In this document: positions 1-64,000 of the stretch, in pieces
Layout of the letters: each line of letters begins with the position of its first letter
How positions within the stretch are numbered: the stretch's first letter is position 1
Sequence record: DRR723986_2444
Length of the DNA: 64,000 nt
Direction: 5' to 3' (one strand)
Notes under the pieces: generated by a model
Seen by the model: only the letters and a program-made list of their open reading frames with translations
Database searches by the model: none
Told to the model about the DNA's origin: nothing
Position numbers and translations under genes: made by a program

Positions 1-837
1 GCCAAAGCCCATGGGGACGCCAAAGCGCTGAGCGCTGCCAACGACAATATCGGCACCCTGTTCGCCTGGCGGTGTGAGTAGCATCAGGCTGAGAAGGTCG
101 GCAGCGACCACGCTAAGGCAGTCTTTCTCCTGCGCGAGCTGACAAAGTCCCCGCAGGTCACGAATTTCACCACCTGTCTGTGGGTATTGAACTAGCACGC
201 CGAAACAGGGCTGCGCTTCCAGATCGCTAAAGGCGTCGCCGACGACGACCTCGAGGCCGAGCGCGTCGGCGCGTGTTTTAAGTACCGCGATAGTTTGTGG
301 GTGGCAGTGCTGGTCGACGAAAAATACATCACTTTTGTTTTTCCGCGCAGCGCGTTTGCACATCGCCATGGCTTCCGCGGCAGCGGTAGCTTCGTCCAGC
401 AGCGATGCGTTGGCGAGATCCAGTCCGGTGAGGTCGATCACCATTTGTTGGAAATTCAGCAATGCCTCTAGGCGCCCTTGCGCGATCTCCGGCTGGTAGG
501 GTGTGTACGCGGTGTACCAACCCGGGTTTTCCAGTACGTTGCGCAGAATGACCTTGGGAGTATGGGTGTCGTAGTAACCCATGCCAATATAAGAACGGGC
601 AATGGTGTTTTTGGCGGCAATACTGGCCAACTCATTGAGTGCATCTTGTTCGCTAACCCCGTCGGGTAGCGGCAGTGAGTCACGCAAAATGGAGGCGGGA
701 ACAGTTTCGCTGATTAATGTCTCTAGCGAGCTGCTGCCCAAGCTGTTGAGCATAGCGCGAACTTGCTCTTCGTTGGGGCCGATGTGCCGCTGTTGAAATT
801 CACCTGAGTCACTAAGTTGCTTGAGAGAGTGGGTCAT
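1..837 (-). CDS. gcvP: Glycine dehydrogenase (glycine cleavage P protein), 5' part; runs off the window start
   Basis: Manual translation from ATG at 837 gives [21 protein letters not shown]...[50 protein letters not shown]...[16 protein letters not shown], which are GcvP signature segments. Absent from the ORF track because its stop lies outside the window. Confidence 0.97.
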
Positions 838-1080
838 TATTGCAAGGCGCCTGCGTTCAAAAAAAGCGCGCTCATTAAAGCATATTGTGGTTGAAATTTC
901 CCCGGCATTATTGCCGCCAGCTGCGATATTTTCCTTGGAGATCGCCGCATTCAGGCGGTTTATTGTGTGGTTTAGCGAATTGTGGAAATTGCGGTCGATA
1001 AGCTAAATAAATTCGTTATAAAATGCGGTAAACATAGCTCGCTCGTTAGGTGTGTGGGCCCTAGTCAATAGGAGAATAGA

Positions 1081-2145
1081 GTGATTCGCAGTGCCACGCT
1101 TGCCATATTGATCGCCGCTGTTTGCAGTGCCTGTGTGATGGCCCCGAACTACCGGGGTGGCCGCACACCCGTCGAGCAAGGTGGCCAGCGTGTTGCCTCT
1201 CTGGAAACCGCGCTGGCGGATGCGTTGATCCAGATTGAAAAGCTCAAGGCACGAGACGGTGGTAGCGTGCTATCGGCAATGCCGCCCGATGCACAGACGG
1301 GCGCTTGTTATGCTCGAATGCTGTTGCCGCCAAAATTTATTGATCGCGAAGCCACTCGGGTGGTGAAGGAGTCCAGTGAGAAACTGGAGATGCAGCCCGC
1401 CAAAACGGAGTGGCGCGAAGAACAGGTTGTGGTGAGCGAGGCCTACACGCAATTAAAGGTGGTTCCTGCGACCTATAAATGGGTTGAAGAAAAGACGCAG
1501 GTGCTTCCCGCCAGGGTTCGCCAAGAATTGGTGTCTGAGGCTGTATACGAGACAGTAACAGAGAAAATTCTGAGCAAGCCGGCAGAGTCGGTGTGGCGCC
1601 CGGGGCGCGGAGCGGTAGAAAAGATTGATGAAGACAGCGGCGAGATTCTCCACTTGGTGGAGGTGCCTGCCAAGTACCGCCGAGTCGAGCGCCAGGTGTT
1701 GAAGCGCCCAGCCGTGTACCGCCGCGTTGTTGAGCCCGCCGTTTTCGAGACGGTAAAAAAGCGGGTAATCGACAAGCCTGAGCACACCATTGAGGTGAAG
1801 GTGCCTGCAACAACCAAAACGGTGCGCGTGCAGCACGTTGTCGAGCCGGCAAAGGTCAAGCGCATTAAGGTACCTGCGGTGTATGAGCGCTACAGCTATC
1901 GTGAAAAAATTGCCGATGAGACCTTGGTGTGGCGGCAAATTCTGTGCAAACGCGACGCAAGTGAAGCCAGAATTCGCGATGTTCAGCGAGCCCTGAACGA
2001 GCGCGGTTTTGATGCGGGCTATGCCGATGGCATTCTCGGTAAACGCACACGTACCGCTATTCACAGTTTTCAGCAGGAGAAGGGGTTGGCGACAGGCCGT
2101 TTGTCAGTCGAGACCCTGGACGCGCTGGATATTGCGGCACCCTAG
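1081..2145 (+). CDS. Putative lipoprotein with internal VPAxY-type repeats and a C-terminal peptidoglycan-binding domain
   Basis: Hydrophobic signal ending ...VCSAC; repeated (V/E)PAxYxxVxxxV motifs; C-terminal VQRALNERGF...ADGILGKRTRTAIHSFQ...GL resembling PG_binding_1; AGGAG upstream. Confidence 0.8.
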   Translation: MIRSATLAILIAAVCSACVMAPNYRGGRTPVEQGGQRVASLETALADALIQIEKLKARDGGSVLSAMPPDAQTGACYARMLLPPKFIDREATRVVKESSEKLEMQPAKTEWREEQVVVSEAYTQLKVVPATYKWVEEKTQVLPARVRQELVSEAVYETVTEKILSKPAESVWRPGRGAVEKIDEDSGEILHLVEVPAKYRRVERQVLKRPAVYRRVVEPAVFETVKKRVIDKPEHTIEVKVPATTKTVRVQHVVEPAKVKRIKVPAVYERYSYREKIADETLVWRQILCKRDASEARIRDVQRALNERGFDAGYADGILGKRTRTAIHSFQQEKGLATGRLSVETLDALDIAAP

Positions 2146-2194
2146 CTAATGCTGTTCCCTTGCCGCCATATGCATTCGACTGCAAAATGCGGCT

Positions 2195-2779
2195 ATGGAG
2201 AACCTTCAACAGTTACTTAATGAAGTAGCGGCATGCCGCCTTTGTGAATCGGCGCTGCCTCTTGGTCCGCGCCCGGTTCTGCGGGTCGCGCCAGAGGCTC
2301 GAATTCTTATTATCGGGCAGGCCCCGGGGTTGAAAGTGCACAATAGCGGGCTGCCTTGGGATGACCCTTCCGGTGACCGTCTTCGCGGCTGGTTAAATAT
2401 CGATCGAGAGCAATTCTATCGCGACGCGCGCCTGGGTATTCTGCCGATGGGCTTTTGTTACCCCGGCAAGGGCAAGAGTGGCGATTTGCCGCCTCGCCCC
2501 GAGTGCGCGCCAACATGGCATGAGCGCCTATTGCAGCAGATGCCGCAAATAGAGGTTGTGCTGCTGATCGGCCAGTATGCTCAGAAACGCTATGCCGGTG
2601 ATGACGAGAAAAACCTCACCGAGCGCGTGCGAAACCAATTGCTAGACGGGCGCTTTATCAGCCTTCCACATCCCTCGCCAAGAAATATCCGTTGGTTTAA
2701 GCAAAATCCTTGGTTTGATGAGCAGCTACTGCCATCGTTTCAGCGCCGAATACACCCCCTGCTAAGCGAGTCGTCGTGA
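2195..2779 (+). CDS. Uracil-DNA glycosylase superfamily protein (family 4-like, probable Fe-S cluster)
   Basis: Motifs ACRLC, IIGQAPG, GFCYPG, PPRPEC and LPHPSPRN. Confidence 0.88.
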   Translation: MENLQQLLNEVAACRLCESALPLGPRPVLRVAPEARILIIGQAPGLKVHNSGLPWDDPSGDRLRGWLNIDREQFYRDARLGILPMGFCYPGKGKSGDLPPRPECAPTWHERLLQQMPQIEVVLLIGQYAQKRYAGDDEKNLTERVRNQLLDGRFISLPHPSPRNIRWFKQNPWFDEQLLPSFQRRIHPLLSESS

Positions 2780-3390
2780 GTGATAAAAAACAGTCAGTGA
2801 TCATTGGGCCCTGGCGGCTGCATCACAGTGAGAATGTCTACGAGAATCCGTGGCTGCGGCTTGAGCATCACGAGGTGACCACGCCGGGAAACACGCCGGG
2901 CATCTACGGGAAAGTTTGCTTTAAGAACCGCGCGGTGGGCGTGATACCGGTAGATGAGCAGGGCTACACCTGGTTGGTGGGTCAATATCGCTACCCGCTG
3001 CAAGCTTACAGTTGGGAGATACCTGAGGGCGGTTGCCCTCTCGGCAGCTCCGCGCCGGAGGCAGCGCTGCGCGAGCTGGCTGAAGAGACCGGCCTGCGTG
3101 CGGCGGCGTTGCACCCATTGATGACGCTGCACACCAGTAATTCCTGCACCGATGAAGTGGCGGAGCTTTATGTTGCGCGGGGCCTAACGCCTGGCGAGAG
3201 CGCGCCGGAGCCCTGCGAGGAGCTTGAAATCCGGCGTCTACCCTTGACCGAGGTAATAGACATGGCGCTTTCCGGTGAGATTACCGATGCTATCAGCGTC
3301 GCTGCGCTGCTAAAACTGCACGCCCTGTTGCTGAAGTATGAGGGCTGTTGGAGGACGTTGCTTGAGCGCCTGCCGCCCAGTGAGATATAA
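2776..3390 (+). CDS. NUDIX hydrolase (ADP-ribose pyrophosphatase-like)
   Basis: Nudix box WEIPEGG...AALRELAEETG and VGQYRYP; GTGA overlap with the upstream gene. Confidence 0.9.
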   Translation: MSDKKQSVIIGPWRLHHSENVYENPWLRLEHHEVTTPGNTPGIYGKVCFKNRAVGVIPVDEQGYTWLVGQYRYPLQAYSWEIPEGGCPLGSSAPEAALRELAEETGLRAAALHPLMTLHTSNSCTDEVAELYVARGLTPGESAPEPCEELEIRRLPLTEVIDMALSGEITDAISVAALLKLHALLLKYEGCWRTLLERLPPSEI

Positions 3391-3458
3391 ACAACGTTGT
3401 CGGTAATAGCCGCCGGCGGCAAGACAGGGCCCTTGATAGGCGCCTAAGAGGAGGTCGT

Positions 3459-4034
3459 ATGAAACAGATAATGCGGTGGAGCAAGGGTGTATTTGCTGCT
3501 TTGGTTGTCATGCTGTCAACGCTGGCGGGTGCCCATGCGGAAGAGTCCACCAAGGGCTTCAGTCGCGAGCAGGTAATGGAAAAAGCCGGGTTATTTTTCG
3601 GCGAAACAACCGAGGGGTTGGCAAAGGCGGTCGAGAAGGTTTTTGCCGAACAAGGTGAGCCCAACGCCATTATTGTTGGCGAAGAGGTCTCCGCAGCACT
3701 GGGGGTTGGTGTGCGCTACGGCCGCGGTGAATTGCAAACCCTCGGTGGGGAGGTGCGCGCGATATTTTGGCAGGGTCCTTCCATCGGATTTGATCTCGGG
3801 GCAAATGCCTCCAAGGTTTTTACGCTGGTTTATCAGCTTGACGACGTCGAGCGTTTGTATCAGCGCTTCCCGGGCGTGGAAGGGAGTATATATGTCGCGG
3901 CCGGTGTCGGGGTGAATTACCAGCGCAGTGGCGACATCGTATTGGCGCCTATCCGCACGGGTGTTGGTCTGCGTAGTGGCGCCAATGTTGGGTATTTGCA
4001 GTACAGCAAAAAAGCCAGCTGGAACCCGTTTTAG
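3459..4034 (+). CDS. DUF1134 / EipA-family exported protein
   Basis: Signal peptide; GVRYGRG, FWQGPSIGFD, LYQRFPGVEGS, PIRTGVGLRSG; C-terminal WNPF. Confidence 0.85.
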   Translation: MKQIMRWSKGVFAALVVMLSTLAGAHAEESTKGFSREQVMEKAGLFFGETTEGLAKAVEKVFAEQGEPNAIIVGEEVSAALGVGVRYGRGELQTLGGEVRAIFWQGPSIGFDLGANASKVFTLVYQLDDVERLYQRFPGVEGSIYVAAGVGVNYQRSGDIVLAPIRTGVGLRSGANVGYLQYSKKASWNPF

Positions 4035-4055
4035 GGGCTCGCGCTAAAGCCCGGT

Positions 4056-5327
4056 TTACGCCGGGCTGGTTTCATCGCTGAGCGCTGCGGTCGTCTTTTC
4101 GGCTTGCGCCAGGTAGCGCTGGTGAAGGCAGTGGCAATAGTCGCAGAGGGCATTGACCACAATTTGGCTTCGCAGCGAGATCACCAAGTCGAAGGCGTGC
4201 TGAGCATCGGGCAGTTCGGCGTAGGCCACGGGGTTTTTCGAGCTGGCCTTCAACTCTGCATAGAGCTCACGCGACTCTTTCACCGGTACAAGTGTGTCCG
4301 CTTCGCCGTGAATAATAAGAAAGGGTGGTGCATCTTCATGTATCCATGACACGGGTGAGGCGCTGCGCCACAGTTCGCCGCCCTCGCTACGCGTCTTCTT
4401 AATCACGCGCTCAGCCAGCCACTGTTCTAAACCTTCGTTGTGCCGCTGTGCCTTGCTGTTCAGAAAATCATAGACCCCGTAAAACGGGATGCAGGCTTGC
4501 ACCTGAGTGTCGCGCTCTTCAAAGCCCGGCTGAAACTCGGCGGCGTTAGCGCTCAGTGCTAACAGACTACTTAAATGACCACCAGCAGAGCCGCCCGTGG
4601 CAACGATAAAGTCGGGATCACCACCGTAATCGGCGATGTGATCTTTGGTCCAGACCAGCGCGCGTTTGCAGTCGATAATATGGTCGGGGAAGGTTGCCGC
4701 CGGACTCAGGCGATATTGAACGGCAACGCAAATCCAGCCGTTTTCGGCGAGCTGTGTCATCAGTGGCAGGGCCTGCTGCTCTTTGCTGCCCAGGTTTTGC
4801 ATCCATGCGCCGCCGTGTATTTGTAGCAGTACCGGTGCATTTTTGGGGCAATCCCGGCGGCGATAGATGTCGACATGAAGCTTGCGGCCATTAACATCGC
4901 AATAGGGAATATCCTTCAAACGCTCGACCCGCGGGTGGCGGAACGCGAAGGGTTTTAGCAAGCGGTCGCTGTCGGGGGTGTAGTGCAAGTTATCGGGAGT
5001 CTGCGGATAATCGTCAGTCTCCAGCGCTTCGCAAACAGCCGCACGCATAATTGCTTCATTATTTCGCGCTCTGAAGTAAAACAAACCCAAGCTAAGCCAG
5101 CTTGCCATGGCGATCAGCAGTCCGAGGCTATCGGCGAGGCCGTCGAGTTCGCCGAATAACACAATCCCTGCCGTAAGCAGCACATTGATGGCTATGATAT
5201 GCAGACCAAGTTCGCCCGCTAACATGCCAAAAATGAAGCTGACGATGCCCATGAGCTCAGGTTTACCTTTCCAGGGGTGGTAGGCGTTCCAGCTAAACCA
5301 TGCCCAGAAGAGTGAAAGTGTCAGCAT
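4056..5327 (-). CDS. Membrane-anchored alpha/beta hydrolase (HSL-family esterase)
   Basis: N-terminal TM helices; HGGAW oxyanion motif, GGSAGG nucleophile elbow, HGEADTLVP, AQHAFD. Confidence 0.88.
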   Translation of the reverse strand: MLTLSLFWAWFSWNAYHPWKGKPELMGIVSFIFGMLAGELGLHIIAINVLLTAGIVLFGELDGLADSLGLLIAMASWLSLGLFYFRARNNEAIMRAAVCEALETDDYPQTPDNLHYTPDSDRLLKPFAFRHPRVERLKDIPYCDVNGRKLHVDIYRRRDCPKNAPVLLQIHGGAWMQNLGSKEQQALPLMTQLAENGWICVAVQYRLSPAATFPDHIIDCKRALVWTKDHIADYGGDPDFIVATGGSAGGHLSSLLALSANAAEFQPGFEERDTQVQACIPFYGVYDFLNSKAQRHNEGLEQWLAERVIKKTRSEGGELWRSASPVSWIHEDAPPFLIIHGEADTLVPVKESRELYAELKASSKNPVAYAELPDAQHAFDLVISLRSQIVVNALCDYCHCLHQRYLAQAEKTTAALSDETSPA

Positions 5328-5357
5328 TGCGAATGTGCCTCGGTTGATGTGTGCGAC

Positions 5358-5867
5358 TCAGCGCGGAGAATGCCCGTATTGAATGGCGGTAATATAATAA
5401 AGCTTTTCGCCGGTTGGCGTTGTGACGGAAATTTCATCATCTACTCGCTTGCCAAGCAAGGCTTTCGCCAGCGGCGAGTCCATGGAAAGTTTGCCACTGC
5501 TGACATCAAACTCATCCGGGCCAACAATACGGTAATGGCTTTCGTGACCGTCTTCATCCTCTACGGACACCCATGCGCCGAAGAAGACCCGTTCTCGGTC
5601 GCTGGGGAATTCGTCGACCACAGTGAGTTCATCGAGCCGTTTGCTGAGAAAGCGCACCCGGCTGTCGATTTCCCGCAACCGCTTTTTGCCGTAGATATAG
5701 TCGCCGTTTTCCGAACGATCGCCATTCTTTGCCGCCTCGTGCACGGTTTGGGTGACTTGTGGGCGCTCCACCTTCCACAGTTGACGCAGCTCTTCACGAA
5801 GGGCGCGCTCGCCCTCGGGGGTGATGTACCGAGAGCCTCGTTGACGGGGCGGACGATAGCGACTCAT
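5358..5867 (-). CDS. greB: Transcription elongation factor GreB
   Basis: YITPEG, LWKVERP, GDRSENGDYIYGKKRLREIDSR, DSPLAKALLGK. Confidence 0.96.
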   Translation of the reverse strand: MSRYRPPRQRGSRYITPEGERALREELRQLWKVERPQVTQTVHEAAKNGDRSENGDYIYGKKRLREIDSRVRFLSKRLDELTVVDEFPSDRERVFFGAWVSVEDEDGHESHYRIVGPDEFDVSSGKLSMDSPLAKALLGKRVDDEISVTTPTGEKLYYITAIQYGHSPR

Positions 5868-5949
5868 TTGTTGTCAAAACCTTAAGCGAGATGCTGAATC
5901 GCTCATAATATCGCGATATGGTGTGAGGCAGGAATTGTTAGGAGGGAAT

Positions 5950-6771
5950 ATGCGCACGTTAATACTCTTCATAGGCGCGCTATTGTCGGTGCAGGCCGGG
6001 GCTGTTGAGCTGCAGGGGCAGTTGATACAGGGCGGGCTTATCCACGGCAAAGTGGCACCTGGCAGCCGAGTGGAGCTCGGAGAGCACTCGGTGAAAGTGG
6101 CCGAAAATGGCGTATTTGTTGCCGGTTTTGATCGCGATGCGCCCGCAGCAATGACGTTCCGCGTGTGCCACAACGGCGACTGTGCCAGCCAGGAACTTGC
6201 GATAGCGCAGCGCGAATACGCCGTGCAGCGGGTAAATGGGGTCCCTCAGAAAACCGTGACACCGCCGGCAGAGGTGCTGGCGCGTATTCGTCAGGAATCC
6301 GCCATGGTGGGTAAGGCGCGCAGGCGCAGTGAAGACCGGCAGGATTTTTTAAATACCTATCAATGGCCGCTAATTGGCCCCATCACTGGTGTTTTCGGGA
6401 GTCAGCGTGTCTATAATGGCACCCCCGGTCGACCACACTATGGTGTGGACGTGGCGAGGCCCGTGGGGACAACCGTTATCGCGCCCAACAGCGGCGTGGT
6501 GACGCTGGTTCACAACGATATGTTTTACTCGGGGGGAACCCTGATCATCGACCACGGCCAGGGAATCTCTTCCACGTTCATCCATCTGAGTAAAATTTTG
6601 GTTGCGCCTGGGCAAGAGGTGGAGACTGGGCAACCCATCGCCGAAGTAGGTGCAACGGGGCGGGCGACAGGGCCGCATCTTGACTGGCGCATGAACTGGC
6701 ATGGTCAGCGTTTAGATCCAGCGCTATTGGTAGGGCCGATGCCCAGTGAGCTGGCGCCCGTCAGTGAATGA
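5950..6771 (+). CDS. M23 family metallopeptidase
   Basis: Signal peptide; HYGVD, IIDHGQG and GRATGPHLDW motifs; GGAGG RBS before ATG 5950. Confidence 0.92.
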   Translation: MRTLILFIGALLSVQAGAVELQGQLIQGGLIHGKVAPGSRVELGEHSVKVAENGVFVAGFDRDAPAAMTFRVCHNGDCASQELAIAQREYAVQRVNGVPQKTVTPPAEVLARIRQESAMVGKARRRSEDRQDFLNTYQWPLIGPITGVFGSQRVYNGTPGRPHYGVDVARPVGTTVIAPNSGVVTLVHNDMFYSGGTLIIDHGQGISSTFIHLSKILVAPGQEVETGQPIAEVGATGRATGPHLDWRMNWHGQRLDPALLVGPMPSELAPVSE

Positions 6772-6816
6772 GCGCACCCCGGGGCTGCGTTGTTGTTTTG
6801 ATCTAGAGTGTTGAGA

Positions 6817-7002
6817 ATGATTGATAAAAAGTTGTTGGAAATCTTGGTTTGCCCGGTGAGCAAAGCGCCTGTCGAGTTCGACGCTGAGCGCAATGAGCTG
6901 GTGTGCCGCGCCAGCGGTTTGGCGTACCCGGTGCGCGACGGTATTCCGGTAATGCTGGAGTCAGAGGCGCGACCACTGACTGCTGATGAAAAACTTGGCT
7001 AA
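6817..7002 (+). CDS. ycaR: Trm112-family protein (YcaR/UPF0434)
   Basis: [16 protein letters not shown]...[13 protein letters not shown]. Confidence 0.92.
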
Positions 7003-7126
7003 TTCACCCGTTGTCGCAGGCGTTGGCGCATACATCGCCTGCTGATTTCGCTATACTTTTTCCTTTCCGCCGGAAGCTGTCTTCCGGCGTTTGTCGTTAT
7101 GTAGACCCCAGAGTGAGACCGTGTTC

Positions 7127-9748
7127 ATGAAAAGCGCTGCTATCCGCGATGCCTTTATTCGCTACTTTGAAAGCAAGGGACACACCCCGGTGGCCAGTAG
7201 TTCGCTGGTACCCGGTAATGACCCTACGTTGCTTTTTACGAATGCGGGGATGGTGCAATTTAAAGACGTGTTCCTCGGTCGCGATAAACGCAATTACAGC
7301 CGCGCGGTCAGCAGCCAGCGCTGTGTTCGCGCCGGGGGTAAACACAACGATTTGGAGAATGTTGGCTACACCGCTCGTCACCATACCTTCTTCGAAATGC
7401 TGGGGAATTTTAGCTTTGGCGACTATTTCAAACGCGATGCCATTCTCTTTGCGTGGGAATTCTTAACGTCGAAAGAGTGGTTGAATATCGATAGCTCACG
7501 CCTGTGGGTAACGGTCTATGCCGACGATGATGAAGCCTACAAAATATGGAATGAAGAGGTTGGTGTTCCGGCTGAGCGCATGGTGCGTATCGGCGACAAC
7601 AAGGGCGCCAAATACGCCTCGGATAACTTCTGGTCGATGGGTGACACAGGCCCCTGTGGGCCCTGTACAGAAATTTTTTATGACCACGGTGAGGATGTAG
7701 CCGGTGGTCCTCCGGGGAGCCCGGATGAGGACGGCGACCGCTACATCGAAATCTGGAACAACGTATTCATGCAGTTCAATCGCGATGCCGATGGCACCAT
7801 AACTGAGCTGCCTGCGCCATCGGTAGACACCGGCATGGGGCTGGAGCGCATATCTGCGGTGATGCAGGGTGTTCACAGCAATTACGAGATAGACCTGTTC
7901 GACAACCTCATTGCGGCGACGGCCAGAGTGCTGGGTGTTGATGACCGTCAACACACGTCGTTGCGTGTTATTGCTGACCATATCCGCTCCTGCGCGTTTT
8001 TGATTGCCGATGGTGTGCTGCCATCCAACGAAGGGCGCGGCTATGTGTTGCGCCGGATAATTCGCCGTGCAGTGCGCCACGGCAACAAGCTTGGTGCGAC
8101 CGAGCCCTTCTTTTACAAACTGGTTGATGCCCTGGCTGTTGAAATGGGCAGTGCCTACCCCGAGCTACGTGAATTGCAGGGGGCGATTGAAAAAGCATTG
8201 CTCCAGGAAGAAGAGCAGTTCGCGAAGACGCTGGACCAGGGGATGAAGATTCTCGAGGCAGACCTGAGTGAGCTTAAGGGGCAGCAAATCCCGGGTGAAA
8301 CGGTGTTCCGTTTATACGATACCTATGGTTTCCCCGTGGACCTTACCGCTGATATCGCCCGAGAGAAAGACCTGACGTTGGATATGGACGGGTTTGAGGC
8401 GGCCATGGAGGCGCAGCGCCAGCGTGCTCGCTCAGCATCGAATTTCAAAATGGATGCCGACCTGCGGTTAGACGTGGACGGCGCCACCACCTTCACTGGC
8501 TATCAGTCGCTGAGCGACAACGCCAAGATTATTGCGCTGCTGCGTGATGGTCAGCCCTGTGAACGCGCGGCAGAGGGTGATGATGTTCTGGTGGTGCTGG
8601 ATCGCACGCCTTTCTACGCTGAGTCCGGTGGCCAGGCAGGGGATTGCGGTGTTATTCGCGCGGAAGGCTTACGCATAGAAGTGCGCGATACCCAGAAGGC
8701 TGGTGATCACTTTGTACATATCGGCGTGGTTGCGACGGGAGCAGTTGTTGCCGGCCAAGCTGTAGATGCCGAAGTAGATGCCAGTATTCGCCAATCTACC
8801 GCGCTGAATCACTCGGCAACCCATTTGCTTCACGCCGCATTGCGCAAGGTACTGGGTGAGCACGTAGCGCAAAAGGGCTCGCTGGTAACCGCCGAGCGCC
8901 TGCGTTTTGACTTTGCTCATGGTGAGGCGGTAACTGCGGAACAGTTGCAGAAAATAGAGGCGATGGTGAATGACGAAATTCGCCGAAATACCGCGGTTGA
9001 AACTGTGGAAACCGACATCGACTCTGCCAAAGAGCGGGGCGCGGTGATGTTGTTTGGCGAGAAGTATGGCGATACCGTGCGTGTATTGAGCATGGGCGGC
9101 GACTTCTCTGTTGAGCTGTGTGGCGGCACCCATGTTCGTCGCACCGGCGATATTGGCGTGATGCGTATCGTTGCGGAATCTGGCATTGCTGCCGGTGTGC
9201 GCCGAATTGAGGCGGTAACCGGAGCCGAAGCGCTAAATGAAGCGGGGCGCGATCGCAGCCGTCTGCAGTCTGCTTGTGCGGCATTGAAAAGTACGCCTGA
9301 AAATTTTGATGCCAAACTTGCGCAGCTGCTGAGTAGCCACCGGGAACAGCAAAAAGAACTTGAGCGTCTAAAGGCCAAGCTGGCAACCGCGGGCAGTCGC
9401 GATCTATTGTCGGAGGTGGAAGAGATCAACGGTATTAGCGTCCTCGCGGTTAATATAGAAGGCGCTGATGCGAAGACCTTGCGCGATAGCATGGACCAGC
9501 TGAAGAACAAGTTGGGCTCAGGTGTGGTGCTGCTGGCCAGTGGCGAGGGCGAAAAAGTATCGCTGGTCGCCGGCGTAACGAAAGACCTCACGGGTCGCTG
9601 CAAAGCGGGCGATATTATGAAGCAAGCTGCGGCGGCAGTCGGAGGCAAGGGCGGTGGTCGTCCAGACATGGCGCAGGGTGGCGGCAGCGATGTTACCGCG
9701 ATCCCCGCTGCCTTGCAGACGGTCAAAGATTACGTGAATCACGTATAG
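7127..9748 (+). CDS. alaS: Alanine--tRNA ligase
   Basis: [34 protein letters not shown], editing motifs HSATH and [21 protein letters not shown]. Confidence 0.99.
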
Positions 9749-9788
9749 AGACATAGTTGCCGTTTCCTTTAATCTTGAGTTGGTGTTT

Positions 9789-9820
9789 AATGAGCGCCCT
9801 CCGCTCAGGGCGTTCATTTG
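9789..9820 (+). terminator. Hairpin between alaS and lysC (possible weak terminator or processing site)
   Basis: AATGAGCGCCCT-ccgctc-AGGGCGTTCATT stem with one G-U pair; only a short T run follows. Confidence 0.45.
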
Positions 9821-9832
9821 CAGATAGAAAAC

Positions 9833-11062
9833 ATGAGTCTGATTGTTCAAAAATTTGGCGGTACTTCGGTCGGCACCGTTGACCGGATAAAGGCGGTCGC
9901 AGAGAAGGTTGCAGGCTTTCGGCGTCGCGGTGATGATGTTGTGGTAGTCGTGTCGGCCATGAGTGGCGAGACTAACCGCTTGATTGAAATGGCCAAGGCC
10001 ATGCAGGAGCACCCCACCCCAAGGGAGTTGGATGTTCTCGTCGCAACTGGCGAGCAAGTCACGATTTCATTGTTGTGTATGGCGCTGCATGAGCTCGGTG
10101 TTGGGGCGAAGTCCTACACGGGCAGCCAAGTGCGTATTCTCACCGACGAGGCCCACACCAAGGCGCGGATCAGGGAAATTGATGATCACCGTATTCGCGA
10201 AGACCTGGCGGGTGGCAACGTGGTTGTGGTGGCTGGCTTTCAGGGCGTGGATGAGAGCGGTAATATCACCACCCTCGGCAGAGGGGGCTCAGATACCACG
10301 GGTGTCGCCTTGGCGGCGGCGCTAAAGGCGGATGAATGCCAGATATATACCGATGTGGATGGTGTTTATACCACCGACCCGAGGGTAGAGAGCCAAGCGC
10401 GTCGGCTTGAACGCATCACCTTCGAAGAGATGCTGGAAATGGCTAGCTTGGGCTCGAAGGTGTTGCAAATTCGCGCCGTTGAGTTTGCAGGTAAGTACAA
10501 TGTGCCGTTGCGCGTATTGCACGCCTTTGAAGACGGCCCGGGTACGTTGATCAGTCTTGAGGAAGAATCAGATATGGAAAACCCGGCGATTTCGGGTATC
10601 GCGTTCACGCGCGATGAAGCAAAGATTACGGTACTCGGTGTACCCGATACACCGGGCTTGGCCTACCAGATACTTGGGCCAGTTAGCGATGCAAATATTG
10701 AGGTAGACGTCATTGTTCAAAACGTCGCCGAGGACAATACGACTGACCTGACCTTTACTGTCGGTCGAAATGATGTCGCGAAAACAGAGGCAATTGTTCG
10801 CAAGCTGGTCGAAGAGACGGGTGCGCGAGAGGTGAAAACCGACAATAAAATTGCCAAGGTGTCGCTCGTGGGTGTTGGAATGCGCTCACACGCTGGCATT
10901 GCAAGTAAAATGTTTAAAACTTTGGCGGAAGAGTCGATCAACATTCAGCTGATCACCACTTCAGAAATTAAGATTTCGGTGGTCGTTGATGAAAAATATC
11001 TAGAGCTGGCGGTGAGGGCCCTCCATACAGCTTTTGATCTAGATAAAGCGCCTACATCGTAG
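9833..11062 (+). CDS. lysC: Aspartate kinase
   Basis: QKFGGTSVG, TTLGRGGSDTT, YTDVDGVYTTDPR, two C-terminal ACT domains; conserved alaS-lysC-csrA order. Confidence 0.97.
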   Translation: MSLIVQKFGGTSVGTVDRIKAVAEKVAGFRRRGDDVVVVVSAMSGETNRLIEMAKAMQEHPTPRELDVLVATGEQVTISLLCMALHELGVGAKSYTGSQVRILTDEAHTKARIREIDDHRIREDLAGGNVVVVAGFQGVDESGNITTLGRGGSDTTGVALAAALKADECQIYTDVDGVYTTDPRVESQARRLERITFEEMLEMASLGSKVLQIRAVEFAGKYNVPLRVLHAFEDGPGTLISLEEESDMENPAISGIAFTRDEAKITVLGVPDTPGLAYQILGPVSDANIEVDVIVQNVAEDNTTDLTFTVGRNDVAKTEAIVRKLVEETGAREVKTDNKIAKVSLVGVGMRSHAGIASKMFKTLAEESINIQLITTSEIKISVVVDEKYLELAVRALHTAFDLDKAPTS

Positions 11063-11089
11063 AAACAGAGACGTGAACTGCTGCGCGCA

Positions 11090-11130
11090 TACGGATACGC
11101 ACGGGGTACGGATACTGGCTCTGGATAGGA
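11090..11130 (+). promoter_or_regulatory. Cluster of GGA motifs in the csrA leader (candidate CsrA autoregulatory sites)
   Basis: TACGGATAC twice (11090-11098, 11107-11115), plus TGGAT and the SD AGGA. Confidence 0.5.
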
Positions 11131-11139
11131 GAAAGCAAC

Positions 11140-11322
11140 ATGTTAATACTGACTCGTCGTATTGGTGAGACGCTCATGGTCGGTGACGAAGTGACTGTCA
11201 CTGTATTGGGAGTGAAGGGGAATCAAGTGCGTCTGGGTGTGAATGCGCCCAAGCATATCGCCGTTCACCGGGAAGAAATTTATGACCGCATTCAAGGCGA
11301 GAAAGACGGTAATAAAGAATAG
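11140..11322 (+). CDS. csrA: Carbon storage regulator CsrA/RsmA
   Basis: [48 protein letters not shown]. Confidence 0.99.
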
Positions 11323-11344
11323 CGGGAAATTAGCCTAAAGGCCT

Positions 11345-11379
11345 TTGATTCTTCGCTCAGTATGGTATTATGCCGCGCG
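11345..11379 (+). promoter_or_regulatory. Putative sigma70 stable-RNA promoter for tRNA-Ser
   Basis: TTGATT, then extended -10 TGgTATTAT, then GC-rich discriminator GCCGCGCG. The -35/-10 spacing is short at 15 nt. Confidence 0.5.
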
Positions 11380-11449
11380 TTTCGTTGCTAACACGCTTTT
11401 GAAAACAAGGCCTTAGCAACGAACCTCCAACAGAAAGTTGGAACAATTC

Positions 11450-11542
11450 GGAGAGGTGGCCGAGTGGCTGAAGGCGCTCCCCTGCTAAGGGAGTATGGGG
11501 TTAATAGCTTCATCGAGGGTTCGAATCCCTCCTTCTCCGCCA
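11450..11542 (+). tRNA. tRNA-Ser (GCT)
   Basis: GGAGAGG acceptor stem, D arm GGCCGAGTGGCTGAAGGC, anticodon loop CTGCTAA, long variable arm, GGTTCGAATCC, encoded 3' CCA. Confidence 0.97.
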
Positions 11543-11547
11543 TACAT

Positions 11548-11580
11548 AAAAGCCCCAGTCTAACGACTGGGGCTTTTTTT
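11548..11580 (+). terminator. Rho-independent terminator after tRNA-Ser
   Basis: AAAAGCCCCAGTC-taac-GACTGGGGCTTTTTTT. Confidence 0.92.
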
Positions 11581-11895
11581 ATGCTCGTATTTTGGGATTT
11601 TGCTCACTCCGTAGTGGTTGGCCGCGCTAAGACTTTACTTATGCGTTAGTTTGTGAGCAAAGTTATTCCCAATAACCCCTTTAAAATTAATGGTTTACGC
11701 AATGTAAACAGTTAAATTGTTGATGCATTCTCATTCTCATCCCTGTTACTATCTCTGTGTAAAATTCGTACTACTGTTTCTAGGGGTAACAGCGGTGATC
11801 TCGCGATAGGGAAGCTGTTGAGCTTGGCACATTTGTCGAGTTCGGCACATTGCTATATCGATTCGCAGCTACTGGATGGTCGACAAGGAATACAA

Positions 11896-13020
11896 ATGAC
11901 TAAGCGTATGGTCGTAATGCTGGCAATCAGCGGCGTTGTTTTTGGTGGCGTGTTTGGTATGAAGTGGTTTGGCAACCAGATGATGAATGACTTCATCGAT
12001 AATATGCCGACTCCGCCGGTGACTATTTCAAGCACTACGGTTACCCCGCAGCAGTGGGCTGCTCGTCTGAACGCGGTGGGTAGTTTGGTGGCGGTGAAGG
12101 GCGCCGACCTAACGGCTGAAGTTGACGGTACGATCACTAAAATTAGTTTTGAATCGGGGCAAAGCGTTGAGGCGGGCACCGAACTACTGAGTTTGGAATC
12201 GGTCGCCGAGCGTGGTGAGCTCGCTCGCTTGGAAGCGCAGGCAAAGCTTGCCGAGATTGAGCAGCACCGGCGCGAAAAACTCTACAAGCGCGGAACGATT
12301 TCTAAGTCTGAATACGATACCGCGCTGGCAGAAACGAATGTGGCCAAGGCGGCTGTCGAGGCGCAGCGCGGACGTTTGAATTTAAAAACTCTGCGGGCGC
12401 CTTTTGCTGGCGAGCTGGGTATTCGTCGAGTTGCATTGGGTCAATACCTCCGCGCTGGTGACAAGATCGTTACCCTGCAATCTTTAGACCCCATCGAGCT
12501 GGATTTTTCACTGCCTGAAAAGCAGTTGGGCAAGGTGAACCCTGGCAGAACGATCGAGATCGTTGTCGACGCGTTGGGTGGCCGCCAGTTCAGTGGCGAG
12601 ATTATCGCCGTGGAACCCAAAATTGATGCACAAACGCGTAACTTTGATGTGCGTGCGCGATTCGCCAATCCTGAAAAAGTGCTGAAACCGGGCTTGTTTG
12701 CAAAAGTTACGGTGAACCTGGGAGAGCCGACGCAGGTACTGGTTTTGCCAAAAACCGCTATTCAATACAGCTCTTACGGCGATTCCGTTTTCGTTATTCG
12801 TCAACAGGAAGGTGGCGACGCCGAGGCCCTGGATGTCATTCAACGCTTCGTTACCTTGGGAGAGGCTCGCGGCGATTTTATTGAAGTCATTTCAGGGGTT
12901 AAAGAAGGCGACGAAGTCGCCAGTACTGGGTTGTTAAAGCTGCGCAGTGGTCAGCCGGTTACGATTGATAACACGCTTCGTCCCGAGCCTAGCTTGACGC
13001 CTGCCCCCCCGCAGGGGTGA
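11896..13020 (+). CDS. RND efflux periplasmic adaptor (membrane fusion protein)
   Basis: N-terminal TM; LTAEVDGTI, LRAPFAGELGIR, LKPGLFAKV; AAGGA RBS before ATG 11896. Confidence 0.93.
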   Translation: MTKRMVVMLAISGVVFGGVFGMKWFGNQMMNDFIDNMPTPPVTISSTTVTPQQWAARLNAVGSLVAVKGADLTAEVDGTITKISFESGQSVEAGTELLSLESVAERGELARLEAQAKLAEIEQHRREKLYKRGTISKSEYDTALAETNVAKAAVEAQRGRLNLKTLRAPFAGELGIRRVALGQYLRAGDKIVTLQSLDPIELDFSLPEKQLGKVNPGRTIEIVVDALGGRQFSGEIIAVEPKIDAQTRNFDVRARFANPEKVLKPGLFAKVTVNLGEPTQVLVLPKTAIQYSSYGDSVFVIRQQEGGDAEALDVIQRFVTLGEARGDFIEVISGVKEGDEVASTGLLKLRSGQPVTIDNTLRPEPSLTPAPPQG

Positions 13021-13111
13021 TCGGCGATAAATAGCTTGATGGCCATAAATTAGGTTGATGGCCTCTAAAGAAGTTGATGACTCTCCCACGCCACTAACAA
13101 GGACAGGCGTC

Positions 13112-16100
13112 ATGCATTTCACAGATATCTTTGTTAAACGCCCCGTGTTGGCCATTGTGGTCAGCTTGGTGATCTTTCTACTGGGCTTGCGCGCAGCACA
13201 GGATTTGACTGTGCGTGAATACCCTGAAATTCAAAATGCGCGGATCAGTATCTCGGTGGTTTATCCGGGGGCAGACCCAGAGCTTGTCGAAGGTTTCATC
13301 ACCACGCCGCTGGAGCGAGAGATAGCGTCAGCAGATGGTATTGACTTTCTTACCTCCAATTCTGCTCAGGGATTGTCGAGCATCTCGGCGAACCTGAAAA
13401 TTGACAAGGACCCCAATGAGGCGCTGACCGAAATATCCGCAAAAGTGAACAAGCTGCGCAGCCAGCTACCGGAAGGCAGTGAGGACCCTGTTATTCAGTT
13501 AGCGGGTGCCGGTGACAACGCGGCGATGTACCTGTCGTTTTATTCCAAGACGCTGAGCAAAGCGCAAATTACTGATTATGTGGCGCGGGTTGTTGAACCG
13601 GAGTTATCTGCTCTTAGCGGTGTTGAGCGCGCGGTGATACTCGGCGGCAGGAATTACGCCATGCGGATCTGGTTTGACCCGGAACGTCTCGCGGCGCACA
13701 ACATGACACCGGGCGAGGCCTTTTCAGCAGTTAAGCGGCAAAATGTTCTATCAGCCGTAGGAGAAACGAAAGGGCAGTACGTTAAAGTCGGCATTTCTGC
13801 AGATACAGATCTGAGCACAGTAGAGGCATTCAGGGACCTTGTGCTGCGCAGTGAAGGAACGCAGCTAGTGCGCTTGCGCGATGTTGCCGATGTGGTGTTC
13901 GGCGATGAGAGCTACGACTATGTGGCGCACTGGGATGCCGAGCCAGGCCTGTTTATCGGTATTGAAGTGCGCCCGGATGCGAACTTGCTGGACGTGACTG
14001 CGGAGATACGCGAAATGTGGCCGCGTATTCACCGCGCTTTGCCGGAGAGTATTGAGGCGAATATTTCCTATGACAGCACGGTCTATGTCAACGCGGCAAT
14101 CAGCGATGTACAGGCAACACTGATCGAAGCGGTCATTATCGTTATTCTGGTCATCTTCTTGTTCCTGGGTTCACTGCGCAGCTCAATGATCCCGGCGGTG
14201 ACTGTACCGCTGTCGTTGGTAGGCGCTCTATTTTTGATGTACTCGATGGGTTTCTCGATCAATCTGCTAACGCTATTGGCGATGGTCTTGGCCATCGGCA
14301 TGGTGGTCGATGATGCGATTATCGTGCTGGAAAATATCCATCGTCATATTGAAGAGGGAATGGAGCCATCTAAGGCTGCTTTGGTGGGCGCGCGCGAGCT
14401 TCTGGGGCCGGTGATTGCGATGACAATTACCCTGGTGGCAGTGTATGCACCGATTGGTTTCTTAACCGGAATGACGGGCAAGCTGTTTACCGAGTTCGCC
14501 TTTACCCTGGCGGGCGCGGTATTGATTTCAGGCGTTATTGCCCTGACGTTAACACCGATGATGTGCGCAAAAATACTGCAGTCGCACGATGAATCGGGTA
14601 GCAGTCGTCTGGAGCGTTTTCTGGATGAGAAGTTCGAATACTGGCGCCAGGGCTATAAGCAACGACTCCACTCCGCGATGGATCAGGTCAATGTGATTGG
14701 CGTATTCGGTTTGGTGGTGCTGGTATCGTGTTATTTCCTCTACCAGAGCAGTGACAACGAATTGGCGCCGGCCGAAGACTTAGGCTTTGCTGGCGTCATT
14801 GCCGAGGGCGACGGCTATGCATCGCCGGAGTACTTTACCAATGCCTTTTTGGCCGCTCAGAATTTGGCGTTGGAGCACCCCAATGTGGATCATACGTTTG
14901 CCTTCACCATCTCAGAAAGTGGTGAAAGCAATAAAGGCTTTATCGGCTTGATTGGCACCCCCTGGGACACTCGGACCAAAACAATGGGGGATGTCGCTAA
15001 CGACTTGAGTATGAGCATGGAGTCAGTGGCGCCGCTGCGCCTGGCGACATTCCAGCCGCCGCCGCTGCCAACTCCAGGGCAGGGCTATCCCGTGGAGTTT
15101 ATTCTCAAGTCGACGGCTGAGCCACAGCTGATGGCGGAAGTGGGCGATGAGCTGGTTAAGCGTGCGATGGCCAGTAAGCGCTTTTTCTATGTGGCCTCGC
15201 AGTTAAATTTCGATCGCCCCGAGGCCGAAATTATCGTCGACAGAGACAAGGCCGGTCTACTTGGCGTTGACATGCAAAGCCTGAGCTTAGATCTGAGTGC
15301 GATGATGGCGGGTGCAGAGGTGAATCGTTTTTCGTACATGGGGCGCTCGTACAAAGTCATTGCCCAGGTTGAGCGCGAGGAGCGCCTGAATCCTCAGCAA
15401 CTGACCGGGTACTACACGCGTGCGGCAAGCGGCGACCTTATTCCAATCTCCACACTCGTCGAGGTTGTGCAGCGAACCAAGCCAAGATCAATACCCCATG
15501 CCCAGCAATTAAATGCGAATACGATTATTGCAGTGCCGCGCCCCGATGTTTCCCAGGGCGAAGCGCTGGCCCTGCTTGAAGGTATTGCCAACGACATTAT
15601 GCCCGCCAACTTTCAGTTGGACTACGCGGGGAGCTCTCGGCAGTTCAAGCAAGAGGGCGGAGCATTGGAGGGAACCTTTGCCTTTGCCCTGCTGATTATT
15701 TACCTCGTCTTGGCGGCGCAATTCGAGTCTTTCCGGGACCCGCTGATCATTCTGGTGACTGTGCCTATGTCGGTATGTGGCGCGTTGCTGTGCATTAATA
15801 TTTTTGCACTGACTAACGGTATGCAGCTGACAACGTTCCCCGGTATGACCCTGAATATCTATACCCAGGTCGGCCTGGTCACCCTGATTGGGGTGATCTC
15901 CAAACACGGTATCTTGATGGTGGATTTTGCAAACCGGTTACAGGAACAGGGCGTGTCCAAGCGCGAAGCCATAGAAGAGGCCGCGTCGATTCGACTGCGT
16001 CCTATTCTGATGACCACGGCGGCGCTGGTGATGGCGATGTTGCCACTGCTGGTTGCCAGTGGTGCCGGTGCGGCATCGCGTTTCTCGCTAGGTATGGTTA

Positions 16101-16273
16101 TCGCCTCGGGAATGAGCATCGGCACGCTGTTTACCTTGTTCGTTGTGCCGGCCATGTACCACTACATAGGGCGAGATCACCGCGCCACGTCTTCCGCTGA
16201 GGGGGGCGTACTGGCCGAAGCGGGGCGCGACGGGTATGATCGCGCCTTAACTGAAAAAGAGGGTGTGTCGTGA
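13112..16273 (+). CDS. RND efflux permease (AcrB/MexW-like)
   Basis: FVKRPVLA, AIGMVVDDAIIVLENI, SKHGILMVDFAN, RLRPILMT. Confidence 0.96.
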   Translation: MHFTDIFVKRPVLAIVVSLVIFLLGLRAAQDLTVREYPEIQNARISISVVYPGADPELVEGFITTPLEREIASADGIDFLTSNSAQGLSSISANLKIDKDPNEALTEISAKVNKLRSQLPEGSEDPVIQLAGAGDNAAMYLSFYSKTLSKAQITDYVARVVEPELSALSGVERAVILGGRNYAMRIWFDPERLAAHNMTPGEAFSAVKRQNVLSAVGETKGQYVKVGISADTDLSTVEAFRDLVLRSEGTQLVRLRDVADVVFGDESYDYVAHWDAEPGLFIGIEVRPDANLLDVTAEIREMWPRIHRALPESIEANISYDSTVYVNAAISDVQATLIEAVIIVILVIFLFLGSLRSSMIPAVTVPLSLVGALFLMYSMGFSINLLTLLAMVLAIGMVVDDAIIVLENIHRHIEEGMEPSKAALVGARELLGPVIAMTITLVAVYAPIGFLTGMTGKLFTEFAFTLAGAVLISGVIALTLTPMMCAKILQSHDESGSSRLERFLDEKFEYWRQGYKQRLHSAMDQVNVIGVFGLVVLVSCYFLYQSSDNELAPAEDLGFAGVIAEGDGYASPEYFTNAFLAAQNLALEHPNVDHTFAFTISESGESNKGFIGLIGTPWDTRTKTMGDVANDLSMSMESVAPLRLATFQPPPLPTPGQGYPVEFILKSTAEPQLMAEVGDELVKRAMASKRFFYVASQLNFDRPEAEIIVDRDKAGLLGVDMQSLSLDLSAMMAGAEVNRFSYMGRSYKVIAQVEREERLNPQQLTGYYTRAASGDLIPISTLVEVVQRTKPRSIPHAQQLNANTIIAVPRPDVSQGEALALLEGIANDIMPANFQLDYAGSSRQFKQEGGALEGTFAFALLIIYLVLAAQFESFRDPLIILVTVPMSVCGALLCINIFALTNGMQLTTFPGMTLNIYTQVGLVTLIGVISKHGILMVDFANRLQEQGVSKREAIEEAASIRLRPILMTTAALVMAMLPLLVASGAGAASRFSLGMVIASGMSIGTLFTLFVVPAMYHYIGRDHRATSSAEGGVLAEAGRDGYDRALTEKEGVS

Positions 16274-16551
16274 TCAAGCACAACAGCTATTTTGACGAAA
16301 AAGTTCAGTCATTGGGTTTTGAAGGAAAATCTCAGCCGGTCTCGGTTGGCGTTATGGAAGCCGGTGAATACCGCTTTGGCACCGAAGCAGCGGAGCGCAT
16401 GCAAGTTATTACTGGCGCGCTGGTTGTATTGCTTCCGGGTTCCAGCGATTGGCAGCGCTTTAGCGCCGGGCAATCCTTCGATGTACCGGCCAACAGCGCG
16501 TTTGATTTGAAAGTGGAAGAGACCAGTGCCTACGCGTGTTTTTATGGCTAA
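16270..16551 (+). CDS. ppnP: Pyrimidine/purine nucleoside phosphorylase (YaiE/DUF1255)
   Basis: NSYFDEKVQSLGF, SVGVMEAGEYRFGT...ERMQVITGAL, FDVPANSAF. Confidence 0.9.
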   Translation: MIKHNSYFDEKVQSLGFEGKSQPVSVGVMEAGEYRFGTEAAERMQVITGALVVLLPGSSDWQRFSAGQSFDVPANSAFDLKVEETSAYACFYG

Positions 16552-17885
16552 TCGCACTTGGTGCTAGGTATAGCGTCCGGAGCGGCTTTCAAGTGCTCGA
16601 AAAGTGTTTGAAAGTGCTCTTGGACACTGTGAATATTGATATCCGCCAGCCCGCTAGATAAGCCAAACCACACGTACAAGCCATTTAGGTCTCGAAACAT
16701 AGGCGGCAGATAATGCGGCGCTTCAATGATGCCTTCCTGGCAATAGGGGTAGAGATGGGGGACGTCCTCCAGGGACACCTTGCCTACAAACAGCATTGGT
16801 AGTATTTCCGGCACGTCGCTGAGGATCGCGCTGCGAATAAAGTTTACCGTTTCGACAAAGCCCCTGACGTAGCTCAAATCTTTGGTGAAGCAGGCGCCAC
16901 CTTCCACCATTCCACCGCGGAATACCCGCTGGGCAATTTTGTAGCTTTCCTTGTTGCTGAGGCCCTGGCCAACAAAGTGCCGATATACATCGAGAAAGTC
17001 GCCCCCTTGTTCTGCGATATCGATGGCCACTACACGGTCACTGATTTTTCGCGCGCGCCCGGGAAAAGAGCTAAACGTCAGTGTCTCGATAAGCACTGCT
17101 AAGCCCTCTTGGAGGGCAGTAATACGGGGAGAGCCGACGCTTAGCCAGCTGGCCCATGGCTGGCGGCGACCATTTAACGTGGTGCCGACATGCACCCAAC
17201 CCTCGTGAACCTCCAAAACTTGTATATCGAGAAGGGAGAATTGCGCGTGGCGATTAATTTTGATGCAGTCGCCCCCGGCTGAGGCATCAGACACGATGCC
17301 ATCTGTTTCCCGAACGGTGAAAGCGGTATCCGGAAAAAAGGGCTTGAGTCGTTGGGAGAGCATTTCCACTGCGCCAGTCGCATCGATGACCTTGGGGTAG
17401 GGGGATGCAAGATGGTGGGCAGCGGGAAGGGAAAAAATGCTGCACAAGCGCTTACCCATGTCGATAAGCGGCAGGCTGTCACCCCGCAGACGATCGCGTG
17501 CAGAGCCATAAAGCCGCCGGCTGGCGGTCAGGAATGCCTTTTGGCCACGGTGCTCCAGTAGGTCAACCACGCTGCGGTACTGTTCGGCGGTTTGCCAAAG
17601 AATTTGGCCGAGCGCGTCGCCGTGTCCCAGAGCCCTATCGAGCCGTTGTTGGAAGTTTTTCAGTTGTGCATCAATCTCTGCCGCGTTGAAACTGAGAGGG
17701 TTGTTGCGCAGGTAGTCTTCACGGCACACGGTCGGCAGCGCGTTGGCGCCGTTCTCAAAAAAACGTTTCTCCACATCATGGGGCCACTTGATCGCGTCGA
17801 GTATCAATATCGGCTTTTGAATGCGGATCAGCTCATCCGAGAGCGCGCGCAGCGCTGTTTTATAACTTGTGGCGTCTGATGTCAT
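16548..17885 (-). CDS. DUF1704 / QEGLA-motif putative zinc metallopeptidase (MATCAP-like)
   Basis: HExxxH motif VHEGWVH, LQEGLA, RVFRGG, FTKDLSYVRG; GAGG RBS overlaps the upstream stop codon. Confidence 0.85.
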   Translation of the reverse strand: MTSDATSYKTALRALSDELIRIQKPILILDAIKWPHDVEKRFFENGANALPTVCREDYLRNNPLSFNAAEIDAQLKNFQQRLDRALGHGDALGQILWQTAEQYRSVVDLLEHRGQKAFLTASRRLYGSARDRLRGDSLPLIDMGKRLCSIFSLPAAHHLASPYPKVIDATGAVEMLSQRLKPFFPDTAFTVRETDGIVSDASAGGDCIKINRHAQFSLLDIQVLEVHEGWVHVGTTLNGRRQPWASWLSVGSPRITALQEGLAVLIETLTFSSFPGRARKISDRVVAIDIAEQGGDFLDVYRHFVGQGLSNKESYKIAQRVFRGGMVEGGACFTKDLSYVRGFVETVNFIRSAILSDVPEILPMLFVGKVSLEDVPHLYPYCQEGIIEAPHYLPPMFRDLNGLYVWFGLSSGLADINIHSVQEHFQTLFEHLKAAPDAIPSTKCD

Positions 17886-17892
17886 CACAGCC

Positions 17893-19020
17893 TCATTTTT
17901 GTAGCGTTAATATGCAGCGTAGACGACGTTTGCCAAAGCTTGCCATGTTGCTGAATTGTTCAAGTGATATTGGCACGCGGTGGTATTCAATCTCAGACTG
18001 CCAGTGGCCCTTGCTGCTGTCTAACGATTCGCCCCGACAGGTGTTGCTGTCGGGGTCATTGATATACACCGTATTTTCCTCTCCTCGGTACACATATACC
18101 CAGTGAGGCATGCGTTGGCGGTCGAGTGCCCACGTGCTGATCAGTGCGACAACGTGACGGTTTTCAATCAATAGCGACTGCAGGGCGGGTGTGTCGAGCT
18201 TATTGACCCGAATATCCGCCTTATAGTCCGTCAACTGCGCCATAAAATCGTCGTGAACCAGCTGCATAAGCTGGCGCTTGGAGGGCGAGCGAACGCTGTC
18301 GATGAAGGCGGGGGCCGTATCGCTAATAAAGAGCGTGGCGTTAAATTTTCGGCGCAGCGCCGCCAACATTAAGCCTTGTGGTGTGCAGCCACCGTGACCG
18401 CTACCCATATAGATGCTGGTGGCTTCCCGCCAGATTTGCAGCTCCTCGCGCCGGGAAAAGGGCGATGCCGGATCCAGGTCTCGCATGGCCATCATCAAGC
18501 TGGCGGGGCCGCAGGTAAAACCCGTGGTCTGCCGGTAGTAGTGGGGTGAGTGCGCGCCGCGCTGCGCGGGTGTTAGCAGTCGCTTTTCCATACGTACGGC
18601 ACTGCAACCATCGGCGTAGTAGTCACTGACATGGCCAAAAGTGCGGTAGCCACGGCGGTTGTACAGGGAAATTGCGGCGGCATTGTCCTCTCTGACTTCA
18701 AGGCGAAGAAAAACACTTTGCCTGTCGCGGGCGAGTTGTTCTGCTGCGTCGAGTAATAACATCGCGACGCCTTTACCGCGTTGGTCGGGGGCGACGGCGA
18801 GTGAGTAAAGCCGGGACAGCAGGGTGCCACGGCGAAACAGTAGCAATGCATAGCCCAGCAGTTTGTCAGCTTCACGACAGACGAGCAATTGGTGGGCGCC
18901 GTGGCGGATGAACGCTTTAAAGCTGCGCTGGGAGATCCGGTCACTACTAAAGCAGTGTCGTTCCAGCTCGACCAGTGCCGGCAAATCTATGGGGCTAGCG
19001 GGGCGAATACACGGCGACAT
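17893..19020 (-). CDS. RimI-like GNAT acetyltransferase fused to a peptidase C39-like (DUF3335) domain
   Basis: GNAT: RLYSLAVAPDQRGKGVA, LEVREDNAAAISLY. C39-like: YYRQTTGFTCGPASLMMAM, PHWV, INDPD. Start placed at MSPCIR. Confidence 0.88.
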   Translation of the reverse strand: MSPCIRPASPIDLPALVELERHCFSSDRISQRSFKAFIRHGAHQLLVCREADKLLGYALLLFRRGTLLSRLYSLAVAPDQRGKGVAMLLLDAAEQLARDRQSVFLRLEVREDNAAAISLYNRRGYRTFGHVSDYYADGCSAVRMEKRLLTPAQRGAHSPHYYRQTTGFTCGPASLMMAMRDLDPASPFSRREELQIWREATSIYMGSGHGGCTPQGLMLAALRRKFNATLFISDTAPAFIDSVRSPSKRQLMQLVHDDFMAQLTDYKADIRVNKLDTPALQSLLIENRHVVALISTWALDRQRMPHWVYVYRGEENTVYINDPDSNTCRGESLDSSKGHWQSEIEYHRVPISLEQFSNMASFGKRRLRCILTLQK

Positions 19021-19207
19021 GGGGCAGACTCGACAAATACCGCAGATGGCGGCGCATGTGCGGATCATACTGCGCATTATTTGCCGTCTACAACATAAAA
19101 TAGTGCTTGTTTCGCTGTTGCACTGGTCGCAGAATGCCGCAGCTTTTGCCACCGCATAGACGGTCGCTGATCCCGCATGGGGAGAGCATTTTGGGAGCAT
19201 GGAGCCG

Positions 19208-20677
19208 ATGTCCCGTTTAGTTATTGTTGTCGATGATGTGCGCGACTGGGGGCCTTATTATCCCAGCCATTCGGTCATCAGTTTCGATGATTATCTTTGT
19301 CTTGGAACGACTCGCGAGCGCGTCAGGGTCGTTAATCTGTGCCGGAACTACCGCTATCTCGGTAGCGGCTACTATTGCTCGCTGTTGGCTGAAGCCCGCG
19401 GGCATCATGTTATTCCCTCTCTGAAAACCCTGACGGAATTGTCGGCAAAGCCGCTGTCGTCTATTCAGTGGCAGGGCATGTTGCCGACGCTTGCCGCGCT
19501 TGCACCGGGGCAGCCGGGCGAGGTGAAACAGTTGCGATGCTGGTTCGGCGAGACTTTGGCGCCAGAATATGCCGACCTTGCGCGCTCGGCATTCCAACAT
19601 TTTCCCTGCCCGATTCTTGAGCTGCGCATGGTGTATCGCCAGGGTTGGCGTATGGATAAATTACAGGCCGCGTCGCTGCGGGCCTTGTCGTCGAGCACTG
19701 AGCAAGACAGCTTTGCGGCGTGCTTTGAGCGCTTCAGTCAAAAACTATGGCGGCCGGCCCCCGCGCAAAAGCGCTTCCGCTATGATCTGGCGATTCTGGT
19801 TGATACCGAGGAGGCGATGCCGCCTAGCGACGGCGCCGCCCTACGGAAATTTATCCGCGTCGCGGAAAAATACGGTATCTGTGCGGAGCTGATTGGAAGA
19901 GCGGATTATTCGCGGCTGGCAGAGTACGACGGTTTGTTTATCCGCACCACAACGTCGGTAGCGAACATCAGTTACCGCTTTGCCAAACGCGCGGAAGCGG
20001 AAGGCCTGGTGGTTATCGATGACTCTCAGTCGATCTTACGGTGCACGAACAAGATCTATCTTGCTGATTTACTAAGGCGGAACGCGGTTGCTGTACCAAA
20101 GACGGAGTATTTGCGAAGTGGCAGTGAGTCGGAAGCGCGGCGCTTGATAGACGCACTTGGCTTACCCCTGGTGTTAAAGGTGCCCGATGGTGCGTTCTCT
20201 AAAGGGGTGGTTAAAGTCGACAGCCTGGCAGCGCTGTGTGCGGAAGCGCAGCGGCTACTGGATAAGTCGGCGCTGCTTCTTGCGCAGGAGTTTATGTATA
20301 CCGAATACGACTGGCGTATTGGGGTATTGGACGGCCAACCGTTATTTGCTTGTCGTTATTACATGGTGAAAAAACACTGGCAGATTTACCGTCACGGCAA
20401 GCGAAGCCAATCAGGTGGATTTGATGCGGTGCCGATTAGCGATGTCCCAGCCGACGTATTGCGCGCAGCGGTCAGTGCCTGTCAGCTTATCGGCAACAGT
20501 TTTTATGGTGTGGATATCAAGCAGCAGGGAAGTCGGGTGGTGGTCATTGAGGTGAATGATAATCCCAGCATAGACAGCGGGGTAGAGGATAAACTACTCG
20601 GCGACTCGCTTTACGCGGCAGTTATTGAGGTGTTTTTACGGCGAATGGAAAGGCGAGGGCTTGCGGCAACTAAGTAG
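19208..20677 (+). CDS. RimK-family ATP-grasp ligase with N-terminal RLAN domain
   Basis: NLCRNYRYLGSGYYCSLLAEARGH (RLAN), VLKVPDGAFSKGV, QEFMYTEYDWRIGVL, YGVDIK, VIEVNDNPS. Confidence 0.9.
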   Translation: MSRLVIVVDDVRDWGPYYPSHSVISFDDYLCLGTTRERVRVVNLCRNYRYLGSGYYCSLLAEARGHHVIPSLKTLTELSAKPLSSIQWQGMLPTLAALAPGQPGEVKQLRCWFGETLAPEYADLARSAFQHFPCPILELRMVYRQGWRMDKLQAASLRALSSSTEQDSFAACFERFSQKLWRPAPAQKRFRYDLAILVDTEEAMPPSDGAALRKFIRVAEKYGICAELIGRADYSRLAEYDGLFIRTTTSVANISYRFAKRAEAEGLVVIDDSQSILRCTNKIYLADLLRRNAVAVPKTEYLRSGSESEARRLIDALGLPLVLKVPDGAFSKGVVKVDSLAALCAEAQRLLDKSALLLAQEFMYTEYDWRIGVLDGQPLFACRYYMVKKHWQIYRHGKRSQSGGFDAVPISDVPADVLRAAVSACQLIGNSFYGVDIKQQGSRVVVIEVNDNPSIDSGVEDKLLGDSLYAAVIEVFLRRMERRGLAATK

Positions 20678-20681
20678 TGAT

Positions 20682-20706
20682 AAGGGCATCTCTCGATGCC
20701 CTTTTT
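20682..20706 (+). terminator. Rho-independent terminator between convergent genes
   Basis: AAGGGCATC-tctc-GATGCCCTTTTT. Confidence 0.8.
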
Positions 20707-20716
20707 GCTTCGCGCC

Positions 20717-21856
20717 CTAGTAGCCGCACAACGAGGCATAGCGGTCGCGATGGAAGCCGCTGTGCCCCAATAGTTGAGTCGCTACGCGAGAGCGTTTTAG
20801 GAAAAAGCCAATTTCGAGCTCGTCCGTCACACCGATGCCACCGTGCATCTGCACAGCCTCGTTTGTTACCAGCTCGAAAACGTCATTCATACGCGCTTTG
20901 GCTAAGCTGGCAAGCTGAGGCAAGTCCGCACGCTTGTCATCAATGGCAGAGAAGGCATCAAAGAGCACCGATTTTGCCAATTCAAGCTCGATATACATCA
21001 GCGATGCGCGATGCTGCAGGGCTTGAAAACTGCCAATTTTTACGCCGAACTGGTCACGCTCTTTTAAATACTCCACGGTGCGCTCAAAGCATTCGAGCGC
21101 GCCACCGAGCATCTCTGCTGCCAGGCAAACGCGGCCGCGATCAAGTACCGCCTCCAGAACTGGCCAGGCCTGGCCCAGCTCGCCGATAAGCGCATCGGCT
21201 GAGACGTCCACGTTATCGAAACTGAGGGCAGCAGCGCCGCGGCTATCGACCATTTTACGGCGCTGACGAGTTAGCCCTTTGGCATCGCCGTCTACGAGAA
21301 ACAGGCTCAAGCCATCAGCGCTACCGGCTGTTCCGCTGGTACGCGCAACCACGACCAGCTTATCTGCACTGTGCCCGTCGACAACGAAACTTTTATTGCC
21401 ATTCAGGCGGAAACCGCCGTCGTGGGCTTCTGCGGCCATTGCGGTATCGAGTGGTGCGTGGTGGTGCCCTTCTTCGAGGGCGAGAGCGAGGGTGAGCTCG
21501 CCGCTGGCAACCTTGGGAAGCAACGAGGATTTTTGCTCTTCATTGCCGCCCAGCAGAATTGCCGACGCGCCGAGCACAACGGTGCTCAGCAGGGGGGAAG
21601 CGGCCAGCGTACGGCCACTTTCTTCGATGATTGCGCCCAGGCCCATAAAGCCAAAGTCCAGGCCATCGTACTCCTCGGGCAGGACAATGCTGGCCCAGCC
21701 GAGTTCGCACATTTGCTGCCATTGCTGCTGGGAGTAGCCGGTTGGGTCATCGCTATCGCGCAACGTGCGCAGCGCTTCTACCGGCATATTTTCGCTCAAA
21801 AAATCCTTGGCGGTGTCCTTGAGCAGGCGTTGTTCTTCATTAAGTACCAGTGCCAT
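20717..21856 (-). CDS. Acyl-CoA dehydrogenase family protein (probable partner subunit)
   Basis: RDQFGVKIGSFQALQHR, AVQMHGGIGVTDE. Confidence 0.93.
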   Translation of the reverse strand: MALVLNEEQRLLKDTAKDFLSENMPVEALRTLRDSDDPTGYSQQQWQQMCELGWASIVLPEEYDGLDFGFMGLGAIIEESGRTLAASPLLSTVVLGASAILLGGNEEQKSSLLPKVASGELTLALALEEGHHHAPLDTAMAAEAHDGGFRLNGNKSFVVDGHSADKLVVVARTSGTAGSADGLSLFLVDGDAKGLTRQRRKMVDSRGAAALSFDNVDVSADALIGELGQAWPVLEAVLDRGRVCLAAEMLGGALECFERTVEYLKERDQFGVKIGSFQALQHRASLMYIELELAKSVLFDAFSAIDDKRADLPQLASLAKARMNDVFELVTNEAVQMHGGIGVTDELEIGFFLKRSRVATQLLGHSGFHRDRYASLCGY

Positions 21857-21871
21857 GTTGGGCTCCCTTAA

Positions 21872-23065
21872 TTACTGCTGAGGCAAGCCAAGGACACGCT
21901 TGGCAATAATATTGAGTTGTACTTCTGATGTGCCACCGGCAATAGAGAGTGCTTTTGAGAACAGCCAGCCGCGCGTCGTCAGCTTTTCGTCTTCGTTAAA
22001 GCCGTCGCCGTCCCAACCGAGAGCCTGGTGACCAAGCAGCGCGAGTAACAATTCTTCTTTGCGCTTACCTTCTTCCGTACCCACGTACTTCATAATGAGC
22101 GGTACATTGCTGTCGGCTTGGCCGCTCATGCGCTCTTCAAAGGTGCGGAAATGCGTCAGGCCAATGGCGCGGTAAGCCATTTCATGGCGCACCAGCTGGT
22201 CGCGTAGCGCCGCGTCTTTGAGCTTGCCGTTTTCATCTGTACCGACATATTCCAGAGCCGCTTGAACGGGGCCAAAGCTGGGGCCAGGGGTATCGCCACC
22301 GATTTCTGACATCAGCTTGCGCTCGTGCTTGAGCAGCGCTTTGGCAACCGACCAGCCCTTGTTCAGTTCGCCAATCAAGTTGGCCTTGGGCACTTTCACG
22401 TTGTCAAAGAAGGTTTGGCAAAATTCGGATTCGCCGCTGATCAACTCAATCGGTGTTGTGGTGACACCCGGATCATCCATGTCGATGAGTAGGAAGCTGA
22501 TGCCTTCTTGTTTTTTTGCGTCTGGGTCTGTGCGGACCAGGCAGAAGATCCAGTCAGCCTTGTCGGCATTGGTTGTCCAGATTTTCGAGCCGTTAACCAA
22601 AAAGTGGTCGCCCATATCTTCGGCGCGGGTTTGCAGGCTGGCCAAATCGGAGCCAGCGCCGGGTTCTGAGTAGCCCTGGCACCAGCGCACGTCGCCGCGC
22701 GCAATTTTGGGAATGTGTTCTTGCTTTTGCTCGTCGTTACCAAACTCGAGTACGGCGGGCCCAAGCATCCAAATGCCGAGGTCAAAAAGCGGGGTACGGC
22801 AACCCAATGCCTTCATTTCTTCTTTCAGGATTTTGGCTTGGCGCTCATCGAGGCCGCCACCGCCCAATTCGCTGGGCCATTCGGGTACTGTCCAGCCTTT
22901 GTCGCGCATGCGCTCAAACCACAGCTTTGCATCGTCGCTGGGGAACTGTTTGTTTTTGCCCGCCCACACTTGTTCTTCGCGGGTAATTGGCAGGCGCTGT
23001 GAGGCGGGGCAGTTGTCCTCCAGCCACTGTCTGACTTCGAGGCGGAATTGGTCGAGATCGGCCAC
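21872..23065 (-). CDS. Acyl-CoA dehydrogenase family protein
   Basis: WCQGYSEPGAGSDLASL, NGSKIWTT, SIAGGTSEVQLNIIAKRVLGLP. Confidence 0.94.
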   Translation of the reverse strand: MADLDQFRLEVRQWLEDNCPASQRLPITREEQVWAGKNKQFPSDDAKLWFERMRDKGWTVPEWPSELGGGGLDERQAKILKEEMKALGCRTPLFDLGIWMLGPAVLEFGNDEQKQEHIPKIARGDVRWCQGYSEPGAGSDLASLQTRAEDMGDHFLVNGSKIWTTNADKADWIFCLVRTDPDAKKQEGISFLLIDMDDPGVTTTPIELISGESEFCQTFFDNVKVPKANLIGELNKGWSVAKALLKHERKLMSEIGGDTPGPSFGPVQAALEYVGTDENGKLKDAALRDQLVRHEMAYRAIGLTHFRTFEERMSGQADSNVPLIMKYVGTEEGKRKEELLLALLGHQALGWDGDGFNEDEKLTTRGWLFSKALSIAGGTSEVQLNIIAKRVLGLPQQ

Positions 23066-23327
23066 GTCGCTCTCCTATTTTATTGGGAATATGGCAGTGC
23101 CGCGGCAGCCGTGCCGGGCGGTTTCAATGGTTGCTCAGCTTAGCGAAAGGCAGGCGCAAGGCAAGAGCCAAACGCGTCATGCCGACTGACATATTGGGTC
23201 ACTAATTTCATTTGCTTCTCCTACTTTTGGGTGTTTACGCCAACGCGACAGTTGCCGATGCTTGTCGATTAGCCGTTGGCGCAGCGATACTGCGCGGCGA
23301 GTTCATTGAAAATAATTAGGAATAGCT

Positions 23328-24077
23328 ATGACTCGATTTGAGAACAAGGTGGTAATGGTGACTGGTGCGGCGTCGGGGATTGGCCGTGCGGCAGCCCTCA
23401 GGGTGGCATCGGAGGGCGGCAAGGTCTTTTGTACGGATATTAACGAAGAAGCCTTGCAAGAACTGGTAGCGGACATTCAGCAACAGGGCGGGGAAGCCAT
23501 CGCACAGCGGTTTGATATTTCCGCCGAGGGCGCCGCCGAGGACTGCCTCGCCAGTTTGATCGCGCAATGGGGAAGGCTGGATGCACTGGTTAATATGGCC
23601 GGTATTTTGCGTTTTTGTAATGCCCACGAGACGCCCCTGGAGGTGTGGCAGAAAATCATCGCGGTAAACCTGACCGGGACCTTTATGCTGTGCAAAGCGG
23701 TATTGCCTGAGTTGCTCAAAACGAAGGGGGCGATTGTGAATGCCGCCTCAACGGCGTCGCTGCAGGGGCTGCCCTGGGGCGTTGCCTACGGTGCAAGCAA
23801 AGGCGGCGTGCTGGCGATGACCCGCAGTATTGCTGTGGAGTATGCAAAGCGCGGTGTCAGGGCGAACTGTGTGTGCCCCGGTGACATTAACACGGGGATG
23901 GTGGAAGGCCTGAGCTTCCCCGAGGATGCCGACTTTGACCTCCTGAACCGAATTACCTCGCTGAGCGGCGCGAAGGGGCCGGAAGTTGTGGCTGGCGCTA
24001 TCGCATTGTTGGCCAGTGATGACGGTATTCATATTACCGGTGAAGAAATACGGGTAGATGGCGGTATTCTTGCGTGA
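23328..24077 (+). CDS. SDR family oxidoreductase
   Basis: TGAASGIG, YGASKGG (YxxxK). Confidence 0.93.
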   Translation: MTRFENKVVMVTGAASGIGRAAALRVASEGGKVFCTDINEEALQELVADIQQQGGEAIAQRFDISAEGAAEDCLASLIAQWGRLDALVNMAGILRFCNAHETPLEVWQKIIAVNLTGTFMLCKAVLPELLKTKGAIVNAASTASLQGLPWGVAYGASKGGVLAMTRSIAVEYAKRGVRANCVCPGDINTGMVEGLSFPEDADFDLLNRITSLSGAKGPEVVAGAIALLASDDGIHITGEEIRVDGGILA

Positions 24078-24160
24078 TTTTGCCGACAAATCGCCTTGTG
24101 TGGTGGGCCGCTGCTGTTTAGTCTTGCTGCGTTTAGTAGATGACTTCAGCGGAGTGACGT

Positions 24161-25639
24161 ATGGCGACCTACCTTCTTGCCATTGATCAAGGGACGACCA
24201 GTTCCCGGGCTATTGTTTTTGATAATCGTGGCAAGATCTGCGGTGTTGGGCAGCAAGAGTTTACCCAACATTACCCCAAGGATGGCTGGGTAGAGCACGA
24301 TCCCGAGGAAATCTGGCAAACCACGCTGGCGAGCTGTAAAGCGGCGATCACTGCAGCGGCGATCACGGCTGATCAAATTGCCGGTATTGGTATTACTAAT
24401 CAGCGCGAAACGACGCTGGTATGGGATCGAAAAACGGGTGACCCCGTTTATCCAGCAATCGTTTGGCAGGATCGGCGAACCGCCGACTGGATTTCTCAGC
24501 TTAAGGAGCAGGGCCTAGAGGGAACGGTAAACAAGCGCACAGGCTTGCTGTTAGACCCTTATTTTTCTGGCAGTAAGCTTGCCTGGATACTCGATAATGT
24601 TCCAGGGGCGCGCCAGCGTGCCGACGCCGGCGAGTTGGCCTTTGGCACGGTTGACTGTTATCTGCTGTGGCGTCTGACCGGTGGGCGAGAGCACGCAACC
24701 GATGCCAGCAATGCCTCGCGGACTCTACTTTTTAACATTCATCGTCAGTGCTGGGATGAAGACCTTCTGGAAATGTTCAATATTCCTGCGTCGCTGTTGC
24801 CTGCGGTGAAAAACAGCTGCGACGACTTTGGCTTTGCCGACGCCTCACTGCTCGGCGCTGAACTTCCCATTGCGTCGTTGATCGGTGATCAACAGGCTGC
24901 GACTGTGGGGCAGGCTTGCTTTAAACCGGGTATGGCAAAAAGCACCTATGGCACGGGGTGCTTTGTCATGCTCAATACAGGCAACCGCGCATTAACCTCG
25001 ACAAACCGCCTGCTGACGACGGTGGCATACCGCATTAACAACGAAGTTTGCTATGCCCTCGAAGGCAGTATATTTATGGCTGGCGCGGCAGTGCAGTGGT
25101 TGCGCGACGGCCTGAAATTAATCGGTTCGGCAGCTGAAACCCAGGCGCTTGCTGAGAGCGTTGACAGCGCGAATGGCGTGTTCATGGTGCCGGCATTTAC
25201 CGGGTTGGGCGCACCGTATTGGGACCCCGATGCACGCGGGGCTATTCTCGGACTGACCAGGGACACGGGTATTGCGCATATTGCCAGAGCGACACTCGAG
25301 TCCGTCTGCTATCAAACGCGTGACTTACTCGAGGCAATGGCAGGCGACGGCGCTGATATTCAGCACCTGCGTGTGGATGGCGGCATGGTTGTGAATGATT
25401 GGCTGGTGCAGCGCTTATCCGATACCTTGGCCTGTCATTGCCAGCGCCCTGCCGTGACAGAGACAACCGCCCTCGGCGCGGCATACTTGGCTGGCTTACA
25501 GCTAGGCTTATACGCCTCATTGGATGAAATTGCGGATATGTGGCGCGAGGAACGCAGCTTTATGCCGGCCATGAGCGAGATCGACCGAGAGACTCGTTAT
25601 CACGGTTGGAAGAAAGCCGTCGCTCGGGTTCGCAGTTAA
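24161..25639 (+). CDS. glpK: Glycerol kinase
   Basis: [44 protein letters not shown]. Confidence 0.97.
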
Positions 25640-28428
25640 ACGCGGATACTCAGATCCAAGGCGCTTATCGGCACAGGGCGGCTGATGTAGTAGCCTTGGA
25701 TGTAATCCACTTGCATGCTGCTTAACACGTCCATGGCGGCTTTTTCTTCAACGCCCTCAGCGATGACTTTCTTACCGAGGCTGTGGCTCATTTCGATGAT
25801 GGACCGTACTAGCGCCTGATCGTTTTCCCGCTCATGGATAAAACGAATAAACGCCTGATCAATTTTGATGTAGTCCACCGGCAACTCCCTTACATATTCG
25901 AACGAGGTGAAGCCGACCCCGAAGTCGTCCAGAGCGATTTGTGCACCGCTCGACTTGATCTGCTCGAGCAGGGTGCGAGCATTGTCGATGTTTTCCAGTG
26001 CATCAGTCTCAACGAGCTCGAAAATCACGGCATCAGGTGTGACGCCCGTGTCATCAATAATTTGCGTGAGCCGCTCTGAAAAGTCGGGCTGTTCCAGTGT
26101 TGGCGCCGTTATATTGATGCTCAGTTGAATACTTACCCCCGCTTGTTGCCACGCTGCCAGCTGGCGCAGGGCTTTCTCGATAACCAAGTAGTCGATTTGT
26201 GGCATCAAGCCTGACTCAGTAGCAATGCCCAGGAATTTGGCAGGGGCGATAAAGCTGCCTTCGTCATCGAGCATTCTGACTAAGCTCTCACAATGACTAA
26301 TGCGCTGGCTTTTTAGATCGATGATCGGCTGGTAAAAAAGGACGAGGCGATTATTGTTCAGTGCTTGTACAAGCTGCTCTTTTAGTAAGTATTTTTCCTG
26401 CCGGTTTTCACGGCTGTCCTCTTCATCAGCATAGTAGACATGACCCTTGGCCTTATTTTTCATTCTTTGCATCAAGGACGTGGCATTGGAGAGTAATTCG
26501 TCCACAGTGCAGGCATCGCGTTCGTACTTGTCGACGATGACCGTCGCGTTAATAGACTCGGTATGATTGCCGAGGGTTATTTCAAAGTGACTGATAGCAT
26601 CGAGCTGCTGCGGTGAGGCGGGAGGCTGTGAGGCAAGCAATACACAGTATTCCCCCGATCCGGTGCGCGCTAGCAAGCACGAGTTATCGAGGATCTGACT
26701 AATATGGTTCGCGAATTTGCGTAGTAGGTCGTCACCGCAGTCAAAGCCGAAGCGGTCGTTGAACTCAGAGAAATTGTCGATATCGACCATGATCAGGCTT
26801 ATGGCTTGCTCGTCCTCAAGCAGGTGAATTCGACGGTCGGCCTCTTCAATAAAGGTACTTCGGTTAAGCAGTCCGGTGACTCGGTCGTGTTCGCCTAACC
26901 AGCGCAGGCTTTCCTCGGCACGTCGGGTTTCGGTAATGTCTACGCCCAGAGACAGGATCAGCTTTGTACTGTCTAACTCAACAATTGAGTGAGTCCAAAG
27001 GAAGTCGTGAATTTGCCCATCAGCCGCGAGGAAGGGCAGTTCATTTTGAAATTTCCGCTGATTTTTATCGGCCATATTTCGCAGCGAATTGCTGAGCGTG
27101 ACATCGCGCTCCGGGTCGCGAACCCACTGATTGATATTGGCATTGACGGGTAGGTTGCTATTTAAGCCGCTGAGCATGCGCCCCATCGCGTTTATGTTCT
27201 GAATCGTGCCATCCAAGCGGTGTGTAACGACGACCATCGGCGAGTTTTCCAGCAGCATTTCATTAAACTGCTTGGCTTCTGTTAGGGCGTGAACCTTGTC
27301 TTGAAGTTCATATTGGTGGCGGGCGATATCCTTGTTGAGCAGTTCCAGCGCATCGGTTACCTGTTCTGCCGTGTCGTGTAAGAGGTCAATTTCGTCGGCA
27401 TAGTGGCGATGTCGTGGGACGGTGCTGAGGGCCTTGCGTGCCTCGTCAAATCGCGAGGCAGATAAAAGAGGCAGGGTTTCGGTAATCGTATTGAGCTTGC
27501 TCAGAGGAGGCCGCAGCGTTAAGTAGACGACGATAATAACGAGTACCGACGTGGAGAGGGCGGCAATGAGTATCTCGCGCAGCGTTGCTCTCGCTAGCGA
27601 GGAAATATTTGATTCGTCAGAGATAATGGCCAGATGCAGGTTGCCGTTCGGCATTTCAAAATAGCGTGCCCCAAGGTAGGCACCATTTGTCGACCCAAAG
27701 AATGTGCCCTTCGAAAGGAGGGTTGAGCCGCTCGTTGCCAGTATGCCCGCCAACATCTGGGCGCTTTTGTTGCCGTGACTGGAGAGTAGTGTTTGTTGGG
27801 CGACATCATCGCTTTCTGCCGATGAAAAAATAACCAGTTCGGCGCCAGTAATATCAAAAAAATCTTCAACCAACAGCGAGGCTGAGCGATTGATGTTTAC
27901 AATTAATTCGTTGCCATCATCGTTTATTAGTGGAATAAAAACGCTTTGCGTACAGCTTGGGTTACAGATTATCGAGGCGTGCGGTCGCTGGTTTTCAGTA
28001 ATACTCGCTACCGCGAGCTGAATGTCCTGCTCACTGGGCTGGTAGCTTGTGCCTTCAAGGTGTGCTGAGGCTAAGATGGCCCCGTTTATCGATATGAATA
28101 CCACAGAATCGATGCCCGACATTAACGACGGCGGCGGTACATTGTTGTTGCTAATTGCTTCGATACTGGGGAGCTGGTAGTGATCGGCGCTGCGAAATAG
28201 CTCGCGGCTTGAGCGCTCAACAAGGGTTTTAAAAGTGGATTCCAGCCGCTGCAGGCGCTTGTGCACACCGGCTTCATAGTCATTTAGGGTGTTGTAGTAG
28301 GTGAGCGCCCCCCGACCAAACATGATCAGCGTGATCATAACGAAAATGATGGCGCACAGTTTTTGAAATAGGCTCAGCCCCTTCACAGTCTCCCGCAGTT
28401 GTGCGGAGTGCGGCAGTTTTGAGTTCAT
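25636..28428 (-). CDS. Membrane sensor with PAS, degenerate GGDEF and EAL domains (probable c-di-GMP phosphodiesterase)
   Basis: Two TMs flank a periplasmic domain; PAS region; GGDEF site reads RTGSGEY; EAL domain has FYQPI, CESLVR, DDFGVG, KIDQAFI and IAEGVE. Confidence 0.9.
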
Positions 28429-29561
28429 TAGAAACGGTAGCCGACCATGACCGCAAGCATTTCGGTTCGCTCACGGGTGCCATTTGGGTTGTCTATGTCG
28501 GGAATGCCTCCGGTGCCGCGCATGCCTAACAGGTCGGCAGCAATCGTCCAGTTTCGCGATGGTGACCATTTTGTGCCGACCACGAGGTGTTGTGTATCCG
28601 TCGCGTTGCGGTTATCACGATCGTTCACGCTGTATTCTACGCGGCTATGTAAGCTGATTTTTGGTGAAAGCCGGTATTCAGCCTGAAGGTAGGTCGCTTC
28701 AATATCGTTCTTGGCATTGCCCAAGCGCCCGGCTTCATATTTGACGGTTGTGAGGCTGTATTCCGCAGTAAATGACCAGTCCTGCAGGTTGTGCTGCGCT
28801 GACAGCACGTAACCACTGGCGTAAAGATTTAGACCGTCAGCGCCCATAAAATTGGTGTCGAAGTCTAAGCCAACATTGTACATCGACAGAGCGAAGCGGC
28901 TGCGCCCACCTGACATCGCGTGAGAAAACTGCGCAAAAATGGGGTGATCGAGACTACCCTGTGCAATTAACTGAGAGGTTGATGTGCCGAGCAAGTTCTT
29001 AATAACATCTTTCGACAGGCGTTTATTCCGCCCTGCAGTCAGCGAAAAGCTGGTCGTAGAGTCTTCGGCGTCCCAATAGCTATAGAGTTGAGCGCCATCA
29101 GATGAAAACAACAGCTCTCTTAAGCCGTTGCCCTCGTAGTAGATCGCTTGCGGCATAAGAATGCTGGGCCGGGTAAATAAGACATCCCTTGTTTCATTGT
29201 AAAAACCGTAGGCATTGCGAACGCGTCCCACACGGATGCCCAGTCCGGTGACATCATTTTCTATTGCTTTATAGTCGGCAAAAAGAAAATCCACGCGAAG
29301 GCTGCCGTTGTCGGTGGCGCCGGCATCTCTGCTAAGTAATTGCCCGGCAAAATTGAGAGAGTTGTTAAGCCGCCAATTCGCGTTCAGGCCAATTTCGGTC
29401 AGGTCGGTAGACCCGCGTTGGCTGTCGCCGTAAAAATTGTTGCTGTCACTGAGCAAGTAACCTTGTGACGCAAAGCCGTGAATTTGCCCGCCCGGGATTT
29501 CCAGCGCTTGTGTCGCAGCTGGAATAAGGGCGAGTAGCGAGACAATTGCAAATTTATTCAT
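28428..29561 (-). CDS. Outer-membrane beta-barrel / porin-like protein
   Basis: Signal peptide, IHGFASQGY, alternating beta-strand pattern, terminal VMVGYRF. Confidence 0.8.
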   Translation of the reverse strand: MNKFAIVSLLALIPAATQALEIPGGQIHGFASQGYLLSDSNNFYGDSQRGSTDLTEIGLNANWRLNNSLNFAGQLLSRDAGATDNGSLRVDFLFADYKAIENDVTGLGIRVGRVRNAYGFYNETRDVLFTRPSILMPQAIYYEGNGLRELLFSSDGAQLYSYWDAEDSTTSFSLTAGRNKRLSKDVIKNLLGTSTSQLIAQGSLDHPIFAQFSHAMSGGRSRFALSMYNVGLDFDTNFMGADGLNLYASGYVLSAQHNLQDWSFTAEYSLTTVKYEAGRLGNAKNDIEATYLQAEYRLSPKISLHSRVEYSVNDRDNRNATDTQHLVVGTKWSPSRNWTIAADLLGMRGTGGIPDIDNPNGTRERTEMLAVMVGYRF

Positions 29562-30025
29562 GGCTGTAGTCCGGTGGGCACGATGGCGTAGTACTGCTGC
29601 TTATTTACCGATAATTCGCCAGGCGCATATCCAATGGCACCAGGAGTAGAGGTAACAACCCTCCGCAGCTCCTCAATATCTTTTACTGTGGTTGGCGGTG
29701 TCCCCACGCCGCTGAAAATCACGCGATCCCACTGGTCTCGAAGAACATAGGGGTAGATTTTCAGTACCGTTTTGCAGAAGTTTTTATGCAATGGATGGTT
29801 GTCGGGTAGTACAAAAACCTTGATAGGTGTTTGGTTTTCCCAGCTACGCTTTCGCAAGGAGAATATCGCCCGCAGGGTGCTGGTGTTGAGCTTGTCGACA
29901 TTCACGCTTTCGTGTGCGATGAGCGTGACGGGGGTGCCCGCCGATGAAAAGTTGCAGGCGAGGAAAGACCACAGCAGCAAGGTTGCTACAAGCCAGCGGG
30001 GGCGATTAAGTGACCCTATGCCCAC
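29558..30025 (-). CDS. Small exported PstS/PBP2-like substrate-binding protein
   Basis: Signal-like N-terminus; LRAIFS...W...IKVFVLPD...H..FC...L; VVTSTPGAIGY; GGAGG RBS. Confidence 0.75.
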   Translation of the reverse strand: MGIGSLNRPRWLVATLLLWSFLACNFSSAGTPVTLIAHESVNVDKLNTSTLRAIFSLRKRSWENQTPIKVFVLPDNHPLHKNFCKTVLKIYPYVLRDQWDRVIFSGVGTPPTTVKDIEELRRVVTSTPGAIGYAPGELSVNKQQYYAIVPTGLQP

Positions 30026-30192
30026 AGTGCTGTGGCCTCCGTATTAGTTAGGGTCGATTAAGGAGAGGAATCATCGACCCTTGGCGTCATGCACGAGTAT
30101 TTCGGTTTCGGAGATGGTTACTCATTCTCGCGAGGACGTCTGTTAGGGTAAACCGAAATACACGTCCTTCGTCCACCTACTATAGACCGCAA

Positions 30193-30915
30193 CTACGGTT
30201 GTTGCATGGTGTCTAAGCGCTGGGCCAGCTGTGCATTGAAGCGCATGATTCTCTCGGCGTTCGCGCCGAGATCACCCTTGCCAACGCGTGATACGGAGCG
30301 CAAGTCGATTTTGCTGCCACCCTCGGTTTCTTGCAGCCGGATGACGATGTCGTCGGTAAAGCCAAACCAGAAACTTCGGCTTGTTGCCTCTATGTGGCCG
30401 GGTTGTTGGTAGTGTATTTCCCAGCCCATGTCCTGCGCGGTGATGATGCAGAGCTGCTGAGCGCGATCCAGCGGCAAGGCAGTGGTAATACCTGCGAGAT
30501 CTGGGTAGGCCGCGCGCTGTATGTCAGCGACCTCTTGGGTGTAGCGCAGCGGGTTGTCGCTCGGCTTGCGTAACGACGCTGCTGCAATGAAGCTCGGCGG
30601 TGACACCAGGTCAGTACTGATGTTGTGGATCAGAGGGCGATTACTGCCGGAAAGGATATTGAAGGCCATAAAACTGATGGCGGGTAGCGCGAGAACGGCG
30701 GCGCGGCTAAGCCTTTTTTGATCATTTGCATCTTTGCAGCGACGGCTAAATAGGGCGGATAGTGTGATGGCGCTTAGCGAGAAAAGTGCCGAAGCGGCAA
30801 AAATCAGCAGCCCCACTCTAAAATGGGCGAGGTCGGCGCGCACGGTAACGGCGCTTGCTACCAGCATGATCAGTGATAAATAGGCGAGCCTCTCGGCCAG
30901 ATAGACGATGCGCAT
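30193..30915 (-). CDS. DUF1499 domain membrane protein
   Basis: Three TMs, then IHNISTD, QRAAYPDL, FWFGFTDDIVIR, DLRSVSRVGKGDLGANAERI. Confidence 0.88.
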   Translation of the reverse strand: MRIVYLAERLAYLSLIMLVASAVTVRADLAHFRVGLLIFAASALFSLSAITLSALFSRRCKDANDQKRLSRAAVLALPAISFMAFNILSGSNRPLIHNISTDLVSPPSFIAAASLRKPSDNPLRYTQEVADIQRAAYPDLAGITTALPLDRAQQLCIITAQDMGWEIHYQQPGHIEATSRSFWFGFTDDIVIRLQETEGGSKIDLRSVSRVGKGDLGANAERIMRFNAQLAQRLDTMQQP

Positions 30916-31151
30916 TGTGTCTCCCGTGTCGCAGAATAGGTGGCTAGCACGCTGAGCGTAGTCGATACAAAGGATAATTAAAATGACTTGCAGGCGGTGT
31001 TTTTGCCACTGAATTCTTACCAAAGCGTAATTGCGTCGCGCTATGTTTTTTCACGATAGCGTGATTTACTGTTCTGGTTATAGATGTGTAACTCATCGCC
31101 AGTGGGCCGCTCCACTGGCGAGACTAATTTAAGAAGAAAGAGGTTTTTACG

Positions 31152-31928
31152 ATGGGTAGAGTCGCCGGGAAAGTCTGCATTGTGACAGGCGCTGCAAGTG
31201 GAATGGGTAAAGCTGACGCAATCATGCTGGCCGCTGAGGGCGCGAATGTCGTGCTGACCGATCTCAATGAAAAAGATGGCCAAGCAGTGGCCGAACAGAT
31301 CGGTGAGAAAGCGATATTTATCAAGCACGATGTGAGCAGTGAAGCGGATTGGCAAAATGTTGTGAATACCGCTGTGGAGACGTTCGGCCGCTTGGACGTG
31401 TTGGTAAATAACGCTGGCATGATGGCTCTGGGCAACATTGTAGAGTGCAGTTTGGAAGACTATCGCCGGGTAAACTCGGTAAATAGCGAAGGGGTATTCC
31501 TCGGTTGTAAAACGGCGATTCCCGCTATGGAAGCCAGCGGCAATGGCGGTTCGATTATTAACATGTCTTCAGTGGCGGCACTGCACGGTATGTCTTTCGT
31601 TGCTGCCTACAGTGCCAGTAAAGGCGCTGTGGCTGCATTGACTAAGGCAGTGGCGCTGTATTGCCGAGAAAAACGCAACGGTATTCGATGCAACTCCATT
31701 CATCCCGATGGCGTGAAAACCCCGATGGTATTCAAAGTTGCCACCGGTGCTGAAACCGCTAGCCGCGAGGAGATTGAGTCCTTGTCTACCGAGGCAAACC
31801 CAATGTGTGAGCCCGAGGATATTGCCGCGTTGGTAACTTACCTGGCCTCGGATGAGTCTCGTTTTGTCAACGCCGCAGAAATGCTGATCGACAACGCCGC
31901 TACGGCAACGCCACCCATCGGTATTTAA
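31152..31928 (+). CDS. SDR family oxidoreductase (hydroxysteroid/cyclic alcohol dehydrogenase-like)
   Basis: TGAASGMG, VNNAG, YSASKG, RCNSIHPDG. Confidence 0.93.
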   Translation: MGRVAGKVCIVTGAASGMGKADAIMLAAEGANVVLTDLNEKDGQAVAEQIGEKAIFIKHDVSSEADWQNVVNTAVETFGRLDVLVNNAGMMALGNIVECSLEDYRRVNSVNSEGVFLGCKTAIPAMEASGNGGSIINMSSVAALHGMSFVAAYSASKGAVAALTKAVALYCREKRNGIRCNSIHPDGVKTPMVFKVATGAETASREEIESLSTEANPMCEPEDIAALVTYLASDESRFVNAAEMLIDNAATATPPIGI

Positions 31929-31950
31929 TTTAGCAAGGGGCTCTCTGCCA

Positions 31951-32646
31951 ATGCGCAAGATACAAATTTTTTTGTGGGCCTCTGGGTCTGCCGAGGACTT
32001 TTTTGACCGTGTATTGGCGGATGTTCCGCCCGCGCTGCTGGCGCTGGAGGGGCTGAGCCGCCTGCAACTAAACCTTGCCGATGGCGACGTAGCGGCGGCC
32101 GCTGAAAAGCGTATCGCCAGCGACGGCGTGGCACTATTTGATGCAATGTGTAGTTTTTATTGCGAGGCTGATGAAACGCTTGATCAAGCCATAGCGGTGC
32201 TCGCAAACGTGGCGGCTAAGGTTGCGGTGTATCAGGTGGAGGCAGAAGAGCCTCTACGAAATACCCGGTATCCGGTTGCAGCTGGGCAGCGCACCCCGGG
32301 TTTTAGTCAGGTGGCACTGCTGCGTTGTCCCGAATTTCTGACATACGAGCAGTGGTTGGGCTACTGGAAAAATACCCACACCCAAATTGCCATCGACACA
32401 CAGTCCACCTTTCGCTACGTGCAAAATCGTGTGGTGTCGGGGCTGAACGAGGACGGTGGCGCCTATCAGGCGATCGTCGAAGAGTGCTTTCCTGCTGAGG
32501 CAATGACCAGTGCAGAGGCGTTCTACAACGCAGATGGCCAGCCCGAGCTCTGCCAGCAGCGTATGCAAGCCATGCTGGAGAGTTGCGCGAAGTTCATCGA
32601 CTTTAACGAAATCGATGTTCAGCCCACCAGTGAGTACTGTTTTTAA
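31951..32646 (+). CDS. EthD-like (dimeric alpha-beta barrel) protein
   Basis: W...H...YVQNRV...AIVEECF pattern typical of EthD-domain proteins. Confidence 0.65.
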   Translation: MRKIQIFLWASGSAEDFFDRVLADVPPALLALEGLSRLQLNLADGDVAAAAEKRIASDGVALFDAMCSFYCEADETLDQAIAVLANVAAKVAVYQVEAEEPLRNTRYPVAAGQRTPGFSQVALLRCPEFLTYEQWLGYWKNTHTQIAIDTQSTFRYVQNRVVSGLNEDGGAYQAIVEECFPAEAMTSAEAFYNADGQPELCQQRMQAMLESCAKFIDFNEIDVQPTSEYCF

Positions 32647-32662
32647 CCCACGCCGTGGCGGC

Positions 32663-33472
32663 TCAATCTTCTTTGGGTAGTTGTTTTAATATGGACTCGA
32701 GCTTGTCTGCCAAAAAGCGGCTTGCCGCGTAGTCCATGGCCCGACCTAGTTCCGCATCTACTACAATTTGAGCGAGGGGGCGCAGGCGCCATACTAACTC
32801 GGCAATTTGCGGAAACTCCTCTTTGGGCGGAAGGGGCTGTTCACCGTAGGGCTCGAGCACATGCTGAGTGACCAGTTTTACAAAGGAGTCTGCGACGGGC
32901 TGAACCTTGCCCCGCATTAGGGTGAGGATCTCCAGCAGATCCTCGAGTGGAATACCGGTTTTACACAACTCCTGGGCGACCTTAAGGGTGTTCATACTGG
33001 TCACCCGCAGTTGCGCGCCGTTGACCGAAAATAAGTCCAACTCAGCCGCTTTTTTTATTGCTGTCGGCGTCAGTTTGGTGCCAAACATTTTTACCATTTC
33101 GGTCATTGGCAGGTTGATTGGGTCTTCCTTTCCCCAGGGCGAATTTATCGCCGACTCCATTCCCAGTACTTCACTCAGGCCAATGCCTTGCTCCATTGCC
33201 GAGAGCAGTTCCCTGATTGAGGAGAGGGTATAGCCACGCTCCAACAGGTTACTAATTAGTCGCAGTCGCGAGAGGTGCTGGTTGTTGTAAATGCCTTTGC
33301 GGCCGCGCAGCGCGGGTGGTGGCAGGACACCGCGGTCCTGATAGGCGCGGATGTTGCGAACGGTGGTGTTCGCCGCCAAAGCCAACTCCTCAACACTGTA
33401 TTCACGTTGCTCACTGTCGCTCGTGGCATTGGCCTCCGCCCCTTGGGGCAGGTATTGAGCGATGTTGTTCAT
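32663..33472 (-). CDS. MerR-family HTH transcriptional regulator
   Basis: YSVEELALAANTTVRNIRAYQDRGVLPPP...GIYNNQHLSRLRLISNLLERGYTL; start placed at MNN. Confidence 0.9.
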   Translation of the reverse strand: MNNIAQYLPQGAEANATSDSEQREYSVEELALAANTTVRNIRAYQDRGVLPPPALRGRKGIYNNQHLSRLRLISNLLERGYTLSSIRELLSAMEQGIGLSEVLGMESAINSPWGKEDPINLPMTEMVKMFGTKLTPTAIKKAAELDLFSVNGAQLRVTSMNTLKVAQELCKTGIPLEDLLEILTLMRGKVQPVADSFVKLVTQHVLEPYGEQPLPPKEEFPQIAELVWRLRPLAQIVVDAELGRAMDYAASRFLADKLESILKQLPKED

Positions 33473-33654
33473 GGTGTCTTCGGGGAAATGCATTGGCTTT
33501 TTGCTGCTCGGACTGGGTTGAAGGCTTGGCAGGCGTACATGAGCTGCCATGAAAATCTATTCTAATCAAAGGCTTGAGTAATTTCAGCCTCGGGTGCATG
33601 TCGGTACTGCACAAAAATACCGTCACTGTGTTGACAAGGCGACGGTCGCCATTT

Positions 33655-33693
33655 ATGTTTCATCAAATAATGTAACATAATAAATTGCAACAT
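33655..33693. promoter_or_regulatory. Candidate operator: three ATGTNACAT-like boxes at 15-bp spacing
   Basis: ATGTTTCAT (33655), ATGTAACAT (33670), TTGCAACAT (33685). Confidence 0.6.
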
Positions 33694-33707
33694 AAGGGCG
33701 TGTCATA

Positions 33708-36182
33708 ATGGGTAGTTTTAGCATATTACGCGCGGGCGGCATAGCGCTGGCCTGCGCCGTTCCGGTGTCTTCGTTTGCGGCGAAACTTGAGGAGGTGCTA
33801 GTCACTGCCCAGCATCGCGAGCAAAGTTTGCAAGATGTGCCCGTTTCCGTGAGCGCCATCGGCGGCGAAAAAATGCTCGAAGCGGGCATTAACCGCATGG
33901 AAGACCTGCAGGCCTACGTCCCCAATCTTACCGTCACTGAAAGTGGTATCAGCACCGATATCTACGTGCGTGGTATCGGCACCGGCATGAACCAGGGGTT
34001 CGAGCAGTCGGTAGGGATGTATGTAGACGGTATTTATTATGGGCGCGCCCAGTTAGCCCGCGCGCCTTTTCTCGACCTTGCGCGCGTTGAAGTGTTGCGC
34101 GGCCCGCAAAATATTCTGCAGGGCAAGAATAGTATTGCCGGGGCGATCAATATTATTACAGCGTCGCCCGGCGATGAGCTTGAGGGGCTGTTCTCCGCGC
34201 TTTACGAACCAGAATTTGATGAGAAAGTGGTTGATGTGATGTTGTCGGGGCCAATTACCGACAATTTTGGTTTGCGGTTTTCTGCGCGCTTGCGGGAGTT
34301 TGGTGGCTACATGGAAGACCTCAATTTAGATATTGAGGGGCCTCAGTACGACCAGGCCACGTTTCGCTTGAAGGGCACCTGGGATGTGACTGACCAGTTG
34401 CGCGCCGAATTAAAATACGAGCGGGGCAAGTTTGACACCGTGGGGCGTCACGCTGAGATCATCAACGATGAACCTTCGACGTCGAGCAACTTTGTCTTGG
34501 CGGGGCGCACTCAATCGGAAATTCTTGATCGCAGCTTTTATCCTCCTTTTTTGGACGTTGATACCGACGACTCGGTTCGAAATAACTATCTCGACTACAA
34601 GGGGCACTCCAACGGGAATTACAGCAATAACGACACCAATAACCTGACGCTGAATGTCAGCTGGGTTAGCCCGGATGGTCATGAATTTCGGTCTATCACA
34701 GGGATTCTCGATTACCAGTACAACGACTTGTGCGACTGCGATGCCACTGCCGCAGAGTTGTTTAAGTTTGAGATGGAAGAGGACTACCGTCAGGTCAGTC
34801 AGGAGTTTCGCTGGGTCTCTCCCGGTGGGGAGTTTGTGGATTATATCGCCGGGGTGTATTTCCAGCAGAACGACTTACTATTCAATGATGAGTTAATTCA
34901 AGACTCGAATCTGGTGGTAGAGCTGTTAAATGCCGCCGACTTCATAGAGGGCGGTGCCAGGGGCGATCTCGACCCCTTAACACTGGCTGCAGACCCCTAC
35001 GAAATCCTGGGTTTTGGTGATGCGGGGAATGCTATTAGAGACATTAAAGGCCCCCGGGAATTTACCAGTAAATCCAAAATTGCCTCGGCGTTCCTGCAGG
35101 CAACTGTCAACCTGCACGATACCTTGCGGCTAACCCTCGGTGGCCGCTATACCTATGAAAACAAGAAGGGAAGCAGAAAGCTGACTATTACGGATCTTGA
35201 TGGCAATGAATTGCCGCAGGGTGAGGTCGACACGGTGGCAGCAATCACCTTTGCGATGGAGCGCCATGACTTACAGGGCGAGCGCAGCGAAAGCCAGTTT
35301 TCGCCGCTGATAAATGTGCAGTGGGACTATTCCGATAAGGGCATGGCATATTTCACGGCGACAAAAGGCTTCAAGGCAGGGGGCTTTGATGCGCGCTCTA
35401 ACCAAACGCCAGAAGCTGAATTGACCTATCGCAACCCCAACGCACTTGCACCGAATCAAACCATTCTCGAGGGCACCTTCGAATACGATGAAGAGGAGGC
35501 CCTGAGTTATGAGTTGGGCCTGAAAACCGGCCTGTTTGACGGTGCGGCAGAGTTTAATATTGCCGCGTTCTACACCGAATACAGCGACCTGCAGATCAGT
35601 ATTTTTGATGGCAGCATCGGCTTCCAAGTGGGGAATGCCAAGGAGGCTGTGACCATGGGTATCGAGATGGACGGTCGCTGGCAGGTTACAGACTATCTCA
35701 CTCTCGGGGGGGCGCTGGCCTTGCTCGATTTTGAATTCAAAGATTTCCAAAATGGCCAGTGTCGCCAGGACCAAGCGCCCGACGCACCCAATGGCCGCGA
35801 CTGCGATTATACCGGGTGGTCGAACCAGTATGTGGCGGATTGGTCGGGTACCTTTATTGTGGGTTACGTTCGACCTATCAGTCCCACCATCGGCATTGGC
35901 GCTTCGCTGGATGTCATTTTCACCGATAAATACAACCCTTCCAGCAACCTTGACCCGCGCGTTGAGCAAGAGGGTTTCTACAAATTCAATGGCCGTTTGG
36001 GCGTGGGGGCCATTGACCAAAGTTGGGAGCTGGCGCTGGTTGGCAAAAACCTGACGGATGAGGTGATTGTCGTCTATGCCGCCGATACCCCACTTGCCAA
36101 GACACTGTTTGGCACGACCAGTCACACAGGGTTTATTGAGGCTCCGCGTTCAGTTGCCCTGCAATTCAGTTACCGCCTGTGA
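33708..36182 (+). CDS. TonB-dependent receptor
   Basis: Signal peptide, TonB box LEEVLVTAQHRE, plug motif RVEVLRGPQ, C-terminal QFSYRL. Confidence 0.96.
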   Translation: MGSFSILRAGGIALACAVPVSSFAAKLEEVLVTAQHREQSLQDVPVSVSAIGGEKMLEAGINRMEDLQAYVPNLTVTESGISTDIYVRGIGTGMNQGFEQSVGMYVDGIYYGRAQLARAPFLDLARVEVLRGPQNILQGKNSIAGAINIITASPGDELEGLFSALYEPEFDEKVVDVMLSGPITDNFGLRFSARLREFGGYMEDLNLDIEGPQYDQATFRLKGTWDVTDQLRAELKYERGKFDTVGRHAEIINDEPSTSSNFVLAGRTQSEILDRSFYPPFLDVDTDDSVRNNYLDYKGHSNGNYSNNDTNNLTLNVSWVSPDGHEFRSITGILDYQYNDLCDCDATAAELFKFEMEEDYRQVSQEFRWVSPGGEFVDYIAGVYFQQNDLLFNDELIQDSNLVVELLNAADFIEGGARGDLDPLTLAADPYEILGFGDAGNAIRDIKGPREFTSKSKIASAFLQATVNLHDTLRLTLGGRYTYENKKGSRKLTITDLDGNELPQGEVDTVAAITFAMERHDLQGERSESQFSPLINVQWDYSDKGMAYFTATKGFKAGGFDARSNQTPEAELTYRNPNALAPNQTILEGTFEYDEEEALSYELGLKTGLFDGAAEFNIAAFYTEYSDLQISIFDGSIGFQVGNAKEAVTMGIEMDGRWQVTDYLTLGGALALLDFEFKDFQNGQCRQDQAPDAPNGRDCDYTGWSNQYVADWSGTFIVGYVRPISPTIGIGASLDVIFTDKYNPSSNLDPRVEQEGFYKFNGRLGVGAIDQSWELALVGKNLTDEVIVVYAADTPLAKTLFGTTSHTGFIEAPRSVALQFSYRL

Positions 36183-36216
36183 GCGCCGAGCGGCGCACGC
36201 TGAAAGAGGACAGATA

Positions 36217-36897
36217 ATGATGACGTTGATGAAGAAGTTTACCGGCGCCGAGTGGCTGGCCGCAGTGTGTTTGATGATGCTGGCTACATTCAGCCACGCC
36301 GCAGAGTGGCGCGAAGAAAAGCGCGAGCAGGGGATAGCGGTATTTACCCGTGAGGTGGCGAACTCCGCTTTCAGGGAATTTCGCGGTGAGGCAAAGGTGG
36401 ACGCGGAGATTAACCAGATTATGGCAGTGCTCGATGATACGGAGGCCTTTACCGAGTGGATGTACAACTGCCGGCAGGCGGTATTACTCCATAAGTCGTC
36501 GCTGTTGGATCGCTATCAATACTTATTAAATGATTTCCCTTGGCCTGCCGCTGATCGCGAAATGCTAATTCGCAATCAAATTAGTCAGGACCCGGCAACC
36601 AGAGTGACGCGAATTAGCCTGGAAAGTGTCGCCGAGGATGAGCTGCCGGCGAGCAGTCGGGACGCTGTTCCAAAGGCCAAAGGTGTTAAGCGGGTTACCG
36701 CGTTGCGTGGGTTCTTTGAATTAACGCCGCAAGAAGATGGCACAACAAGCGTGGTGTTTCAGCTGCATCTGGACCCTGCCGGCGGCCTGCCCTCTGGCCT
36801 GGTTAATAGCCTGATTGTGGACAACCCGTTCGAGACCCTAAAGCAATTGCGCGTTGTCGTTCAGCAACCGCAATACCAGAATTTCAATCCGTTCTAG
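36217..36897 (+). CDS. Exported START/SRPBCC-domain lipid-binding protein
   Basis: Signal peptide; SAFREFRG, EWMYNC, FPWPAADRE, DPAGGLPSGLVN. Confidence 0.85.
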   Translation: MMTLMKKFTGAEWLAAVCLMMLATFSHAAEWREEKREQGIAVFTREVANSAFREFRGEAKVDAEINQIMAVLDDTEAFTEWMYNCRQAVLLHKSSLLDRYQYLLNDFPWPAADREMLIRNQISQDPATRVTRISLESVAEDELPASSRDAVPKAKGVKRVTALRGFFELTPQEDGTTSVVFQLHLDPAGGLPSGLVNSLIVDNPFETLKQLRVVVQQPQYQNFNPF

Positions 36898-36931
36898 CCC
36901 AGCGGGCCAGACAAAAAATAAGTCAAAATTA

Positions 36932-36981
36932 ATTTGACATAGATTGATGTAACATTAATTATACATCAAATGGTGTAACAT
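36932..36981. promoter_or_regulatory. Candidate operator: two pairs of ATGTNACAT-like boxes, each pair 15 bp apart
   Basis: ATTTGACAT (36932) with ATGTAACAT (36947); ATTATACAT (36958) with GTGTAACAT (36973). Confidence 0.6.
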
Positions 36982-37011
36982 AAATTGATGGCTCATCAGG
37001 AGGCGCAAACT

Positions 37012-37866
37012 ATGAAAACAACAGTGATGCCCGTAAGACGTAATTTAGAATTTAATCTCCCCGCAGACCGGGTTGGCGATTGGCATGCCAAAGGGGTTCA
37101 TGTCAGTCATTTCTTTAATGCGATGTCGCTGTTTTTTCCCGACGGTGAGCGCTTCTTTATCGACAGCGTGCGTGCGTATCGTGATGAGGTGACCGACCCG
37201 GAACTGAAAGAGGCAGTGCGCGGCTTTATTGGTCAGGAAGCGATGCACGGCCGCGAACATGAAGACTATAACGATGCCCTGGAGCAGCGGGGCATGCCGG
37301 CAAAGCGCAACTCACGGATTGTGCTTGGCCTGCTAAACATTACCCGAAAGATTGAAGGGCGCGCCGGGCAGTTGGCAATCACAATTGCCCTGGAACACCT
37401 AACCGCAATCTTAGCTGATATTGTCTTGCGAGAGCCGCGCACACTGGCGGGTTCAGAGCCGCGCTTTGCCGCTATGTGGCGCTGGCACGCCTTGGAAGAA
37501 ACCGAGCACAAGGCCGTTGCCTTCGATGTTTATCAGCAAGTGGTCGGCAAGGGGCCGTTGGCGTATTTTCGTCGCTGCCTCGCCTTGATCGTTGCCACGC
37601 TGGTGTTCTGGGTGATGGTGATTCCCATCCACATTGGCATGGTGGCCCGAGAGGGCAAGCTATTTAGCCTGACGGGCTGGCTGGGTGCATTTAATTTTCT
37701 GTGGGGCTCGCCGGGTACATTGCGCCGGGTTATTCCGGATTGGCTCGATTTCTTTAAGCCAGGCTTTCACCCCTGGGATCACGACAATCGCCGTTATCTA
37801 GAGACCGTTGATGAACTGGTCGCCGAAGTCGAAGGTTATGGCAAAGCAGCCGGAGCGGCCGCGTGA
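37012..37866 (+). CDS. Predicted metal-dependent hydrolase family protein (ferritin-like ExxH motifs)
   Basis: FPDGERFFI, GQEAMHGREH, ALEHLTA, WHALEETEHKAVAFD, PGFHPW. Confidence 0.85.
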   Translation: MKTTVMPVRRNLEFNLPADRVGDWHAKGVHVSHFFNAMSLFFPDGERFFIDSVRAYRDEVTDPELKEAVRGFIGQEAMHGREHEDYNDALEQRGMPAKRNSRIVLGLLNITRKIEGRAGQLAITIALEHLTAILADIVLREPRTLAGSEPRFAAMWRWHALEETEHKAVAFDVYQQVVGKGPLAYFRRCLALIVATLVFWVMVIPIHIGMVAREGKLFSLTGWLGAFNFLWGSPGTLRRVIPDWLDFFKPGFHPWDHDNRRYLETVDELVAEVEGYGKAAGAAA

Positions 37867-38861
37867 ACACCTTAGCGGTGCCAATTTCCGATGAGGCGGA
37901 TGTGCTGCTGCAAATGCAGCAGCAGTTTCTGGCTGGCCCGCTTGCTCAGCACGATGCGGCAGTGCTTTCTGCCTGGCAGCCAAAGTCACGTTCGCTGTGG
38001 CGCTATTTTCAGCCAATCATGGCGCTGCGAGCAGGGATGCGTCAGGCGGTCTCGATCATTGATGGTCACCGTGTTCATTACTGGGTAGGCGGACAGGCGG
38101 AAGGGCCTACCATGCTGTTACTGCATGGCTTTGGTGCCAGTCGCGAAAACTGGGCGTTTTTATTGCCGAGACTGGCGCAGACGTTTCGCTTATTGGTGCC
38201 CGATTTACCGGGTTTTGGTGTCAGCGAATTCCGCTACGGTGCTGAGTATGCACTGAGTACTCAAGCGGACAGAATGGCGGCATTCCTGGCTAAACAAGGG
38301 GGTGGCCCTGCCTACGTGGTAGGCAGTTCAATGGGTGGGGCAATCGCCGCGCAACTGGCGGCTCGCCATGCAGAATCCGTGGCGGCGCTGTGCCTAATGA
38401 ATGCAGCCGGTGCCCCCGGTAGCAGAATGAGCGTGCTGGAAAGTGGCTTGGCCGCCGGGCGCAACTACCTTGCGCCAAAACAACACAGCGACACCGCCAA
38501 GGTAATGGCGATTTGCCTACACCGCCGTCACCGGCTAATGGGGATGGGGTTAGCCTGGGCAATGGCCGGAGAAATGTGTCATCGCCACCCCGTGAATCAG
38601 TATCTTTTCGAGTCTCTCGTGACGTCATTGCACGATACATGGTGTTGTCTGCAGGGGATATCAGCACCAACGCTGGTGTTGTGGGGCGATAGCGACCGGG
38701 TACTTGATGTGAGTTGCAGTGACGCTTTTCGGCAGCAAATTCCCCAGAGCCACGTGATGTTGATGCCGGGCGTTGGTCACCTACCGATGTTGGAGGAACC
38801 CGCGGCGACGGCGAATGTGCTTCGTGATTTTTGGGTCGGCAAAATGGAACTATCACTATGA
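37863..38861 (+). CDS. Alpha/beta hydrolase (lipase/esterase)
   Basis: LLHGFG, PDLPGFG, GSSMGG, WGDSD, GHLPMLE. Confidence 0.9.
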   Translation: MNTLAVPISDEADVLLQMQQQFLAGPLAQHDAAVLSAWQPKSRSLWRYFQPIMALRAGMRQAVSIIDGHRVHYWVGGQAEGPTMLLLHGFGASRENWAFLLPRLAQTFRLLVPDLPGFGVSEFRYGAEYALSTQADRMAAFLAKQGGGPAYVVGSSMGGAIAAQLAARHAESVAALCLMNAAGAPGSRMSVLESGLAAGRNYLAPKQHSDTAKVMAICLHRRHRLMGMGLAWAMAGEMCHRHPVNQYLFESLVTSLHDTWCCLQGISAPTLVLWGDSDRVLDVSCSDAFRQQIPQSHVMLMPGVGHLPMLEEPAATANVLRDFWVGKMELSL

Positions 38862-40408
38862 ATGCGAATATCCATCAGCGAGCGCAGGACACTGTGTTGG
38901 ACGTGGCGATTATCGGTGCGGGTTTCGGTGGGCTAGGCCTGGCTATTCAGTTGCAGAAGCAGGGCATCAATAACTTTCAGCTCTTCGAACAAGCGGAGGA
39001 CGTTGGCGGGGTTTGGCGCGACAATCTCTACCCGGGAGCGGCCTGTGACGTGCCATCGCATCTCTACTCATTTTCCTTTGAGCCCAATCCTCGGTGGGGG
39101 CGCTTGTTCAGCCCACAGCAAGAGATTTATCGCTACCTGCGCCACTGCGCGGATAAATATCAGTTGCGGCCAAAAATTCGCTTCTCCACGCGGGTAACCG
39201 CGGCTGACTATTGTGAAAGCAGCGCTCAGTGGCGTTTGGAATTGGCAGGCGGGCACCCCGTATTTGCGCGTGCTGTTGTGGTTGCCATCGGCGCTCTGAA
39301 CATTCCTCAATACCCCAATATCGAGGGTATTGAGGGCTTTAAAGGGGTGGTGATGCACACCGCACAGTGGCAGCGCGATGCTAACTTACGCGGCAAGCGT
39401 GTTGCGGTGGTGGGTACTGGCGCAAGCGCTATTCAGGTGATTCCCGCTATTCAGCCAGAAGTCGGTTCACTCACGGTATTTCAGCGTACGCCGCCCTGGG
39501 TGCTACCCAAACACGATCGTCGCCTAACCGCGGATGAACACGCACGTTTTCGCCGGTGGCCGATGTTGCAGCGGATAGTTAGGCGCCTTCAGTATGTGAA
39601 GATGGAAAGCGTCTTGCCAGCATTTATTTGGGACAGTCTATTCACTCGCTTGGGCGAGTGGGCCGGGCGCAAATACCTGCGCAGCGTTGTTAAAGATGAA
39701 GCGCTCAGAAACGCCCTGACACCGCAGTACTCGATGGGCTGCAAGCGCGTATTGTTGTCTGATGATTATTACCCCGCGCTCTGCCAGAAAAATGTAAATG
39801 TGGTGGCCGACGGGGTAGCGCGTATGGATGAATCGGCGATTTATAGCAGTGACGGTGAACGGCACGAAGTCGATGCGGTGATTCTTGCTACCGGTTTCAA
39901 GGTTCCCTCTGCGGGTGCGCCAATGCCTGTTCGCGGCTTGGGTGGCCGGTCTCTTGAAGAGGATTGGGCTGAGGGGGCCGAGGCGTACAAGGGCATTACT
40001 GTGTCTGGCTATCCGAATTTGCTTTACCTGATGGGCCCTAATACCGGCCCCGGTAATACCTCCGTTATCTTCTACATCGAGTCGCAGATTCGCTATGTGC
40101 TGCAATACTTGCAGATGCTGCGCGAACGGCCTGATTGTGGTCTGGACATCAAAGCGGATGTGCAGGATCAGTACAACAAGCGTATTCAAAACATGTTTCG
40201 TGGAACGACCTGGATGTCGGGCTGTAATAGCTGGTATCTGACCCAAGATGGCCGCAACACGACGCTATGGCCGGGGTTTTCGTGGCGCTACCGCCTGATG
40301 ACGCGCCGCTTTGCCTTGTCGGACTATCGTGTTGTCGCAGCGGATAGCGCCAAACCGGCATTATCCGCTCACGAACCCCTTGCACTGGATTGTGCAGAGC
40401 TTCCCTAA
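38858..40408 (+). CDS. Baeyer-Villiger-type flavin monooxygenase
   Basis: GAGFGG, GGVWRDNLYPGAACD, fingerprint FKGVVMHTAQW, GTGASA; ATGA overlap with the upstream gene. Confidence 0.93.
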   Translation: MNANIHQRAQDTVLDVAIIGAGFGGLGLAIQLQKQGINNFQLFEQAEDVGGVWRDNLYPGAACDVPSHLYSFSFEPNPRWGRLFSPQQEIYRYLRHCADKYQLRPKIRFSTRVTAADYCESSAQWRLELAGGHPVFARAVVVAIGALNIPQYPNIEGIEGFKGVVMHTAQWQRDANLRGKRVAVVGTGASAIQVIPAIQPEVGSLTVFQRTPPWVLPKHDRRLTADEHARFRRWPMLQRIVRRLQYVKMESVLPAFIWDSLFTRLGEWAGRKYLRSVVKDEALRNALTPQYSMGCKRVLLSDDYYPALCQKNVNVVADGVARMDESAIYSSDGERHEVDAVILATGFKVPSAGAPMPVRGLGGRSLEEDWAEGAEAYKGITVSGYPNLLYLMGPNTGPGNTSVIFYIESQIRYVLQYLQMLRERPDCGLDIKADVQDQYNKRIQNMFRGTTWMSGCNSWYLTQDGRNTTLWPGFSWRYRLMTRRFALSDYRVVAADSAKPALSAHEPLALDCAELP

Positions 40409-40428
40409 GTGTTCAAAGAGGTTTATTG

Positions 40429-41238
40429 ATGACTAAGGTAAAACAGGTTGTTGCCGTATCGGGTGCGGCGTCGGGAATTGGTTTAGCGTTGGTAAAGCAG
40501 CTTCTTGGGGAGGGCTGCGCAGTCGCAGCCTCGGATATATCAGCAAAAAATTTGGCCGCCTTACGCCCGCTCGCGGATGAACAACACTTGCTGCTTAGTT
40601 GCGTTGACGCTGCTGAGCAGACGGCTGTTGCCCTCTGGGCCGCGGAGGTGAAAGAACATTTCGGGCGGATTGATGCGGTGATAAACAATGCGGGTGTGTC
40701 GCTGAGTTGTCATGCCGCAGAGCAGCCCCGAGAGCACTTTAGCTGGCTGATGAATATCAATTTTTGGGGTGTCGTCAACGGCTGCGAAGCGTTTTTGCCT
40801 TACGTAAAGGACGCGGGCGGCTGTATCGTCAATATATCCAGCCTGTTTGGCCTGCTGGCGGTGCCGTCGCAGTCGGCCTACAACGCGGCAAAATTCGCCG
40901 TACGTGGCTACTCAGAGTCTCTCCGTCAGGATTTAAAGGGCAGTGGCGTTGCGGTGCTTACCGTCCACCCCGGCGGCATTAAAACGAATATTGCGCGAAA
41001 CGGGCGACATTTTCATGACCTTCACGGCAAGGAGAGTGATTTGGACGCCACAGCGGCAAATTTCGACAAAGTGGCGCGCACCAGCCCCGAGCGAGCTGCA
41101 GCGAAAATTATTCATGCCATGCGCCGCCGCCGTCGACGTTTGCTGATTGGCAGCGACGCCGTTTTTCTGGATTGGGTTCAACGTTTATTTCCCGCCAATT
41201 ACGATCGCTGGTTGGCGCCACTAATACGTTTGTCGTAA
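40429..41238 (+). CDS. SDR family oxidoreductase
   Basis: SGAASGIG, INNAGV, YNAAKFAVRG, HPGGIKTNI. Confidence 0.92.
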   Translation: MTKVKQVVAVSGAASGIGLALVKQLLGEGCAVAASDISAKNLAALRPLADEQHLLLSCVDAAEQTAVALWAAEVKEHFGRIDAVINNAGVSLSCHAAEQPREHFSWLMNINFWGVVNGCEAFLPYVKDAGGCIVNISSLFGLLAVPSQSAYNAAKFAVRGYSESLRQDLKGSGVAVLTVHPGGIKTNIARNGRHFHDLHGKESDLDATAANFDKVARTSPERAAAKIIHAMRRRRRRLLIGSDAVFLDWVQRLFPANYDRWLAPLIRLS

Positions 41239-41248
41239 CGTTTGCTTT

Positions 41249-41270
41249 GGGCTGCCCTCAGCCCTTTTTT
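41249..41270 (+). terminator. Rho-independent terminator
   Basis: GGGCTG-ccct-CAGCCC-TTTTTT. Confidence 0.8.
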
Positions 41271-41334
41271 CTTACTACCTGAGCGAGGGCGCTGCTGTTA
41301 TGCTTGCCGGCTTGTAAATAGCGGAGGAGTGCAG

Positions 41335-42021
41335 GTGAGCGCTACGATACAGCTAGAGCCGTCCTGGCTTGAGGAATTGCGTGGAGAGTTCGAGCAGGAG
41401 TATATGCATACGCTGCGGCAATTCTTGCAGCAGCGTCGCGAGCAGGGGGCGCAGATTTATCCTCGCCCGTCTCAATGGTTCGCCGCGTTAGACAGTACGC
41501 CTTTCAAACAGGTGAAGGTAGTGATCTTAGGGCAGGACCCTTATCACGGCCCTGGCCAAGCCCACGGCTTGTGCTTTTCTGTGCAACCGGGGGTAAAGCC
41601 GCCGCCGTCGCTGGTCAATATTTTTCAAGAGCTGCAGAGTGATTTAGCGATCGAACCTGCGCAGCATGGTTATCTGCAGTCATGGGCTGAGCAGGGTGTG
41701 CTATTGCTCAACAGTGTTCTCACGGTCGAGCAAGGACAGGCGGGGGCTCATCAGGGCAAGGGCTGGGAACGGTTCACCGATGCAATCGTGTCTTCGCTAA
41801 ATCAACATCGCGACGGTTTGGTGTTTTTACTGTGGGGCTCTCACGCACAAAAGAAGGGCGCCGCGATTGATTCGAGCAGGCACTGCGTCCTGAAGGCGCC
41901 TCACCCGTCGCCGCTGTCGGCCTACCGAGGTTTCTTCGGCTGCAGGCATTTTTCCCAAGCCAACGCCTATTTACAGGCGCGAGGGCAGACGCCTGTCGAT
42001 TGGCGCCTACCTCCTGCGTAA
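41335..42021 (+). CDS. ung: Uracil-DNA glycosylase (family 1)
   Basis: GQDPYH, GLCFSV, GVLLLN, HPSPLS; GGAGG RBS before the GTG start. Confidence 0.97.
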
Positions 42022-42025
42022 CGAT

Positions 42026-43051
42026 TTACAGGTCCGGTAGCTCATAGGGAAGCGGTAGCAGTGTGACGCGGTGCTTACCGTCGGCGGTAAAGATAGGCGA
42101 GTTCACCGCATCAACCGCGAGTACCGCCAGCAGTATGCTGTGGTCATTGGCGTTATATAGCGAAACGAGCTTGCCGATACTCTGTGTGTCACCGCCGCCA
42201 AACAGCTCCGTAGCATCGCTTTCATTTATCAAGGCATCCACTTTCGCGACGTAGAGGCGGCGCTTGAGTTTGCCTCGATATTGAATGCGAGCGACCACTT
42301 CCTGGCCGGTGTAGCAGCCCTTTTTGAAATTTACCGCGCCCACCAATTGATAGTTCAATTGTTGGGGCAGGAAGAGGTCCTGTGTTGCAGCGTGCACCTC
42401 GCCGACCCCTTGCAGGATGTTATCTCTCTCCCAGTCAGCGCTATCGCGAACGGCGACGCCGTCACAGAGCGCGGGCCAAAATTCGGCGGCGCGCGTGTCG
42501 GTGAGCCAGCACTCATAGCGCAGGCCGTCGTCGTCCAGTTGAACGATGATCGTGTCAGGGTCTACGGTGAGGCTCTCCAGCGCCGCGCTGGGGGCGGCGC
42601 CGAAGAGGGTGCGCAAACGCTGCCTGGCGCCGGGGCCAGCCACACCAATGGCAAAGCGCGTTCGGGGCTGATCACCAATTTCGGCTTTTGAGAACACAAT
42701 ATATTTTTTCAGCAGGCTGCGGGTGTTTTCACAAATATCGGCACGCATACGCAACAGGGCCAGCGTTTCGGAAGGCTGAGCGCCGATAAAGCTGCTCAGC
42801 ACGCGACCTTTGATATTGCAGTAAGCGCCGCGGCTGGTCTGGGCCGGGGTGATCGCGCGCCAGTCGCAGCTGGTTTGCCCCTGCAAAAAAGTGCTGCTGT
42901 CAGGTCCATCTACGTGTAAAAAGTCGTATTGAAAGAGCGGTGATACCCAGTCGGCTGCGCCGTGTTGTTGCTCGCCGCTGGCCCAGAAGCCGCTCGGTTT
43001 GATTTGGCTCTGGGGGAATTGCTTGGAAAGTAGCGCTTCAAATGTGCTCAT
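42026..43051 (-). CDS. ygfZ: Folate-binding Fe-S/tRNA-modification protein YgfZ
   Basis: KGCYTGQE signature and FLQGQ; divergent from sdhE. Confidence 0.93.
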   Translation of the reverse strand: MSTFEALLSKQFPQSQIKPSGFWASGEQQHGAADWVSPLFQYDFLHVDGPDSSTFLQGQTSCDWRAITPAQTSRGAYCNIKGRVLSSFIGAQPSETLALLRMRADICENTRSLLKKYIVFSKAEIGDQPRTRFAIGVAGPGARQRLRTLFGAAPSAALESLTVDPDTIIVQLDDDGLRYECWLTDTRAAEFWPALCDGVAVRDSADWERDNILQGVGEVHAATQDLFLPQQLNYQLVGAVNFKKGCYTGQEVVARIQYRGKLKRRLYVAKVDALINESDATELFGGGDTQSIGKLVSLYNANDHSILLAVLAVDAVNSPIFTADGKHRVTLLPLPYELPDL

Positions 43052-43266
43052 GGGTCCTGTGCTACCGTTTCGTCGGTACCGTGTGGTGAATGAGGGATAG
43101 TATTCTGGTGTGATTTTCACGCCTTTCGGTTAGACGCTAACCGCTTTGCGGCGTGAATTACCAGTGGCGGGGGAGCTTTGACTGCAATACTGGCTCAGGA
43201 TCACGGTATACTATACAAGTAAATGTCGCCAATGTTGGTGGCTCTCCCTTTATGCAGTGGAAAATA

Positions 43267-43527
43267 ATGCTTTCGGAAAACGAGATCAAGCGAATTTACT
43301 GGGCCTGCCGGCGTGGCATGCTCGAATTAGACCTAGTTATGGTGCCTTTTTTTGAGCAGCGCTTCCGGTCCCTCGACGAGCGCGATCAGCAGCGTTTCAT
43401 TCGCCTGCTTGAGAGTGAGGATACTGAGTTATTCCAGTGGTTTCTGGGAACCACCAGCCCGGACGACCCTGAGTTGGCCAGTATTGTGAATGATATCAAC
43501 GCATTCTCCCGCGCCGCTAAGGCTTGA
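43267..43527 (+). CDS. sdhE: FAD assembly factor SdhE (YgfY)
   Basis: WACRRGMLELD (RGxxE motif). Confidence 0.93.
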   Translation: MLSENEIKRIYWACRRGMLELDLVMVPFFEQRFRSLDERDQQRFIRLLESEDTELFQWFLGTTSPDDPELASIVNDINAFSRAAKA

Positions 43528-43948
43528 GCTGCGCGCTTCGCGTATCGGCTTTTGCGTATTTTGCCTGCTCGCCGCGTTGGCGCTAGTGCTGACACCCACC
43601 ATCGCTCCGTCGGTTGAGCGTTGGGCGGGGAGCGCCTTCGTGGCAGCGAGCGCCGTGTTGCTGCTTCAATGTATCGTCCTGGCCTATGTATGGCGGATTT
43701 GGCGTAAAACGCGGTCAGTTATTTTCGGCAACGGTTTGGTGTTGCACGCAGACGGCGGCGGTTGGCGAGCAGACATTGAGGGCAAAGTCGTTGGCCTGGA
43801 CCTCTGCTGCCAGTATTTCTCCCGTCATTTATTGGTATTACAGCTTTGCGTCGATGGTCGGTGTTGGTCGCTACCGATACTGGCGGATCAACTAAGTCGG
43901 GAAGACTTTCGCGCCTTACGGCGCGCTCTGCTACATGGCCGTTGGTAA
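43490..43948 (+). CDS. YgfX-like membrane protein
   Basis: Overlaps the sdhE 3' end as ygfY-ygfX does; two TMs; C-terminal DQLSREDFRALRR. Confidence 0.6.
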   Translation: MISTHSPAPLRLELRASRIGFCVFCLLAALALVLTPTIAPSVERWAGSAFVAASAVLLLQCIVLAYVWRIWRKTRSVIFGNGLVLHADGGGWRADIEGKVVGLDLCCQYFSRHLLVLQLCVDGRCWSLPILADQLSREDFRALRRALLHGRW

Positions 43949-43983
43949 CGTATCACTGTCTGTCATTACCCAAGCGCTGCAGT

Positions 43984-45579
43984 TTAGCTCGTGCTCTGAC
44001 GACCGTAATTGTCAGGTACCAATACAGTGTCTTGCGCCGTGGGCAGCGTGGCGGGGTAGTCCAGCGTGTAGTGGAGGCCTCGGCTCTCTTTCCGTTGCAT
44101 GGCGCTGCGAATAATCAGTTCAGCGACCATGGCGAGATTGCGCAGCTCTAATAAATCATTACTGACTTTATAATTGGAATAATATTCAGCGATTTCCTGC
44201 TGTAATAGGGCGGCGCGGTTCAGTGCCCGCTGCAGGCGCTTGTCGGTGCGTACAATGCCGACGTAGTCCCACATAAAGCGCCGTAATTCGTCCCAGTTGT
44301 GCGAAATGATCACATCTTCATCAGAGTCAGTCACCATTGACTCATCCCAGGGTGGCGCAATAAGCGGTGCGCTGAGGTCGTCGAGGCGGCTGTTGATATC
44401 TGCTGCGGCCGCGCCGCCATAAACAAGGCATTCGAGCAGTGAATTACTCGCCAGGCGATTTGCGCCGTGCAGTCCGGTAAAGGCGGTTTCACCGATGGCG
44501 TACAGTCCCTCAACATCGCTGCGGCCGCGTTGGTCGACCATCACGCCACCGCAGGTATAGTGAGCGGCGGGAACGACCGGGATCGCTTCGCGGCTGATGT
44601 CGATACCGAGCTCAAGGCAGCGCGCTTTAATAGTGGGAAAATGCTCAAGCAGGAACTCTGAGCTTTTATGGCTAATGTCTAGGTAGACGCAGTCGCTGCC
44701 GAGCCGCTTCATTTCATGGTCGATGGCGCGCGCAACAACATCGCGAGGGGCGAGTTCTCCGCGCTCATCATAGCGCTGCATAAAGCGCTCGCCTTTGGCG
44801 TTGAGCAATTTCCCACCTTCCCCTCGTATGGCTTCGGTGATAAGGAAGGACTTCGCCTTGGGGTGATACAGGCACGTGGGGTGGAATTGATTGAATTCCA
44901 TATTCGCGACCCGACAGCCCGCACGCCACGCCATCGCAATACCGTCGCCGGTAGCGCCGTCAGGGTTGCTGGTATAAAGGTAGGCCTTGTTTGCGCCCCC
45001 GGTTGCCAAAACGCTGGCGCGGGCGTGGAACAATTCCACATGGCCGCTGTCTCTGTTAAGCACGTAAGCGCCATGACAGCGTCCGTCGCGGACGACGAGG
45101 TCTATTGCGACGTGACGGTTAAATATCTCGATATTGTGGTGCTCTTTGGCTTTGGTGCTCAGCGTTGTCGACACCGCGCGGCCCGTGGCGTCAGCCGCGT
45201 GAATAATTCTGCGCTGGCTATGGCCGCCCTCCCGGGTGAGGTGTAGTTCGTTGCTGTCGTTGTCAAAACGGCTGAATTGGACACCTTGAGCGAGCAGCCA
45301 GTCGATGCTGGCGCTGCTGTGCTCAACGGTGAAGCGCACGGCGTCTTCGTGGCAAAGTTGTGCGCCGGCGTTCAGGGTGTCGCTGACATGGGCATCGATA
45401 CTGTCATTTTTATGGAGGACAGCGGCAATACCGCCTTGAGCCCAATAGGTTGCGCCCTCGTTGAGCTCGCTCTTGCACAGCACGGCGACTTTGGCGTGGT
45501 TGGCAAGCTGTAGCGCCAGTGATAGGCCAGCAGCGCCGCTGCCGATAACTAGCACATCGTGGGCATGGAAATGGCTCAT
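43984..45579 (-). CDS. nadB: L-aspartate oxidase
   Basis: [41 protein letters not shown]; divergent from rpoE. Confidence 0.97.
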
Positions 45580-45714
45580 TGCGGATGTTTGCTCCCGAGG
45601 CGGTCCGGCGATACTATGCCGTCGGAGTTTAAGAGGCGCAAAGTATACTGGTAGCTGCGCCGCAGACCAACACGCGTGGTGTTCTCACGCGGTAGTTTAA
45701 GGACAGTAATGTTA

Positions 45715-45741
45715 GAACTTCTTCAAAATTCGCTGGTCTAT
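45715..45741 (+). promoter_or_regulatory. Sigma-E (RpoE/AlgU) autoregulatory promoter
   Basis: GAACTT-N16-TCTAT upstream of rpoE, matching the GAACTT...TCnnA-type consensus. Confidence 0.8.
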
Positions 45742-45778
45742 TTGGCAAGCGCTGCTGATCGACCATTGGTGAATGTAC

Positions 45779-46369
45779 ATGAGCCAAGCTAAACAGGCAG
45801 ACCAGCAGCTCGTTGAGCGAGTCCAGCAGGGGGATAAGCGTGCCTTTGATCTGCTGGTACTTAAGTATCAACACAAAATATTTGGTCTGATATCCCGCTA
45901 TATCAAAGATAGTGACGAAGTGCAGGATGTTGCCCAGGAAGCCTTTGTTAAAGCCTATCGGGCTTTGCCCAAGTTCCGTGGGGACAGTGCCTTTTATACT
46001 TGGTTGTATCGCATTGCGATCAACACGGCGAAAAACTATCTGGTCGCTCGCAACCGTCGCCCGCCGGGCAGTGACGTGGATGTGGCTGATGCCGAATATT
46101 TTGAGGGGCCGTCTGCTTTAAAAGAAGTCGAGACGCCAGAGAACCGCTTGTATGGCGAAGAGCTAAAAAATGTGGTTCAGGACGCGATCAAAACTTTGCC
46201 TGAAGATTTGCGCGCAGCGCTAACTCTGCGTGAATTTGATGGTCTCAGTTATGAGGATATTGCAGCGGTGATGGATTGCCCTGTTGGAACAGTGCGGTCG
46301 CGAATTTTCAGGGCTCGCGAGGCGGTGGATAGTCGAGTAAGAGCCCAAGTGAGTGGCGAAGAGGTGTAA
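45779..46369 (+). CDS. rpoE: RNA polymerase sigma factor RpoE (AlgU)
   Basis: DQQLVERVQQGDKRAFDLLVLKYQ, FYTWLYRIAINTAKN, CPVGTVRSRIFRARE. Confidence 0.98.
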   Translation: MSQAKQADQQLVERVQQGDKRAFDLLVLKYQHKIFGLISRYIKDSDEVQDVAQEAFVKAYRALPKFRGDSAFYTWLYRIAINTAKNYLVARNRRPPGSDVDVADAEYFEGPSALKEVETPENRLYGEELKNVVQDAIKTLPEDLRAALTLREFDGLSYEDIAAVMDCPVGTVRSRIFRAREAVDSRVRAQVSGEEV

Positions 46370-46371
46370 AT

Positions 46372-46950
46372 ATGAAAGATGGCATCAGAGAATCTCTGTC
46401 GGCAATGATGGATGGTGAAGCCAGTGAGCTTGAGTTGCGCCGAGTTCTGCGCTCAGAAGATGCGGCCTTGCGCGCGGAGTGGGCGTCGCTCCACCGCAAT
46501 CAACAGGTGATGCATGACGGCGAGCTGCCGTTTGCCGGTCTCGATATTTCGGGCCGAGTGATGGCCGCGATTGACGATGAGCCAAGTGCAGTGAAACGCG
46601 GCTCGTCCTGGCGTCAAGCGCTAACCGGTATGGCCGTTGCTGCCAGTGTTGCGGCAGTCGTCGTGTTCGCCGGCAGTGAACGTATGCTCGGCGGTGGCAC
46701 CTCAATGCTGGCGGCGTCGGAGACGTCGGTGAGCAGCGGCCGTGTTTACCCCGCTCAAATGTCACCTGCCAATGGCGGTGTTCCTGTAAGTGCCATAGCA
46801 GGGGGCACGCCCAGTATGAGCCCAGCAGTGAAGAGCGAAGCCGACAAGCGTTTCGACGTATTGCTTCGCAAGCATACCGAGCGGGCGTCGCTGAATAATG
46901 GCCAAGGCTTCGTTTCGTATGCGCGGGTGGTGTCTCAGGAGTCAGAATAA
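46372..46950 (+). CDS. rseA: Anti-sigma-E factor RseA/MucA
   Basis: RESLSAMMDGE, single TM (AVAASVAAVVV), position after rpoE. Confidence 0.9.
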   Translation: MKDGIRESLSAMMDGEASELELRRVLRSEDAALRAEWASLHRNQQVMHDGELPFAGLDISGRVMAAIDDEPSAVKRGSSWRQALTGMAVAASVAAVVVFAGSERMLGGGTSMLAASETSVSSGRVYPAQMSPANGGVPVSAIAGGTPSMSPAVKSEADKRFDVLLRKHTERASLNNGQGFVSYARVVSQESE

Positions 46951-47844
46951 GTGCGTTGTCGTGTGATATTGGCGGTCGCTGCGCTGGCGTTTAGTCAAGC
47001 CAGCTGGGCGAATGGTCCGGAAACGTGGCTGAAGCGAATGACTGACAGCCATCGGACCCTCAACTATCAGGGTGTAGTGACTTACCAAGTCGACGACCGA
47101 CTTAGCAGTTTTAAGGTCAGTCATGTTGTCAAAGATGGTCGCGAGTACGAGTCACTCGAAGCGCTAAGTCACGGCGAGCATGAGGTGATTCGTCAGGGGC
47201 ACGATATTAGCTGTGTGCACCCCGGCCCTGAATTATTGCATCTTCTTGCCGGTGACTCGCCAGAAGCGAAGCAATTGCAGAAGCTTTATCATTTGTCCCT
47301 CCGAGAATCGGGCAGCGTTGCTGGTCGCGCGGCAATAGGGTTGTCGATCCAGCCTAAAGACGTATACCGCCTTGGATACCGGCTCGCTCTGGATAAAGAA
47401 ACGGGGTTGTTGTTGCGCTCTGAAATCGTTAATAAGCGCGGCAAGGTGCTTGAGCGCTTTGAGTATGTTGTGCTTGATCTCAGTTTTGATGAGGCAGCGC
47501 TTGAGCGCGATGAGTCACAGCTCATCGCACACCCTCCCGTTGGCGAGCAAGGCAGCGTCCCAGAGGTTAACTGGCGCGTATCCTGGCTGCCTGATGGCTT
47601 TACGCCCTTGGCCGTTCGTGATCAGGCGCCGAGCATCAGTTACACCGACGGTTTGGCGGTATTCACGGTTTTTGTTGAGTCCACCCAGGGTGCCGCGTCG
47701 CAGAGTGATAGCCATATGCGGCGAGGCGCGTCGGTAAGTTACAGCACTACCCACAAATCGCGTGGCGTACGCGTGTCAGTGGTGGGTGAGATTCCCATGC
47801 TGACCGCGAGACAGGTAGCGCTCGGTGTGGAGTGGCCTGAATAA
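46951..47844 (+). CDS. rseB: Sigma-E regulatory protein RseB/MucB
   Basis: LNYQG, LDKETGLLLRSE, WLPDGF, YTDGLAVFTVFVE, VVGEIP. Confidence 0.92.
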   Translation: MRCRVILAVAALAFSQASWANGPETWLKRMTDSHRTLNYQGVVTYQVDDRLSSFKVSHVVKDGREYESLEALSHGEHEVIRQGHDISCVHPGPELLHLLAGDSPEAKQLQKLYHLSLRESGSVAGRAAIGLSIQPKDVYRLGYRLALDKETGLLLRSEIVNKRGKVLERFEYVVLDLSFDEAALERDESQLIAHPPVGEQGSVPEVNWRVSWLPDGFTPLAVRDQAPSISYTDGLAVFTVFVESTQGAASQSDSHMRRGASVSYSTTHKSRGVRVSVVGEIPMLTARQVALGVEWPE

Positions 47845-48323
47845 TGATTTGTGAGCGCGGGCGTGTTGTTGCTGTGGAGACGTCGGCTCTGTGGGTAGAG
47901 ACCGTGTCCCAAAGTAGCTGCGCCAGCTGCTCTGCGAAGAAAGGTTGCGGGCAGGGGCTGATGAACAGTTTGCACGATGGTCGCCGCAATCAGTTGCGTA
48001 TCGCGCTAAACGGGCTCCCCGCGAGTGACTACCCCGTGGGTAGCGATGTGGATATCGCCATTCCCGAAGCAGCGTTAGTGGGTGGTGCGTTTATTGTCTA
48101 CCTGCTGCCTTTGCTGAGTATGATCCTCGGTATGCTTGCTGGGAATAGTTTGTCGGGCAGTGAGAGCGTTGCTGCAGTGTCGGCACTGGTGGGATTTTTG
48201 CTGGGGCTGGGCGGTGTACGGGCCCACGCACTATTGAGCCGAAACAGCGAGCGTTTTCAGCCCCGTTTAGTCGGGCATCATGGCCGAGCGTCCGCCGAGC
48301 CACTGCAGTTTTTCGAGCATTAA
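47844..48323 (+). CDS. rseC: RseC/MucC family protein
   Basis: SCASCSAKKGCG, YLLPL, two TMs. Confidence 0.9.
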   Translation: MICERGRVVAVETSALWVETVSQSSCASCSAKKGCGQGLMNSLHDGRRNQLRIALNGLPASDYPVGSDVDIAIPEAALVGGAFIVYLLPLLSMILGMLAGNSLSGSESVAAVSALVGFLLGLGGVRAHALLSRNSERFQPRLVGHHGRASAEPLQFFEH

Positions 48324-48433
48324 TAGGCATTTAGCCGCCTCCTGTGACAATACACATAGCTTAGGTAGCGGGCTTTGCGATACAATCGCGCCTTTATTTT
48401 CCTCAATGGCTTTGTCCCGGGGTTCTGCCAAAC

Positions 48434-50233
48434 GTGCCTAGTCTCGACCTAATTCGTAACTTTTCTATTATTGCCCATATCGACCACGGAAAATCGACCC
48501 TGGCGGATCGTTTTATCCAGTATTGTGGTGGCCTTGCTGACCGTGAAATGGCCGAGCAAGTGCTCGACTCAATGGATATTGAGCGAGAGCGGGGTATCAC
48601 TATCAAAGCGCAGAGCGTGACGCTCGATTACACCGCGAAGGATGGGAATACCTATCAGCTCAATTTTATCGACACCCCCGGACATGTTGACTTCTCCTAC
48701 GAGGTATCGCGCTCGTTAGCGGCATGTGAAGGCGCGCTCTTGGTGGTGGACGCCGCGCAGGGTGTTGAGGCGCAGTCGGTGGCAAATTGCTATACCGCGA
48801 TAGAGCAGGGGCTCGAAGTACTGCCAATTTTGAACAAAATGGATCTTCCACAGGCCGACCCTGACCGGGTAAAACAGGAAATCGAAGAAATTATCGGCGT
48901 GGATGCCAGCGAGGCAGTGCCGGTCAGTGCGAAATCCGGAATGGGCATAGAGGATGCCTTAGAGCACTTAGTTGCCGCCATTCCCGCGCCCGAGGGGGAC
49001 CCTGATGCCCCCTTGCAAGCCCTGATCATCGATTCCTGGTTCGACAACTACCAAGGGGTTGTCTCCTTGGTGCGAGTGAAGAACGGCACCCTGCGTAAAG
49101 GCGATAAGGTCATCAGTAAGTCGCTGGGTAAAACGCATTCCGTGGATGTCGTAGGGATATTCACGCCCAAGCAAACCAATACCGGTGTGCTCAAAGCCGG
49201 TGAAGTTGGCTTCCTTATCGCCGGCATTAAAGATATTCACGGCGCGCCAGTGGGGGATACCTTCACGCACGCCAGTACACCTGATGTGGACGCGCTGCCC
49301 GGTTTTCAGAAAGTAAAGCCGCAGGTCTATGCCGGGATGTTCACGGTATCTACCGAAGACTACGAAGACTTTCGGGAGGCCTTAGGGAAGCTGACATTAA
49401 ATGATGCTTCTTTGTTTTACGAGCCTGAAACATCAGATGCCCTGGGTTTTGGTTTTCGCTGCGGCTTCCTCGGCACGCTGCATATGGAGATCATTCAAGA
49501 GCGCCTGGAGCGTGAATACGATATTGATCTGATAACGACAGCGCCCACCGTAATTTATCAAGTGCTCAAGAAAAACGGCGAAGAGGTTATGGTTGATAAC
49601 CCTTCCGCAATGCCTGACCCCGGCGAAGTTGAGGAAACCCGCGAACCGATCGCCAGGGTGAATATCTTGGTCCCGCAGGAACACCTCGGCAATGTGATGA
49701 GCCTGTGTTCGGAGAAGCGCGGCGTTCAGATTGATATGCAGTTTTTGGGGCAGCAAGTATCGCTGACATGGGACATCCCAATGAGCGAAGTGGTGCTGGA
49801 CTTCTTCGACCGGTTGAAGTCGGTGAGCCGTGGCTTTGCCTCGCTTGACTACAGTTTTGAACGCTTCGAAGCGGCGAACCTGGTCAAGCTCGATGTGCTG
49901 ATAAATGGTGACCGTGTTGATGCGCTGGCGATGATTGTCCATCGCGATTTCGCGCAGTCCCGCGGGCGGCTGTTAGTGGAAAAGATGAAAGAGCTTATTC
50001 CACGACAGATGTTTGACGTGGCAATTCAGGCGGCAATTGGTGGGCATGTTATTGCGCGCCAGACGGTAAAGGCGCTGCGTAAGAACGTAACTGCCAAGTG
50101 TTATGGTGGCGACGTATCGCGAAAGCGTAAACTGCTTGAGAAGCAAAAAGCAGGTAAAAAGCGGATGAAGCAAGTTGGGAATGTAGAGATTCCGCAGTCG
50201 GCATTTCTTGCCGTCTTAAAGGTAGATGGATAA
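48434..50233 (+). CDS. lepA: Translation elongation factor 4
   Basis: [45 protein letters not shown]. Confidence 0.99.
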
Positions 50234-50248
50234 GGGGTATATGGCCAC

Positions 50249-51304
50249 ATGGTTAATTTGATCTTACTGTTCGTCGCGGCGACGTCGCTGTGTGTGTGGC
50301 TACTTCAGGAAATCAAAGGGCGTCGGCAGATGCAAACCGCATTGCAGTGGTGTGCCGAGAAAAAAACCGCTAGCGATGCGGTGGCCCTGCGCCGTCAGGT
50401 TGTGCCCGCTTGGGTCGAGTGGAGCTATCGGTTGGTATCGGCACTGTGGCTGCTCTGGGTTGCCAGTGTTGTGCTGATTAAAGATGGCGATTTTGCACTG
50501 GCCCTGGTGGTGCTCACCGCGCTGGCAGGAGTGATTGCTGGCCTTGATCGCTTTGTTTTTGAAAAGGGCCGTCAGGCCTATGTTAACGCCGGCAAAATCG
50601 CCGTTTACATTACCTACTTTGTTAAGCAGGAGCAGGAGAACCTAAAGCGGGAATTTGGCGGGATGTTGCCGATCGCCGAGAATGCGCGGTCATTTTTCCC
50701 CGTGCTGCTCGTGGTATTGGTATTGCGCTCGTTTGTCGTTGAGCCGTTTCAAATTCCCTCCGCGTCGATGGTTCCCAGTCTCGAAGTTGGCGATTACATC
50801 CTGGTCAATAAGTTTAACTATGGGTTGCGCCTGCCGGTTGTCGGTACAAAAATTTTAGAAGTGGGCGAGCCCGAGCGCGGCGATGTTATGGTTTTCTTCC
50901 CTCCTGGTGATAGCCGCTACTTTATCAAGCGCGTCGTGGGTTTGCCTGGCGATAAACTGCGTTATGTTAATAAAAAGCTCTATGTGAATGACGAGTTAGT
51001 GCCCCATACCCTGGTGGCTGAAGTTCCGCCCTTGCAGCCTGTTACCCAGGTGGTTCGCGAGCAGCTCGGTAGTGTAGAGCACCTGATTCATCACGATAAA
51101 CGCATTTATCGCGGTGATTTTGAAACAACGGTAAAACCCGGTCATTACTTTATGATGGGTGATAATCGCGACAACAGCAGTGATAGCCGAGTTTGGGGAC
51201 AGGTTCCTGAGAAGAATATCGTCGGTCAGGCGTTTGCAATCTGGATGCACTGGCAATCCTTCTCTCAGCTACCCAGCTTTGATCGCGTTGGCCAAATACG
51301 TTAA
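50249..51304 (+). CDS. lepB: Signal peptidase I with an extended N-terminal membrane region
   Basis: EPFQIPSASMVP (catalytic Ser), YFIKRVVGLPGD (catalytic Lys), MMGDNRDNSSDSR. Confidence 0.96.
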   Translation: MVNLILLFVAATSLCVWLLQEIKGRRQMQTALQWCAEKKTASDAVALRRQVVPAWVEWSYRLVSALWLLWVASVVLIKDGDFALALVVLTALAGVIAGLDRFVFEKGRQAYVNAGKIAVYITYFVKQEQENLKREFGGMLPIAENARSFFPVLLVVLVLRSFVVEPFQIPSASMVPSLEVGDYILVNKFNYGLRLPVVGTKILEVGEPERGDVMVFFPPGDSRYFIKRVVGLPGDKLRYVNKKLYVNDELVPHTLVAEVPPLQPVTQVVREQLGSVEHLIHHDKRIYRGDFETTVKPGHYFMMGDNRDNSSDSRVWGQVPEKNIVGQAFAIWMHWQSFSQLPSFDRVGQIR

Positions 51305-51323
51305 CGGTGCACAGGAGATAATA

Positions 51324-51689
51324 ATGAAAAATCAGCAGGGCATTGGCCTACTATCCTTTGTCATCATCGTCGGTGTTGCCATGGTTTTGGGAACGATGGC
51401 AATTCGTCTCGCCCCCTTATACGTTGATTACTGGTCGCTCAGTCGTGTTATCAGTGACGTGGCCGAAGAGAGTAAAGGTGCCGAAGTGACGCCTGCACAG
51501 ATTCGTCAAAAGCTGTCGCGCAGGTTTATTACAAACCGGATCGAATCGATATCTTTGCGCGATATTAAGATCAAAAATAACGACGAGGGTGTGCTGATTG
51601 ATGCCACCTACGAGAAACGCGTGCCGCTATTCATCAATATTGACGCTGTCGTTAAGTTTGAAGACGCGCTTTTTCAGGTTGAACGCTAA
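51324..51689 (+). CDS. DUF4845 family protein
   Basis: Pilin-like N-terminus MKNQQGIG followed by a TM; YEKRVPLFINIDAVVKF; usual position between lepB and rnc. Confidence 0.85.
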   Translation: MKNQQGIGLLSFVIIVGVAMVLGTMAIRLAPLYVDYWSLSRVISDVAEESKGAEVTPAQIRQKLSRRFITNRIESISLRDIKIKNNDEGVLIDATYEKRVPLFINIDAVVKFEDALFQVER

Positions 51690-51694
51690 CTGGT

Positions 51695-52363
51695 ATGCCG
51701 ACACTTTCCGATGTGCTGGGATACGCTTTTAATGACGACGCCTTGTTAACGCAGGCGCTGACTCACCGAAGCCTCAGCGCTGATCACAACGAGCGACTGG
51801 AGTTTCTTGGCGATTCGTTGCTGAATATGATCGTTAGTGATTTTTTGTACCGTCGTTTTCCAAATTTGGATGAGGGCGAGTTGAGTAGAATTCGCGCCTC
51901 GTTAGTGAGTGGAAAGGCCCTGGCGGCTGTCGCTGCTGAACTGAATCTCGGAGAGCACCTTCTGTTGGGAAGCGGCGAGCGCAACAGCGGCGGTAAGCGG
52001 CGCAGCTCCATCCTTGCGGATACTGTTGAGGCCATTCTCGGTGCGATCTATCTCGATGGGGGCATGGCGTCGTGTCAGGCCTGTGTCCATCGTTGGTTTG
52101 CCGGCCGACTGGAGAGTATTGATCCCACCGCGAGTCACAAAGACGCTAAAACGCGGCTACAAGAATATTTGCAGGCGAGAAAGCAGCCCTTGCCGCAATA
52201 CCGCCTCTGCTCGACAGAGGGTAAGTCTCATCAGCAGGCCTTTACTGTCGCATGTAAGGTAACGCTGCTGAACGGGGAAGTTGTGGCAACGGCAAGTAGT
52301 CGACGCAAGGCAGAGCAAGCTGCAGCAGAGCAAGTGCTGGCGCGGCTGGAGAAGCAAGCATGA
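51695..52363 (+). CDS. rnc: Ribonuclease III
   Basis: [16 protein letters not shown], ds[12 protein letters not shown]. Confidence 0.98.
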
Positions 52364-53271
52364 AACACCAGAATGAGAGCGGCACACGCTGTGGTTATGT
52401 GGCAATTGTTGGCCGCCCGAATGTGGGTAAATCCACGCTACTTAACCATATTCTCGGTCAAAAACTGAGTATCACGTCAAGAAAGCCCCAAACGACGCGC
52501 CACCAGCTGCTGGGGATTAAAACTGAGGGTGATACGCAGGCGATCTATGTCGACACCCCCGGTCTGCATTTGCGCGACGAAAAGGCGATTAATCGCTACA
52601 TGAATCGGGCTGCCAGCTCTGCTCTGAAAGATGTTGATCTGGTGCTTTTTCTGGTAGATCGCGATCGCTGGACCGATGAAGACGACCTTGTTTTAGAGAA
52701 AGTGAAGCAGGTCGACTGCCCGGTCTTGCTGGTGGTAAACAAGATCGATCGGCTTAACGACAAATCGGAATTACTGCCACTGCTGGAACAGCTTGCCGAG
52801 AAGCACAGTTTTACGGAAATTGTGCCTGTCTCGGCATTGCGCGGCCACAACCGCGATGATCTTGAGGCCGTTATTGAACGCTACCTTCCAGAGGGGATAC
52901 ACCTCTTCCCTGAGGATCAGGTAACCGATCGCAGTGAGCGTTTTCTTGCGGCAGAGCTTGTTCGTGAAAAGATTATGCGTCAGCTGGGGGAGGAAGTGCC
53001 CTATGCGATGACGGTCGAAATTGAGGAATTCAAGGTATCGCCGCGCCTGATAGAGATCAGCGCACTGATACTGGTAGAGCGCCAAGGGCAAAAGAAAATA
53101 CTGATCGGTGAGAAGGGGAGTCGTCTCAGGCAGATTGGTACAGAGGCGCGCAAGGATATGGAGCGCGCGTTCGACAGCAAGGTCATGTTGCGCTTATGGG
53201 TGAAAGTGAAATCTGGCTGGTCCGACGATGAGCGCGCCCTACGCAGCCTCGGTTATAACGATTTCGAGTAG
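52360..53271 (+). CDS. era: GTPase Era
   Basis: [20 protein letters not shown] domain, [12 protein letters not shown]. Confidence 0.98.
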
Positions 53272-53274
53272 ACC

Positions 53275-53982
53275 ATGAGTGCGCGTATAGAGGGGCAGCC
53301 CGCATACGTGTTACATCTTCGCGCCTATCGTGATAGCAGTGCGATCATCGATCTATTCAGCCGCGACTATGGCTATCTAAGCGTCGTAGCCAAGGGACTT
53401 AAATCGTCGAGCAAGAGCCGCCAGCAATGGCGCGCGGCCTTGCAGCCTGGCAATCTTATTCAGGTCTCCTGGCAGGGGCGCAGTGAGTTAAAGACCTTAG
53501 TTGATGCGCAGCTGAACAGCACGTTTCCACTGCGCGGCAACGCGCTGTACTGCGCTTTCTACATCAACGAGTTATTGGGAAGATTGCTGCAACCTTTTGA
53601 CCCCCAGGCGGAAGTTTTCAAGTTGTACGGCCGCTCTTTGCTGGAGCTGTCCTCAGGGAGCCATGTTGAACCCATACTGCGCAGCTTTGAGCTAACTTTA
53701 CTTACCGAGCTGGGCTACGGTGTCGACTTCTCGCCCATTGAAAGCGCCCCCGAGGCCTATTTTATCTACGACCCGGAGCACGGCTTTTGCCAGGTATCGG
53801 CGTCGATGGACCCTCACCAGAAAGCGTTTTCCGGCCATCTATTGCAGCAGTTAGCGCGTGCCGATTGGGACGCCGACACGCTTAAAGTAGCGAAGCGCCT
53901 CAACCGGCTTATCCTTGCGCCCCTGTTGGGGGACCGGCCACTGAACAGTCGAAAACTGTTTCTCCGGCAGTACTCGGACTAA
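53275..53982 (+). CDS. recO: DNA repair protein RecO
   Basis: AYVLHLRAYRDSS, FYINELL, FELTLLTELGYG, RPLNSR; follows era. Confidence 0.95.
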   Translation: MSARIEGQPAYVLHLRAYRDSSAIIDLFSRDYGYLSVVAKGLKSSSKSRQQWRAALQPGNLIQVSWQGRSELKTLVDAQLNSTFPLRGNALYCAFYINELLGRLLQPFDPQAEVFKLYGRSLLELSSGSHVEPILRSFELTLLTELGYGVDFSPIESAPEAYFIYDPEHGFCQVSASMDPHQKAFSGHLLQQLARADWDADTLKVAKRLNRLILAPLLGDRPLNSRKLFLRQYSD

Positions 53983-53995
53983 ATCGCCGGCGCTG

Positions 53996-56675
53996 TTAGT
54001 CGAATAGGGCATCCAGCTCGTGTTCTTCGCGCCATGCCAGCAATTCGTCTATTCGCGTAATCACTGCGGTGAAGAGCGGTTGCTGAGGTGGCTTCTGGGC
54101 AGATAAATCGGCCTCCAATTCACAGACGGCTTGCTTGAGAAGTGGGACGCCGGTGTAGCAACAATTCCCTTTCAAACCGTGATTGAGTTCGGTCAGCGTA
54201 TCCCACTCCTTGCTATCGAAGGCCTGTGTGAGCTGACTACGCAAACCTGGCAGTTCATCGAGCAGCATTGAGAGCATGTTTTTTGCCAGCGTAGGGCGCT
54301 GTTTGGACAGTGATAAGCACTGTTTAAGGTCCACGGGCCTGGATTGCTCCTCGGCGTCGGCGTCTGCCTCAGGCGCGTGTGCGTCGGTTGGCGGCAGGTC
54401 ACAGGAAGGGGCCAGGTAGTGTTGCAAAATATTGGTGAGCTGCTGCTCATTTACCGGTTTGCTAAGGTATTTATCGATGCCGGCATCGCGCAGCTGTGAG
54501 GGGTTTTCCGGTGCGAGGTAGGCCGACAGCGCCACAATTGGGGTGTGTTGGTTCTTTCCGCGCTGGCGTATCTGGCGGCTTGCGGCAATGCCGTCCAGCT
54601 GTGGCATCTGGATGTCGATAAATATCAAGTCGAAACACTGCTCCTGGCAATGGCTGACTGCTTCCACGCCATTTTGAGCGCTGACGGGGCTGATGCCGGC
54701 ATCTTCCAGAAAGGTGGAGAGTATGAGCAGGTTAGACGGGTTGTCATCAACGATGAGCACTTGGCTATTGCGAAAATGTCGGTTGTTGAGTTGGTTATCA
54801 TCGCTCAGGCCCGTATTCAGCGCGTCAAAAAGACGAACATGAGAAACCGGCTTGCTGAGCCAGACATTATTGTCTTGTGGGTGTTCCTCGCTGTGGTAGC
54901 TCAAAACCACGCAGGCGCCGTCGCGATGAATCGTGGGTAGCGGTTGGCAGCTCTCCTCTGCATCCAAGCTCAGAATGCAGTGATCTGCCTGGGTATTAAT
55001 ATCATCAATTCCCTGGCAGAGCTGCACGTTCATGCCCCAGCCTTCGAGCAGGTCGCAAATGGCGAGGCCGTATAATGGGCTGCTGTCATACAAGGCAACT
55101 GTACTACCCTGTAGGGATTGGAAGTCACGCATTTGCATCGCATTGTGATCAATTGCCAAGCGCAGACTAAACCAAAAGGTAGAGCCGTGTCCGAGCTCGC
55201 TTTCTACGCCGATTTCGCCGCCCATCTCCTTAACCAGGCCTTGAACAATGACTAGTCCCAGCCCGGTGCCGCCATATTGACGAGTGACAGATGCATCGCC
55301 TTGGCCAAAGTCTCGGAAGATATGCTTGCGCTGCTCTGCGCTCATACCAATGCCGCTGTCAGTGACCTTGAAGGTCAGTGTTGCGTAATCGTCGTCCCGC
55401 TCGCTACAGGAGATATCGACGCGAACGGTTCCGGTTGGGGTGAATTTAATCGCATTGCTAACTAAGTTCGTCAGCATTTGCCGGAGTCGGAGGGAGTCGC
55501 TGAGGATTGCCTCAGGGGTGTCTTTCTCGACAAACAGTGCAAGGTCGAGACGCTTCTCCGCTGCGCCGGGAGCGAGCATGATCAAGGTATCTTCAGCAAG
55601 TTCGCGGAGTTGCACTGGGGCTTTATCGAACACCAGCTTCCCAGCCTCAAGCTTGGAGAAGTCGAGAATATCGTTGATGATGGTGAGTAGGTTAACGGCG
55701 CTGTTGCGGATGGTCTCTACCGCTTCGCGCTGTCGCCCGCGAATATCCGCCTTGAGAAGAATATTACTGAAACCCAGAATACTGTTCAGAGGTGTGCGAA
55801 TTTCATGGCTGGTATTGGCGAGAAATTCCGATTTAACTCGGCTTGCAGTGACGGCTTCGCGCCTAGCTAGGTCAAGCTCGATATTCTGTATTTCAAGCGT
55901 TTCTAAGGTTTCACGTAAGTCGCTGTTGGACTGTTCGAGGTTGAGTTGCAGCTCCTTTAGCTCCCTTACCTGCGCCGCGTTCAGTTCATTGAGATCCTCG
56001 GCTAGCTCACTGAATTCGTCGCCACCGGGAACATGAATGTGCAAGTCTCTCTGGCCGCTGGTGAGTTGCCATCCGCAGAATTTGTAAGTCGCGGCCGATG
56101 TTGTGATTGATATAACTAAAAAACAAGATACAAACGAGGACGCTGAGGCCCAGGAAAATCGCCGCGGCGAGGTAGCTCTGGTACTTCATTAGCTCGTATT
56201 GGTGCCAGCCATAGCTCATTTGCACCCAGCCGAGGTGGCCATCTGCATCGGTCTGATGGCCCTCTGCAGATAGCGGTGCATGAATCGCCCACGTAATTTG
56301 GAGATCATCGGCTTGATCCATGACCTTAAAGGGCATAAACCGGCTCAATCCCTCGACATTGGGCGGTGGCGTTCCGGGGCCTGCGTGCGAGATGAGTTCG
56401 AGGTCGCTATTGTAGATACTCACCGCGCGTACACCGGGCTCCTCAAGCGCCGTATGTAGAATATAGGCCAGCGTATCTTCGTGGTGGTCCTGCATCATAT
56501 GGCTAGAGACAACACTCAGCTGCTGGGCGGCGGATTTGGCACGCTGAGTAAGCAGCTCTCTGCTGTCTGCCAGTTGCTGTTGAGTCAGGTAGGCACTGAA
56601 ACCCACCGAAATGAGAAGTACGGGCAGTAGCCCCATGATCAAGATAAGCCGTTTAAATCCGTATCGCCTGCGCAT
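53996..56675 (-). pseudogene. gacS: Hybrid sensor kinase GacS/BarA, frameshifted near 56061-56068
   Basis: ORF 56007-56675 encodes TM-periplasmic-TM. ORF 53996-56044 encodes the HAMP end, ETLEIQNIELDLARRE, H-box ANTSHEIRTPLN, GGTGLGL, receiver FIDIQMP and Hpt HGLKG. The 2680-bp span is not a multiple of 3. Position next to cysM-relA is as expected. Confidence 0.9.
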
Positions 56676-56830
56676 GTGAACTGGAGCCTATGACTAGGGC
56701 AGTGGTATTATCACTGCCAAAAGTTTACGCGGTTGCCATCCTGTGGCCGCTTTATCACTGAAGCCTATAGCAGCTGGGGCAACGATTTCCCCTGCTGCGC
56801 TGCTGAAGTCGGCTTGAGGTCTCTACTGCA

Positions 56831-57718
56831 ATGACAGATTTTCCTACCATTGAGCAATGTATTGGCAATACACCCCTAGTGAGGTTGCAACGCCTTAATC
56901 GCGACAGCAGTAATACGATTTTGCTGAAGCTAGAGGGAAATAACCCCGCTGGTTCCGTTAAAGACCGTCCGGCTATGAGTATGATAGCGCGCGCGGAGGC
57001 TCGGGGCGATATACAACCTGGTGACACGCTTATTGAAGCGACGAGCGGTAACACGGGGATCGCGCTGGCGATGGCCGCTGCCATTCGCGGCTATAAGATG
57101 GTGCTGATCATGCCAAGCCATATGAGTAGTGAGCGCAAATTGGCAATGTCTGCCTATGGCGCCACCCTTGTGGAGGTGAGTCAAGAAGAGGGAATGGAAG
57201 GGGCGCGAGACTTGGCCCTAGCGATGCAGGCAAGAGGCGAGGGAAAGGTACTGGATCAATTTGCAAACCCCGATAACCCCCTGGCTCACTATGAGGGAAC
57301 TGGCCCTGAGATCTGGCGTCAGACCGATGGACGTATTACCCACTTTGTCAGCTCGATGGGAACCACCGGTACCATTATGGGCGTCTCCCGGTTCCTTAAA
57401 GAGCAAAACCCCAGTGTGCAGATCGTTGGACTGCAGCCTGAAGATGGCTCTAGCATTCCTGGTATTCGTCGCTGGCCTGAGGCTTACCTGCCGAAAATAT
57501 ATCAGGCCCCAAGGGTCGACCAGGTGATGGATATTGATCAGCAACTGGCTGAAAAAACCATGCGAGCACTTGCTGAGCAGGAAGGGATATTTTGTGGTGT
57601 GTCCTCCGGTGGTGCGGTCGCCGGAGCGCTTCGTCTTAGCGAGCAGGTGGAAAACGCCGTAATTGTTGCCATTATTTGTGACCGCGGTGACCGATATTTG
57701 TCCACCGGCGTTTTCTAG
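56831..57718 (+). CDS. cysM: Cysteine synthase B
   Basis: KLEGNNPAGSVKDR, EATSGNTG, SSMGTTGT, ICDRGDRYLSTGVF. Confidence 0.96.
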   Translation: MTDFPTIEQCIGNTPLVRLQRLNRDSSNTILLKLEGNNPAGSVKDRPAMSMIARAEARGDIQPGDTLIEATSGNTGIALAMAAAIRGYKMVLIMPSHMSSERKLAMSAYGATLVEVSQEEGMEGARDLALAMQARGEGKVLDQFANPDNPLAHYEGTGPEIWRQTDGRITHFVSSMGTTGTIMGVSRFLKEQNPSVQIVGLQPEDGSSIPGIRRWPEAYLPKIYQAPRVDQVMDIDQQLAEKTMRALAEQEGIFCGVSSGGAVAGALRLSEQVENAVIVAIICDRGDRYLSTGVF

Positions 57719-57773
57719 GCAGCGGTATTGCCGCCTTGTTTGAAACCAGTCGGAAAATGATTGAGTTAATACC

Positions 57774-60008
57774 ATGGTAAAGGTCCGAGAGGATTACCCA
57801 CAGTTAGCCGACGGGCGTGTTGATATCCCGCGCTGGATGGAGCGCCTGTCGATAGATGACAGCGTTGTTGCGCGCAGTGAGTTGCTCCGTGCCTTTGAGC
57901 TCGCCGAACAGTGCGCCAGCGGCAGTGCGGGCACAGAGCCCGATGTCAGTGGGGATAGCTTTTTCACCGCCCTGGAAATGGTGGAAATTCTTGCCGACCT
58001 GCATTTGGATCAAGACAGTCTGGTTGCCGCGACCTTGTTTCGCGCAGTTCGAGAAGCGAGGTTATCGCTGAGTGACCTGGAACAGCAATTTGGCGGCTCT
58101 GTGGCGAAGCTGGTCGATGGCGTGTTGGGAATGGCGGCCATTTCCAAAGTTAACGCAGAGTTGGATGTTCCGGTGCTGGGGCAGTCCGAGGCGCAAAGCG
58201 AAACCATTCGGAAAATGTTGGTGGCGTTGGTCGACGATGTTCGCGTTGCACTGATTAAGTTGGCAGAGAGAACCTCGGCGATTCGCGCGGTGAAGAACCG
58301 TCCGGAGAAACGCTATCGTGTTGCGAGAGAAGTTTTCGACATCTACGCGCCTCTGGCTCATCGCCTGGGTATTGGCCACATAAAGTGGGAGTTAGAGGAT
58401 CTTAGCTTTCGCTACTTGCAGCCATCGGCATACAAAAAAATTGCCAAACTGTTGGATGAGAAGCGATTAGACCGCCAACACTATATCGACGAGGTCATTC
58501 ACACGCTTACCACGGCGATCAAGGCCGATGGCATTGACGCAGATATCGCCGGCAGAGCGAAGCACATTTACAGCATCTGGCGGAAAATGCAGCGCAAGGG
58601 GATTGGTTTTTCCCAAGTCTACGATATTCGCGCAGTGCGCGTGCTAGTGCCGGATGTAAAAGCTTGCTATGCCGTGCTTGGCCTGGTCCACGGCCTGTGG
58701 CGAAATATTCCCAACGAGTTCGATGATTACATCGCCAGCCCCAAAGAAAATGGCTACCGCTCACTCCATACCGCTGTAATAGGCCCCCAGGGCAAGGTTC
58801 TGGAAGTGCAAATTCGCACCCGAAGCATGCACGAGGAAGCAGAGTTTGGTGTGTGCTCTCACTGGATGTACAAAGGGGCAGACAAAACCGCCAAGAGTAA
58901 TAACAGCTACGACGAAAAAATAGCGTGGCTGCGGCAGGTGTTGGACTGGCATGAGGAAAGTGGTAGCAGCAGTGACGTCGCGGAGCAGTTCACCCGCGCC
59001 CAGGACAGGGTCTACGTGTTTACCCCAGATGGCCATGTTGTGAATTTGCAAAACGGCGCGACGCCATTGGATTTTGCGTATCACATCCATACTGAGGTGG
59101 GTAATCGCTGCCGCGGCGCTAAAGTGAACGGCCGCATCGTACCACTGACATACACCCTGAATACCGGCGAGCGCGTTGAAATTCTCACCGGGAAAGAGAG
59201 CAAACCTCGCCGCGATTGGCTGCAGAGTAATCTGGGCTATCTAAAAACCAGCCGGGCTCGCACTAAAGTGCAACATTGGTTTCGACAGCAGGCTAAGGAA
59301 GACAATATTGCCGCTGGTCGCGCGTTGCTGGAAAAAGAATTTCGCCGCTTGGCGCTCAATAGCGTTGACTACAAGTACATTGCCGATCAAACCCATTGTG
59401 CCAGCGTAGAGGATATGTACGCTGCGGTGGGGGCCGGTGAAATCAGTATGCTACAAATTGTCCGTCTGGCGAACCAGCTGATCGGGCAAGATGAAAATGC
59501 CGCTGAAGAAGTACTGCCACGCCTGAAGGCGCCGAGCAAAACCTCCAAAGATAGCAGTAAGGTGCGGATAAGCGGCGTTGGCAACTTGTTAACGCACTTC
59601 GCCAGGTGCTGTAAACCTCTGCCTGGGGAGGCTATTACGGGATACATCACCGTGGGGCGTGGCGTGAGCGTTCACCGCCAAGATTGCAGTAAGCTTCTGC
59701 AACTTCAGAGCGTGGAGCCGCACCGAATTATTGCCGTCGACTGGGAAGTTGAGCAAACCGATACTTACCCTGTTGATATCGAGTTGCAGGCTTTCGACCG
59801 ACAAGGCCTGCTTCGCGATATCACCCTGCAGTTGGCCACAGAAAAGGTGAATGTAATTTCCCTGAATACGGTTACCGACACGAATAGCCACATGGCCACG
59901 ATGCGTATTCGTTTGGAAATTAGTGATGTCGGCGCTTTGTCGGGCCTGTTGAGCCGCCTAAATGGCTTGCCGAATGTCGTAGCGGTGAAACGTGTTAAGG
60001 AAGGATGA
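57774..60008 (+). CDS. relA: GTP pyrophosphokinase (ppGpp synthetase I)
   Basis: Degenerate HD domain (ATLFRAVRE), APLAHRLG, GRAKHIYSI, EFDDY, TGS and ACT domains. Confidence 0.97.
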   Translation: MVKVREDYPQLADGRVDIPRWMERLSIDDSVVARSELLRAFELAEQCASGSAGTEPDVSGDSFFTALEMVEILADLHLDQDSLVAATLFRAVREARLSLSDLEQQFGGSVAKLVDGVLGMAAISKVNAELDVPVLGQSEAQSETIRKMLVALVDDVRVALIKLAERTSAIRAVKNRPEKRYRVAREVFDIYAPLAHRLGIGHIKWELEDLSFRYLQPSAYKKIAKLLDEKRLDRQHYIDEVIHTLTTAIKADGIDADIAGRAKHIYSIWRKMQRKGIGFSQVYDIRAVRVLVPDVKACYAVLGLVHGLWRNIPNEFDDYIASPKENGYRSLHTAVIGPQGKVLEVQIRTRSMHEEAEFGVCSHWMYKGADKTAKSNNSYDEKIAWLRQVLDWHEESGSSSDVAEQFTRAQDRVYVFTPDGHVVNLQNGATPLDFAYHIHTEVGNRCRGAKVNGRIVPLTYTLNTGERVEILTGKESKPRRDWLQSNLGYLKTSRARTKVQHWFRQQAKEDNIAAGRALLEKEFRRLALNSVDYKYIADQTHCASVEDMYAAVGAGEISMLQIVRLANQLIGQDENAAEEVLPRLKAPSKTSKDSSKVRISGVGNLLTHFARCCKPLPGEAITGYITVGRGVSVHRQDCSKLLQLQSVEPHRIIAVDWEVEQTDTYPVDIELQAFDRQGLLRDITLQLATEKVNVISLNTVTDTNSHMATMRIRLEISDVGALSGLLSRLNGLPNVVAVKRVKEG

Positions 60009-60820
60009 TGGCGGCAAAGCAATATAGCATTGATGACTTGCGCGAACTGATGTCGCGTTTGCGCGACCCTCAAGATGGTTGTCCCTGGGATCAAAAGCAG
60101 GACTTTAAAAGCATCGTCCCTCATACACTCGAAGAGGTCTATGAGCTCGTCGATGCGATCGAGAGCGCTGACCCGGATCAGATTCGCCAGGAAATGGGCG
60201 ACGTGTTGTTCCAGTTAATTTTTTACAGCCAGCTGGCGCAGGAGCAGGGCGACTTTACCTTTAACGACGTTGTCGATGACATCACTCGCAAACTTCTGCG
60301 CCGTCATCCCCATGTTTTTCCCGATGGAACCTTGGAAAGTCGCCGTGGAGAAGCGCCGCCTGATGAACTCGCAATCAAGCAGCGCTGGGAGGAAATCAAG
60401 GCAGAGGAGCGCCGGGGAAAGGCCCAGTTGAGTGCCCTAGATGATATTCCATTAGCGCTGCCAGCGACGAATCGAGCAGAAAAACTGCAAAAGCGGGCGA
60501 GTCGTCTTGGCTTTGATTGGGACGATGTGGCAGGTGTATTGGCTGCTTTGGAAGATGAGCTGGCCGAGCTCAAAGAAGCGATAGACGGCGGCCAACGTGA
60601 GGAAATAGCCGATGAGCTTGGCGATGTTTTCTTCTCCGTGGTGAACCTGAGTCGTCACCTTAAGCACGACGCCGAAGGCGCACTGCGAGCGGCGGGCCAG
60701 AAATTCGAGCGACGCTTTCGCTATGTTGAACAACAGGCCGGGGGGCAGGAAGGCACTGCCGCCACACCGAGAGCCCTGCTAGAACAGTATTGGCAAGATG
60801 CGAAACAAGCGGGCCTGTAG
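60005..60820 (+). CDS. mazG: Nucleoside triphosphate pyrophosphohydrolase MazG
   Basis: LRDPQDGCPWD, EEVYE, RRHPHVF, DELGD. Confidence 0.96.
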   Translation: MMAAKQYSIDDLRELMSRLRDPQDGCPWDQKQDFKSIVPHTLEEVYELVDAIESADPDQIRQEMGDVLFQLIFYSQLAQEQGDFTFNDVVDDITRKLLRRHPHVFPDGTLESRRGEAPPDELAIKQRWEEIKAEERRGKAQLSALDDIPLALPATNRAEKLQKRASRLGFDWDDVAGVLAALEDELAELKEAIDGGQREEIADELGDVFFSVVNLSRHLKHDAEGALRAAGQKFERRFRYVEQQAGGQEGTAATPRALLEQYWQDAKQAGL

Positions 60821-60831
60821 CCCACTTGTGG

Positions 60832-61167
60832 TCAGTGCTTGTTGCGGTTTCTCAGGGCTGACATGTGCTTTTCAGTCAGGCTCAGGTAGCGAGGCGTAGG
60901 GCCAACGTCCTCATAGATGGGGTCGCCGAGTTCATCGGTGGTAACAACTTTTTTGCCGCGGACATAGGGCATGGCGCTTTCGAGTTCGTTCAATGACGCG
61001 CTAAGCAGGTCGGTGATTAGCTCTTCAACGTGGCGCCTGGGATAGAGCTCTGCCAGCGCTTTCAGCTTGGCGGCGTCCTCCAGTGGCAGCCGTATTTTGT
61101 AGCAATCCTCGGTTAAGCCGCTGCTGGCGGTTTGTTCCCAGAGTGATAACAAATCCCGTACTTTCAT
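60832..61167 (-). CDS. Conserved hypothetical protein with a possible ribbon-helix-helix segment
   Basis: YKIRLPLEDAAKLKALAELYP...LITDLL; DELGDPIYEDVGPTPR; AGGA RBS. Confidence 0.7.
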   Translation of the reverse strand: MKVRDLLSLWEQTASSGLTEDCYKIRLPLEDAAKLKALAELYPRRHVEELITDLLSASLNELESAMPYVRGKKVVTTDELGDPIYEDVGPTPRYLSLTEKHMSALRNRNKH

Positions 61168-61232
61168 TTGCCAGTTCCTGTCATCGCAGAGTATTCACAC
61201 TCTGATACTAGTACGTAGCTTGGGGACTTGCC

Positions 61233-61419
61233 TAGGGCCTGTTCACACTAATTGCGTCACGCCTGTTGCGGCTATAAATTCGCAATACAGGACTGAGAAG
61301 AGGTGTTTGCTTATTTCAAATGCGCGACGAATGGCAACGAGTGGTGGATTTTTAGCCTCAGCCCCAAAGGCTGATGCCATTTTGCCTGCAACAGGTGCAA
61401 TTCAATGAGTGAGGCGCTA
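61233..61419. mobile_element. Degenerate MITE-like inverted-repeat element
   Basis: Imperfect terminal IRs (TAGGGCCT/AGGCGCTA, AATTGC/GCAATT, CCTGTTGC/GCAACAGG), CTAG at both ends, an internal stem, and no credible ORF. Confidence 0.55.
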
Positions 61420-61658
61420 GCTTGCCGCTCAGAGATCGACGGTTACCTAAGGGCGGGGCTGTCGTGTAGTCACAGGGCGGTCTTCGACCTTAGTAGGCTT
61501 GTGTGTCGGCCTTTAGCTGTGTATCGTTGTCGGCTTTGAAAAGCGACCAGTTCGACGCCTCAGCCGTCGAGACCGACTAATCAGTTTGCAGACGTTGGTA
61601 GAAAAGCCATTCAGAGCTTTTGCTGCAAGGTATGTTCCAGCCATTCCAATCGCATTAG

Positions 61659-62360
<702 letters not shown>

Positions 62361-62391
62361 GCGCTGTTGTGGCAGTCTGGTTTTGCGATTT

Positions 62392-62422
62392 GCGGCGCCT
62401 TTAGGCGCCGTTTTTCTTTTTT
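62392..62422 (+). terminator. Rho-independent terminator after adk
   Basis: GCGGCGCCT-tt-AGGCGCCGT followed by TTTTCTTTTTT. Confidence 0.8.
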
Positions 62423-62485
62423 GCTATAAACCGAATGTTTGTTCAATCGCGTAAGATGCATCTCGCACGCCTTGGAAAGTGAAAA

Positions 62486-63475
62486 ATGAAAACAGCGGTA
62501 GTCTTTATCAATTTGGGTACGCCAGATACTCCCAATACCTCTGGGGTGCGGCGGTTCTTACGGGAGTTTCTGTCAGACCGACGCGTGGTCGAGGTTCCCA
62601 GGCTTATTTGGTTGGCGATACTCTATCTTATTATTCTCCCTTTTCGTTCACCTCGTGTGGCAAAGGCCTACCGACAAATATGGTTTGGAGACACCTCTCC
62701 GCTCAGGCATTTTTCAGAAAGTTTAGTTGAGGGGGTTGCCAGTAAACTCTCTCAGGAGTATCCGGATGCGGATATCACGGTGCGGCTTGCCATGACGTAC
62801 GGGCAGCCCAGTGTGGAGTCTCAAATACATGAGCTCTGCGACGCCGGTGTCGAAAACATCTTTTTTGTGCCGTTGTACCCACAGTATTCAGCGACTACCA
62901 CGGCGGCCGCGATGGATGCCGTATATCGCTGCTTTGCTCGCATGCGGGACATACCTCAGTGGTCATGGCTGCGCAATTACCACAACCATGAGGCCTATGT
63001 GGCGGCCCTTGGGGAAAGTGTTAAAGCACACTGGCAGAAGAACGGCCGGGCAGAGCGATTACTCATGTCGTTTCACGGAATTCCGAAGCGAAATGTGGAT
63101 TTGGGCGACCCCTACGAACAGCATTGCAATGAAACCGCAGAGGCCGTGGCCAAGTACCTTGAACTGGATGACACCCAGTGGCTGAGAACATTTCAGTCTC
63201 GGCTGGGTAAGGCTGAGTGGTTAACCCCCTATACAGACAAAACTGTAGAAGCGTTGCCGGCAGAAGGGGTGAAAAGCCTGGATGTAATGTGTCCAGCGTT
63301 TGCTGTTGAATGTCTTGAAACACTGGAAGAGATAGATGGCGAAGCAAAAGAGATTTTCATGGAGCACGGTGGCGAAGGCTTTAATTACATCCCGTGTTTG
63401 AATGATAGCGATGCCCATCAAGATTTGATGCTGGAATTGTGTCGTCCATTTGTTTCTCAGTCTCTGAAAAAGTAA
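62486..63475 (+). CDS. hemH: Ferrochelatase
   Basis: NLGTPD, FLSDRRVVE, PLYPQYS, MSFHGIP, FQSRLG, CLETLEEI. Confidence 0.97.
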   Translation: MKTAVVFINLGTPDTPNTSGVRRFLREFLSDRRVVEVPRLIWLAILYLIILPFRSPRVAKAYRQIWFGDTSPLRHFSESLVEGVASKLSQEYPDADITVRLAMTYGQPSVESQIHELCDAGVENIFFVPLYPQYSATTTAAAMDAVYRCFARMRDIPQWSWLRNYHNHEAYVAALGESVKAHWQKNGRAERLLMSFHGIPKRNVDLGDPYEQHCNETAEAVAKYLELDDTQWLRTFQSRLGKAEWLTPYTDKTVEALPAEGVKSLDVMCPAFAVECLETLEEIDGEAKEIFMEHGGEGFNYIPCLNDSDAHQDLMLELCRPFVSQSLKK

Positions 63476-63585
63476 GTCGTTAAGTTAGACAAAGCGTTTG
63501 ATTTTTTTGCGAAAATTTTGCGCTGCTTACTATGTATGCTATTTTTTAAACAAATAGCATAACGCTGTTCGCCAAGGAGAATAAA

Positions 63586-64000
63586 ATGCCAAGAGCAAAG
63601 CGCAAAGTTGCCACTGCAGCAAAGAAGAAAACATCGCCTAAAAAAGCCGCCTCCCCCGGAAATGCCGTCGTTAAAAAAGCCGAGGAAGGTTTGAAGAAAG
63701 TTGAGGCGATGTTAGCGAAAGAACGCAAGGCGGTAGCAGCAGCGAAAGCGAAGCTAGATTCTGCTAAGGCGAAGGCAAAGAAAACGGCCAAGGCGGTAGA
63801 TAAAAATGCTGCCAAGCGTGCGTCGGCTGCAGCAAGTAAGGCAAACCAAAAATTGCGAACAGTACGTGCGAAGGTTGCCAGTAGTAAGTCGGCATTAGCT
63901 GATGCAAAAGTCATTGCAAAAATCTCTGCCTCGGAGGCTGCGGTTCGCCAAAAAATTCAAGAGCGATCCGAAGCGCTGGCGAGTAAGGCAGACGCTGATT
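63586..64000 (+). CDS. Lys/Ala-rich basic protein (histone H1-like / AlgP-like), partial
   Basis: AAGGAG RBS, then MPRAKRKVATAAKKKTSPKKAASP...AAAKAKLDSAKAKAKKTAKA...; open to the window end, so absent from the ORF track. Confidence 0.75.
   Translation, partial: MPRAKRKVATAAKKKTSPKKAASPGNAVVKKAEEGLKKVEAMLAKERKAVAAAKAKLDSAKAKAKKTAKAVDKNAAKRASAAASKANQKLRTVRAKVASSKSALADAKVIAKISASEAAVRQKIQERSEALASKADAD

What the first reader, a model, noticed from the sequence alone, without database searches (positions are those of the whole stretch)
53996..56675. gacS/barA frameshift that re-duplicating one 8-bp unit repairs exactly (candidate slipped-strand switch)
Seen: the gene spans 2680 bp and is split into two frames. 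On the minus strand the junction reads ctg cgg atg g-CAACTCAC-cagcggccagagagacttg; the unit is GTGAGTTG at 56061-56068 on the plus strand. Adding a second CAACTCAC gives atg gca act cac caa ctc acc agc ggc cag, i.e. DLQILRMATHQLTSGQRDLHIHV, and an 896-codon frame. That peptide fits the HAMP first-helix register, with L2, L5, A8, L12 and G15. Established: spontaneous gacS/gacA loss-of-function mutants are common in cultured gammaproteobacteria, and GacS acts through Csr/Rsm sRNAs on CsrA, which is encoded in this window. Inference: the ancestral allele carried an exact or near-exact tandem 8-mer that collapsed. This could be a domestication mutation, a reversible phase switch or an assembly error. 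Any restart at TTG 56044 would give a sensor-less cytoplasmic kinase.
Basis: partly seen in the sequence, partly recalled or inferred. Interest (0 to 1): 0.75.

Follow-up and report, generated by a model that had tools for sequence, protein, structure and literature searches.

The report
Eight-base deletion breaks gacS/barA sensor gene
A marine Spongiibacter strain carries a global-regulator sensor kinase gene (gacS/barA) broken by an 8-base deletion between two short direct repeats, which is an ordinary, probably recent, loss-of-function mutation and not a built-in genetic switch.

Summary
The minus-strand gene at 53996..56675 is a barA/gacS-type hybrid sensor kinase split into two frames.

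Two close relatives carry an intact 2688-nt, 895-codon gene: Spongiibacter marinus DSM 17750 (L001) and Neomelitea salexigens DSM 19753 (L002).

The intact allele reads ATGGCAACTCACCGCCTCACCAGC (MATHRLTS, not MATHQLTS). It is a 6-nt direct repeat, CTCACC, at period 8, and one copy plus the 2-nt spacer is gone.

- **Real, not an artefact:** this is the only indel in 10,685 aligned bases against L001, at 98.7% identity. No other split gene appeared among 51 further ORFs.
- **Recent:** the window lineage shows 11 synonymous and 2 non-synonymous changes in the gene.
- **Not a switch:** the repeat is one of 14 such chance repeats in the gene. A synonymous change breaks it in L002. Only one copy remains, so a dedicated reversible switch is unsupported.

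Best reading: a real, one-way, slippage or microhomology deletion giving a gacS loss-of-function allele. This kind of mutant is well known in pseudomonads. Reads could not be checked.

The parts
56007..56675 (-). gacS/barA 5' part: 205 native codons (TM1, periplasmic sCache_4, TM2, start of HAMP helix 1), then 17 out-of-frame codons and a stop
   Evidence: ORF list. Pfam sCache_4, E 2.9e-6. The first 205 residues are identical to P0001.
53996..56185 (-). gacS/barA 3' frame, open stop-to-stop: rest of HAMP, HisKA, HATPase_c, receiver, Hpt
   Evidence: Stop-to-stop ORF. Pfam HisKA, HATPase_c, Response_reg and Hpt. Collinear with P0001 from residue 207 onward.
56060..56065 (-). The single surviving CTCACC copy, which is the deletion junction. 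In the intact allele a second copy follows after a 2-nt spacer. The 8-nt deletion can be placed in 7 equivalent ways across this hexamer.
   Evidence: Alignment A1. Placement enumeration.
56042..56044 (-). TTG, the only canonical start codon in the 3' frame upstream of the H-box. A product from here would lack both TM helices and HAMP helix 1.
   Evidence: Scan of C-frame starts over the first 600 nt: 56044, then 55633 and 55615, which lie beyond the H-box. Anti-SD pairing is -3.6 kcal/mol, against -2.4 for the native start.
53275..53982 (+). recO, convergent neighbour
   Evidence: NCBIfam TIGR00613, E 2.2e-26
56831..57718 (+). cysM, divergent neighbour, followed by relA and mazG
   Evidence: NCBIfam NF008735, 549 bits. 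relA NF008124 and mazG NF007113.
11140..11322 (+). csrA, the downstream target of the Gac/Csr pathway as established for other gammaproteobacteria
   Evidence: Motif scan. Pfam CsrA, E 5.5e-25.

Best explanation
The window comes from a strain about 98.7% identical to Spongiibacter marinus DSM 17750. Its gacS/barA gene has lost 8 nt by replication slippage or microhomology-mediated deletion between two copies of CTCACC that lie 8 nt apart in the intact allele.

The loss shifts the frame after His205, in the first helix of the HAMP domain. The sensor half (two TM helices plus the periplasmic sCache domain) ends after 17 wrong residues. The kinase, receiver and Hpt half is left without its own start.

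The expected result is loss of GacS signalling to GacA and hence to Csr/Rsm sRNAs and CsrA. That step is inferred from the pathway as known in other gammaproteobacteria and is not shown here.

The event is recent and essentially one-way. It is the familiar class of spontaneous gacS mutant, not a dedicated switch.
For: Derived state. Three distinct intact alleles keep the longer sequence: P0001, L001 and L002. P0001 and L001 differ at 3 of 895 residues, and L002 is 93.2% identical in DNA. All 10 relatives that span the site in alignment A2 show no gap there, so the window state is derived.

Slippage signature. One repeat copy plus the spacer is deleted, one copy is retained, and there are 7 equivalent junction placements. 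Among the 14 close repeats in the gene, this pair has the shortest period.

Not general assembly noise. This is the only gap in 10,685 aligned bases against L001, alongside 131 mismatches. The site is not a homopolymer. Of 51 other ORFs scanned, 38 matched NCBIfam families, many end to end (alaS 2-847/847, lepA 3-595/595, relA 1-742/744). No neighbouring pair hit consecutive parts of one family.

Recent. No second lesion is present, since both pieces stay open. Of the 15 nt differences to L001 in the gene, 13 arose on the window lineage: 11 synonymous and 2 non-synonymous.

Precedent. PMC4004566 (passages read) states that spontaneous gacS/gacA mutations are the main cause of phenotypic variation in many pseudomonads. 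It describes gacS deletions between short direct repeats in strains CHA and PCL1171.
Against: No reads were available, so an assembly or consensus error cannot be excluded.

Loss of function is inferred, not measured. TTG 56044 could in principle start a soluble kinase. Its Shine-Dalgarno pairing (-3.6 kcal/mol) is no worse than that of the native start (-2.4).

Whether Spongiibacter has a GacA/Csr-sRNA cascade was not tested. Rfam at gathering thresholds found only a tRNA in the window.

Whether the mutation arose in nature or in culture cannot be told.
Confidence: 0.8

Rival explanations
1. Assembly or sequencing artefact: the strain really has the intact 2688-nt gene, and the 8-nt gap was introduced during consensus calling across the short repeat.
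For: Reads were not available, and the gap lies at a short direct repeat. The truncated 222-aa product was not found as a separate protein in the protein collection: 0 identical hits, with 2 of 263 candidates passing E<=1e-10, both from other species.
Against: An 8-nt loss at a non-homopolymer site is not a typical platform error. It is the sole indel in 10,685 bases against the nearest relative. No other split gene was seen among the 51 other ORFs scanned.
Confidence: 0.08
2. Reversible slipped-strand phase switch: the population toggles between 2-copy (ON) and 1-copy (OFF) states of the 8-nt period repeat as bet-hedging on Gac-controlled traits.
For: The lesion is a clean loss of one repeat period. 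Spontaneous and reversible gacS mutations are reported for Pseudomonas sp. PCL1171, as summarised in PMC4004566 (passage read). The primary paper, PMC543552, is not held.
Against: The ON allele has only two units, 6 of 8 identical, and the OFF allele has a single copy with no template for re-expansion. The repeat is not conserved: L002 has a synonymous CTC-to-CTG change in the second copy, and more distant orthologues encode other residues there. Such repeats occur 14 times in the gene against 8.8 +/- 3.0 in shuffles. All three other alleles seen are ON.
Confidence: 0.05
3. Change of function rather than a null: translation restarts at TTG 56044 and yields a soluble kinase, receiver and Hpt protein lacking the sensor and HAMP helix 1. 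This protein signals independently of input.
For: TTG 56044 is the only canonical in-frame start upstream of the H-box, and its SD pairing is comparable to the native start. The whole 3' frame is intact. [quoted passage not shown]
Against: The TTG lies inside the still-translated 5' ORF, which stops only at 56007. It has a weak SD at poor spacing. The product would keep half a HAMP domain, and the same review says HAMP is responsible for GacS dimerisation. There is no expression evidence.
Confidence: 0.07

Closest known systems
Spontaneous gacS/gacA loss-of-function mutants of Pseudomonas (e.g. PCL1171 colony variants; the P. aeruginosa CHA 426-bp gacS deletion between 11-nt imperfect repeats)
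   Same: The same gene family is hit. The mechanism class is the same: deletion between short direct repeats, producing a truncated sensor kinase (PMC4004566, passages read).
   Different: The host is a marine Spongiibacter. The deletion is only 8 nt and lies in HAMP helix 1, not the 3' Hpt end. No phenotype or reversibility data exist.
BarA (E. coli) / GacS (Pseudomonas) unorthodox hybrid sensor kinases
   Same: The domain order is TM, sCache_4, TM, HAMP, HisKA, HATPase_c, receiver, Hpt. BarA equivalog NF008318 is the best NCBIfam match, nearly end to end. The best solved-structure match is 7z8n_A, E 8e-94, over residues 209-509. The table calls it only 'Histidine kinase'; that it is P. aeruginosa GacS is my recollection. 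The neighbourhood cysM-relA-mazG resembles that of gacS/barA in Pseudomonas and E. coli, which is also recalled.
   Different: The score of 683 bits is below the curated cut-off of 890, so this is a diverged orthologue. Here the gene is interrupted.
Simple-sequence contingency loci (slipped-strand phase variation)
   Same: The frame changes by loss of one period of a short direct repeat.
   Different: There is no multi-copy tract, the units are imperfect, the repeat is not conserved in the sister species, and the OFF state retains one copy only.

Membership tests
BarA/GacS unorthodox hybrid sensor kinase | Domain order: TM, periplasmic sensor, TM, HAMP, HisKA, HATPase_c, receiver, Hpt | tested here: met
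   All domains are found, split over two frames in the window and contiguous in the 99%-identical P0001. HAMP scores 22.6 bits in P0001, just under the Pfam cut-off of 25, and 25.0 bits in orthologue P0006.
BarA/GacS unorthodox hybrid sensor kinase | Passes the curated equivalog model for BarA | tested here: inconclusive
   NF008318 is the top hit, E 5.3e-205, covering profile 3-890/920. Its 683.3 bits fall below the cut-off of 890. The next best, LetS, scores 464.8.
BarA/GacS unorthodox hybrid sensor kinase | Signals to GacA/UvrY and Csr/Rsm sRNAs that sequester CsrA | not testable with these tools
   csrA is present. No Csr/Rsm sRNA family reached the gathering score in the window. gacA was not sought, because the genome outside the window was not available.
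Deletion by slippage between short direct repeats | The deleted segment equals one repeat copy plus the spacer, and one copy is retained at the junction | tested here: met
   The intact allele has CTCACC twice at period 8 and the window has it once. There are 7 equivalent 8-nt placements.
Deletion by slippage between short direct repeats | The longer allele is ancestral | tested here: met
   L001, L002 and P0001 carry the long allele, and all 10 relatives spanning the site in A2 are ungapped there.
Phase-variable contingency locus | Tract of several identical tandem units prone to both gain and loss | tested here: not met
   The ancestor has two units, 6 of 8 identical, and the window has one copy. 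The count of close repeats in the gene is near the shuffled expectation.
Phase-variable contingency locus | The repeat is maintained across related lineages | tested here: not met
   L002 has a synonymous change that breaks the second copy. More distant orthologues encode RRLIN, HRLIS, RRLSS or RRLAN at the site.
Phase-variable contingency locus | Both length states coexist within populations or cultures | not testable with these tools
   No reads were available. No separate truncated product was found in the protein collection.

The most novel reading that the evidence does not exclude
The CTCACC period-8 repeat in HAMP helix 1 of S. marinus gacS is a recurrent hotspot. Its collapse, and rare re-duplication or restart at TTG 56044, gives a marine heterotroph a heritable, occasionally reversible toggle between Gac-ON, Gac-OFF and perhaps signal-independent kinase states. 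That would be bet-hedging on the Csr regulon outside the pseudomonads.
Probability: 0.05. Interest if true: 0.55.

Novelty: new member of a known kind. Interest (0 to 1): 0.2.

Why it matters
Anyone using this strain or genome should know that its global Gac/Csr regulator is very probably off. Traits under Csr control (secondary metabolism, biofilm, motility, carbon storage in other gammaproteobacteria) may then differ from wild Spongiibacter, and the gene may be mis-annotated as two genes.

The case also extends the well-known tendency of gacS to be lost spontaneously to a marine Spongiibacteraceae lineage. It does not reveal a new mechanism.

Tried and rejected
**Cluster members of P0001.** I tried to list the 45 member sequences, looking for other truncated alleles.

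**Truncated product elsewhere.** I searched the protein collection with the 222-aa 5' product. Only two short relatives from other species came back, and no copy of the truncated allele.

**Primary PCL1171 paper.** PMC543552 is not held. I relied on its summary in PMC4004566.

**Spongiibacter plus gacS in print.** Three papers hold both words. By title and abstract start, none concerns Spongiibacter GacS. P. chlororaphis HT66 (PMC5924801, passages read) proved irrelevant, because its variant has no gacS mutation.

**Programmed frameshifting or transcriptional slippage.** I considered and rejected this by inspection. There is no homopolymer or slippery heptamer at the site, and a +1 shift would give a protein three residues short in a segment that is ungapped in all 10 relatives.

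**Compensating -1 slip in the T6 run at 56118..56123.** I considered this. It would restore a long ORF but would scramble about 19 residues at the TM2/HAMP junction (read; not tested further).

**Csr/Rsm sRNAs.** Rfam at gathering threshold found none in the window.

Full report
**What is there.** On the minus strand, 53996..56675 holds one gene in two frames. The 5' ORF (56007..56675, 222 aa) carries a periplasmic sCache_4 domain between two hydrophobic segments. The 3' frame is open from 56185 to the stop at 53996. It carries HisKA, HATPase_c, a receiver and an Hpt domain. The two frames overlap over 56007..56185, so the lesion must lie in those 179 nt.

**Identity of the gene.** A search of the protein collection with the 3' frame listed the best 120 of 8000 scored candidates. 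The top hit, P0001, is an 895-aa protein with 96% identity over 98% of the query. The shortfall comes from the out-of-frame leader. The next best hit is 72% identical. P0001 matches the NCBIfam BarA equivalog NF008318 almost end to end (profile 3-890/920, 683 bits, below the curated 890), well ahead of LetS at 465 bits. Pfam places a HAMP domain at residues 190-233 (22.6 bits, cut-off 25). The best solved-structure match is 7z8n_A over residues 209-509 (E 8e-94). The neighbours are recO (convergent) and cysM, relA and mazG (divergent side). I recall, but did not test, that gacS/barA sits near cysM and relA-mazG in Pseudomonas and E. coli. csrA is present at 11140..11322.

**The lesion.** A scan of one genome per species matched 19 stretches; 3 of them encode a relative, and they make 2 loci. 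These are L001, Spongiibacter marinus DSM 17750, and L002, Neomelitea salexigens DSM 19753. Both carry an uninterrupted 895-codon gene.

- In the DNA alignment the window has a single 8-column gap and is otherwise collinear.
- The gene is 2680 nt in the window and 2688 nt in both relatives.
- The intact allele in L001 reads ATGGCAACTCACCGCCTCACCAGC (M A T H R L T S). The window reads ATGGCAACTCACCAGC.
- The intact allele thus has the hexamer CTCACC twice, 8 nt apart. The window has it once, at 56060..56065.
- Because of the repeat, the 8-nt deletion can be drawn in 7 equivalent positions. This is the signature of replication slippage or microhomology-mediated deletion.

The frame shifts after His205. 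The 5' product carries 17 wrong residues and stops at 56007.

The size (+8), the place and the resulting length (896 codons with the stop) are exactly right. So is the heptad register, because the restored segment has the same length as in all relatives. The inserted letters are not right. The residue is Arg206, not Gln.

**Direction and age.** Three different intact alleles keep the long form: P0001, L001 and L002. P0001 and L001 differ at 3 of 895 residues. All 10 relatives that span the site in alignment A2 are ungapped from the end of TM2 through HAMP. These are 9 full-length proteins plus the partial P0003. The short form is therefore derived. Within the gene the window differs from L001 at 15 nt, 1 upstream and 14 downstream of the deletion. 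With L002 as outgroup, 13 of these arose on the window lineage, 11 synonymous and 2 non-synonymous. There is no second disabling change. The gene was under purifying selection until very recently.

**Real or artefact.** Against L001 the window is 98.70% identical over 10,685 bases, with 131 mismatches and one gap opening of 8 positions, which is this one. Against L002 it is 93.2% identical with 4 gap openings totalling 11 positions. Of 51 other ORFs of at least 90 codons scanned against NCBIfam, 38 matched a family. Many matched end to end, including alaS, lepA, relA, nadB and glpK, and no adjacent pair looked like halves of one gene. The site is not a homopolymer. An assembly error is therefore unlikely, though reads were not available.

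**Switch or accident.** The intact gene contains 14 direct repeats of at least 6 nt at periods 6-20. Ten of them have periods that would shift the frame. Codon shuffles give 8.8 +/- 3.0 (200 shuffles). The CTCACC pair is one of these, and its only distinction is having the shortest period. In L002 a synonymous CTC-to-CTG change already breaks the second copy. More distant orthologues encode different residues there. After the collapse a single copy remains, so nothing templates a precise re-expansion. None of the defining features of a contingency locus that could be tested is met.

The literature supports the ordinary reading. PMC4004566 (passages read) states that spontaneous gacS/gacA mutations are the most important mechanism of phenotypic variation in many pseudomonads. 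It describes a 426-bp gacS deletion between 11-nt imperfect repeats in strain CHA, and a 307-bp deletion between 10-bp direct repeats in PCL1171. It says the PCL1171 mutations are spontaneous and reversible. The primary paper could not be read.

**Consequence (inferred).** The break separates sensor from kinase within HAMP helix 1. The review PMC7695008 (passages read) describes HAMP as transmitting the periplasmic signal to the kinase and as responsible for dimerisation. It also says that deleting HAMP gives signal-independent activation. TTG 56044 is the only canonical start in the 3' frame upstream of the H-box. The next starts, 55633 and 55615, lie beyond it. Its anti-SD pairing of -3.6 kcal/mol is weak but no weaker than the native start at -2.4. 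A soluble, possibly deregulated kinase therefore cannot be excluded. The TTG lies inside the still-translated 5' ORF, and there is no expression evidence. The default expectation is loss of GacS function.

**What stayed unchecked.**
- Raw reads.
- Members of the P0001 cluster.
- Environmental contig collections, which were closed.
- The rest of the genome, including gacA and the Csr sRNAs. Rfam found only a tRNA in the window.
- No copy of the truncated 222-aa product was found elsewhere: 2 of 263 candidates passed E<=1e-10, and both are shorter relatives from other species.

**Verdict.** This is a real-looking, recent, one-way 8-nt deletion between short direct repeats that inactivates gacS/barA in a Spongiibacter marinus-like strain. 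It is a new instance of a well-known kind of mutation and of low general interest, but it is relevant to anyone working with this strain.

Noticed in passing
proteins P0121 (147 aa) and P0003 (740 aa), both labelled 'Spongiibacter sp. TaxID 2024860': P0121 ends near residue 150 of the gacS alignment and P0003 begins near residue 157. They could be the two pieces of a second, independently interrupted gacS in another Spongiibacter genome. They could equally be contig-edge fragments from different genomes.
   Followed up: partly
window 53996..54400 (gacS codons 768-791): All 4 non-synonymous differences between the window and S. marinus DSM 17750 in this gene fall within 24 codons of the linker between the receiver and Hpt domains. 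Two arose on each lineage.
   Followed up: partly
window 7091..11539: alaS, aspartate kinase and csrA are followed by a tRNA gene at 11450..11539. No Csr/Rsm sRNA family was detected anywhere in the window.
   Followed up: partly
window 45773..53982: An uninterrupted housekeeping run, rpoE-rseA-rseB-rseC-lepA-lepB-rnc-era-recO, leads up to the 3' end of gacS. All matched their NCBIfam models over most of their length.
   Followed up: no
window 25636..31023 (minus strand): A 930-aa c-di-GMP phosphodiesterase/diguanylate cyclase-type protein is followed by three ORFs (377, 155 and 276 aa) with no NCBIfam match at E<=1e-8.
   Followed up: no
window 1081..2145: A 354-aa ORF has only weak, sub-threshold similarity to a His-Xaa-Ser repeat protein (HxsA, E 2.8e-10, 40.5 bits against a cut-off of 121.65) at its C-terminus.
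   Followed up: no
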